Source of the DNA: an uncultured bacterium
GTDB taxonomy: Bacteria; Gemmatimonadota; Gemmatimonadetes; Gemmatimonadales; Gemmatimonadaceae
Assembly (NCBI GenBank): GCA_963978095.1
Contig: CAXBQP010000025.1
Coordinates: 1 to 42,939, forward strand
Direction of reading: 5' to 3'
DNA length: 42,939 nucleotides
Part shown: in pieces, positions 1 through 42,939 of the stretch
Layout of the letters: every line of letters begins with the position of its first letter
Numbering within the stretch: the stretch's first letter is position 1
The notes under the pieces: generated by a model
Told to the model about the DNA's origin: nothing
Databases searched by the model: none
The model's input: only the letters and a program-made list of their open reading frames with translations
Made by a program: the position numbers and the translations under genes

Positions 1-2
1 AC

Positions 3-2678
3 GTGCTGGACCCCAGCGCCGGATACAAGGGCATCATGGATGTCGGGATCGCCGGCGGCAAAATCCTCGAGGTCGGACCGAACCTACCGCAAAACCAAGC
101 GCGGAAGACGCTGTCGGCAAAAGGCAAGTATGTATTCCCCGGCCTCGTGGACATGCACGCGCACGTCTTCGTCAACGGCCACGACATGGGCTGTTGCACC
201 GATCGGTTCTGCAAGGCGTCCGGCGTCACCAGTCTGTGCGACGCGGGTTCGGCCGGGTCGTCGAACTTCGCGGGATTGCGCCAAGTGCTGGACCGCGACG
301 TCCATACCCGCGTCCGAGCACTGGTGAATCTGTCGGCACTCGGCATCACCGGCACCTCCCGCGGCGGGGAGTTGCAGCATTTTCCCTATGCCGACCCGGA
401 AGGCTGCGCGAAGACGATCCTGGAAAATCCCGACTTGGCGTTCGGCGTGAAGCTGCGGTTCGGGCCGAACCTCGTTTGGGAATATTCCGCCGAACCGGTG
501 AAGGTCGCGCGCAAGGCGGCCGACATGGCGGGCGGCGTGCCGATGATGATGCACATCACCGACTCGCCCGTCCCGCTGCCGGATTTGGTCGAGCACATGA
601 AACCCGGCGACATTGTCACCCACTGCTACCACGGCCGCGCGCACGGGATCATGGGGCAGGAAAAGCAGCTTGTGCTGAAGGAAATTGTCGAGGCCCAGAA
701 GGCCGGAATCATTTTCGACTGCGCGCACGGGCGCAACCATTTCAACTTCCGTATGATCGAGAAGGCGCTCGCGCAGGGTTTCTTGACCGACACGATCTCC
801 ACCGATCTGACATCCACCAGCGCGACCAAGGGACCGGTGTGGGATTTGCCGACCACGATGACCAAGCTGCTGCATTTCGGGATGACGCTGGACGATATCA
901 TTCCGCGCGCGACCTCTCGGCCGGCGAAGATCATGGGCTACGAGGGCACGATCGGCACGCTGAAGCCGGGTGCCAATGCGGACGTTTCGGTGTTCGAACT
1001 GCGCGACGGCAAGTTCGAGCGCCTCGCCCGCGAAGAGGCGTTCCAGGCGATGCACCTGTCGGTGCCGATCCGCGGCGTCGGCATCCACATCAACGCCTTC
1101 AACTTCCCCTGCTGGGGCATGCTCGAGAAGCTCGCGTCCAGCTTCCTCGCGGGGGTGCCGGCCATCGTCAAGCCGGCCACGGTCACCTCGTATCTCACCG
1201 AGGCGATGGTCCGGTCGATGATCGAGTCGGGGCTGCTGCCCAGAGGGGCGCTCCAGTTGATCTGCGGCAGTGCCGGCGACCTCTTGAGCCATCTCTCGGA
1301 ACAGGACCTCGTCGCCTTCACCGGCAGCGCGGCCACGGGGCAGATGCTGAGGACCAGTCCGAACATCGTCAGCAACGCGATCCGCTTCAACATGGAGGCG
1401 GACTCGCTCAACTGCTCCATCCTCGGACCCGACGCCGTGCCCGGCACCGAGGAGTTCGACCTCTTCATCAAGGAGGTCGTGCGCGAGATGACGACCAAAG
1501 CGGGACAGAAGTGCACCGCCATTCGCCGCACCATCGTCCCCCGCGGCACCGAAGAGGCCGTCATCGCGGCGTTGAGCGCGCGACTCGCCAAGACCACCAT
1601 CGGCGACCCGGCCGTGGACGGCGTTCGCATGGGCCCCCTGGCCAGTCGCACGCAGGTCCACGACGTCGGGCTCGCGGCACAGCGCATTCGCGGCGCGGGC
1701 GAACTCGTGTTCGGCGGCACCGACAACTTCGAAGTCGTCGGGGCCGACCGCACCGCCGGAAGCTTCTTTGGCCCCATGCTCATGGTCTGTGCCGATCCGT
1801 TCGCGCACCACGAGCCGCACGACATCGAAGCATTCGGCCCCGTCAACACCGTCATGCCGTACGCCAACGTGGACGATGCGATCGCGCTGGCCCGACTCGG
1901 GCGCGGTTCGCTCTGCGGCTCGCTGTTCACGGCCGATGTGCAGGTGGCCCGGGCAGTCGTGCTCGGCGTCGCGCCCTGGCACGGCCGCCTGCTGGTGCTC
2001 GATCGGACCTCCGCCAAGGAGAGCACCGGCCACGGCTCCCCCATGCCGACCCTCGTGCACGGCGGCCCCGGACGCGCCGGCGGCGGCGAAGAACTCGGCG
2101 GCAGCAGGAGCGTGATGCATTACATGCAGCGCACCGCGGTGCAGGGAAGCCCGAGCGTCGTGGCCGCCATCACCCGCGAATGGGTCCGCGGCGCCGAGGA
2201 GACCACCCATGCCGTGCATCCCTTCCGCGAGTACTTCGAAGAACTCACCGTCGGCGAAACGCTCGTGACCAAGAGCCGCACGATCACGCTGGAGGATATC
2301 GCCCGGTTCGCGGAGCTCTCCGGGGACACGTTCTACGCCCACATGGATGACGAGGCCGCCAAATCCAACGGGATCTTCACCGGTCGCGTGGCGCACGGCT
2401 ATTTCGTCGTCTCCGCCGCTGCGGGGCTCTTCGTCGAGCCCGCGCTCGGCCCGGTGCTGGCCAACTACGGGTTGGAGAACCTCCGGTTCGTGAAGCCGGT
2501 GTATCCCGGAGACACGATCCACGTGCGGCTGACGGTCAAGCAGAAGACCGCAAAAGAAACACTCCCCGACGGGATTCCGCAGGGAGTGGTCGCGTGGGAC
2601 GTCGATGTGCGGAATCAGGACGATGAATCCGTGGCGCTCTATACCATCCTGACGCTCGTGCGCCGCAAGACGCCCTGA
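3..2678 (+). CDS. paaZ: Chimeric ORF, 5'-truncated by the window edge: metal-dependent amidohydrolase (dihydroorotase-like/deacetylase family, ~aa 1-339) fused in frame to N-terminally truncated PaaZ (aldehyde dehydrogenase plus MaoC-type oxepin-CoA hydrolase)
   Basis: N-part: PGLVDMHAH, DAGSAG, THCYHG, DTISTD, GTLKPGANADVSVF. C-part: HINAFNFPCWGMLEK, MEADSLN, TTKAGQKCTA (catalytic Cys), EAFGPV, STGHGSP..HGGPGRAGGGEE, MaoC motif GDTFYAHMD, NYGLENLRF. The switch occurs at about nt 1005-1020. Confidence 0.75.
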   Translation: MLDPSAGYKGIMDVGIAGGKILEVGPNLPQNQARKTLSAKGKYVFPGLVDMHAHVFVNGHDMGCCTDRFCKASGVTSLCDAGSAGSSNFAGLRQVLDRDVHTRVRALVNLSALGITGTSRGGELQHFPYADPEGCAKTILENPDLAFGVKLRFGPNLVWEYSAEPVKVARKAADMAGGVPMMMHITDSPVPLPDLVEHMKPGDIVTHCYHGRAHGIMGQEKQLVLKEIVEAQKAGIIFDCAHGRNHFNFRMIEKALAQGFLTDTISTDLTSTSATKGPVWDLPTTMTKLLHFGMTLDDIIPRATSRPAKIMGYEGTIGTLKPGANADVSVFELRDGKFERLAREEAFQAMHLSVPIRGVGIHINAFNFPCWGMLEKLASSFLAGVPAIVKPATVTSYLTEAMVRSMIESGLLPRGALQLICGSAGDLLSHLSEQDLVAFTGSAATGQMLRTSPNIVSNAIRFNMEADSLNCSILGPDAVPGTEEFDLFIKEVVREMTTKAGQKCTAIRRTIVPRGTEEAVIAALSARLAKTTIGDPAVDGVRMGPLASRTQVHDVGLAAQRIRGAGELVFGGTDNFEVVGADRTAGSFFGPMLMVCADPFAHHEPHDIEAFGPVNTVMPYANVDDAIALARLGRGSLCGSLFTADVQVARAVVLGVAPWHGRLLVLDRTSAKESTGHGSPMPTLVHGGPGRAGGGEELGGSRSVMHYMQRTAVQGSPSVVAAITREWVRGAEETTHAVHPFREYFEELTVGETLVTKSRTITLEDIARFAELSGDTFYAHMDDEAAKSNGIFTGRVAHGYFVVSAAAGLFVEPALGPVLANYGLENLRFVKPVYPGDTIHVRLTVKQKTAKETLPDGIPQGVVAWDVDVRNQDDESVALYTILTLVRRKTP

Positions 2679-2682
2679 TCGG

Positions 2683-3984
2683 CTACTTGACCGTGAACTT
2701 GGTGCTGGCGATCACCTTGTCCGCGAGCGCGCAATCCACGGTGTAGTTGCCACTGGTCCACCCGCCCGGGTCCGCAAATCCGTTGGCCGTTGCCTTGATG
2801 GACGTGTACGACTCCAACTTGGGTGCCAGCAACAACTGATCCGTGTACAGCAACTTCCCGGTGTCCACGTGCTTCCACACGCAGGACACGGTCTCCGTGG
2901 TTTTGCCGTCCGGCGGGGGGAAGAGCAACTGCAGTTCCATACCGACCATCCGAAGCTTGTCGCCCACGAACACGTCCGTGTACGAACGCTCCATCAACGG
3001 GACGATCTGCGGCCCCGTGGCAAAGGTCCGCAGGGTCAGCACCCGGGCCTTCAGGCTCGGGATGTCGGAGCCAACGGTCCCGGACGTGAACACGGAAAAG
3101 GGCGCCCGCAAGACCGTCTTGATGCCATAATCGCAGTAGACATTGTACTGGCCGTTCTTCCACGTGTCGTAGTCGTCCTTGCCGAACTGGATGTAGGCTT
3201 CCCAGTCGGACGCCCCCGCGGTCGGCGTGCCGTCGATCTCGCCGAAAGCCAGCGTCCCGCCATCTTTGTCATACTTGCACTGGAGCTTGAGCGACGGCGT
3301 CGCCGCTGCCGGCTGCGCGCTCACGAACTTCATGCGCGCGCAGACAAACCGGGCCAATCGTGAGTCAAAGCGGTCGGCCGCCGGGCCCAAGTAGTGTTCC
3401 GGCGTCGCACTGAGTGCCGGGCATTCGAAGAAGTCCATCGAGGCCTTTACCGCCCCCAACCCCGCAACGTCGAGCGTCGCGGAGTTGGGTATCGCCAACC
3501 GCTGGGTTGAGATATCCGCGGCGGCCTTTTCCTTGGCCGTGCTGGGCGCCGCTGACCGCGTACGTGCCGGTTCCGCCGCCGCCGTCGGGCTGGCCATGCT
3601 CTGCGACATCTGCTGCACGGGGGCAGCCGGCACCGGCACCGGAACCGGCACGGGAACCGGCACCGCCACGGTAGGCGCCGAGCTGGCCGCGGCAGCTGCA
3701 GCCGCCGCGGCCTCGCCCACCAAACACGCGCGGCTGAGCTTCATCACCAGCTCCGCACTTCCCCCGCTGCCCCGAAGATCCGCACCCTCGGACGCTGCGA
3801 GCGGCTTGGCCAGGCATCCCGAGTTGACGATCGCCAGAATCTTCTCGTCAGCCACGCCATTGCGAAGCATCTCGGCGAGCATCTGGGGCGTGAAGCCCTG
3901 CCGTTGCGCGGCCGCCGGCGTGGCCCATGCGGCCGACGTCGCAACCAGCACCACGGTCAAACCGGAGAATCGCAACCGCGACAT
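2683..3984 (-). CDS. Secreted hypothetical protein (signal peptide, small two-Cys helical domain, Ala/Pro-rich linker, beta-rich C-terminal region)
   Basis: ATG at 3984 gives MSRLRFSGLTVVLVATSAAWATPAAAQ, a signal peptide with an AxA cleavage site. Coding-like GC3. Convergent with paaZ (4-bp gap). Confidence 0.8.
   Translation of the reverse strand: MSRLRFSGLTVVLVATSAAWATPAAAQRQGFTPQMLAEMLRNGVADEKILAIVNSGCLAKPLAASEGADLRGSGGSAELVMKLSRACLVGEAAAAAAAAASSAPTVAVPVPVPVPVPVPAAPVQQMSQSMASPTAAAEPARTRSAAPSTAKEKAAADISTQRLAIPNSATLDVAGLGAVKASMDFFECPALSATPEHYLGPAADRFDSRLARFVCARMKFVSAQPAAATPSLKLQCKYDKDGGTLAFGEIDGTPTAGASDWEAYIQFGKDDYDTWKNGQYNVYCDYGIKTVLRAPFSVFTSGTVGSDIPSLKARVLTLRTFATGPQIVPLMERSYTDVFVGDKLRMVGMELQLLFPPPDGKTTETVSCVWKHVDTGKLLYTDQLLLAPKLESYTSIKATANGFADPGGWTSGNYTVDCALADKVIASTKFTVK
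3628..3663. repeat. Imperfect 6-bp tandem repeat encoding a (Val-Pro)n linker
   Basis: ggcacc/ggaacc units; the protein reads VAVPVPVPVPVPVPA. Confidence 0.7.
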
Positions 3985-4329
3985 ATCAGAACCGAAAAGG
4001 GGGGGGCGGGCCGCTTCCCCATATAAATGCAGTGTTTCGGGGCTAGGCGCCAGTCTTCGTTGACAACTCATTTCCTAACGGTCGCTCGGTCGGCGGTCAG
4101 GAACTCGCCAACCGCAAAGCGCTACGGCGCCCTCCGACTCCCCACACGCTCTCCGCTGTCCAGGTGTGCCGCGTCGGAAGGGAACATCCGAAAAAGGGAA
4201 CGAAGGGGAAAGGGGCGAGCGCCGCCTATGGTTCCAACGGCGAAATGTCAAAATGTCATGAAATTTGACGGATCAACTTTGGCAAAGGAGGAGGGCAGAA
4301 CTCGGGGGGGGGGGGGCGATCCCCCCAAT

Positions 4330-4745
4330 GAGATGTTTATCCACATTACGATTGCCCCTGGCGCGACCGCTGGAGACCGGCGGAGGCCTCGGAGTTCCCT
4401 CGTCGAGCTGCACAGAGGTGAAAATCCTGACTCGAAGCCCCGAAAGCCGCACTTCTCCAAGATCCTATGTGGAAATGCATATGGATGCAACAATCTAGTT
4501 TATTTAATGTAACATAAACATATTTATATAGCCATTTTACGGCATATGCATAATGTGAAATATTAAGTATGGTTGCCGTGTGGATATGCATAAATCACAT
4601 GCATAAGTGTTTGCATACGGCTTGGGTCGACGCGGTGATCACAAATACTGATATCCACAGCGCCTTGGTCTGGAGCAATCGCGGGCGAGAGAGACACCGC
4701 CCGCACGAGGCGGCATACCACCAATCTCAGACTTATCCACAACCG
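4330..4745. other. Putative chromosomal replication origin (oriC)
   Basis: Perfect DnaA boxes TTATCCACA at 4337-4345 and 4733-4741. Near-perfect boxes TGTGGATAT 4579-4587, ATATCCACA 4651-4659 and TGTGGAAAT 4468-4476. Degenerate TATGCATAA boxes at 4545 and 4585. AT-rich tract 4499-4530 (29/32 A/T) in a GC-rich genome. No convincing CDS. Confidence 0.7.
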
Positions 4746-4930
4746 ATTAGTGGCGATCGCGTTTCGATCTTCAGCCTCTCGTACGTGGTTCCATCCAAAG
4801 GACTGCCAATAGGGCGCTTCGTCACATGGCGCGTGCAAACGCAAAAAAAATCGGGATCGGCTGAAGAGCCGACCCCGTGATAATACACTGACCGTCCGAT
4901 CGGCGCGGGCCGTGGACGGCGCCTCGCGCT

Positions 4931-5110
4931 TCAGGCCTTCGCGTTCTTCTTGGCCGCGAGTGCGTCCTGGATCCAAGTCAACGGAATCAAGAAGAGCGGC
5001 GTCAGGAAGATGCCGAGCAACATGTTGATCCAGATCAGGGCGGTGTAGAAGGCCCCCATGCCGAGTCCGGCGATCAGGGTGCCGAGCGGTCCGCCAAAGC
5101 TGTGTTCCAC
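4931..5110 (-). CDS. Small (59 aa) membrane protein, absent from the ORF track
   Basis: GTG start with AGAGGAC SD upstream. Sequence MEHSFGGPLGTLIAGLGMGAFYTALIWINMLLGIFLTPLFLIPLTWIQDALAAKKNAKA: hydrophobic core, basic tail, GC3-rich codons. Confidence 0.75.
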   Translation of the reverse strand: MEHSFGGPLGTLIAGLGMGAFYTALIWINMLLGIFLTPLFLIPLTWIQDALAAKKNAKA

Positions 5111-5142
5111 GAGTCGTCCTCTGAGATGAACGGTGCGACGAC

Positions 5143-5148
5143 TATCTT
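5143..5148 (+). promoter_or_regulatory. Putative -10 element for a leaderless tilS transcript
   Basis: TATCTT 6 nt before ATG 5155, with no SD. Confidence 0.5.
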
Positions 5149-5154
5149 AGCACA

Positions 5155-6171
5155 ATGTCCCCTGATATGGAAGCGCTGTTTCAAGAACACCCCGTGGGGC
5201 AGGCGGTGGATCGAGCCGTGCACCATGTGGGCCAGCCCCACGGCGAGTCCCGTCGACTGTCAGGTCGCGGGGCGGAACGCTGGCTGCTGGCGGTCTCAGG
5301 AGGGCGCGACTCCATGGTGTTGCTCGATGCGGCCGTCCGTGCCGGCGCGCCGATCGCCGCGGTCGCGACCTATGATCACGGCACCGGACCGGCCGCGCGA
5401 AGAGCTGCGGCCCTGGTCGCGCGCGCGGGAGAACGCCTTGGGGTTGCCGTGGTCACGGGGCGTCGGACGGCGAGCCGCAACGAACGTGAAGCGACATGGA
5501 GGACCGCCCGACGTGACTTCCTGATGGGGTGGGCCTCTGAGTTGATGGCGACCATCGTCACGGCGCATTCGCGCGACGATCAGATCGAGACCGTGGCGAT
5601 CCGCATCCTGCGTGGATCCGGGGTCCGCGGCCTTGCGGCGATGGATGTCGATTCCGGGCCTCTCCGTCCCTTGTTGGGCGTTTCGCGCCCTCAGATCGCC
5701 TCCTACGCGAACCTTTTCCGGGTCCGATGGGTGGAAGACCCGAGTAATGCCGGCAGGGATTTTCTTCGAAACCGGGTTCGGCACGACTTGTTGCCCGCGC
5801 TCGAGGCGGTGCACCCGGGGTTTGGCGACGCCCTTGCCGAAGTCGGGCGGTCGGCTGGGGCGTGGCGCCGACAGGTGGAGTCCGTCGTCGATGGACTCGC
5901 GCCTGTCGTGGCCGGCGAATCGCTCGTCGTGCGTCGTACGGCGCTTGCCCCCTTCGATCAAGCCGGGCTGGCGGTTCTCTGGCCGGCGCTTGCGGCTCGG
6001 CTCGGCGTAACCTTGGACCGACGCGGAACGGAACGGCTCGCGCAGTTTACCACATCCCGAGGACGAGCGGGGACGATTCCGCTCTCTGGGGGGGCCACGG
6101 TGCAGCGCACGGGCACGAGCTTCGTGCTGCGCCCTCCTCGAGCGGACACGCTACTATATTTGGATGAATGA
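5155..6171 (+). CDS. tilS: tRNA(Ile)-lysidine synthetase
   Basis: PP-loop SGGRDS, TAHSRDDQIET, RPLL, EDPSN..RNRVRH; tilS-hpt-ftsH synteny. Confidence 0.93.
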   Translation: MSPDMEALFQEHPVGQAVDRAVHHVGQPHGESRRLSGRGAERWLLAVSGGRDSMVLLDAAVRAGAPIAAVATYDHGTGPAARRAAALVARAGERLGVAVVTGRRTASRNEREATWRTARRDFLMGWASELMATIVTAHSRDDQIETVAIRILRGSGVRGLAAMDVDSGPLRPLLGVSRPQIASYANLFRVRWVEDPSNAGRDFLRNRVRHDLLPALEAVHPGFGDALAEVGRSAGAWRRQVESVVDGLAPVVAGESLVVRRTALAPFDQAGLAVLWPALAARLGVTLDRRGTERLAQFTTSRGRAGTIPLSGGATVQRTGTSFVLRPPRADTLLYLDE

Positions 6172-6755
6172 CTGCTGACCATCGATTCGACGAGCCCGCG
6201 CCCGTCGCTGCTGATCACCACGATGCGCGACTGCTCGGCCGGGCGGTCAAGCACATCGCGTACGATCGAGCCGCGATCGCGAGCCGCGTGCGTGCGTTGG
6301 GCGCGGAGATCACCGCCGCCTACCCCGACGGGGAGTTGCTCGTGCTCGGGCTGCTCAAGGGGAGTTTCGTCTTCCTCGCCGACCTGGTGCGCGAGATCCA
6401 GCGCCCCCTGCACGTCGATTTCCTGGTCGCCTCCAGTTACGGCCACGGGACCGTCTCCAGCGGAAACGTCCGACTGGTGTACGATCCGGAAACAAAACTC
6501 GAGGGGAAGCACATTCTATTGGTAGAGGATATCGTCGACACGGGTCGGACCCTGAGCACACTCATCGAGTTACTCTCGGCTCGGAATCCGGCGTCGATCG
6601 AGATCTGCGCTCTGCTCCACAAGCATATTGCCACCGAACTGCATCATCCGACGAAGTTCATCGGGTTCGACGCTCCCAACGAGTTCCTGGTCGGGTACGG
6701 CCTCGACCATGCGGAAAACTTCCGACATCTGCCGTACGTTGCCAGTCTGCAGTAA
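6168..6755 (+). CDS. hpt: Hypoxanthine phosphoribosyltransferase
   Basis: [16 protein letters not shown] motif [20 protein letters not shown]. Confidence 0.96.
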
Positions 6756-6771
6756 GGCTGGATAGGAATAC

Positions 6772-8745
6772 ATGTCCAACACTCCGCAGAAACCTCCGCG
6801 CAACTTGTCCAGCACCTCCAAGACGATCGCGTTTTGGGTGCTCGTGCTTCTGGTTCCGGTGGCCTTCATCCAGTTCTCCAACGCGCGCGCCGATGCACGC
6901 GTCGAACTGAACGTCTCCCAGTACGAGCAGCAGCTCGACGCCAACAACGTCGCCGCGATCAACATCTCGTCGGACCGCCATGTCAACGGCGACTTCCGGC
7001 AGAAGGTGGCCGTCGACGGGCACTCGGGCAAGAAGTTCCATGTGCTGCTCCCCGGACCGCTCACCGAGCGTGAGCGCGACCAGCTGCGGGCGAACAAGGT
7101 CGTGGTCGCGTCGAGCGAGGCGGGGCAGAGCTTCGGCACGCTGCTCATCGCGTGGCTCCCGGTGATCCTGATCATCGCGATCTGGATCTTCATCTTCCGG
7201 CAGATGCAGGCCGGCGGGAACAAGGCGTTCTCGTTCGGCAAGTCAAAGGCCAAGCTCCTGTCGGGCGACACGCCGAAGATCACCTTCGCCGACGTCGCGG
7301 GCTGCGACGAAGCCAAGGTCGAACTGCAGGAGATCATCGAGTTCCTGAAGGATCCGCAGAAGTTCACCAAGCTCGGCGGCCGTTTGCCCAAGGGTGCGCT
7401 CCTCGTCGGCCCGCCGGGCACCGGCAAGACGCTGCTGGCCAAGGCGGTGGCTGGGGAAGCGGGGCGTCCCTTCTTCTCGATGTCGGGTTCCGATTTCGTC
7501 GAGATGTTCGTGGGTGTTGGCGCGAGCCGCGTGCGCGACCTGTTCGAGCAGGGGAAGGCCAGCGCGCCGTGCATCATCTTCATCGATGAAATCGACGCCG
7601 TCGGGCGCCATCGCGGCGCCGGCTTGGGCGGGGGGCATGACGAACGCGAGCAGACGCTGAACCAGTTGCTCGTCGAGATGGACGGCTTCGAGTCGAACGA
7701 CGGCGTGATCCTGATCGCCGCCACGAACCGTCCGGACGTACTCGACCCTGCGCTCCTGCGCCCGGGCCGCTTCGACCGCCAGATCGTGGTCGATGCCCCG
7801 GACTTCCGCGGTCGCGAGGGGATCCTCAAGGTTCATCTCCGCAACAAGCCGATCGCGGAGGATGTGGACGTCGTCGCGATCGCCAAGGGCACGCCCGGCA
7901 TGGCCGGTGCCGACCTCGCGAATCTCGTGAACGAAGGGGCGCTGCTCGCGGCGCGCCGCAATCACGACAAGATCTACATGGTCGATTTCGAGGACGCGAA
8001 GGACAAGGTCATGCTCGGCACCGAGCGCAAGTCGCTCGTGATGAAGGAGGAGGAGCGTCGCCTCACCGCGTATCACGAAGGGGGGCACGCCGTGTGCGCG
8101 ATGATGGTCAAGGGGAACGATCCGCTGCACAAGGTGACGATCGTGCCGCGCGGCCGTGCGCTCGGCGTGGCGTTCACGCTGCCCGAGGACGATCGCGTCA
8201 GTGTGACGCGCGAGCAGCTCGAGGCGCGTCTCGTGATGGCGTACGGCGGGCGTGTGGCCGAAGAACTGGTGTTCGGGCACGACCACGTGACGACGGGCGC
8301 GAGCGGCGACATCCAGCAGGCCACGAGCATCGCGCGTCGCTACGTGTCGCAGTGGGGACTCTCCGATTCGATCGGCCCGATTCTCGTCGGGGACAATGAG
8401 CAGGAGGTCTTCCTGGGCCAACAGCTCACGAGCCGTCGCGCGGTGTCGGAGCGGACGGCGCAGGCCGTCGACGATGAGGTCTCGCGCGTGATCCAGCAGG
8501 CGTACAATCGCGCCAAGGAAGTGCTCACCACGCACCGCGCGCTCCTCGACGCGATCGCCGCGGGGCTGTTGGAGCGCGAGACCCTGATTCGCGATGACTT
8601 CGATCGTCTGCTGAGGGGTGAGCCGCTGGCCGCGCGGGTCGAGATCCCGACCAACCCGCCCACGGTGCCACCGGCTGCCGTGACGCCGGAGCCCCGCCGA
8701 CCTGCGCCGGGACTGCTCGGGGGACCGGAGCCGAGCCCGGCGTAA
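6772..8745 (+). CDS. ftsH: ATP-dependent zinc metalloprotease FtsH
   Basis: Two TM helices, Walker A GPPGTGKT, Walker [19 protein letters not shown], zinc motif HEGGH. Confidence 0.98.
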
Positions 8746-8774
8746 GCGGAAGTCACAGGCGGGCAGGTGCAGGT

Positions 8775-8807
8775 GGACGAGGGGAGCGGAGGTCGCTCCC
8801 CTCGTCC
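8775..8807 (+). terminator. Putative terminator hairpin after ftsH
   Basis: Perfect 14-bp stem GGACGAGGGGAGCG/CGCTCCCCTCGTCC with a 5-nt loop; weak U tract. Confidence 0.6.
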
Positions 8808-8875
8808 CGTTCGGGGGCGGTGTGTTTCCCTGGTCACGGCGCGGTAAACCGTTGTCGCGGCGTGATTTCGGTCAC

Positions 8876-8905
8876 TTGCCGAGCCGCCTGAACCGGGGCT
8901 AAATT
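8876..8905 (+). promoter_or_regulatory. Putative sigma70 promoter of the yggS operon
   Basis: TTGCCG-N18-TAAATT, 8 nt before ATG 8914. Confidence 0.45.
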
Positions 8906-8913
8906 ACCCTGTT

Positions 8914-9600
8914 ATGCCATTCCCAGGACTTGCAGACCGGTTGGCGGATGTTCGGGGTCGTGTCGCCGCAGCGGTTGCCCGTGGTGGACACGGCCAATCG
9001 GTGCGTTTGATCGCGGTCACGAAGACGCACGGCCCCGACGCGGTCGACGCTGCGTACGAGGCGGGCATTCATGACGTTGGGGAGAACAAGGTGCAGGAAG
9101 CGCTCGACAAACGGAGCCGCGTCACAGGTGCGGCGGTCGAGGCCCGTTGGCACATGATCGGGCACCTGCAAAGCAACAAGGTGCGCTTCCTGGATGGTTT
9201 CCATCTCGTGCATTCCGTGGATCGTACCTCGCTGGCAGACACGATCAGTGTGTGGGGGATGAAGCGGGGGATGCCGATCGACGTTCTGGTGCAGGTCAAT
9301 GTCGTCGGGGAGTGGACCAAGGGCGGCTACGCGCCAGCCATGATCGAAGCCGAGGCCGCCCGATTGCACACGCTGCCGGGCCTGAAGGTGCAGGGTGTGA
9401 TGGCGATGGCGCCGTTGGATGCCTCGGAACACGTGTTGCGCACCGTGTTCCAAGGGGCGCGGGCCACACGCGACGTGTTGCGCGCCGCGGGGCACGACGC
9501 CCGCGAGCTCTCGATGGGGATGTCGGGCGATTACGAGATTGCTGTCGAGGAGGGCGCGACGATGGTGCGCCTGGGGTCGATCCTTTTCGGAGCGAGATGA
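8914..9600 (+). CDS. yggS: PLP homeostasis protein, YggS family
   Basis: LIAVTKT (PLP Lys), GENKVQE, WHMIGHLQSNK, LSMGMSGDY, VRLGSILFG. Confidence 0.95.
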   Translation: MPFPGLADRLADVRGRVAAAVARGGHGQSVRLIAVTKTHGPDAVDAAYEAGIHDVGENKVQEALDKRSRVTGAAVEARWHMIGHLQSNKVRFLDGFHLVHSVDRTSLADTISVWGMKRGMPIDVLVQVNVVGEWTKGGYAPAMIEAEAARLHTLPGLKVQGVMAMAPLDASEHVLRTVFQGARATRDVLRAAGHDARELSMGMSGDYEIAVEEGATMVRLGSILFGAR

Positions 9601-10178
9601 CCATGACGGATGAAGCCTTTTATCTGACGGCGATGGACGCCCGCCGATTCGATTTCGGATCGGCGTTGCGCGGGTACGACAAATCGCGCGTCGATCAGTT
9701 CCGGGAGCAGGTCGCCGAGGAGCTCGAGCGTCTCGCGCGGGTGAATGCCGAGTTGGAGTCCAAGGCCCGCAGTTTCCACGAGCAGTTGCGCGCCTTCCGT
9801 GAGCGCGACAAAGCGCTGAACGAGGCGCTGATCTCGGCCCAGCAGATGCGCGCCGACACCAAGGAACAGGCGACGCGCGAGGCGGAGTTGATCGTGCGTG
9901 AGGCCCAGGCGGACGCCGACCGGATCGTCACCGAAGCGCGTGCGTCGACGGCCCGCCTGCGTGCGGAGATCGATGCGCTCGACCGCGCGCGCCGCGGGTT
10001 TCTGGCGCAGATGCGGGCCATGACCGAGCGACAGTTGGCGGAGTTGCAGGCCGCCGAGCAGGCGCCGTCGCCCGTCGCGTCGTTGGGAAGCGCGAGTGCG
10101 ACCGGTGAGGCCGGCGGCTCCTCTGAGGGTGGCGCGCGGCGTTCGTGGATGGATGCCAAGGTTGAGGAAGGCGAGTGA
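9597..10178 (+). CDS. divIVA: DivIVA-domain cell division/polarity protein
   Basis: N-terminal [26 protein letters not shown] followed by a long coiled coil; ATGA overlap with yggS (start 9597 or 9603). Confidence 0.88.
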
Positions 10179-10182
10179 GCGC

Positions 10183-11067
10183 GTGAGTCACGCCCCCACC
10201 TCGGTCGAGCTCGCGGACGGCCGCCTGTTCGGGGCGGCGCACGCGCATACGCGGGCGGCGGTGGACGCTGCCGTGCGTGCGATCCGTGCACGCACGCCCG
10301 GCGTGCCCGAGGTGGCGATCATCCTCGGGACCGGTCTTGGCGCGCTCGGTGCCGCCATCGAGGTGACGCAGACGATCCCGTACGACGAGATCCCCGGCTT
10401 CCCGCTCTCCACGGTCGAGTCGCATCATGGGCGCCTGTTGTTCGGGACGCTCGGCGGCCGGCGGGTGGTGGCCATGCAGGGGCGGTTCCACCGCTACGAG
10501 GGGTACTCGCTGCAGCAGGTGACGTTCCCGGTTCGCGTGCTGCGGGCACTCGGCGCGCAGACGCTCGTCGTGAGCAACGCGTGCGGCGGCATGCATCCGT
10601 TGTGGGCCCCCGGCGACATCATGATGATCGCCGACCACATCAACCTGCTGGGTGACAGCCCGTTGATCGGGGCGAACGACGAGCGTTTCGGTCCTCGGTT
10701 CCCCGATCTGAGCGCCTGCTACGATGCCGCGTTGCGCGCGCTGGCGCGTGAGGTGGCCGTCGCGCATCGCGTCACGCTGCGCGAAGGCACGTACGTGGCC
10801 GTCCCGGGTCCCAATCTCGAGACGCGCGCGGAGTACCGCATGCTCCGACAGTTCGGTGCCGACGTGGTCGGGATGAGCACCGTGCCCGAGGTGATCGTGG
10901 CCGTACACGGCGGGATGCGGGTGCTCGGACTCTCGATCATCACCGATCAGTGTTTGCCTGACGCGCTCGTACCGGCCACGCTCGAGCAGATCATGGCCGT
11001 TGCCGCGAAGGCCGAACCCGTACTGACCACGCTCGTGACGGGCGTGCTGGAGAAGCTTCCCGCGTGA
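10183..11067 (+). CDS. punA: Purine-nucleoside phosphorylase (trimeric PNP family)
   Basis: [43 protein letters not shown] start at 10183 is inferred. Confidence 0.92.
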
Positions 11068-14000
11068 CCGACAAGCAGCCGCACTACGCCGTTCTCCCTC
11101 CGGAACAGCCGGCCCGAGAGATGGAGGAAGCCCTTCTCGCGCGGTGGCGCGACGAGCGCCTGTTCGAACAGACGCTCGCGCAGCACGCGGACAAGCCGCG
11201 CTGGGTGTTCCTGGAAGGACCACCGACGGCCAATGGCCGTCCCGGGATCCATCATGTGTTCTCGCGAACGCTCAAGGACCTGTTCTGCCGCCATCGCTCG
11301 ATGACCGGCCACGCGGTGAGCCGGAAAGCGGGGTGGGACACGCACGGGTTGCCCGTGGAGATCGAGGTCGAGAAGGCGCTGGGCATCAGTGGCAAGCAGG
11401 ACATCGAGCGGTTCGGTATCGAGACGTTCAACGCGCGCTGCCGCGAGAGCGTCTGGACCTACCGGCAGGAGTGGGAGGCGATCAGCGGCCGGATCGGCTA
11501 CTGGCTCGACTATGAGAATCCCTACGTCACGTACTCCAACGAGTACGTGGAGTCGGTGTGGTGGGCGCTCGCCACGCTGTATAAGAAAGAGTTGCTGTTC
11601 CAAGGGCACAAGATCCTGCCGTATTGCCCGCGCTGCGGCACCGCGCTTTCGAGTCATGAAGTCGCCCAGGGCTATGAGGACGTGGAAGATCCGTCGGTGT
11701 ATCTCGCGCTGGATCTCGCGCATCCGGGCGATGGTCGGGTGAAGCGCCGGCGCATCGTGGTGTGGACCACGACGCCATGGACGCTCGTGTCCAACGCTGC
11801 GCTTGCCGTGCATCCGGATCTCACCTACGTCGAGGTGCGCAAGAACGGACGCGACGACTGGTCGCTGGTGCTCGCGGCGTCGCGTGCGGGCGCCGTGCTG
11901 GGGCAGGGATGGGAGGAGCGATGGGAGGTGCTCGCGACACACGCGGGGCGTGAGCTGGCGGGGCAGACGTACACACGCCCGCTCGACTGGGCGGCGTACC
12001 CCGACGGGCAGCACCAGATCATCGTTGCCGAGGAATTCGTGTCGGCCGACGATGGCTCGGGCGTCGTGCACATGGCCCCCGCGTTCGGCGCGGATGACTA
12101 TGCCGCCGGGCAGCGTCATGGACTCAGCTTCCTCCAGCCGGTGAACGCGCGTGGCGAGTTCCCCGCGGACATGCCGGTCGTCGGCGGGTTGTTCGTGAAG
12201 AAGGCGGACCCGCTGATCATCGACGAGCTCAAGAAGCGCGATGTGCTGTGGAAGGCCGGAACGCTCACGCACCCGTATCCCCACTGCTGGCGGTGTCGCA
12301 CGCCGTTGCTGTACTACGCGCGGACGTCGTGGTTCATCAGGACGACCGCCTTCAAGGACCGCATGATGGCGGCGAACGCCGCCGTGAACTGGAATCCGCC
12401 CGAGGTGGGAGCCGGCCGTTTCGGTCAGTGGCTGGAGAACAACATCGACTGGGCGATCTCGCGCGACCGCTACTGGGGGACGCCGCTGCCCGTGTGGGTC
12501 AACGACGCGGACCCGGCCGAGCGGCAGGTGGTGGGGAGCTACGCCGAACTCGCGGCGCTGTCCGGGCGCGAGCTGCCGGCCGACTTCGATCCGCACAAGC
12601 CGTTCATCGACCGCTACACTTGGCCCGCGCCGTCGGGTACTGGCACGATGCGGCGAGTCCCAGAGGTGATCGACACCTGGTTCGACTCGGGCTCCATGCC
12701 CTTTGCGCAGTGGCACTATCCGTTCGAGCATGCCGACGAGTTCCGTGCGCACTTCCCCGGCGATTTCATCGCGGAGGGGGTCGATCAGACACGCGGCTGG
12801 TTCTATTCGCTGCTCGCGATCGCGACCGGACTCGGCGACGATCTGCACCCCGGGGCGCAGCGCCACGCCACAAGCCCGTACCGGAACGTGGTGGTGAACG
12901 ATCTGGTGCTCGATGCCGCGGGGCAGAAGATGTCCAAATCGCGTGGCAACACCGTGGCGCCGGCGGCGGTGCTCGAGCGGCACGGTGCCGACGCCGTGCG
13001 ATTGTTCCTGGTGAGCGCCAGCCAGATTTGGAAGCCGCGCAGTTTCGACGAGGCCGTGATCCGCGACACCGCGGGGCGCTTCCTCCTCACACTGAAGAAC
13101 GTCTACAAGTTCTTCGCGGAGCTCGCCAATTTCGGGTGGACGCCCGGTGCAGCGGATCCGCGACCGGAAGAGCGGGCGTTGCTCGATCAGTGGATTCTTT
13201 CGCGCCTCACGGCCACCGAGGCCGACGCGAACCGGTTGCTCGAGGCCTTTGATGCCACGAGCGCGGCGCGTGTGGTGATGGAGTTCGTGGACGAGGACTT
13301 GTCCAAGTGGTACGTCCGCCTCTCCCGTGATCGGTTCTACGACGTGTCAGCGCCGCACAACCGGGCCGCATTCGCGACCTTGCACGAATGTTTGGTGGTG
13401 GTGTGCCGGTTGCTCGCCCCGTTGGCGCCCTTCCTGCCGGATTGGATGCATCGCGAGCTCACGGGCACCTCGGTGCATCTCGCGCCCTACGCCCGCGCGA
13501 CGCCGTTCGCGGTGCAGCCGGAGCTCGAGGTCGCGATGCGGGAGATCCGCGCCTTGGCGACGCTGGGTCGCGCCGCGCGGGAGTCGGCCGGTGTGAAAGT
13601 GCGGCAGCCGCTGGGGGCGATGATCTGCGTGACCGGTCGGTTGTCGGCCGACGCCACCACGTGCGTGCGTGCCCTCGCGCCGTTGCTGCAGCTGGAACTG
13701 AACCTGAAGGCGATCGAGTTCGCCACCAGCGCCGACGCCTTGGTGTCCCTCGAGGCCAAGCCGAACTTCCGGACGTTGGGCAAGCGATGGGGGAAAGAGA
13801 CCCCGCGTGCCGCGGCCGCGATCGCCGCACTCGACAGCGATACGCTGCGCGCCTTCGAGAACGGCACGCCCGTGATCATCCGCGTCGATGACACCGCGCA
13901 TGCACTGCTCGCCGACGAGGTCGGGATCCAGCGGCGTGCCAGTGGCGCGTTGGTCGTCCAGGAGGACGGGACGCGGTTCGCCGCACTCGATCCGGTGATC

Positions 14001-14279
14001 TCGCCGGCCTTGCGGAGTGAAGGGCTCGCGCGCGAGGTGGTCAGCCGGGTGCAGCGCATGCGCAAGGAGACCGGTCTGCAGGTCAGTGACCGGATTCAGC
14101 TCGAAATCAGTGGACCGGATGCGGTGCGTGATGCGGTCGCCGCGCACCGCGAGTGGATCGCCGGCGAGGTCCTTGCGGCCTCGCTCGTCACCAAGGATGC
14201 GACCGACGTAGCTTTCACCGCCGTTGCCGTCGACCTCGACGGCATCACGGCACATTTCGCTCTCACCAAGGACCGCTGA
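11064..14279 (+). CDS. ileS: Isoleucine--tRNA ligase, type 2 (IleRS2)
   Basis: [45 protein letters not shown]. Long IleRS2-type C-terminus ([19 protein letters not shown]) with no C-terminal Zn finger. Confidence 0.97.
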
Positions 14280-14281
14280 CG

Positions 14282-14707
14282 ATGCCTGGTACTGGCCCCA
14301 CGACCGGCGAAAAGAAGTTCAAGCCCATGCCGAAGAAGCAGATCGCGTACTTCGAGAAGCGGTTGCTCGAGGAACGTCGTCGTGTGGTGAAGGAGCTCGG
14401 GCATTATGACGAGACCTTCGGGTCCTCGCCCCAGGGTGCGGACGGCGACCTCTCGTCGTACTCCTTCCACATGGCGGATCAGGGGACCGATGCGATGGAG
14501 CGGGAGAAGGCCGCGCTCTTCGCCAGCCAGGAAGGACGGTTCCTGTGGCACATCGACCAGGCCCTGCGGCGGTTGTACCGCACGCCCGAGACGTACGGCA
14601 TGTGCCACCAGTGCAAGGGCGAGATCCATTTCGATCGTCTCGACGCTCTCCCGCACGCGCGGTTCTGCATCGATTGCAAGCAGCGGGAGGAAGATGCAAA
14701 GAAGTGA
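14282..14707 (+). CDS. TraR/DksA C4-type zinc finger protein
   Basis: Coiled coil with tip HMADQGTD, YGMCHQC...RLDALPHARFCIDC. Confidence 0.9.
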   Translation: MPGTGPTTGEKKFKPMPKKQIAYFEKRLLEERRRVVKELGHYDETFGSSPQGADGDLSSYSFHMADQGTDAMEREKAALFASQEGRFLWHIDQALRRLYRTPETYGMCHQCKGEIHFDRLDALPHARFCIDCKQREEDAKK

Positions 14708-15302
14708 GCCGACCGCGGCGCAAGGGCGGGCGTTCTGGTCGATTGCAGCGGCCGTCGTGCTGGCCGACGCGTTCACCAAGATCGTGGCGGTGGACGCCCT
14801 GTCGCCGGTGTACCTCCCGCGGCGCGTGATCGGCGAGGCGGTGCGATTCACGCTCGTGTACAACCCCGGCGCGGCGTTCGGGCTTCACCTCGGACCGTGG
14901 TCGCGCGGCATCTTTACCGGGCTCACATTGGTGGCGCTCGTCGTGCTCGGGCAGTTGCAGCGTGCGACGCGTGCCGGCGACTGGCTGCGGACCGTCGCGG
15001 TCGGGCTGGTCTGTGGTGGGGCCGTCGGGAATCTCCTGGACCGGCTGAAGTCCGCGCGTGGTGTCGTCGATTTCATCGACGTGGGGATCGGCAGTGCGCG
15101 CTGGCCGACGTTCAACGTCGCCGATATCGCGGTGACCTGTGGCGCCGTGTTGTTGGCGTTCGTCCTGTGGCAGGAAGACATGCGGGACCGGAGCGCAGCG
15201 GCGCACGCTGTGCCCTCGTCGGCGGCTGACCTTCCGGCGCCTGCGGCGCGCGAGGCGTTTGCCGAGGGAGCCCATGGAACGGACGCAGCGATTCACGGTT
15301 GA
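14694..15302 (+). CDS. lspA: Lipoprotein signal peptidase II
   Basis: DAFTK, YNPGAAFG, GAVGNLLDR, GVVDFID, PTFNVAD. Confidence 0.95.
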   Translation: MQRSEPTAAQGRAFWSIAAAVVLADAFTKIVAVDALSPVYLPRRVIGEAVRFTLVYNPGAAFGLHLGPWSRGIFTGLTLVALVVLGQLQRATRAGDWLRTVAVGLVCGGAVGNLLDRLKSARGVVDFIDVGIGSARWPTFNVADIAVTCGAVLLAFVLWQEDMRDRSAAAHAVPSSAADLPAPAAREAFAEGAHGTDAAIHG

Positions 15303-16254
15303 GGACGGGGACGACGAGCGACTCGACGTCCTGGTCGCCCGCCGCCTCGATCTCTCGCGCACGCAGAGCGCGACGCTCATTGCCAACCGGGCCGTGACCG
15401 TCAATGGTCAACCGGAGAAGGCCTCGTTCCGCGCGGAGGTGGGAAGCGAGATCGTGGTGACCTCGCCGGAACCCGTGGCGCATCCCGTGCTCGCCGAGGA
15501 TATCGCGATCAGCGTCGTGTTCGAGGATGAGCACATGATGGTCGTCGACAAGGCGGCCGGCATGGTCGTGCATCCGGCGCCGGGACATTGGAGCGGCACG
15601 CTGGTGAACGCGCTGAAAGGTCGCGGGCAGGCGCTGGCCGACGCCGGAGACGAGGATCGCGCGGGCCTCGTGCATCGCCTCGACAAGGACACGTCGGGGT
15701 TGATCGTCGTGGCCAAGTCCGAGGTGGCGCATCGGGTGCTCAGCAAGGCGATGGCCGAGCGCAGGGTGTCGCGCCGGTATGCCGTGCTGTCCTGGGGGCA
15801 CATCGACGCCCCGGCGCTGACCGTGGACAAGCCGATCGGCCGTGACCCGAATGACCGGAAGAAGATGGCCGTCCTCGCGGGCGGCCGCCCGGCAAAGACT
15901 GATTTCGTGAAGCTCGCGCGTTTCGACTCCGTGGAGTTGTTGCGGGCACACCTGCACACGGGGCGGACGCATCAGATCCGCGTGCACATGGCGTCGGTTG
16001 GGCACCCCGTCGTGGGAGACGATACGTACGGCGGTGGTGGCGCACGCCGCATCGTGGCCCTTCCGCCGAAGCGGCACTTCCTGCATGCCGCGTGGTTGGT
16101 GCTCAAGCATCCGGTCAGCGGGGAGTTGCTGGATTTCCGCTCTGTGCTCCCCATGGATTTGCGGACCTCGCTGGTCGCGGTCAGCGGCATGCCGGAGTTG
16201 CGGTCCGTGCCGGATCCGCTGGATTTCCTCGGCTTCTATGCCATCGAGGGCTGA
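15274..16254 (+). CDS. rluD: RluA-family 23S rRNA pseudouridine synthase (RluD-like)
   Basis: S4 domain RLDVLVA, HRLDKDTSG (catalytic Asp), TGRTHQIRVH, LHAAWL. Confidence 0.9.
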   Translation: MERTQRFTVEDGDDERLDVLVARRLDLSRTQSATLIANRAVTVNGQPEKASFRAEVGSEIVVTSPEPVAHPVLAEDIAISVVFEDEHMMVVDKAAGMVVHPAPGHWSGTLVNALKGRGQALADAGDEDRAGLVHRLDKDTSGLIVVAKSEVAHRVLSKAMAERRVSRRYAVLSWGHIDAPALTVDKPIGRDPNDRKKMAVLAGGRPAKTDFVKLARFDSVELLRAHLHTGRTHQIRVHMASVGHPVVGDDTYGGGGARRIVALPPKRHFLHAAWLVLKHPVSGELLDFRSVLPMDLRTSLVAVSGMPELRSVPDPLDFLGFYAIEG

Positions 16255-17035
16255 GGAGCGGCTCCGGTTCGAGACCTTCGTGGTCGGCGCGGGCAACCGC
16301 GCTGCCGTCCTGGCGGTCACGGCGGTCGCCGAGCATGTGGGGCGCTCCGACAGCCCGCTGATCATCACCGGCGGCGTGGGAACGGGAAAGACCCATCTCC
16401 TCCGCGCGCTGCGGCATTTCGTCGCCGGAAGATTCCCGGGGCGTCCGCACTTGGTGCTCGATCCGCACGCGCTTGATGCGATCGCCGGTTCCCCCGAGCG
16501 ACGCGCCGAAGTGCTGCAGCAGGCCCAGCGCGCGTTCCTGATCGCACTGGACGATCTGTCGCACCTCGAGGGGAAGACCGCCGCGTGCCAACTGCTCGCG
16601 CGCATCGTGGACGCCGCCGACATGTCGCAAGTCGTCCTGACCGCGGATCGTCCGGTCGAGCAGCTTGCTGGGCTTGGCGCATCGCTGCGCAGCCGGCTCG
16701 CGGTCGGGGTGCAGGTGGCGATCGATCCGCCGGACCTGCAGACGCGTGCCGCACTCGTGCACGCGGCGGCACTGGAATACGGGGCCACGTTGACGGACGC
16801 GGCCATCGACGAAATCGCGCGCTTCGCGATCACGGACGCGCGGCAGTTGTTCGGCTATGTGCGACGACTCGTGGCCACCCAACGATTCCAGGTGAAGGTG
16901 GAATCGCCGCGGCGACCGGAGCTGGTGGAGCGCGCGAGCGAGGGCTTCGAGGATCTCCTCGTGTTCGCGGATCCCGAGAAGATCGTGTGGGACTGGCCGG
17001 AGATGTCGGCGCGGTTGATCGAGGAGCTCGACTGA
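16238..17035 (+). CDS. DnaA/Hda-family AAA+ ATPase comprising DnaA domain III only
   Basis: FETFVVGAGN, Walker A GGVGTGKTHLL, Walker B LIALDD, sensor I LTADRP, box VII LRSRL, PPDLQTR, sensor II DARQL. No domain I/II and no domain IV. Confidence 0.88.
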   Translation: MPSRAEERLRFETFVVGAGNRAAVLAVTAVAEHVGRSDSPLIITGGVGTGKTHLLRALRHFVAGRFPGRPHLVLDPHALDAIAGSPERRAEVLQQAQRAFLIALDDLSHLEGKTAACQLLARIVDAADMSQVVLTADRPVEQLAGLGASLRSRLAVGVQVAIDPPDLQTRAALVHAAALEYGATLTDAAIDEIARFAITDARQLFGYVRRLVATQRFQVKVESPRRPELVERASEGFEDLLVFADPEKIVWDWPEMSARLIEELD

Positions 17036-18663
17036 TGGCGATCAAGGGAAGCCTGCGTGAGGCGAGCCTCGCCGACGTCCTCCAGCTGCTGGCGATGGGG
17101 CAGAAGACCGGGTGCCTGTCGGTGACGGATCGGGGGAGCGTTGGGGCGATCTACTTCGAGCACGGACAGATCACGCACGCGGCGCTGGCGAATCGCCGCG
17201 ACCGGCTGGGCGAGGTCCTCGTGCGCAGTGGTGTGGTCAGCGCGGAACAGCTGCAGGTCGCGCTCGACGCCCAAGTCGCGCGTCGCGGGCAGAAGCTCGG
17301 TGAGGTGCTCGTCGAGTTGGGGGCGATCTCGTCGCCGGATCTCGAACGCGCGGTGCGGGGGCAGATCGAGCACATCGTGTTCTTCCTCTTCACGTGGATG
17401 GACGGCACCTTCAACTTCGAGCCGGATGTCATGCCGCAGGATCAGGTGTTCCTCGTGGCGATGAACGCGGAGTCGCTGCTGCTCGAAGGTGCACGCCGCG
17501 TGGACGAATGGTCCCTGATCGAGAAGAAGATCCCCTCGTTCGGCGTGGTGTTCCAGTTGGACCATCGCAAGCTCGAACTGATGACGCCGGAGCTCTCGCG
17601 TGAGCAGGAGCGTCTGGTGCCGCTGATCGACGGACTTCGCGACGTCTCGGCGCTCGCCGACGAGTGTGGTCTTGGCGAGTTCGAGGTGGGGAAAGCGCTG
17701 TACGGGCTGGCCATGGCCGGATATCTCACCATTGTGCCGAAACGTTTGGAGAGTGTCGTCCGGGTCGTGGATTCCCTTGCCGAAGAGCAGGTGGCGCTGG
17801 GCACGGCGCTCTACCGGGCCGGGATGTACGCCGACGCCGAGGAGGAGTTCCGGCGCGTGCTCCAACAGCGGCCGCGCGACTCGAGGGCGCGGAGTTTTCT
17901 TGGCCTCTTGCAGTTGCGCGGCGGGCGGTGGGCAGCCGCTGCCGCGCAGTTCGAGGAGGCGTCCCGCACCCGTCCGGTGGCGTGGCATGTGTTCCATCAC
18001 CTCGCGCTCGCGTACGAGCGCGCCGGGCAGTTGGTGCAGGCGCGTGAAGCGCTGCTCGAAGCGGCTGCGCGCGGCGGATCCTCGGATCCGCGTGTCCTCC
18101 TCTCGTTCGGCGTCATCGCGCTGCGCGAGGGTGACTTGACCACCGCGGCGACCTTCCTTGATGATGCCCGCGCTGCGTATGGCTCGCGCGTCGTTCCCGC
18201 GGTCTGGTTCCATTACGCCGGCCTCGTCGCTGCGCTCGCCGGTCGGACTTCGGCCGCGGTCGCTACGCTCCGCGAGGGCGTGGAGGCCCATCCGAAGGCC
18301 GCTCGGCTCCACAACAATCTGTCCGTCGCCCTCGAGCGCAACGGCGCTCATGGCGATGCGCTCGTCACGGCGACCGCTGGCGCCAAGATCGACCCGGGCA
18401 TTCCGCAACTCGCCAAGAACATCGGCGATGAGCAGTTCCGGCGTGGCGCGCTGGATGATGCGCAGGTGGCGTACCAGCGCGCGGTCACGATCGACGAGAC
18501 GCTCGGCCCCGACGTCTGGATCAAGCTGGGGGAGATTGCGGCGGCGCGTCATCAGATGGGGGACGCCCGTCGCTGCTGGGAGCGGACGCTCGCGCTGGAT
18601 CCCGGCAATCCGACGGCGACCGCGCAGTTGGCCTCCTTGGCGGAACACCCGTTGCATGACTGA
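17035..18663 (+). CDS. DUF4388 (PATAN-like) protein with an inserted MshEN motif pair, a wHTH-like segment and C-terminal TPRs
   Basis: GSLREASLADVLQLL..TGCL..IYFEHG...W.DGTFNF...LLLEGARRVDE; RLGEVLVRSGVVSAEQLQVALDAQ; multiple TPRs; TGATG overlap with the upstream gene. Confidence 0.88.
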   Translation: MAIKGSLREASLADVLQLLAMGQKTGCLSVTDRGSVGAIYFEHGQITHAALANRRDRLGEVLVRSGVVSAEQLQVALDAQVARRGQKLGEVLVELGAISSPDLERAVRGQIEHIVFFLFTWMDGTFNFEPDVMPQDQVFLVAMNAESLLLEGARRVDEWSLIEKKIPSFGVVFQLDHRKLELMTPELSREQERLVPLIDGLRDVSALADECGLGEFEVGKALYGLAMAGYLTIVPKRLESVVRVVDSLAEEQVALGTALYRAGMYADAEEEFRRVLQQRPRDSRARSFLGLLQLRGGRWAAAAAQFEEASRTRPVAWHVFHHLALAYERAGQLVQAREALLEAAARGGSSDPRVLLSFGVIALREGDLTTAATFLDDARAAYGSRVVPAVWFHYAGLVAALAGRTSAAVATLREGVEAHPKAARLHNNLSVALERNGAHGDALVTATAGAKIDPGIPQLAKNIGDEQFRRGALDDAQVAYQRAVTIDETLGPDVWIKLGEIAAARHQMGDARRCWERTLALDPGNPTATAQLASLAEHPLHD

Positions 18664-19519
18664 CGAAACGCCGTCCGCCCTCAAGGCCCGCTATTACGGG
18701 ATCGACCAGCGACTCGATGCCGGTCTGGTCGAGAGCGAGCGCGCCGCGGTGAAGCAGGAGATTGTGCTCCTGTTCCGCCATGTGGAGCAGCAACTCGCCG
18801 AACTCGCGCAGCTGAAGGACGACATCAGGCGGCTCGTCGAGAAATGGAAGGCGCAGCAGGCCGCCGCGGCTACGTCGCTCGCTCCTCAGTTCAGCGTGGA
18901 ACGGCCAGCGGTGCAAGCGGATCACCTCGGGGCGTCGACCTTCATCGACAAAGGATGGAGTCGGCTGTCACTCGGCGACCACGAGGGCGCGGAAGCGGCG
19001 CTGATGCGCGCCCTCGAACTGTCGCCGAACGATCCCACGGGCGAATCGTTGCTCGGATGGGCTCAGATGCTGCAGGAGAAGTTCGAGCCGGCGTTGGCGA
19101 ACTTCCAGAAGGTCCTGATCCGTGAGCCCGCGAATGCGCTGGCTCGGGTCAATGTGGGGTATATCTGCCTGAAGCGGCGGACCTTCGCCGACGCGATCGA
19201 GCATCTGTCGAAGGCGATCCGACTCGGCAACGATCCGAAGGCGTCGTTATACGCGCATTTTTATCTCGGGCTGGTCTACCTCGAGCGCGAGATGTTCGAG
19301 GACGCGGAGAACTTCTTCCTCAAGACGATCGTGCTCGGGCCCAACCTGATCGAGGCCCATTGCGAGCTTGGCTGGGCCTACTGGCTGAACGACCAACGCC
19401 CCCAGGCGCTGGAGAGCTGGTCGCGAGGCGCGGCGGCGAACAAGTTCAATCCGTGGGGCAAGCGGTGTGCTGAGCTGCTGAAGGCCGCCGCCAACGGCGC
19501 GGAGCTCGTACGCGGCTGA
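18656..19519 (+). CDS. Coiled-coil plus TPR protein
   Basis: N-terminal coiled coil, then about 5 TPRs (e.g. ARVNVGYICL, AHFYLGLVYL, AHCELGWAY); 8-nt overlap with the upstream gene. Confidence 0.85.
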   Translation: MTDETPSALKARYYGIDQRLDAGLVESERAAVKQEIVLLFRHVEQQLAELAQLKDDIRRLVEKWKAQQAAAATSLAPQFSVERPAVQADHLGASTFIDKGWSRLSLGDHEGAEAALMRALELSPNDPTGESLLGWAQMLQEKFEPALANFQKVLIREPANALARVNVGYICLKRRTFADAIEHLSKAIRLGNDPKASLYAHFYLGLVYLEREMFEDAENFFLKTIVLGPNLIEAHCELGWAYWLNDQRPQALESWSRGAAANKFNPWGKRCAELLKAAANGAELVRG

Positions 19520-19542
19520 TCGTCCGCGCCGTCGCGGCGGCG

Positions 19543-20550
19543 ATGTTGACCGCGCTTGCGTCCGCGAGTGCGGCGCCTGCCGCCGGTGCGCAAGGGCCGC
19601 CGAGTGGGGCCGGGTACCTGGTTGTCCGCAGCGGACGGGTGTCCGTGGTCGCCGCTCCCGGGGACGAACCCTTGGCCCGGTCCCTGCTCGCCGCGGCGGT
19701 GGGGATGGACTCGTTCCCGGGGCTACCGCGCCCCCGCCAAGGGGTGGAGCTCTTCGTGGCCCCGGATACCCGGACCTTTCATCGCTGGAGTGGGGCCGGT
19801 GCCCCCGAATGGGGGGCCGCCGTGGCGTATCCGGCATTCGGACGGGTGGTGATGCAGGGGCGCTTGGCGCCGTCATCGGCCGGCGATCCCTTCCGGGTCC
19901 TGCGGCACGAGATGGCCCATCTGGCGCTGCACGAGTCGCTGGGAGACCTCCCCCCGCGCTGGTTCGACGAGGGGTATGCCACGTTCGTCGCCGGGGAGCT
20001 TCCGGGGGACGGTCTGATGACCGTCAACTTGGCGCTGGCGCTAAGAGGACTCCCCCATCTGAGCGAGTTGGACGGGTTGTTCGTAGAGGGGGAGCAGGGA
20101 GCGCAGGCCGGCTATGCGCTGTCGCTCCGGGCGGTTGAGGCCATTGCCGGAGGAGACCCCGAACGGGGGCTGTCGCTGTTTTTTCAGTATTGGAGGGAAA
20201 CCGGCTCCTTCGACCGGGGGTTGCGTCGGGCGTACGGGGAAACGTCGGAGGAGTTGGACGCGCGGTGGCGCTCCCGCGCCCGGTTGCGCTACGGGGCCTT
20301 GGCGATGCTCACCGACGCGACGTTGGGATCGTGCGTTTTGCTGGTCCTCTTGGGTCCGCTTTGGTGGCAGCGCCGAGCGCGGGATCAGAAGCGGATGGAG
20401 CGGCTGAGGATCGCGGACGCCGAGCAGGAGCGTCGGGAGCGGGAGGGCGCGTTGGCCGAGCTGCTCGGCCTCGGAGGCGAGGCCCCTCGGTCCGGTGCGG
20501 CCTCTCGGCATGGTGAGGATGGCGCCGCGGATCCGGTGGGGAAGGAATAG
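19543..20550 (+). CDS. Peptidase MA-like zinc metallopeptidase with a C-terminal TM segment
   Basis: LRHEMAH (HEXXH) plus PRWFDEGYA (third ligand Glu); hydrophobic helix near the C-terminus; start codon uncertain. Confidence 0.8.
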   Translation: MLTALASASAAPAAGAQGPPSGAGYLVVRSGRVSVVAAPGDEPLARSLLAAAVGMDSFPGLPRPRQGVELFVAPDTRTFHRWSGAGAPEWGAAVAYPAFGRVVMQGRLAPSSAGDPFRVLRHEMAHLALHESLGDLPPRWFDEGYATFVAGELPGDGLMTVNLALALRGLPHLSELDGLFVEGEQGAQAGYALSLRAVEAIAGGDPERGLSLFFQYWRETGSFDRGLRRAYGETSEELDARWRSRARLRYGALAMLTDATLGSCVLLVLLGPLWWQRRARDQKRMERLRIADAEQERREREGALAELLGLGGEAPRSGAASRHGEDGAADPVGKE

Positions 20551-20598
20551 GGCAGAATGACGAGTTCATTAATTCAGGGTCCACCTGTTAGTTTTTCC

Positions 20599-20627
20599 TT
20601 GACACTATCTATATAGGGGCGTAGACT
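20599..20627 (+). promoter_or_regulatory. Sigma70 promoter for the small ORF and tRNA-Val
   Basis: TTGACA-N17-TAGACT. Confidence 0.8.
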
Positions 20628-20636
20628 CAGCCGACT

Positions 20637-20807
20637 ATGACGGAACAGAAACAGGCGGGGGGCGGCACGTCCGCCTTGAAGTGGGGAGTTGCGGCCGTTG
20701 TGCTGGCGGCCGGCTATGCGGACCTCGCGCGGGGTGGTATGACGTTGGCCCCGATCTTGTTGGTGGTCGGGTACGCGGTGCTCGTACCGGTGGCGATTCT
20801 CTCGTAA
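20637..20807 (+). CDS. Small (56 aa) two-TM membrane protein, possibly DUF3098-like; absent from the ORF track
   Basis: MTEQKQAGGGTSALKWGVAAVVLAAGYADLARGGMTLAPILLVVGYAVLVPVAILS; TLAPILLVVGY resembles the DUF3098 C-terminal motif (from recall). Confidence 0.7.
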   Translation: MTEQKQAGGGTSALKWGVAAVVLAAGYADLARGGMTLAPILLVVGYAVLVPVAILS

Positions 20808-20813
20808 GAATTC

Positions 20814-20887
20814 GGGCGAATAGCTCAGCTGGTTAGAGCACCTGCCTTACACGCAGGGTGTCGGGGGTTCGAATCCCTCTTCGCCCA
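20814..20887 (+). tRNA. tRNA-Val(TAC)
   Basis: Acceptor GGGCGAA/TTCGCCC plus discriminator A; D arm GCTC/GAGC; anticodon stem CCTGC/GCAGG with loop CTTACAC; T loop TTCGAAT; CCA not encoded. Confidence 0.97.
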
Positions 20888-20979
20888 TCGCAGGACCTTG
20901 GCAAGACCCGGGCACTCCAGAGTGGGGTGCCGAGAATAACTCAGTAGGCTGGCGGGATCACCGTTCTGGAGGATTCACA

Positions 20980-22692
20980 GTGATGGCTCGGTATGAGGCC
21001 CGCGCGTTCGCGGCGATTGCGACGGCGCTCTTCGTTGGTATGGCATCCCCCGCTGGCGCACAGTACTCGCGCGGCGCGAATCCCAATGCGCCCCGTTTGA
21101 TGATCGGCACGCTGAAGAGCGACGACAAGAAGTTGGGGCCGGATGCCGCGGAGTCGCTCCGCGATCGGATCGCGGGTGATGTCTCGATCCGCGAGCTCTA
21201 CGTGTTTCCGAAGAACGACATCAACAACAACCTGGAGCAGTCGGGCTACTCCGTGACCGAGGCGCTCTCGCCCTCGGACGCGGTGCAGCTCGCCAAGATG
21301 CTGCGCGCCGACGAGTACATCGAGGGGTCGGTCCAGAAGACCGCCACGGGCTTCACGATCGAGGCGAGTGTGGTACTCGCCCGCGATGCGTCGCTGGTGC
21401 AGCCGCTCGGCAGCTTCTCGGGACCGAAGCTCGACAATGTTTCCGCGCAGGTGTCCAAGGCCTATCAGAAGGCACATGGCGTCTTTGACAGCGAGAAGCG
21501 CTGCCGCCTTGCGGTCCGTGAGCAGAAGTGGTCGGAAGTCGCCAAGGAAGTGGCGGAGGGGGTCAAGACCTTCCCGGGGAGCACCTGGATCCGTTTCTGC
21601 CAGATGCAGGCGTTGACCACACAGAAGAAGCCGGCCGCCGAAATCCTTCCGGTGCTTGAGGACATCCTCAAGCTCGACCCGAAGAGCCGGCCCGCGTTGG
21701 CCGAGGCCGTCAATCAGTACGAAGCGGCTGGCCAGACGGACAAAAAAATCGATGCCCTGATGAAGCTGTATCAGGCCGATCCGACCAACAGCCGCCTGCA
21801 GCTGACCGTGGTCAACGAGCTGGCCGCGGCCAAGAAGTTCGATCTCGCCAAGCCGATGATCGAGAAGTCGGTCGCCGATAACCCGGGCGACGCCGGGTTG
21901 GCCAAGCTGTACTGGCTGATCCTTGGCGCCACCGACGACCTCAAGAAGTTCGTGAAGGTCGGTGAGGAGATGGTCCAGATGGACACTTCGCTCGCCGACG
22001 CCGATTACTTTGACCGCATGATCTCGGCCTACTCGGCCGACAGCAACTCGGCGAAGGCCGCGGCGACCGCTGCGAAGGCGACCGCCAAGTTCCCGAAGCG
22101 TGATGATTTCTGGGCCAAGCGTGGCCAGTTCGAACTGAAGGGCGGGCAGACCGCCTTGGCGATCAGCTCGCTCAAGCGGGCGCTCGAGATCAATCCGAAG
22201 ACCCCGGGCGCGCGCCTCATCATTCTGAAGTCGTATCACGACGCGGGGCAGTGGGACACGCTCTACACCGCCATGCATGAGGCCATCAAGGCGGGTGAGG
22301 ATGCTGGAACCGTGGGGCAGTTCGCCGTCAGCGCGTCGAGCAAGCTCCTGTCGGCCGCGCAGAAGGCGGAGCCGAAGACCATTCCCGACTTCGAGAAGGT
22401 CCTGACCTGGGTGGCGTACGCGGATAGCACGCTCACCGACAAGGCGATGAAGAACAGCGGCAAGTTCGTCTCCGGTGTCGCGTACTTCTTCCTCGGAACG
22501 TTGCACTACGCCGACCTCACCAAGAGCAAGCAGTGCACTGATGCCAAGGCGGCTCAGGAAGCCTTCACCAACGCGCAGATCAACCTGCCGGCGGGTGGTG
22601 CGACGAACGCCGATGTCATCAAGCAGCTCCTCGGCAATCTGGCGCAGTACTCGCCGGCGGCCGACCAAGCGGTGAAGGGCCTCTGTAAGTAG
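20980..22692 (+). CDS. Secreted TPR-repeat protein with a possible CsgG/TolB_N-like N-terminal domain
   Basis: GGAGG SD; signal peptide ending ASPAGAQ; AKMLRADEYIEGSV segment; multiple TPR-like helical repeats. Confidence 0.82.
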   Translation: MMARYEARAFAAIATALFVGMASPAGAQYSRGANPNAPRLMIGTLKSDDKKLGPDAAESLRDRIAGDVSIRELYVFPKNDINNNLEQSGYSVTEALSPSDAVQLAKMLRADEYIEGSVQKTATGFTIEASVVLARDASLVQPLGSFSGPKLDNVSAQVSKAYQKAHGVFDSEKRCRLAVREQKWSEVAKEVAEGVKTFPGSTWIRFCQMQALTTQKKPAAEILPVLEDILKLDPKSRPALAEAVNQYEAAGQTDKKIDALMKLYQADPTNSRLQLTVVNELAAAKKFDLAKPMIEKSVADNPGDAGLAKLYWLILGATDDLKKFVKVGEEMVQMDTSLADADYFDRMISAYSADSNSAKAAATAAKATAKFPKRDDFWAKRGQFELKGGQTALAISSLKRALEINPKTPGARLIILKSYHDAGQWDTLYTAMHEAIKAGEDAGTVGQFAVSASSKLLSAAQKAEPKTIPDFEKVLTWVAYADSTLTDKAMKNSGKFVSGVAYFFLGTLHYADLTKSKQCTDAKAAQEAFTNAQINLPAGGATNADVIKQLLGNLAQYSPAADQAVKGLCK

Positions 22693-22714
22693 CCCTCTCG
22701 CTCCGATGCTCCTC

Positions 22715-22745
22715 GAAGCCCGCCGGTCCCTGACCGGCGGGCTTC
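22715..22745 (+). terminator. Intrinsic terminator
   Basis: Perfect 14-bp stem GAAGCCCGCCGGTC/GACCGGCGGGCTTC followed by a pyrimidine-rich tract. Confidence 0.75.
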
Positions 22746-22767
22746 TCCGTTCCGTTATCTTTCTCCT

Positions 22768-23709
22768 GTGACCGACGCCTCCCGCTTCGACTCCCCCTAC
22801 CACGCCCCCGTCATGGTGGCGGAGATCCTCGACGCCTTCCGGGGTGCGCGGCGCGCCCTGGATTGCACGCTGGGTGGGGGCGGGCACTCACTCGCCTTCC
22901 TCGAGGCGGGGATGGACGTGACTGGACTCGACCGCGACCCCGTCGCGATCGCGGAGGCGCGGGGGCGGCTCGCAGGCTTCGAGGCGGTGGGGCGGTTCCG
23001 GGCCGTACTCACCAACTACGCCGACGCCGATCACGCCCCAGCCCTCAACGGCCAGACGTTCGATGCCATCCTCCTCGACCTCGGTGTCTCCAGCCATCAG
23101 TTCGACGACGCGGGTCGCGGTTTCTCCTTTCGCGAGGGCGCGCCCTTGGACATGCGGATGGAGGGGGATGCGGGTGGGGAGAGCGCGGCTGCGTGGTTGA
23201 ATGGGGCGAGCGAGCAGGAGCTCACGCGCGCGTTCAAGGAGTTCGGGGACGAACCCAAAGGGGGACGGCTCGCGCGGGAAGTGATCCTTCGGCGTGAGAG
23301 TCGGCCGTTGGCGACCTCCGACGACCTGGTCGGGGCCATCCGTCGGGTGCTGGGGCCCCGGTCGGGCGCCCCCGAGTTCGCGCGGCTCTTCCAAGCGGTT
23401 CGGATCGCCGTCAACGACGAGCTCGACGGCCTGGCCCGCGCCCTCCCCGCGCTCCGTGACAGACTGACCCCTGGAGGCGTCCTTGCAGTGATCGCCTATC
23501 ACTCGGGGGAGGACCGGCTGGCCAAGCACGCCTTCCGCGAGTGGAGCTTGTCGTGCATCTGTCCCCCCAAGCAGCTCCAGTGCACCTGTCGCGGACGTCC
23601 ACTCGGCTTGCCGCTCACCAAGAAGGCTCTCTCCGCCACCTCCGAGGAGACGGCCCGGAACACGCGCGCCCGCAGCGCGCATCTGCGCTGTTGGCGACGG
23701 GCCGAGTAG
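22768..23709 (+). CDS. rsmH: 16S rRNA m4C1402 methyltransferase
   Basis: YHAPVM, DCTLGGGGHS, DLGVSSHQ, PLDMRM, FQAVRIAVN, YHSGEDR, RARSA. Confidence 0.96.
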   Translation: MTDASRFDSPYHAPVMVAEILDAFRGARRALDCTLGGGGHSLAFLEAGMDVTGLDRDPVAIAEARGRLAGFEAVGRFRAVLTNYADADHAPALNGQTFDAILLDLGVSSHQFDDAGRGFSFREGAPLDMRMEGDAGGESAAAWLNGASEQELTRAFKEFGDEPKGGRLAREVILRRESRPLATSDDLVGAIRRVLGPRSGAPEFARLFQAVRIAVNDELDGLARALPALRDRLTPGGVLAVIAYHSGEDRLAKHAFREWSLSCICPPKQLQCTCRGRPLGLPLTKKALSATSEETARNTRARSAHLRCWRRAE

Positions 23710-23719
23710 GGGGGCGGCG

Positions 23720-24013
23720 GTGAGAGGACGCTCCGTCTTGGCGCTCCTGCTCGTCGGATTCGTGCTCGTGGCTGCCGGGGTGATTTGGCGTCGGAGCTAC
23801 GGCTCGATCCTCGCGCGCGAACAGCACAAGCTGGAAGACCAACGTGCCGCGCTCGAGGCCGAGCGTGCGAAGCTCAAAGGGGATATTCGCGATGCGTCGA
23901 GCCGTTCACGGCTCGCGGGCGTCGTCAGCCAGCGGCTCGACATGCGTGATCCGAGCGACAGCATGGTGCGGTACGTGGAGCGCGCCGTGGTGACCGGTCG
24001 AGGCAAGCGCTGA
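23720..24013 (+). CDS. ftsL: Cell division protein FtsL
   Basis: Single TM plus coiled coil, located between rsmH and ftsI. Confidence 0.8.
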   Translation: MRGRSVLALLLVGFVLVAAGVIWRRSYGSILAREQHKLEDQRAALEAERAKLKGDIRDASSRSRLAGVVSQRLDMRDPSDSMVRYVERAVVTGRGKR

Positions 24014-26094
24014 TGGCGATCAACCGGACGCGGGTGATTCACGGGTGCTTCGCGCTCTTTGCCGCGGCGCTGGTGGGACGTGCGGGCTACGTGCAGCTGC
24101 TGCACGGGGCCGAGTGGCGCGCCAAGGCACGACGATTGCATGAGGCCGGGGCCCCCGTTCAGGCGCCGCGCGGGATGATTCTTGATGCGACGGGCGCCCT
24201 GTTGGTGGAGAGCCGTGAACAGGTGCGGCTGGAGGTCGCACCGCGCGAGGTCGCCGGGCTGCCCAAGCTGGGGGCCGTATCGGATACCGTCAAGAAGGGG
24301 AAGAAGAAGGAAAGTCTGTCCGACAAGGTGAAGTCCGTGGCCAGGAAGCGCGGTCTCACGGGGCTGGAACGGCTCGACAGCGTGCGCCGCGTGCTCGCAC
24401 GTGCCGGCGTGAGTCCCGAGTGGGTCGCGAAGGCGACCGACACCAGTCGTGCGTATGCCGTGATCCCCGGTCGGTTCCTCGCGAGTGACGTGCAGAGCAT
24501 CCGGACGATTCGCGGGGTGCATTCGACGACGGTGCTGGAGCGCGTGCCGGCGGGGACCGACGGGCTCCGACGCTTGCTCGGTCACGCGGACGAGAGCGGG
24601 AACGCGATCGACGGGGTGGAGAAGGGGCTCGACGCCCAGTTGCGTGGAACGCCTGGACGCGCGGCGCTGCTCCGCGACGGGAGTGGCGCGAGCTTCGATT
24701 CACCACTGGTCAGCGGTACCGCGCCCACGCCGGGCAACACCGTGACCCTGACGATCAACCAAGCGCTGCAGGACATCACCGAGCGGGCGCTCGCCGATGC
24801 GGTCAAGCAATACGGTGCCGACGGCGGAGATATCGTGGTGCTCGACCCCCGGAGCGGTGAGGTCCGCGCGATGGCGAGCCGACGCACGGACGTCCTGTCC
24901 TCGGGTGCCACGGCGCTGATCGAGCCGTACGAGCCGGGGTCAACGCTCAAGCCCTTCGTCGCGGCCCGACTGCTCGACCTGAAGCGCGCCCAGGTGGATG
25001 AAGTGATGAACGTCCATGGCGGCAAGTGGGAACTGAACGGACGCAAGATCGAGGACGACCATCCCGGGACGGCTTTCACGCTCGCGCAGGTCATCCAGTA
25101 TTCCAGCAACATCGGGATCGTGCAGTTCGCGCAGCGCCTGAATCCCGGTGAACAGTTCGAGCTGTTGCGGGACCTCGGCTTCGGGGCGCAGACGGGTTTG
25201 CCCTACCCCGGGGAGCAGGCCGGGACGCTGCGCGCCCCCCGCAACTGGGACAAGCAGACGCCCGCGTCGCTCGCGATGGGCTACGCGCTGACGGTCACGC
25301 CGATGCAGTTGGCGACCGCGTATGCGGCGATCGCGAATGGCGGCGAGCTGTTGGAGCCCGCGCTGGTGAAGGAAATCCGCGCGACGGACGGCACCGTGCG
25401 CTACACCCACCAGCGCACGGTCGTGCGTCGGGTCATGAGTCCGGCGACGTCCGAGGCCGCGTTGGCCATGTTGCGCAGCGTGGTCACCGGCGGCACCGGT
25501 GACCAAGCCAACCTCGCGACGTTCGATGTCGCCGGCAAGACCGGAACGGCCAAGCGCACCGAACACGGACGGTATGTGAAGGGGAAGTACACGGCGAGTT
25601 TCGTCGGAATTTTTCCTGCGGACAAGCCGCAGGTGGTGATTCTCGTCAAACTGGACAATCCGTCGAAGACGATCTACGGTGGCAAAGCGGCGGCGCCCGT
25701 ATCGAAGGCCGTGCTCCAAGCCGCGATTGCGGCGCGTGATGTGTCGCTGGATCGCGCCTCGCTGGCTGCCGCACCGACGCGCACCGGCGGGAAGCCGGTG
25801 AATACCGACAGTGTCCAGCGCGTGGACTCGGTGGTACGGGCTTCGGCCTCGGGCAGCGTGCCGATCGTGTTCGACGTGGGACACAAGCGGTCCGACGAGG
25901 TGCGCGTCGTGGCCGAACGTGGTGTGCCGGACGTGGCCGGGACGAGCATCCGGGATGCGGTGCATACGTTGCATCGCGCGGGATTCCGGGTCGCGCTCGG
26001 AAACGATGCGCCGGGGCCGGTGCGCGGAACCGTGCCGGTCGCCGGCGCGATGCTCCCCGCCGGCACGGTCGTACGGATCGAGCGCGCGCCGTGA
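24013..26094 (+). CDS. ftsI: Septal transpeptidase PBP3 with a C-terminal PASTA domain
   Basis: RGMILD, EPGSTLK (SxxK), SSN (SxN), KTGTA; C-terminal VPDVAG PASTA. Confidence 0.93.
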   Translation: MAINRTRVIHGCFALFAAALVGRAGYVQLLHGAEWRAKARRLHEAGAPVQAPRGMILDATGALLVESREQVRLEVAPREVAGLPKLGAVSDTVKKGKKKESLSDKVKSVARKRGLTGLERLDSVRRVLARAGVSPEWVAKATDTSRAYAVIPGRFLASDVQSIRTIRGVHSTTVLERVPAGTDGLRRLLGHADESGNAIDGVEKGLDAQLRGTPGRAALLRDGSGASFDSPLVSGTAPTPGNTVTLTINQALQDITERALADAVKQYGADGGDIVVLDPRSGEVRAMASRRTDVLSSGATALIEPYEPGSTLKPFVAARLLDLKRAQVDEVMNVHGGKWELNGRKIEDDHPGTAFTLAQVIQYSSNIGIVQFAQRLNPGEQFELLRDLGFGAQTGLPYPGEQAGTLRAPRNWDKQTPASLAMGYALTVTPMQLATAYAAIANGGELLEPALVKEIRATDGTVRYTHQRTVVRRVMSPATSEAALAMLRSVVTGGTGDQANLATFDVAGKTGTAKRTEHGRYVKGKYTASFVGIFPADKPQVVILVKLDNPSKTIYGGKAAAPVSKAVLQAAIAARDVSLDRASLAAAPTRTGGKPVNTDSVQRVDSVVRASASGSVPIVFDVGHKRSDEVRVVAERGVPDVAGTSIRDAVHTLHRAGFRVALGNDAPGPVRGTVPVAGAMLPAGTVVRIERAP

Positions 26095-27608
26095 GCACGA
26101 CCCCCGCGCCCCATGAGAACTCAACCGCTGCGGTCAGCACGGAGCACGTGCTCCGCGCGCTCGAGCAAGCGGCGCTCGTTCGCTCGGTGCGAGGAGAGTT
26201 GCCGCTCACGATCTCCGGCATCACGGACGATAGTCGCGCCGTGGTTACCGGCGGATTGTTCGTGGCCGTCCGCGGATACGCGCGGGACGGGCACGATTTC
26301 CTGCCGACGGTCGAACAGGCCGGTGCCGGCATGGCGATAGTCGAGGACGCAGCCGCGACGCAACTGCCCGCGATCGTTGTGCACGATGCACGACGGGCGG
26401 CGGCGGTGGCGGCGGGCGCATTCTACGGAGATCCGGCTCGGGCGCTGGTCCTGGTGGCGGTGACCGGGACGAATGGCAAGACCACGACCGTCGGCATGAT
26501 TCGCCACGTGCTCGACGCGCCCGAGACGCGCGCCGCATCCATCGGCACGCTTGGCGTGCTGGTGGGAAGCGCCGGTGAGGAACTGCGCGGCGGCAGTGGC
26601 CTGACCACGCCCGGACCGATCGAACTGCAGCGTGTGTTGCGCGCCCTCGTGGACGTTGGTGTCACGCGCGTGGCAATGGAAGTGTCGTCGCACTCGCTGC
26701 ATCAACATCGGGTGGAAGGGATCGAGTTCGCGGCGGGGGTCTTCACGAATCTGACGCGCGACCATCTCGACTATCATGGGACGATGGACGCGTACTTCGC
26801 GGCGAAGGCGCTCTTGTTGCAGCACGTCGCCGCCGACGGCTGCGCGGTGCTCAACGCCGACGATGCCGCGTGGCACGCCCTGCGCCCCTCGGGACGCGTC
26901 CTGCGGTTCGGATGCACGAGCGCACCAGCGGACGTGCGGGCGGAGGACGTGCGATTCGAGCCCCGAGGCAGTCGCTGGCGATTGGTCACCCCTGCCGGTG
27001 CCATCCCGGTCCGTCTCCCGCTGATCGGGGACTTCAACATCGCCAACGCCCTCGCGGCGACGGCGGCGGCGATGGCGGTCGGCATGTCGCCGGAACGCAT
27101 TGCCGAGCGACTGGCAACGTTGCCGCAAGTGCCCGGGCGGCTCGAGATCTTGAGCGAGCATCCGACCGTACTGCGCGACTACGCCCACACCCCCGATGCA
27201 CTGGCGCGCGCGCTCGATGCGCTCCGTCCCTTCACCCCGGGACGACTGATCGTGGTGTTCGGTGCCGGGGGCGATCGTGACCGCGGGAAGCGCCCCGAGA
27301 TGGGGGCGATTGCCGTGCAACGCGGCGACCTGGCCATCGTCACCAGTGACAATCCGCGGACGGAGGATCCGGACCGCATCCTCGACGACATCGCGGCCGG
27401 CATGGTCGGTGGCCGCTACGAGCGGATCGTCGATCGACGTGAAGCCATCGCACGCGCGATCGCCGTCGCGGATCCCTCGTCGGACGTCGTCTTGCTCGCA
27501 GGCAAGGGCCACGAGACGTATCAGATCCGCGGAACCACCAGATTCCCGTTCGACGAGCGCGAGATTGTGCGGAACATCCTAGCCAACCCTCCCGGAGGCG
27601 CCTCGTGA
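26091..27608 (+). CDS. murE: UDP-MurNAc-tripeptide synthetase (meso-DAP type)
   Basis: GTNGKTT, MEVSSH, TNLTRDHLDYH, DYAHTPD, DNPR, AGKGHE. Confidence 0.96.
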   Translation: MSTTPAPHENSTAAVSTEHVLRALEQAALVRSVRGELPLTISGITDDSRAVVTGGLFVAVRGYARDGHDFLPTVEQAGAGMAIVEDAAATQLPAIVVHDARRAAAVAAGAFYGDPARALVLVAVTGTNGKTTTVGMIRHVLDAPETRAASIGTLGVLVGSAGEELRGGSGLTTPGPIELQRVLRALVDVGVTRVAMEVSSHSLHQHRVEGIEFAAGVFTNLTRDHLDYHGTMDAYFAAKALLLQHVAADGCAVLNADDAAWHALRPSGRVLRFGCTSAPADVRAEDVRFEPRGSRWRLVTPAGAIPVRLPLIGDFNIANALAATAAAMAVGMSPERIAERLATLPQVPGRLEILSEHPTVLRDYAHTPDALARALDALRPFTPGRLIVVFGAGGDRDRGKRPEMGAIAVQRGDLAIVTSDNPRTEDPDRILDDIAAGMVGGRYERIVDRREAIARAIAVADPSSDVVLLAGKGHETYQIRGTTRFPFDEREIVRNILANPPGGAS

Positions 27609-28987
27609 GTGCGGCCCCGTTCTGGACCCTCCGCCGCCTGCATGCGGCGCTCGAACTCGGCGTCGCCGACGACCGCCCCATTCGTGCCATCTGCACGGAT
27701 ACCCGCGCGGTGCAGCCAGGCGATTGTTTCCTGGCGCTCGTCGGCGCAACCTTCGACGCGCACGATTTCCTCGCCGAGGCCGTCGCGAAAGGGGCGGCGG
27801 TCGTCATCGTGAATGACGGGCAGCGGGCCAGCGGGCTTGGCGTGCCGGCGCTCGTCGTGGACAACACGCTGCACGCCCTCGGTGCGCTGGCACGCTACAA
27901 GCGCCGCGCATGGGGCGGACCGGTCGTGGCCGTGGGAGGATCCAACGGCAAGACCAGCACCAAAGAGTTGATTCGCGGTGCGCTCAGCGCGCGCCTCTCC
28001 GTGCACGGCACGGCGGGCAATCTCAACAACCAAATCGGCGTGCCGCTGACGTTGCTGGCCATTCCTGACGGCACGGATGTCGCCGTCATCGAGGTTGGAA
28101 CAAATGAACCGGGCGAGATTGCGCTGCTGCGAGCCATCGCCGAGCCGAACATCGTCGTCGTGACGGCGATCCAGGAAGAGCATCTTGAGGGGTTTGGCGA
28201 TCTTGCCGGCGTGCTCGACGAAGAGGCTTCGCTGTGTGATGGCGCCGCGACGGCGATCGTGCCGGCCGCCGAGACGGACCTGTTGCGCGAGGCCCGCGCA
28301 CGTGTGATCCCCACCGGCCGCGTCATCACGGTCGGGATCGGCGAGGGTGATCTCGCGGCGGGCGCGCATGGGCTCCACGCCGACGGACGCGGGTGGATGG
28401 AGGTTCACGGCACGCGGGTCGAGGTGCCGCTCCGCGGTGCGCACAACATGCGCAACGCCCTGCTGGCGGTAGCGGTGGCTGCCGAGTGCGGGCTTTCGCC
28501 GGACGATGCTGCAGGGGGCATCGCGGGGATCGATGTGGATCGCGTGCCGTCCATGCGGTCGTCGGTCGTTCCGCTCGGTGCGGCGCTGCTCGTCAACGAC
28601 GCCTATAACGCGAACCCCGGATCAGCGCGTGCCGCCATCGCCTTGCTCGGGGACGTGGCGGGTGGGCGACCGCGCGTGATCGTCTTGGGAACGATGCGCG
28701 AACTCGGGGCAGCCGCCGAGCGGTCGCATCGCGAGATTGCGGAGGCGGCGATCGCCAGCGGTGCCGCGGTCGTGGCGGGAATCGGGGACTTCGCGCGCGC
28801 ACTCGACGGGGGCGGGGCGCGCTCGACGGTGACCGTGACGGCCCCGGACGTCGATGAGCTCTGGCCCCTGTTGCAGCCGGTGCTGCCGCAGAACGCCGCC
28901 ATTCTGCTGAAGGCCTCGCGAGGGGTACGCCTCGAGCGGCTGGTGCCGTACCTTACGGACTGGTCCGCTTCCCCCGGAAATCGGTAA
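27605..28987 (+). CDS. murF: UDP-MurNAc-pentapeptide synthetase
   Basis: GSNGKTSTK, NLNNQIGVP, NDAYNANP, LKASRG. Confidence 0.95.
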   Translation: MSAAPFWTLRRLHAALELGVADDRPIRAICTDTRAVQPGDCFLALVGATFDAHDFLAEAVAKGAAVVIVNDGQRASGLGVPALVVDNTLHALGALARYKRRAWGGPVVAVGGSNGKTSTKELIRGALSARLSVHGTAGNLNNQIGVPLTLLAIPDGTDVAVIEVGTNEPGEIALLRAIAEPNIVVVTAIQEEHLEGFGDLAGVLDEEASLCDGAATAIVPAAETDLLREARARVIPTGRVITVGIGEGDLAAGAHGLHADGRGWMEVHGTRVEVPLRGAHNMRNALLAVAVAAECGLSPDDAAGGIAGIDVDRVPSMRSSVVPLGAALLVNDAYNANPGSARAAIALLGDVAGGRPRVIVLGTMRELGAAAERSHREIAEAAIASGAAVVAGIGDFARALDGGGARSTVTVTAPDVDELWPLLQPVLPQNAAILLKASRGVRLERLVPYLTDWSASPGNR

Positions 28988-28994
28988 CCGCGCG

Positions 28995-30137
28995 ATGCTC
29001 TATTACTTCCTGTTCCCGCTCGCGAAGCAGCATTCGATCTTCAATGTGTTCCGGTACATCTCGTTCCGGGCAGCCGGTGCGGCGGTCACCGCCTTGCTGG
29101 TCGCGTTCGTGGTCGGTCCCATCATCCTGCGTCGGCTCCAGGCGATGATGATCCATCAGGTGGTGCGCGAGGGGACGCCCGAGACGCACGCTGGGAAGGG
29201 GAAGACGCCGACGATGGGGGGGGTGATCATCCTGGCCGCGACCTTCATTCCGACGCTGCTGTGGATGCGTCTCGACAACCGGTACGTCTGGATCGCCATG
29301 ATCGTGATGGCGTGGATGGGCGCGATCGGCTTTCTGGACGACTACCTCAAGCTGAAGCAGAAGCGGGAGGGAAAGGAGAACCGCGGGCTCGTCGAGCGAT
29401 ACAAACTCGCCGGACAGGTCGCCATCGGCTTGGCGATGGCGGTGTATCTCTGGCAGGTGCCGCTCAATCCGCTGCCGGGTGCGTCGACGACGCTGCCTTT
29501 CATGAAATACGTGCTGGTGGTGCCGGCAACAATCGGCATGGCCTGGCTGTATGTACCGTTCGTGACCTTCGTCATCACGGGCACCAGCAACGCCGTCAAC
29601 CTGACGGATGGACTCGACGGACTCGCGGCGGGACTTATGGCCATCGCCATGGCAACGCTGGCCCTGTTCGCGTATTCGATGGGGAACTTCAACGCCGCCA
29701 ACTATCTGCAGCTGTTCTACCTGCGCGGCGCGGGCGAATTGACGATTTTCTGCACCGCAACGTTCGGCGCCTGCCTCGGGTTCATGTGGTACAACTCCCA
29801 TCCGGCGCAGGTGTTCATGGGCGACACGGGCTCGCTCGCGCTGGGCGGCGCATTGGGTGCGGTGGCGATCCTGCTCAAGTCCGAGTTTCTCGTGGTGTTC
29901 ATCGGGGGGGTCTTCGTGGCGGAGACGCTGTCGGTGATGATCCAGCGGACGGTGTTCAAGCTCCGTCGCAAACGGCACGGGCTGGAATATGCGCAGCAGC
30001 ACCGCGTGTTCCGGCGCGCTCCGCTGCATCATCACTTTGAACTGAAGGGGTGGCCGGAGACGCAGGTGGTCGTGCGTTTCTGGATCATCGGCATCTTGTG
30101 CGCCTTCGTGGCACTGACCACGCTGAAGCTGCGGTGA
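28995..30137 (+). CDS. mraY: Phospho-N-acetylmuramoyl-pentapeptide transferase
   Basis: TPTMGG, GFLDDY, NAVNLTDGLDG, VFMGDTGS, APLHHHFE. Confidence 0.97.
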   Translation: MLYYFLFPLAKQHSIFNVFRYISFRAAGAAVTALLVAFVVGPIILRRLQAMMIHQVVREGTPETHAGKGKTPTMGGVIILAATFIPTLLWMRLDNRYVWIAMIVMAWMGAIGFLDDYLKLKQKREGKENRGLVERYKLAGQVAIGLAMAVYLWQVPLNPLPGASTTLPFMKYVLVVPATIGMAWLYVPFVTFVITGTSNAVNLTDGLDGLAAGLMAIAMATLALFAYSMGNFNAANYLQLFYLRGAGELTIFCTATFGACLGFMWYNSHPAQVFMGDTGSLALGGALGAVAILLKSEFLVVFIGGVFVAETLSVMIQRTVFKLRRKRHGLEYAQQHRVFRRAPLHHHFELKGWPETQVVVRFWIIGILCAFVALTTLKLR

Positions 30138-31510
30138 TTCGCGCCCTGATGGGCCGCGGCGAGATTGCGGTCATCGGTCTGGGGCGGAGCGGCCGCGCCG
30201 CGGCCGAGTTGATCGCGCGGCACGGCGGGCGGGCCTACGTGTCGGACCGGGCCAGCGGCGACGGCGTCAGTGCTGCTGCGACCGCACTCGCCAGTGCCGG
30301 CGTCGACGTCGACGTGGGTCGCCACGACCTAAACCGCATCAGCCGCTGCGTCGCGGTCGTGGCCAGCCCGGGGGTCCCTCCAACTTCTGAGCCGTTGCAA
30401 ACGGCGACGCGCGCCGGGATCCCCATCCTGAGCGAAGTCGAAGTGGCATTGGCCTTTCTGCCGAACACGACGCGCTACATCGCGGTCACCGGCACGAACG
30501 GCAAGACGACCGTGACCTCCCTGATCCACCATCTCCTCGTGGCGCTCGGGGCTGATGCCGTCGCCGCCGGGAACATCGGTACTCCCGTCAGTGCGTTGGC
30601 GCTGCGGGACCTCCCGCCCGCGTGGGTCGCGCTGGAGATGTCCAGCTTCCAGCTCCACGACACGCCGAGTATCGCTCCCGTCGTTGGCGTACTGACGAAT
30701 CTCGCGCCGGACCATCTCGATCGATACGCATCGCTTGAGGACTACTACGGCGACAAGATGCGATTGTTCGCCAATGCCTCTCCCCGCTCGCATTGGGTCA
30801 CCAATGCCGACGACCGCGAAGTTCAGCGCCGAGTGGCGGCGATTCCTGGCACGCATCTTCGGTTTTCCCTCGACCCGACCGCCGGAGGTGAGGCGGTGGC
30901 GGATCTGGTCGGCGGAGCGCTGTCGCTGTTCGGCGCCCCGTTCATGGGGCGCGCCGGTATCCCGCTGCTCGGCGACCACAACGTGGCGAACGTCCTTGCG
31001 GCGGTGCTTGCGGTGGCGATGGCGGACCCGGCGCATCGGACGCCTGACGCGTGCGCGCGTCTTGCCGCCGCCGTCACGCGGTTCGGCGGGATGCCGCATC
31101 GCCTACAGGTGGTCGGCGAGGTTGAGGGCGTGCAGTGGATCAACGACTCCAAGGCCACCAACATCAGCTCCACGCGCGTCGCCGTCGCCGGGATGACGCG
31201 TCCGACCGTCCTCCTCCTCGGCGGACGGCACAAGGGCGAGTCCTACCGGGCACTGATCCCGCTGCTTCAGCGACATGCCCGGCTCGTGATCGCGTACGGA
31301 GAGGCCGCCCCCCTCATCGAGCAGGATCTGGCCGGACACGTGCCGATGCTGCGTCTCGGATCGTCATTCGAGGACGTCATCTCGCGCGCTCGGGCTGCGG
31401 CGCAGCCCGGGGACGCCGTCCTGCTGTCTCCGGCCTGTTCCAGTTTCGACATGTTCTCCGATTACGAAGCACGAGGCGCGACCTTCCAACGATTGGCGGT
31501 GCCGGCGTGA
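30134..31510 (+). CDS. murD: UDP-MurNAc-L-Ala--D-Glu ligase
   Basis: IGLGRSG, SPG, GTNGKTT, EMSSFQL, DHLDRY, NDSKATN, SPACSSFD; GTGA overlap with mraY. Confidence 0.96.
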   Translation: MIRALMGRGEIAVIGLGRSGRAAAELIARHGGRAYVSDRASGDGVSAAATALASAGVDVDVGRHDLNRISRCVAVVASPGVPPTSEPLQTATRAGIPILSEVEVALAFLPNTTRYIAVTGTNGKTTVTSLIHHLLVALGADAVAAGNIGTPVSALALRDLPPAWVALEMSSFQLHDTPSIAPVVGVLTNLAPDHLDRYASLEDYYGDKMRLFANASPRSHWVTNADDREVQRRVAAIPGTHLRFSLDPTAGGEAVADLVGGALSLFGAPFMGRAGIPLLGDHNVANVLAAVLAVAMADPAHRTPDACARLAAAVTRFGGMPHRLQVVGEVEGVQWINDSKATNISSTRVAVAGMTRPTVLLLGGRHKGESYRALIPLLQRHARLVIAYGEAAPLIEQDLAGHVPMLRLGSSFEDVISRARAAAQPGDAVLLSPACSSFDMFSDYEARGATFQRLAVPA

Positions 31511-32718
31511 CCGTCGCCGCCACGGCGACCGCCGTGCGGGAGCGTTGGCGGATGGGCATCGAAGCGCGCGCGCTGGTCATCGCGACGGCCATGCTGCTCG
31601 CCTTCGGACTCGCCGCGCTGTACAGCGCGAGCGCGTTCGAAGCGACGCACGACGGGCGGAACAGCGCGTTGTTCCTGTTCAAGCAACTGTCCGGCGTCGC
31701 CGTCGGCGCCGTGTTCTTCGCGGTGGCCGCCAAGATGGACGCCGAGCGGTGGAGCCGGCTCTCCTGGTGGGTGATGGGACTTGCCATCGCTGCCATGCTC
31801 GTCACAGTGCTTCCGTTCACGATCAAGATCGCTCCCCCGATTCTCGGGGCGCGACGCTACTTGTATGGCGGCTCGATCCAGCCCTCGGAGTTCGCGAAGA
31901 TCGCGGTGATTCTCTGGACGGCGATGATGGCCGTGAAGAAGTCCGGCCAGATGCAGCGCCTCACCAAAGGATTGCTCCCGATTCTGGTCGTCGTCGGCGT
32001 GCTCGATATCACGGCCGCGCTCGAACCCGACCTCTCGACGGTGCTGTTCTTCACGCTGCAGATGGGGATCATCGTGCTCGCGGCCGGGGCCCGCATCGGA
32101 CACTTCGTGTTCCTTGGTGTGGCCGCAGTCCCCGTGCTGTGGAGTGAAGTGCAACGCCTCCAGTACGTGTTGGAACGAATCCTGGGCTTCGCCGACATGG
32201 CTGGCGCGGCGCACCAGAAGGTGAACTATCAGCTCGATCAATCGTTGATCGCGGTCGGGTCCGGCGGGTGGTTCGGCACCGGCTTCGGCGAAGGACGCCA
32301 GGCGCTGGGCTTCCTCCCGCTGTCGTACGATGACTTCATCGGCGGCACGATCGGTGAGGAATGGGGCTTTGTCGGGCTCACGTTGCTGATCGCCCTCTTC
32401 TCCGTCTGGGGATGGCTCGGCTTCCGCATCGCCGCGCAGGCGCGGACCAAGTTCCAGGAGCTGGTGGCCATCGGCATCACGAGCACGATGCTCGTCACGG
32501 CATATCTGCATATCGGTGTCGTGATCGGCTTGCTGCCGACCACGGGGCTCACGCTCCCCTTCATCTCCTACGGTCGATCCAATCTGATCCTGTCGTTCCT
32601 CATGACCGGGATCCTCGTGAACATCGGCAGTGCGCGGGAGCGGGTGATCGGCGATCGTGCGACGAACCCCATGGCACCCGGGGCCCGCGGCGGTACGTTC
32701 CTGCGAGCTGAAGCGTAG
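31507..32718 (+). CDS. ftsW: SEDS peptidoglycan glycosyltransferase FtsW
   Basis: Multiple TMs, IQPSEFAK, EPDL, DFI..GEEWG, LPFISYG. Confidence 0.94.
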   Translation: MTVAATATAVRERWRMGIEARALVIATAMLLAFGLAALYSASAFEATHDGRNSALFLFKQLSGVAVGAVFFAVAAKMDAERWSRLSWWVMGLAIAAMLVTVLPFTIKIAPPILGARRYLYGGSIQPSEFAKIAVILWTAMMAVKKSGQMQRLTKGLLPILVVVGVLDITAALEPDLSTVLFFTLQMGIIVLAAGARIGHFVFLGVAAVPVLWSEVQRLQYVLERILGFADMAGAAHQKVNYQLDQSLIAVGSGGWFGTGFGEGRQALGFLPLSYDDFIGGTIGEEWGFVGLTLLIALFSVWGWLGFRIAAQARTKFQELVAIGITSTMLVTAYLHIGVVIGLLPTTGLTLPFISYGRSNLILSFLMTGILVNIGSARERVIGDRATNPMAPGARGGTFLRAEA

Positions 32719-32726
32719 GCGCCCGC

Positions 32727-33848
32727 GTGTCGATCGAACACCACGTCATCTTCGCCGGCGGCGGTACGGGAGGGCATCTGTATCCCGGGCTTGCCATCGC
32801 TCGTGCGCTTGTGCGCCGCGACCCGAACGTGAGACCGTACTTCGTCGGCGCGCGCCGCGGGATCGAGCGCGAGGTACTTCCGCAGACGGAGTTCGCGCAC
32901 ACGCTGCTCGACCTGCATCCGCTGTATCGCCCCAACGTGTGGCAGAACTGGAAGACCCTCCGTGGCGCAGGCTCGGCGTGGATCGCAATGAACCTGCTGG
33001 GCGCTCGCCTTCGCCCCTCGTTGGTCGTCGGCACCGGCGGGTACGCGAGCGGCATGGCGCTCGCCTGGGCGTTCTGGCAACGGGTTCCCATCGTGCAACA
33101 CATCGGCGACAGTCATCCCGGGATGACCGCTCGCTGGTTCACGCGGATGTCCCAGGAGGCCTACCTCGGCTTTCCCGAGGCCGAGGGGTACCTCCCACAT
33201 GGCGGCACCACCTTCCGCGTGACGGGAAATCCCATCGAGCCGCCACCTGCGGTTCGCCCGGATCGGGGCGAAGCCAAAGCACGATGGGGATTTCCCGCAT
33301 CGCGCCGCGTCGTGCTCGTGTTCGGAGGGAGCCAAGGAGCTCGCGCCATCAATCAGGCCGTTGCCGCCTGGATCGATCAGGGCCTTCCGGACGACATCTG
33401 CATCCTGTGGGGAACCGGAAAGGGGCAGTACGATGGATTCAAGCACTTCGATGGCGCGAACGTGCGTGTGGTCCCGTACCTGTCGCCGATCCGCGACGCC
33501 TATGCGGCCAGTGATGTCGCGTTCGTGCGCGGCGGGATGATGGGAACCTCGGAACTGTGTGCGTGGGGGCTCCCGATGGTGATTTGCCCGCTGCCGACGG
33601 CCGCCAACGACCACCAGACGGCCAACGCCGTCGCACTCGAGCAGGCCGGTGCGGCCGTGCATCTTCCGCAACGCGAGCTGAACGCCACACGACTCGACCT
33701 GATCCTGCGCGGGCTTCTGCACGACCCGGCTCGACTCACCGCGCTCTCCGCTGGTGCCTTGGCGCGGGCGCGCCCTCATGCGGCCGACGAGATCGCGCAG
33801 CACATCTTGCGACGGCTCGAAGTCCCCGTCCGTCCCCCGACCCGCTGA
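32727..33848 (+). CDS. murG: Lipid II GlcNAc transferase
   Basis: GGGTGGHLYP, GTGGYAS, GNPI, FGGSQGA, HQTANA. Confidence 0.95.
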   Translation: MSIEHHVIFAGGGTGGHLYPGLAIARALVRRDPNVRPYFVGARRGIEREVLPQTEFAHTLLDLHPLYRPNVWQNWKTLRGAGSAWIAMNLLGARLRPSLVVGTGGYASGMALAWAFWQRVPIVQHIGDSHPGMTARWFTRMSQEAYLGFPEAEGYLPHGGTTFRVTGNPIEPPPAVRPDRGEAKARWGFPASRRVVLVFGGSQGARAINQAVAAWIDQGLPDDICILWGTGKGQYDGFKHFDGANVRVVPYLSPIRDAYAASDVAFVRGGMMGTSELCAWGLPMVICPLPTAANDHQTANAVALEQAGAAVHLPQRELNATRLDLILRGLLHDPARLTALSAGALARARPHAADEIAQHILRRLEVPVRPPTR

Positions 33849-33850
33849 CC

Positions 33851-35236
33851 ATGCCACTGCTCGATTCCACAGATCCTCGTCCCATTCACTTCATGGGAAT
33901 CGCTGGTGCCGGCATGAGTGCGCTCGCCGAGTTGTGTGCGCGCCGTGGCGCCATCGTGACGGGATGCGACCAGCGTGCCGAGGGGGTCCATGACCTCGAG
34001 CGGCTCGGCATTCAGGTGGTGAGCGGACACGACGCGGCGCATCTCGGCACACCTCGCGCGCTCGTGGTGTCGAGTGCCATCCCGAAGACGCACCCGGAGG
34101 TCGAGGCCGCGCGCGCGGCGGGGATTCCGGTGATCCGCCGCGCCGAGGCATTGGCGGAGGCCACGGCCGGTGGGCAGCTCGTGGGGATTGCCGGCACGCA
34201 CGGCAAGACCACGACGACCGTCATGACCACGGAAGCGCTCAAGGGGGCAGGGCTCGACGCCACCGGTGTGGTCGGCGCACGCGTCGCGGCGTGGAACGGC
34301 AATCTGTCGACCGGCGCGGACGCGGTGTTCGTCGTGGAGGCCGACGAGTACGATCGCTCCTTCCTTGCGCTCGATTGTGATGTCGCGGTGGTCACGAACC
34401 TCGAGGCCGACCATCTCGACATCTATGCCGATCTCGACGACATCCGCGGCGCCTTCACGCAGTTCACGCGGGGCGCGCGTTGGATCGTACTGTGCGCCGA
34501 TGATCCGCATGCCAATGCGCTGCCCACACCGCCGTCGGCGGAAGTGGTGCGGTACGGGATCGAGGGGGGATGCGCCGATGCGCGGCTGGTGGCACGCAAC
34601 ATCCGCATGCATGAGCGCGGCACGACCTACGAGGTGGTGTACGATGGCAAGGCACTCGGGCCAGTGACGTTGCGAGTGCCGGGGCTGCACAATGTCCGCA
34701 ACTCGCTGGCGGCGCTCGGGGTCGGGTTGGGCACGTGGGGGATGCACGTCGCGAAAATGGCCGAAGGGCTCGGACGGGTGGAGGGTGCCGAGCGCCGATT
34801 CCAGCGCCTCGGCGATGTCGGCGGGGTGACCGTCGTCGATGACTACGCGCATCACCCCACGGAGATTGCCGCGACCTTGAGCGCGGCGCGCGCGAGCTTC
34901 CCGGGGCGGCGCCTGATTGCGGCCTTCCAGCCGCACCTGTTCACGCGCACCCGGGATTTCGCCCCGGCATTCGGGGCCGCGCTCGCTGCCGCCGACGCCA
35001 CGTACCTCACCGCGATCTATCCCGCGCGCGAGCAACCCCTTCCGGGCGTGACGAGTGCGCTGATCGCCGACGCCATGACGCACTCGGGCCGCGCGCCGCA
35101 GTGGCAGGGGAGTGGCGATGCGGTGGCGGCGGCGCTCGCCGCCGATGTGCGCGAGGGGGACGTCGTGATCACCATCGGCGCCGGGGACATCACGAAAGCA
35201 GGGCCCGCCCTGCTGGCCCTCCTGCGCAGGGCGTGA
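33851..35236 (+). CDS. murC: UDP-MurNAc--L-alanine ligase
   Basis: GIAGAGMS, GTHGKTTT, EADEYD, DDYAHHPTE, FQPHLFTRT. Confidence 0.96.
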   Translation: MPLLDSTDPRPIHFMGIAGAGMSALAELCARRGAIVTGCDQRAEGVHDLERLGIQVVSGHDAAHLGTPRALVVSSAIPKTHPEVEAARAAGIPVIRRAEALAEATAGGQLVGIAGTHGKTTTTVMTTEALKGAGLDATGVVGARVAAWNGNLSTGADAVFVVEADEYDRSFLALDCDVAVVTNLEADHLDIYADLDDIRGAFTQFTRGARWIVLCADDPHANALPTPPSAEVVRYGIEGGCADARLVARNIRMHERGTTYEVVYDGKALGPVTLRVPGLHNVRNSLAALGVGLGTWGMHVAKMAEGLGRVEGAERRFQRLGDVGGVTVVDDYAHHPTEIAATLSAARASFPGRRLIAAFQPHLFTRTRDFAPAFGAALAAADATYLTAIYPAREQPLPGVTSALIADAMTHSGRAPQWQGSGDAVAAALAADVREGDVVITIGAGDITKAGPALLALLRRA

Positions 35237-35243
35237 TCCGGCG

Positions 35244-36023
35244 GTGGCCACCGACGAGTTCGAGACCTTCGATGCGATCGACGCCGCCTCCACGCGGCCG
35301 GCAGCCAGGCGCCCGGTGACCGAGACGCCGCGCTGGAAACGTCGCCTCCGAGCGGCCCTCGTCGCGTGCGTCGTACTCCTGCTGGGCAGTGCGCCGTGGT
35401 GGGGGCGGGCCGGGCTTCGCCGCCTGGACTTCTTCCGCGTCCGTCGCGTGGAGATCGACGGGACGCGTTACGTCAGTCCCGACCAAATCGTTTCGCGATT
35501 GAGGGTGGATAGCACCGCATCGGTCTTTGACGACATGGAACTCTTTGAAAAGCGGGTCCGGCTGCATCCGTCGGTGCGAGAGGTCCGCATCACGCGGCGG
35601 CTCCCGGGAACGCTCGTCGTGCGGATCACGGAGAATCTGCCGGTCGCGCTCGTGCCGGCGGCGTCAGGGTTGGTGCCGGTCGATGCGACCGGGCGTTCGC
35701 TTCCGGTGGATCCCGCCACCGCGGACGTGGATCTGCCCGTGCTGGCGTCACGCGACACGGCGGCGCTGGCGGTCCTCGGTGACCTGCGGGAGCTGGCGCC
35801 GGGGTTATTTGCCAGAGTCGGGGAGATCCGTCGCCTGCCGCGGGGCGATCTGCTGGTGCGGCTCAACGAGAACGGCGCCTTCGCCATCATGGCCGGCTCT
35901 GATGTGACGGCCCGGCGCCTGACGGATGTGATCCCGGTGGAGCAGGACCTGAAGAACCGAAATCAACGTGCCACGGAACTCGACCTGCGTTATCGCGACC
36001 AAGTGATCGCAAGACTGCCATGA
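35244..36023 (+). CDS. ftsQ: Cell division protein FtsQ/DivIB
   Basis: TM plus POTRA domain (VRRVEIDG..RRLPGTL), C-terminal DLRY; located before ftsA. Confidence 0.9.
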   Translation: MATDEFETFDAIDAASTRPAARRPVTETPRWKRRLRAALVACVVLLLGSAPWWGRAGLRRLDFFRVRRVEIDGTRYVSPDQIVSRLRVDSTASVFDDMELFEKRVRLHPSVREVRITRRLPGTLVVRITENLPVALVPAASGLVPVDATGRSLPVDPATADVDLPVLASRDTAALAVLGDLRELAPGLFARVGEIRRLPRGDLLVRLNENGAFAIMAGSDVTARRLTDVIPVEQDLKNRNQRATELDLRYRDQVIARLP

Positions 36024-37285
36024 ATGTAGAGCGACTCGTAGCCGGCCTGGACATCGGAAGCGCCAAGACCACCGCCATCATCGCGGAGGTCGTCGGCGAT
36101 TTTCCCAAACACCCGAACCTCAACATCCTCGGAATCGGCCAGGCCCGCACCACGGGGCTGCGCCGCGGCGTCGTGGCCGACATCGACGAGACCACCCGGT
36201 CGATCACCAAGGCGTTGGAAGAAGCGGAGCAGATGGCCGGGGCCAAGGTGCCGACGCTGTATGCGGGCATTGCCGGTGAGCACGTCCAGGCGATGACCTC
36301 CAAGGGGATCGCGAGCGTGACGGGGAGCGAGATCAGCAAGGCGGACATCGAACGCGCCAACGCCGTCGCCCGCGCCCAGGCGATTCCGCAGGACCGTGAG
36401 CTCATCCACGCGATCCCGCAGGAATACACCGTCGACAAGAACGTCGGCATCCGTGATCCACTCGGCATGATCGGCACGCGGCTCGAGACGGAGATGTATC
36501 TCGTCACGATCGGCAGCAGTCCGGCCATGAACCTGCGCAAAGCCGTCGAGAAGAGCGGGTACAAGGTCGGGGAGCTCGTGCTGGAGCCGCTCGCCGCCGC
36601 CCTCAGCGTGCTGACCGAGGACGAGAAGGAGCTCGGGGTCTGTCTGGTGGAGATGGGCGCCGGTACCACGGATGTGGCCGTGTTCCACGAGGGAAAAATC
36701 CGTCACCTCGGCACGATCAACTACGGCGGCAACAACGTGACGAGTGACATCGTCCACGGGCTGGGCGTGACGCAGGCCGACGCCGAGCGGTTGAAGGAGC
36801 TCTACGGCTGCGCGTACGAGCCGATGGTGGATCACAGCGACGTGATCAAGTTGCCGAGCACCGTGGCCCAGGGGGACCGGCAGATTCCGCGCGAGCTGAT
36901 GGCGCACATCATCCATCAGCGCACGGCGGAGATCTTCGAACTGGTGGTGCGCGACGTCGAACAGGCCGGCCTCATCAAGAAGTTGGCGGCGGGCGTGGTG
37001 GTGACCGGTGGTGCGGCGGCGCAGCCAGGCACGCCGGAACTCGCGTCGGATATCTTCGGCACCGGGGCTCGCCTTGGTGCGCCCGGGGAGTTCCTCGGCG
37101 GATTGGCCGACAAGGTGCATGCGTCGCGCTTCGCGACCGCCGTCGGACTGGTCGAGTATGGCGCGCATCGCATGGCAATGGGCGCGACCAGTGGGAAGGG
37201 GAAGCGTCTCAGCATGCCGGGCGCGGTTCCCAGCATGGACGGCCTGGGCCAGAAACTGAAGGTTTGGCTGCAAGATTTCTTTTAG
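36020..37285 (+). CDS. ftsA: Cell division protein FtsA
   Basis: GLDIGSAK, EMGAGTT, VTGG, C-terminal amphipathic helix KLKVWLQDFF. Confidence 0.96.
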   Translation: MNVERLVAGLDIGSAKTTAIIAEVVGDFPKHPNLNILGIGQARTTGLRRGVVADIDETTRSITKALEEAEQMAGAKVPTLYAGIAGEHVQAMTSKGIASVTGSEISKADIERANAVARAQAIPQDRELIHAIPQEYTVDKNVGIRDPLGMIGTRLETEMYLVTIGSSPAMNLRKAVEKSGYKVGELVLEPLAAALSVLTEDEKELGVCLVEMGAGTTDVAVFHEGKIRHLGTINYGGNNVTSDIVHGLGVTQADAERLKELYGCAYEPMVDHSDVIKLPSTVAQGDRQIPRELMAHIIHQRTAEIFELVVRDVEQAGLIKKLAAGVVVTGGAAAQPGTPELASDIFGTGARLGAPGEFLGGLADKVHASRFATAVGLVEYGAHRMAMGATSGKGKRLSMPGAVPSMDGLGQKLKVWLQDFF

Positions 37286-37343
37286 GTCACAACTGACTGA
37301 TAGTGATGCATCACAGAGTTGCTATCACTGTCTAGATGTGGAC

Positions 37344-37381
37344 AAAGCGGCGCGGTCTAAGACTGTGCCGCTTTTGCATTT
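37344..37381 (+). terminator. Intrinsic terminator between ftsA and ftsZ
   Basis: Stem AAAGCGGCGCGGTC/GACTGTGCCGCTTT (2 G-U pairs) running into a T-rich tract. Confidence 0.65.
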
Positions 37382-37495
37382 GGCTCGTCTAATACCTGTA
37401 GCGCGTAACGAATGCGCGCATATATTTCCGCCAGATGGTCAGTTTTATTGCTGACCGAACCGCATCATTTCGTGACACTCGGAGCCCCGACGCGT

Positions 37496-38728
37496 ATGAG
37501 CACCTTCGAATTCGAGGACGCCCCGCAAGCCGCCAAGATGAAGGTCATCGGAGTTGGCGGCGGTGGTGGAAACGCTGTCAACCGAATGATCGAGGAATGC
37601 TTGGCCGGTGTGGAGTTCATTTCGGTGAACACCGACGCGCAGGCACTGATCTCCGCCAAGAGCGACGTCAAGATTCAAATCGGGAAGAAGCTGACCCGCG
37701 GTCTTGGCGCCGGTGCGCGTCCTGAGATCGGTCGTCAGGCCATCGAAGAAAATCGTGACGAGGTGTCCCGTGTCCTCGGGAACTCCGACTTGGTGTTCGT
37801 GACGTGCGGCATGGGCGGCGGGACGGGCACGGGTGCGGCGCCGGTGGTGTGCGAGCTGGCGCGTGAGTCGGGCGCGCTCACGGTCGGCATCGTCACGAAG
37901 CCGTTCCTGTTCGAAGGGCGGAAGCGCATGCGTCAGGCGGACGAAGGCATCGCCGAGATGGCGAAGCATGTGGACACGATGATCGTGGTGCCCAACGAAC
38001 GCCTCTTGGCCGTCGTCGGGAAGGGTATCCCGTTCCAGGACGCCCTCAAGAAGGCCGACGAAGTGCTGCTGCACGCGACCAGTGGAATTTCGGCGATCAT
38101 CTCGGGCATCGGTCAGATCAATGTCGATTTCGCCGACGTGAAGACGGTGATGAAGGACGGTGGGGCGGCCCTGATGGGCACCGGCATCGGCCGCGGAGAG
38201 AATCGCGCCATGGATGCGGCGCAGATGGCCATCAGCAGCCCGCTGCTCGACAACGTCTCCATCGCCGGCGCTCGCGGCGTGCTCATCAATGTCACGGGTG
38301 GTGATGATCTCACCCTGGGCGATGTCACGCAGGTGGCGGAGATCATTCAGGATGCGGTCGGGGAGGATTCGGAGATCATCTTCGGATCGGTCAAGGAACC
38401 GTCGATGACGGGGGAGATCCGCGTGACCGTGGTCGCGACCGGCTTCGGCAAGGCGGTGCCGGTCCATGGCGTTGCCGGCAGCGAACGGACCAGCGCTTCC
38501 AAGGGCACGCCCGTCATTCCGATCGCCGGCGGGCGTCCTCGTCCGGTGGGGATCGGTGGGGCATACGCCGGCGGTGGGTCTCCCACGGCTTCGACGATGG
38601 TTGCGAACAACGGCGCGTCCGGCAGCGCGATCCCGAAAGGACACCCCTCGCCGGTGTTCGGGTCGCGTCCCACCGCTGATCTGGACGATCTCGAGATCCC
38701 GACCTTCATCCGTCGGCAGATGGATTGA
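37496..38728 (+). CDS. ftsZ: Cell division protein FtsZ
   Basis: GVGGGGGNAVN, GMGGGTGTG, NVDFAD, C-terminal DLEIPTFIRRQ; start inferred at MSTFEFED. Confidence 0.98.
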   Translation: MSTFEFEDAPQAAKMKVIGVGGGGGNAVNRMIEECLAGVEFISVNTDAQALISAKSDVKIQIGKKLTRGLGAGARPEIGRQAIEENRDEVSRVLGNSDLVFVTCGMGGGTGTGAAPVVCELARESGALTVGIVTKPFLFEGRKRMRQADEGIAEMAKHVDTMIVVPNERLLAVVGKGIPFQDALKKADEVLLHATSGISAIISGIGQINVDFADVKTVMKDGGAALMGTGIGRGENRAMDAAQMAISSPLLDNVSIAGARGVLINVTGGDDLTLGDVTQVAEIIQDAVGEDSEIIFGSVKEPSMTGEIRVTVVATGFGKAVPVHGVAGSERTSASKGTPVIPIAGGRPRPVGIGGAYAGGGSPTASTMVANNGASGSAIPKGHPSPVFGSRPTADLDDLEIPTFIRRQMD

Positions 38729-38765
38729 CGCATCGTCGTGCGCCGCTGATCGCGCCTGGCATTGT

Positions 38766-38995
38766 TGCGGCGGTGGTCCTTGGGGCCGCCGCCGCACGTC
38801 GTCTCCAGCCGCCCGGACTGCACGCTTCGGGCGGTCGTCTGAGAAACGTTCGTAGCCCCGGACGCTCGAGTCTCACGTGAGGTGCTTCGTCCGAACGGGT
38901 ACGTCACCTGGTTCGGGCAGCTCCAGCACTCCATCCAGGCCGGGCTCGAGCGGCCAAGCGGGCCGGTGACCCCGGGGCAAATCGCTTCGTCAGGT
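38766..38995 (+). ncRNA. Candidate structured RNA of unknown family downstream of ftsZ
   Basis: Two hairpins (38766-38796, 38808-38835) and a ~160-nt rod with nested stems containing many G-U pairs on the + strand. Confidence 0.4.
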
Positions 38996-39012
38996 GGCAG
39001 AGCCTCGAGTGC

Positions 39013-39041
39013 TTGCACTGGCGTCCGGGTGGCGCTACAAT
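39013..39041 (+). promoter_or_regulatory. Putative sigma70 promoter of the Sel1 operon
   Basis: TTGCAC-N17-TACAAT. Confidence 0.6.
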
Positions 39042-39133
39042 CCATTGAATAGGAACAGGTTAGCGTGTTCTGGCGTTCGCAGACACGTGAGCGATCCGCA
39101 GCGTTCCATACCGAAGGCTCGCGGGGTGAATCC

Positions 39134-41305
39134 ATGTCGAACCGAATAGATCCGATGCAACGTTCGTTGACGCTACTGCGTCGCGTCGCCGTCGCGGCGT
39201 TCTTCAGTGCAACCGCCGCGGCGACGTCGCCGCTCGCGGCGCAGGTGGCCGGCGGCACCATGGGTGCCAATGCGGTGGGCGCCGCCAAGAAGGCCATGAC
39301 GGTCGCTGAGATCGAGGCGCTCGTCCGTGGCAAGCAGGCGGCGGTTCTGATTCTCGACAAAGTCGAACAGAACTGTCTCGTGGCATCCCTGACGCCCGCG
39401 GACGAAAAAACCCTGAGCGCCGCGGGCGCGAAGGACGACCTGATCGCCAAGCTCAAAGCGTCGTGCGTGGAGAAGCCCAAGACCACGGCCCTCGCGAGTC
39501 TGCTCGACGACAGCAAGGTGACACCGAAGGTGCGGGAACTGGAGCAGTCGTGCACCGCCGGAGCGGCCGCAGCGTGTGACAGTGCCGCCGCGAAATACGA
39601 GGAAGGCATCTACGCGCCGCAGGACAAGCATCGCGCCGCCGAGCTTTACCTCATGGCCTGCTCGAGCGGGATCGAGGGGGCGTGCGACAAGAGCATCGAT
39701 CTGTACGACACGAGCAAGGACAGCGTCGACATCGTCAACGCCGCCCGGTTGATGGCGGTGCAGTGTGAGCGCAACATCGCCAAGTTCTGCCTGCGCCTGG
39801 GCAAAGGGTTCGAGATCGGCCGTGGCGTGCCGGCCGACCCGGTCCGCGCGGGAAAGATGTATGCGCAGGCCTGTGACTTCGGCGCGGTGGCGGGCTGCGC
39901 GAAAGCCGCCGACGCGATCGAGAAGAACGAACTGTCCACGGCCGACATCGATCGCTGGACGAACATGCGCGAGAAAGCCTGCAAGGACGGTCACGCCGAG
40001 AGTTGCAGCAAACTCGGGGACGCGCTGACCACTGACAAACGCTTTCCCAAAGATCTGGCGCGCGGTGGCGACGCGCTCGTTCGCGCGTGTGACCTGAATG
40101 ATCTGAAGAGTTGCTCCACGATCGCGAACATGGTGGTGAAGAAGGATTACACCAAGAAGGACGCTGCATGGGCGGTCGGCGTGCTGGGCAAGACCTGTGA
40201 GGGTGGCGCGGCGGTCGATTGCGTGACGGCGGGCACCCTGCTGGTGGAGGGGGGCGCGGTGCCGGTCGACAGCGCCGCCGCGGCGAAGCGCTTCGGCGCC
40301 GGCTGTGACGCCAAGAACGTTGTGGGATGCGAGCGTGGCGGCGATCTGGACTATGCCCTGAAGAACTTCACGGCGGCGGCCGCGCACCTGCCGGGCGCCT
40401 GCGACGCGGGGCGCGCCGTGAGCTGCCGTCAGCTGGGGGCGCTGTTCCTGCGTGCGGAGGGGAAGCCCGACTCTGCCCGCGCCCTCGCGAGCCTGAAGGC
40501 CGCGTGTGACAAGAAGGACGGCATCGGTTGCGGCACCCTGGGCGATCTCAAGCGCATCGGTCGTCGCGCGGATCGCAACCTGGTGGACGCCCGCGCGCAC
40601 TATCAGGTGGCCTGCGACGCCGGCGTGGTCGACAGTTGCGTGGAACTCGGCGTGCTGATCGCCACCGGACGCGGCGGCGCGCGCGACTTGGCGGCGGCGG
40701 GCGCCTTGCTCGACAAGGCGTGTGGGTCGCGCTCCACCCGCGGCTGCGTCCAGTCGGCGCGCGTGAAGTTCGTCACCCGCACCACGAAGGATGCGGCACC
40801 GTTCCTGACGCAGTTCGACGAAGCGTGCAAGAACGGCGATCTGGGCGGTTGCGACTACGCGGCCGACCTGTTGATGCGCGGCGAGGGGGTCGCGCGCGAC
40901 GAGAAGCGTGGCGTCACATTCCTGACCACCGCCTGTGACAAAGGCTACGCCGACTCGTGCAACAACCTGGGTGAGGCGTACGTCCGCGGGGCCGGCGTGA
41001 GCAAGGATCGCCCCAAGGCGGCCACGCTGTTCGAGAAAGCGTGCTTGTCCGCCAATCCGCACGGCTGCTGGAACCTGGGCAAGTTGATGCTCAAGGGCGA
41101 CGACGGCATCCCCAAGGACGGCAACAAGGCGCTGGAGCTCTTCAAGGGGTCGTGTGCGGATGACGATTCGTCCGGATGCGTGAGTCTGGCGGAGATGTAT
41201 GATCGTGGCGATCAGGTGGCGAAGGATCGCGATGAGGCCGGCAAGTGGTTCGATCGCGCGTGCACGTTGGGGTGGGACGACCGCCGTTGCCGCGACAAGA
41301 AGTGA
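39134..41305 (+). CDS. Secreted cysteine-rich Sel1-like repeat protein (Hcp-like)
   Basis: Signal peptide (..TSPLAAQ); 16 C-x7-C pairs plus a terminal C-x8-C in ~36-aa SLR repeats (LG..Y..G.GV.KD..KA..LF.KAC); start 39134 or 39155. Confidence 0.9.
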   Translation: MSNRIDPMQRSLTLLRRVAVAAFFSATAAATSPLAAQVAGGTMGANAVGAAKKAMTVAEIEALVRGKQAAVLILDKVEQNCLVASLTPADEKTLSAAGAKDDLIAKLKASCVEKPKTTALASLLDDSKVTPKVRELEQSCTAGAAAACDSAAAKYEEGIYAPQDKHRAAELYLMACSSGIEGACDKSIDLYDTSKDSVDIVNAARLMAVQCERNIAKFCLRLGKGFEIGRGVPADPVRAGKMYAQACDFGAVAGCAKAADAIEKNELSTADIDRWTNMREKACKDGHAESCSKLGDALTTDKRFPKDLARGGDALVRACDLNDLKSCSTIANMVVKKDYTKKDAAWAVGVLGKTCEGGAAVDCVTAGTLLVEGGAVPVDSAAAAKRFGAGCDAKNVVGCERGGDLDYALKNFTAAAAHLPGACDAGRAVSCRQLGALFLRAEGKPDSARALASLKAACDKKDGIGCGTLGDLKRIGRRADRNLVDARAHYQVACDAGVVDSCVELGVLIATGRGGARDLAAAGALLDKACGSRSTRGCVQSARVKFVTRTTKDAAPFLTQFDEACKNGDLGGCDYAADLLMRGEGVARDEKRGVTFLTTACDKGYADSCNNLGEAYVRGAGVSKDRPKAATLFEKACLSANPHGCWNLGKLMLKGDDGIPKDGNKALELFKGSCADDDSSGCVSLAEMYDRGDQVAKDRDEAGKWFDRACTLGWDDRRCRDKK

Positions 41306-42111
41306 GCGTCCGTCCGGGCGTCGTGTGGCCGTGCGCCCGGCGGGTGCTGGCTGCCGTTGCCTGCGTGGTGTTGCCGATCTCCGTGCACGCGCAAAGCGAA
41401 TGGTATTACGGCGCGGCGGGCGCCGCCCAAGGGCGCTATCTGCTGGCCAAGATCCAGGGCTGGCAACGTCCGAGCTGCAAGGATTGCTCGGACGGCACGA
41501 CGCCTCAGGTCGCGATCGACAAGCCGAGTTTGCGCGACATGTACGTGCTCGAGGCGGCGATGCGCGCGTGGACGGCCGAGTCGTTCGCGCTCGCCGGGGA
41601 CCGTGAGTCGGCGCGGTGGCAGGGCGAGTTGGTGCGTTTTTCACTCGAGAATGCCTCGGCGTTGTGCAACAAACCCCGCGATGCAGGGGCAGGGGACGGT
41701 GGGGTGACGAACAAGCTCTGGCCCTGTCCGGCGCCGGCGATCGCGTTCGACACCACGCTGGAGACGATCCCCCTGCTCGAGCGGATCCGTCGGTTGCGTG
41801 AGGCCGAGGAACGGCTGGCGGCGCAGCGCGCGGCCGGCGTGTCGCAGCGTGCCAATATCGAGAAGAGCGTGCACGAGAAGCTGGAACTGGCGACACTGAG
41901 CAGCAAGAAGGGGCTCTTCCTCGATGCAGCGGAGTTGATTGCCGATGCCGTCGCCGAGCTCGCAGCCGGGTGGACGCAGGCGTCGCCCTCCGCGCTGCTC
42001 CCCGATTTGATTCGTGAGGGACGCGAGGGGCTGCTGACGCTCAAGACGGCCTGCGCCGCGGAGCAGCAGTTTGCCAAGTCGCGCAATGCGCCGGCGGTGA
42101 AATGCCCGTGA
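41302..42111 (+). CDS. Secreted hypothetical protein
   Basis: GTGA overlap with the Sel1 gene; signal peptide ..VLPISVHAQ; helical C-terminus. Confidence 0.75.
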   Translation: MSVRPGVVWPCARRVLAAVACVVLPISVHAQSEWYYGAAGAAQGRYLLAKIQGWQRPSCKDCSDGTTPQVAIDKPSLRDMYVLEAAMRAWTAESFALAGDRESARWQGELVRFSLENASALCNKPRDAGAGDGGVTNKLWPCPAPAIAFDTTLETIPLLERIRRLREAEERLAAQRAAGVSQRANIEKSVHEKLELATLSSKKGLFLDAAELIADAVAELAAGWTQASPSALLPDLIREGREGLLTLKTACAAEQQFAKSRNAPAVKCP

Positions 42112-42126
42112 TGTGCGCGTGACGCG

Positions 42127-42939
42127 ATGATGCTTTGGTTGCTCGCCGCGTTGGCGGGGTCCGCCGCAGCGGTGACGCAGTATCGGTTCGGGGTCCGGGC
42201 GAACGCTCGTCTTCCGCTGGTGTTGCGCGCGTCCGTGTACACGATGGCCTGTGCGCTGGTACTGGACGCGCCCATCGGGCCGGCATCCTCCGTGGGGCAC
42301 TATGTGGCACTGGACGCGTCCGCGAGCTGGCAGGTCGCCGGGAATGGCGCGTTGTGGAGCAAGGCGCGCGCCGCCGCGGAAGGTGCCGGCGGCGACACCC
42401 TCTTGCTCCTCGGGGATTCGCTTCGCGTGGGGCCGATTCCGACCGCGCCCACCGATGGCGCGTCCCGCGTCGCCCCGCTGGTGGAGCGTGTCCTTGGCGC
42501 CGGTCGCCCCGTGGTGTTGGTGACGGACGGGCGACTCGACGACGCGGCCCGCTTGGCGGAATTGCCCGCGGGCTCACGGGTGATCGCCCTCGACGGCTCG
42601 GGCACGCGCGATGCGGCCCTGGTCTCCCTGGATGGGCCGTCGGCGGTGGTGGCCGGTGACACGGTGGAATTTGTCATAGTGGTCCGCGGCGGCGCCGCGG
42701 GGGCGGCCGCGGGACGCGTGGAGCTGACGTTGTCCGGTGCGTCGATCGGCGGGACGGCGATCGACGCGGTCGCTCCGTACGCGGAGCGGGAGGTCAAACT
42801 CCGGACCGCGATCGGCGGGGAGCCGGGGTTCCGGCTCCTGCGCGCGGTGGTCACGAGTGCGGGGGACGCGATCGCCCGCAACGACACCTTGCTCGCATCG
42901 TTGGAGGTCGCTCGCGGGGCATCGGCGGTGTTCGTTTCG
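42127..42939 (+). CDS. Membrane-anchored vWA-like (MIDAS) protein, 3'-truncated by the window edge
   Basis: Frame open from ATG 42127 to the end: MMLWLLAALAG.., two hydrophobic segments, VALDASAS (DxSxS), VLVTDG, then an Ig-like segment ending D..ARND. Confidence 0.75.
   Translation, partial: MMLWLLAALAGSAAAVTQYRFGVRANARLPLVLRASVYTMACALVLDAPIGPASSVGHYVALDASASWQVAGNGALWSKARAAAEGAGGDTLLLLGDSLRVGPIPTAPTDGASRVAPLVERVLGAGRPVVLVTDGRLDDAARLAELPAGSRVIALDGSGTRDAALVSLDGPSAVVAGDTVEFVIVVRGGAAGAAAGRVELTLSGASIGGTAIDAVAPYAEREVKLRTAIGGEPGFRLLRAVVTSAGDAIARNDTLLASLEVARGASAVFVS

Follow-up and report, generated by a model that had tools for sequence, protein, structure and literature searches.

A DnaA-type AAA+ ATPase and a PATAN/MshEN/TPR scaffold as the putative core of a signaling or polarity system in Gemmatimonadota

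Here, we describe two adjacent genes of an uncultured Gemmatimonadota bacterium (genome G000), the first encoding an initiator-type AAA+ ATPase and the second a TPR scaffold with a predicted c-di-GMP receptor insert, which on our best reading form the conserved core of a signaling or polarity system specific to the phylum, while a third gene, which overlaps the second, is a leftover cluster neighbor. We give about an even chance to the fuller proposal that the ATPase is an ATP-driven switch tethered to the c-di-GMP receptor scaffold and acts in polarity or pilus control rather than in replication. A sequence-only reading had proposed a repurposed initiator-type ATPase working with a c-di-GMP-linked TPR scaffold, which stood, whereas its suggestion that the ATPase modulates replication initiation together with DnaA gained no support, as no tie was found.

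RESULTS AND DISCUSSION

Locus layout

The window, i.e., the whole 42,939-nucleotide stretch of DNA analyzed, carries three intact, overlapping open reading frames encoding proteins of 265, 542, and 287 amino acids (Table 1). The ATG of gene 1 lies 17 nt inside the 3' end of rluD (rluD stop at 16254), the TGA of gene 1 and the ATG of gene 2 have one base in common (TGATG), and genes 2 and 3 overlap by 8 nt (ATGACTGA), in agreement with the coordinates and overlaps given earlier for three coupled genes. Judged by spacing, co-transcription of the module with divIVA is plausible.

TABLE 1 Features of the locus, with positions in the window
Feature	Position	Strand	Basis or remark
rluD, upstream border	15271..16254	+	che/mglA cluster starts downstream of rluD in relatives
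Gene 1, mini DnaA-like AAA+ ATPase (P0001, 265 aa)	16238..17035	+	Pfam/NCBIfam profiles, alignment, tree
Walker A, GGVGTGKT, residues 45-52	16370..16393	+	G48, G50, K51, T52 invariant in 38 family rows
Walker B, LIALDD, residues 101-106	16538..16555	+	D105, D106 invariant in 38 family rows
Sensor I, TADR, gene 1 residues 135-138			alignment to DnaA
Box VII region, LRSRL, residues 150-154	16685..16699	+	R153 nearly invariant in 38 family rows
Sensor II region, DARQL, residues 200-204	16835..16849	+	R202 nearly invariant in 38 family rows
C-terminal tail, GFEDLLVFADPEKIVWDWPEMSARLIEELD, residues 236-265	16943..17032	+	predicted docking peptide for gene 2 TPR groove
Gene 2, PATAN(DUF4388)/MshEN/TPR scaffold (P0004, 542 aa)	17035..18663	+	profiles, predicted structure
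Predicted MshEN-type c-di-GMP-binding insert inside PATAN domain of gene 2	17203..17364	+	motifs and profile
TPR superhelix of gene 2, residues ~245-538	17767..18648	+	profiles; predicted structure, pLDDT >90
Gene 3, TPR3 (P0003, 287 aa)	18656..19519	+	TPR profile matches
Peptidase_MA-like gene, downstream border	19543..20550	+	conserved border in all layouts examined

Gene 1 is a cut-down tandem ATPase

The sole specific Pfam family in gene 1 is Bac_DnaA (PF00308; residues 7 to 160, 80.2 bits versus a cutoff of 23). DnaA domains I and IV, the linker domain, and a second module are all missing; the lack of domains I and IV had been read from the sequence, and a Pfam search likewise found neither DnaA_N nor Bac_DnaA_C at E ≤ 0.01. 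A string search of the entire gene 1 protein found no QL.L, in line with the claimed lack of an Hda-type QLxL motif. The protein did not group with Hda, scoring 70.4 against TIGR03420 (curated cutoff, 194.8) and 21.8 against NF005982 (cutoff, 268), and it also fell under the curated cutoff of the DnaA model TIGR00362 (127.8 versus 343.9). All strings claimed for Walker A/B, sensor I, the box VII Arg, and the sensor II Arg were found, including the invariant K51, T52, D105, and D106, under motif names that follow the alignment to DnaA and the usual DnaA nomenclature. R153 aligns with the arginine-finger position of DnaA, and gene 1 has Ser in place of the upstream box VII Arg of DnaA. Since the ATP-binding and arginine-finger residues are kept, gene 1 is most likely an ATP-dependent, self-associating switch, for which we infer oligomerization.

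Most relatives encode the ATPase as a tandem of two DnaA-like AAA+ modules: among the best 30 loci of 61 relatives, 24 hold a two-module open reading frame, 3 are cut by a contig end, and 3 (G000, G026, and G020) have a single module. The single forms nest within the module-1 clade (SH-aLRT 100), and their stem measures 1.55 changes per site, a length that could reflect relaxed constraint at some stage. By score, residues 1 to 240 of gene 1 belong to module 1 and its final 25 residues to the module-2 tail, which closes every architecture seen (m1-linker-m2-tail, m1-linker-tail, and m1-linker-degenerate m2-tail). On sequence grounds, gene 1 is the first module of the family's tandem protein joined to the family tail, and the special C-terminal tail noticed earlier is real and conserved across the family as EK(I/V)VW(D/E)WP...(A/D)R(L/V)(I/V)E(E/D)L.

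Gene 2 combines PATAN, MshEN, and TPR parts

Profile searches detected DUF4388 in gene 2 at 120.7 bits and the MshE-related c-di-GMP motif model NF053729 at 56.3 bits (cutoff, 38; residues 57 to 108). MshEN motif 1 (residues 57 to 80, RLGEVLVRSGVVSAEQLQVALDAQ) is an exact fit to the published motif of 24 residues (PMC5013675), and motif 2 (residues 87 to 110, KLGEVLVELGAISSPDLERAVRGQ) fits a relaxed form, with K for R, A-I at the hydrophobic pair, and a spacer of 6 residues versus the published 5. A profile of the N-terminal 240 residues matches solved MshEN domains at query positions 54 to 112 (PilF 6f8l, 7.2e-17; PilB 6olj, 1.6e-10; MshE 5htl, 4.5e-10), and the insert is predicted to bind c-di-GMP. 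As in MshE, PilB, and PilF, two tandem 24-residue motifs are present and exceed the NCBIfam cutoff, but the unit is inserted in the PATAN domain of a scaffold, not placed at the N terminus of a secretion or pilus ATPase. In fold comparison, gene 2 best matches consensus-TPR and OGT/SPY TPR superhelices. The composition proposed from the sequence thus held for DUF4388, MshEN, and TPR, whereas the proposed wHTH amounts to predicted secondary structure at residues 177 to 235, with no family or fold match. Gene 3 was rightly called a TPR protein, with a helical N-terminal region followed by TPR repeats. Gene 2 was the only DUF4388 protein found in the G000 genome (91% complete).

The gene 1 tail is predicted to dock on gene 2

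Complex prediction for genes 1 and 2, a check proposed for the tail and the TPR proteins, placed the tail in the gene 2 groove with an ipSAE of 0.77 (runs 0.73, 0.77, and 0.78), versus a best value of 0.00 in three controls. Of 157 solved complexes, 116 attained this ipSAE mark, as did 2 of 215 mismatched pairs; these counts are approximate here because custom alignments were used. Docking runs share at least 66% of contacts, with a partner pLDDT of at least 69, and join gene 1 residues 236 to 264 to gene 2 residues 260 to 494, where the predicted groove on the concave TPR face includes N427, N428, V431, Q458, K461, N462, D465, H321, W391, L291, and R353. Conservation of at least 90% is modestly enriched at the predicted interface (18 of 45 positions versus 57 of 248 elsewhere in the TPR; odds ratio 2.2, p = 0.025). 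The isolated tail of the tandem protein is predicted to be disordered (pLDDT 31 to 45). The complex score is a model confidence, and because solved structures include many TPR-peptide complexes, resemblance to these may account for some of it. Docking is predicted on gene 2, and TPR3 or another TPR protein could equally well, or in addition, be a target of the tail.

TPR domains are known to hold extended or C-terminal peptides, as in Hop with the EEVD ends of Hsp70/Hsp90 and in the asparagine ladder of the TPR superhelix of O-GlcNAc transferase. Similarly, a conserved, acidic, hydrophobic C-terminal peptide is predicted to run along the concave face of gene 2, lined by invariant Asn/Gln residues; unlike these examples, the peptide is about 29 residues long and Trp-rich, and the predicted interface spans about 8 repeats.

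A conserved pair in an eroding che cluster

In most relatives, a cheA..cheW/roadblock/TPR cluster of about 16 genes fills the space between rluD and the dcw genes, and within it the ATPase gene is flanked by an mglA-like GTPase gene on one side and the PATAN/MshEN/TPR gene on the other. The neighborhood check proposed for che and roadblock/MglB genes was strongly positive in relatives, and the three coupled genes, once taken as a module, are no original unit but a deletion remnant of a far larger cluster. All 15 loci that have the ATPase gene place it directly upstream of the PATAN/MshEN gene, and flanking che, roadblock, and mglA genes occur in 10 of them and are absent from 5 (G000, G026, G020, G370, and G263). 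A failure to co-occur had been named as counting against the module; across 401 genomes of the phylum, with the ATPase scored by its linker-domain profile, the linker was found in 273 and PATAN/MshEN in 284 (both, 272; linker alone, 1; PATAN/MshEN alone, 12; neither, 116), such that 272 of 285 genomes with at least one member of the pair carry both.

TPR3 follows cheW in relatives and travels with it rather than with the ATPase pair, and it adjoins gene 2 in the window because cheR..cheW were deleted. G005 lacks the ATPase-scaffold pair and retains cheB-cheW-cheW-TPR3, G011 lacks the pair and retains a cheW fragment with TPR3 split over two frames, and both ATPase and TPR3 are absent in 5 of 61 relatives. 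The cluster is eroding within the genus; in the window clade (three genomes), comparison of the loci indicates that the che and mglA parts have been deleted along with most of the ATPase. The G000 genome (91% complete) has two GGDEF matches and six T2SSE/PilB-PilT-type matches above cutoff, a search of it for CheW found none, and its contig C1 carries a canonical mglA with an mglB-like gene. The neighbors from which a polarity or motility output is argued are among those lost in G000.

We consider it unlikely, although likelier than the other alternatives, that the pair acts independently of che in a role linked to its constant genomic position (divIVA..rluD upstream; peptidase_MA, a TPR lipoprotein, and dcw downstream), e.g., c-di-GMP-dependent control of division-site or envelope processes, and that che and mglA genes were inserted around it later. 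Family f7, in which the linker and PATAN/MshEN profiles hit an identical set of 22 out of 70 genomes, keeps the pair between rluD and PepMA without che or mglA genes (yggS-divIVA-ileS-rluD-2xAAA-PATAN/MshEN-PepMA in G370 and G263, whose genomes comprise 3 contigs and 1 contig, respectively), and therefore the core may have a role independent of che. The window clade likewise retains the pair under purifying selection without che genes, and the dcw-adjacent position is kept in 15 of 15 loci. However, little can be argued from gene position by itself, no direct link between the pair and a division protein emerged, and in 10 of 15 loci, spread over six families (f1, f2, f3, f4, f5, and f8), the ATPase gene comes right after an mglA-like gene inside the che cluster, the two genes overlapping in G012. 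Furthermore, the PATAN partners published in bioRxiv 10.1101/2021.06.11.447907 and PMC4316618 are pilus motors, with PATAN domains binding PilB1 in Synechocystis, and MglA/MglB, whose genes often lie near PATAN genes.

The remnant is under purifying selection

A functionless relic of the departing cluster, its reading frames open for lack of elapsed time, is a less probable explanation still. The nested deletion series in one genus (G005 and G011), the relatives without both ATPase and TPR3, the very long stem branch of the mini-ATPase clade, and the lack of a detected CheW in G000 would fit such decay, but three genomes diverged after the deletion (dS ~0.9 to 1.0) with all three reading frames intact. 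With dS of 0.5 to 1.2, near saturation, dN/dS values are rough: against G026 and G020, respectively, they are 0.116 and 0.162 for gene 1, 0.088 and 0.125 for gene 2, 0.193 and 0.115 for gene 3, and 0.049 and 0.085 for IleS, placing the three genes (0.09 to 0.19) within the range of neighboring housekeeping genes. The mini-ATPase, at 0.12 to 0.16, is therefore not the decaying dnaA fragment, with dN/dS near 1, that had been considered. Catalytic residues and tail motif are retained in all seven mini forms, and public data hold seven protein clusters of 264 to 265 aa at 67 to 100% identity.

Comparison with known systems

In Proteobacteria, DnaA-ATP is inactivated by the DnaA-related AAA+ proteins Hda and HdaA. 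Gene 1 resembles them as a stand-alone DnaA-domain-III-type AAA+ protein without domain IV and with the arginine-finger position kept; it differs in staying under the Hda cutoffs, in lacking the N-terminal clamp motif and bearing a conserved, predicted TPR-docking tail at its C terminus, in its tandem two-module ancestry, and in its family partners. A role in replication initiation, by co-assembly with DnaA through the AAA+ interface or as an Hda-like arginine-finger donor inactivating DnaA-ATP, is highly improbable: the nearest solved structures are DnaA domain III (8bv3, 1.4e-25), both modules of the G012 tandem protein are 41 to 45% identical to DnaA domain III of G000, the arginine-finger position is retained, and the locus lies near divIVA and dcw, but neither Hda nor DnaA cutoffs are reached, no QL.L clamp-type motif occurs, no replication genes are among the conserved partners (the PATAN/MshEN/TPR scaffold, an MglA-like GTPase, and che genes), the predicted binding partner of the conserved tail is the TPR scaffold, full-length dnaA of G000 is on another contig (G000:C3), and the Walker A-to-B stretch, where the initiator-specific motif of DnaA sits, has diverged, with residues 61 to 100 scoring ~0 against both tandem modules.

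PATAN gene neighborhoods were reportedly described in general terms by Makarova et al. in 2006. Gene 2 shares with PATAN regulators (cyanobacterial PatA-type and Myxococcus) a PATAN domain with an alpha-helical insert and, in relatives, a place beside an MglA-like GTPase, roadblock, and a che system, as PMC4316618 and bioRxiv 10.1101/2021.06.11.447907 report in general terms for PATAN neighborhoods. Unlike them, it has no receiver domain, joins PATAN and the MshEN insert to a TPR superhelix of 8 to 9 repeats, and has a DnaA-type AAA+ protein as its obligate partner. The PATAN-MshEN fusion itself is not new, because databases are said to hold PATAN plus GspE_N architectures (bioRxiv 10.1101/2021.06.11.447907); in the literature searched, we found no paper describing a DnaA-type AAA+ protein paired with a PATAN/MshEN/TPR scaffold, a pairing that goes unmentioned there. 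Likened by parts list, the relatives' cluster has a che system, an MglA-type GTPase, roadblock, and TPR proteins, as does the Myxococcus xanthus MglA-SgmX-FrzS/Frz polarity module, which reportedly controls type IV pili with Frz chemosensory input (PMC7519303, PMC3441718, and PMC7668184). In contrast to that module, the relatives' parts all lie in one cluster, which adds PATAN proteins and a DnaA-type AAA+ protein that the Myxococcus system is not known to contain.

Conclusions

We propose that gene 1, an initiator-clade (DnaA-type) AAA+ ATPase that lacks any DNA-binding part, would dock its C-terminal peptide (EKIVWDWP..ARLIEEL) in the concave groove of the gene 2 TPR superhelix, and that the MshEN insert of this PATAN scaffold should bind c-di-GMP, such that the ATP state of gene 1 and c-di-GMP at gene 2 would converge on one complex. 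In most relatives, the pair is translationally coupled to the MglA-like GTPase within a cheA/cheC/cheR/cheB/cheW, roadblock, and TPR cluster, and from these surroundings we infer an output in the control of cell polarity or of type IV pili and not of replication. The window clade, having lost che, mglA, and the second ATPase module, would then hold a minimal yet selected version of this system, persisting in a genome where GGDEF proteins, PilB/PilT-type ATPases, and a canonical mglA/mglB pair are still present.

A DnaA-type ATPase core paired with a PATAN/MshEN/TPR scaffold

The first of the three genes (gene 1, protein P0001) encodes a DnaA-type ATPase core with its catalytic residues and a conserved tail, and forms a conserved gene pair with gene 2 (P0004), which encodes a PATAN/MshEN/TPR protein. 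Gene 1 carries the DnaA domain III feature and matches Bac_DnaA (PF00308) over residues 7-160 with 80.2 bits (cut-off 23); against Pfam at E<=0.01 it showed neither DnaA_N (domain I) nor Bac_DnaA_C (the DNA-binding domain IV), and against the DnaA equivalog TIGR00362 it scored 127.8, below the cut-off of 343.9. The nucleotide-binding and arginine-finger positions are kept in the family alignment. A full-length dnaA lies on a separate contig (C3) of the same metagenome-assembled genome (G000; 2.98 Mb, 101 contigs, 91% complete; the window is its contig C25). A protein search returned only six close clusters of 264-265 aa at 67-82% identity, after which the next matches were ordinary DnaA proteins at 31-37% identity. 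Hda, whose N-terminal beta-clamp-binding motif is of the QL[SD]LF type, was considered and rejected: gene 1 falls below all three Hda cut-offs (TIGR03420, 70.4 against 194.8; NF005982, 21.8 against 268; NF051883, 16.2 against 300), and a QL.L string, the beta-clamp-type motif, is absent from the whole protein, in agreement with the sequence-only reading, which had noted this lack.

The positions and overlaps of the three genes that this reading had given agree with the gene coordinates and the re-read sequence. They belong to a plus-strand run from yggS to a peptidase_MA-like gene in which neighbors overlap or are separated by at most ~24 nt, in the order yggS, divIVA, PNP-type phosphorylase, ileS, dksA-type, lspA, rluD, genes 1 to 3 and the peptidase gene; a 430-nt gap, a TPR lipoprotein gene, rsmH and the dcw cluster as far as ftsZ follow. 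Operon structure is read here from spacing, because scans of 8500-23000 for promoter-like sites (2 against 1.1 expected) and terminator-like sites (10 against 6.7 expected) were not above chance; between rluD and gene 3 on the plus strand the scan gave no such site except a weak stem within gene 2. Gene 3 (P0003, 287 aa; hereafter TPR3) has a helical N terminus followed by TPR repeats. The order yggS-divIVA-..-ileS-(dksA-type)-lspA-rluD is kept across the class, and we take it to resemble the ylmE-divIVA-ileS-lspA-rluD region of Bacillus.

Elsewhere in the window, a single 891-aa frame combines amidohydrolase (residues 43-344), aldehyde dehydrogenase (342-656) and MaoC dehydratase (750-853) matches, and may be a PaaZ-like fusion joined in-frame with an upstream gene; four other frames gave no Pfam match at 1e-5. 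The origin candidate of the sequence-only reading probably corresponds to the intergenic region at 4512-5155. Near-identical DNA (39-86% of sampled words) occurs in eight aquatic or freshwater metagenome runs (X1-X8) from at least six studies, 2015 and 2025, none of which is on record as RNA.

Coordinates of the features described (nucleotides unless residues are named)
Feature	Position	Strand
Run from yggS to end of peptidase_MA-like gene	8914-20550	+
Gene order kept across the class, yggS to rluD	8914-16254	+
Gene 1 (ATPase)	16238-17035	+
Gene 1, tail	residues 236-265	
Gene 2 (scaffold)	17035-18663	+
Gene 2, MshEN motif 1	residues 57-80	
Gene 2, MshEN motif 2	residues 87-110	
Gene 3 (TPR3)	18656-19519	+
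891-aa frame	3-2678	+
Frame with no Pfam match	2683-4071	-
Frame with no Pfam match	4027-4512	+
Frame with no Pfam match	41245-42111	+
Frame with no Pfam match	42127-42939	+
Canonical mglA and mglB-like gene, G000	C1:52924-54026 (locus L064, 4913-6026)	
AAA_22-type ATPase gene, G031	locus L037, 13638-14720	
Tandem ATPase gene, G263	locus L063, 9268-11293	

The mini form derives from a tandem family

Among 61 related genomes searched, the 265-aa form occurs only in G000, G026 (82%) and G020 (77%). Of the best 30 loci, 24 have two DnaA-like modules in a single ORF and another 3 run into contig ends; in seven of the 61 (G005, G009, G011, G015, G022, G023 and G032) the only match was of the dnaA type. 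The tandem protein consists of a first AAA+ module (m1), a conserved helical linker domain of ~115 aa, a second module (m2) and a tail with the motif EK(I/V)VW(E/D)WP....R..E(E/D)L(R/D), which gene 1 has as EK.VW.WP....R..E.L in the tail alignment. Gene 1 is without a second AAA+ module (265 aa, with one Bac_DnaA match besides dnaA in G000), and the linker profile (A2) found no match in G000 or G026. In a maximum-likelihood tree of all available rows minus four partial or unclear proteins (P0011, P0119, P0093 and P0069), with seven DnaA rows as outgroup, the three single forms fall within the m1 clade (SH-aLRT 100), where their stem branch measures 1.55 changes per site, and the m2 clade stands apart (99). 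In a sliding comparison along P0001, m1 gives the better score over residues 1-240, and the final 25 residues score like the m2 tail. We therefore reject the single-module form as ancestral, since it nests in the m1 clade of a genus whose other members have the tandem; the window copy is a reduced derivative, and the tandem family behind it is the more interesting object. Other architectures are m1, linker and tail (G096, G150) and m1, linker, m2 without Walker A, acidic stretch and tail (G263). Every architecture seen has the m1 ATPase and the tail, and P0001, an m1 core plus tail, is the minimal version of the family.

The second module of G263 (family f7) has its GxxGxGKT motif replaced and looks from its sequence like a pseudo-ATPase; the conserved tail of the protein follows a long stretch of acidic, low-complexity sequence. 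G370 (f7; locus L062) has the same Walker A loss in m2, and its printed frame ends within the module. An AF2 model of a tandem protein is individually confident for both modules and the linker, with a pTM of 0.46, because of which the mutual arrangement of the modules is not readable from it.

Only 387 of 1.84 billion cluster representatives match the linker profile at E<=0.001; those with names belong to Gemmatimonadales and are annotated as 'DnaA/Hda family protein', 'DnaA ATPase domain-containing protein' or 'AAA family ATPase'. Against PDB sequences the profile gave only matches at E>=0.65. The matches include giant proteins (P0144, 3,090 aa; P0163, 1,281 aa; P0186, P0194, P0205, P0223, P0245, P0256 and P0267) with 6-21 tandem units, each matching the helical linker domain of the ATPase family, and the linker therefore seems to be a free-standing repeat unit. 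Pfam recognized no family in P0144, P0163 or P0186, and their names are uninformative. A linker-like domain also ends two Gemmatimonadales proteins of an architecture unlike the ATPase (P0271, 590 aa; P0234, 560 aa), annotated '[Fe-Fe] hydrogenase large subunit C-terminal domain-containing'.

The scaffold carries a predicted c-di-GMP-binding insert

Gene 2 (542 aa), the single PATAN protein found in G000, matches PATAN (DUF4388, PF14332) with 120.7 bits (cut-off 25) in two stretches. An alpha-helical insertion of the MshEN type (NF053729, 56.3 bits; cut-off 38) splits the domain, and the genome search likewise returned a split DUF4388 match (profile positions 1-76 and 48-122). After the PATAN domain, the protein continues with a middle region, also conserved, and a TPR superhelix. 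The TPR part resembles consensus-TPR and O-GlcNAc-transferase superhelices, and a fold search with the gene 2 model gave only generic TPR superhelices and nothing for PATAN or the wHTH supposed from sequence, both modeled with low confidence.

As set out in the accessible part of PMC5013675, MshEN consists of two tandem 24-residue motifs, RLGxx(L/V/I)(L/V/I)xxG(L/V/I)(L/V/I)xxxxLxxxLxxQ; the first motif of gene 2 (RLGEVLVRSGVVSAEQLQVALDAQ) matches this pattern at all positions, and the second matches the relaxed pattern of the same authors. In the 15-row alignment behind the scaffold profile (A5), R57, L58, L62, Q80, L92 and L103 are invariant and G59, L73 and G89 nearly so, as is Q110 in a 10-row alignment. 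Compared with solved MshEN domains, the family profile matched PilF (6f8l, 7.2e-17), PilB (6olj/5tsg, 1.6e-10) and MshE (5htl, 4.5e-10) over query residues 54-112. The insert is thus a predicted c-di-GMP-binding MshEN domain, and a genome search of G000 gave two matches to GGDEF.

The tail is predicted to dock in the TPR groove

For gene 1 (the scored partner, 38 alignment rows) with gene 2 (10 rows), complex prediction scored 0.77 (runs 0.73, 0.77 and 0.78); the best of three controls scored 0.00. In the tool's calibration, a score of this height was reached by 116 of 157 complexes of solved structure and by 2 of 215 mismatched pairs, counts that are only rough here because our own alignments served as input; likeness may also contribute to the score, because TPR-peptide complexes are common among solved structures. 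The runs agreed in at least 66% of contacts, with a partner pLDDT of at least 69. The confident interface involves the gene 1 tail alone (236-264), lying along the concave TPR face of gene 2 (residues 260-494), with the tightest predicted pairs joining K248, I249 and V250 to 424-465 and R259, L260 and I261 to 291-356. The predicted groove includes the invariant residues L291, H321, W391, N427, V431, Q458, N462 and D465, and conserved positions make up 18 of 45 at the interface compared with 57 of 248 elsewhere (odds ratio 2.2, p=0.025). Without a partner, in the tandem protein modeled by AF2, the tail is disordered (pLDDT 31-45). The modeling supports a complex in which the gene 1 tail would bind the TPR groove of gene 2.

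The ATPase and scaffold genes are a conserved unit

Using tblastn, we set the window against 18-20-kb loci taken from 16 further genomes, one of which (G031) was also annotated with Pfam. In all 15 loci with an ATPase gene, the next gene downstream is the one for the PATAN/MshEN/TPR protein, and the G012 locus has its mglA-like, ATPase and PATAN/MshEN ORFs overlapping or abutting. The sequence-only reading had proposed a survey for co-occurrence with che, roadblock/MglB or pilus genes; che, roadblock and mglA genes do flank the pair in 10 of the 15. The layouts together show that ATPase and scaffold form a conserved unit, and that TPR3 goes with cheW and adjoins gene 2 in the window through deletion.

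Gene layouts around the ATPase/scaffold pair
Layout	Loci	Gene order
Full	10 loci (families f1, f2, f3, f4, f5, f8)	rluD, (receiver domain), cheA, cheC; 900-aa TPR protein, PATAN/TPR protein, TPR/roadblock protein, roadblock protein, 159-aa protein; mglA-like GTPase, 2xAAA, PATAN/MshEN/TPR; cheR, cheB, (AAA_22 ATPase), cheW genes, TPR3 (not seen in f4, f5); peptidase_MA, TPR lipoprotein, rsmH
Reduced, window clade	G000, G026, G020	rluD, miniAAA, PATAN/MshEN/TPR, TPR3, peptidase_MA
Reduced	G049	cheR to cheW lost; TPR3 directly after PATAN/MshEN gene
Reduced	G005 (L056)	only cheB-cheW-cheW-TPR3 kept
Reduced	G011 (L057)	cheW fragment and TPR3 split over two frames
Reduced, f7	G370, G263	rluD, 2xAAA, PATAN/MshEN/TPR, peptidase_MA; no che, mglA or TPR3

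Within one genus the che/mglA cluster shows a deletion series (G005, G011; G009, G015, G022, G023, G032) that ends in complete loss. An AAA_22-type ATPase gene between cheB and the cheW genes is present in some clusters only (G031, G033). The window is without MglA-type GTPase or roadblock genes beside its PATAN gene, and G000 has lost both the che system and the mglA paralogue of the cluster; the genome search found no CheW family match there, and cheA, cheC, cheR and cheW queries gave none. Beside recR and dnaX, G000 keeps its remaining GTPase pair, a canonical mglA preceded by an mglB-like gene, and it has six PilB/PilT-type ATPase matches above cut-off.

Across 401 genomes of the phylum, on all of which both profiles were run, the linker profile was found in 273 and the scaffold profile (first 240 residues, E<=1e-55) in 284, which places the ATPase family in about two thirds of the sample. 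Comparing the lists by hand, 272 genomes have both, 1 (G342) the linker only, 12 the scaffold only and 116 neither. The scaffold-only genomes include G000 and G026, which carry the linker-less mini form, and several scaffold-only matches at ~1e-57 to 1e-62 may be a PATAN/TPR paralogue. Related genomes are not independent in these counts; loss of both genes is seen in several separate genera. That the ATPase and scaffold genes co-occur elsewhere, as the proposal of a coupled module implied, is borne out by these 272 genomes and by the adjacency in the loci compared. TPR3 is present in 53 of the 61 relatives, and it and the ATPase are both missing in 5. Apart from the two close relatives, a contig scan with P0004 returned only a weak TPR match (24% identity, E 4e-6), in a Saprospiraceae MAG. 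The tallies take in unpublished genomes (G006 and G036 in the 61-relative searches; G036, G103, G141 and G222 in the 401-genome profiles); G006 has a row (L019) in alignments A1-A2 and G036 a row (L027) in A1-A3, both are in the tree, and no conclusion stands on them alone.

Genomes matched by each profile, by family
Family	Linker	Scaffold
f1	74/93	82/93
f2	161/166	162/166
f3	5/5	5/5
f4	5/7	6/7
f5	2/2	2/2
f6	0/30	0/30
f7	22/70	22/70 (identical genomes)
f8	4/4	4/4
f9-f12	0/23	0/23

The mini form is under constraint

Nei-Gojobori dN/dS ratios for the window genes, which are rough because dS is 0.5-1.2 and near saturation, are low for all three. Given that G000, G026 and G020 share the deletion, constraint acted on the mini form itself. 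A decaying dnaA fragment, the outcome against which the sequence-only reading had proposed this measurement, is rejected on the ratios of gene 1.

dN/dS of window genes in comparison with two relatives
Gene	G026	G020
Gene 1 (ATPase)	0.116	0.162
Gene 2 (scaffold)	0.088	0.125
Gene 3 (TPR3)	0.193	0.115
ileS	0.049	0.085
rluD	0.046	0.070
lspA	0.092	0.125
Peptidase gene	0.154	0.185

Possible function

Initiator-clade AAA+ proteins are ATP-dependent and self-associating, and by this likeness the ATPase would be an ATP-dependent self-associating switch, probably tethered through its tail to a c-di-GMP-sensing scaffold in a complex that may feed polarity or pilus control. We tentatively propose, as one possibility, that a DnaA-derived AAA+ protein without DNA binding forms ATP-dependent filaments of the initiator type on a c-di-GMP-responsive PATAN/TPR scaffold, and that it serves class-wide as a nucleotide-driven switch, hitherto unrecognized, for polarity or positioning together with an MglA-type GTPase and the che system. 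In most lineages the genes around the pair encode a complete che set and an MglA-like GTPase, along with three proteins of the roadblock type and additional PATAN and TPR proteins. In Synechocystis regulators, PATAN domains bind the pilus motor PilB1 (bioRxiv 10.1101/2021.06.11.447907, accessible part), PATAN genes often lie near MglA/MglB genes (same source and PMC4316618, likewise in part), and in Myxococcus, as far as partial sources describe it, MglA works with TPR proteins on type IV pili.

A role independent of chemosensory input, for example at the division site, is rather unlikely in our estimation; it draws on family f7, where the pair is present in a che-less layout, and has to be set beside the che genes of the full layout. 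That the three genes are a relic is decidedly improbable, as the dN/dS values against G026 and G020 show constraint on the mini form itself. The known settings of initiator-clade AAA+ proteins (DnaA, Orc/Cdc6, DnaC, Hda) are DNA replication and transposition. A replication role for this ATPase, as in the modulation of initiation together with DnaA once suggested for it, we regard as the most improbable of all.

Conclusions

By sequence comparison, this is a phylum-wide DnaA-domain-III family without a DNA-binding part, in a fixed pair with a predicted c-di-GMP-receptor scaffold and usually in a che/MglA cluster. The kinds of part are known: the DnaA-like AAA+ domain, PATAN, MshEN, TPR and che/MglA neighborhoods of PATAN genes, and PATAN plus GspE_N architectures are already in databases (bioRxiv 10.1101/2021.06.11.447907, accessible part). 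In the literature on PATAN/DUF4388, MglA, chemosensory systems and Gemmatimonadetes, we did not find a DnaA-type ATPase with PATAN, MglA or che, such a family in fixed partnership with a PATAN/MshEN/TPR scaffold, a description of its tandem build with the family-specific linker and docking tail, or its location within a che/MglA cluster; the accessible text of PMC4316618 on PATAN neighborhoods does not mention 'DnaA', and table S2 of that source may list such neighbors.

The pair would extend the initiator fold into signaling or polarity, and the poorly understood PATAN domain would gain a defined partner. The predicted interface is small, a ~29-residue peptide in a TPR groove, and which parts are able to stand alone can be read from the series of natural deletions in one genus, the mini form of the window being a ready-made minimal construct for biochemistry. 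If the proposed switch is real, this would be the first recruitment of a replication-initiator ATPase fold to cell polarity, and the 265-aa protein would be its natural minimal version, an ATPase core with a docking peptide.
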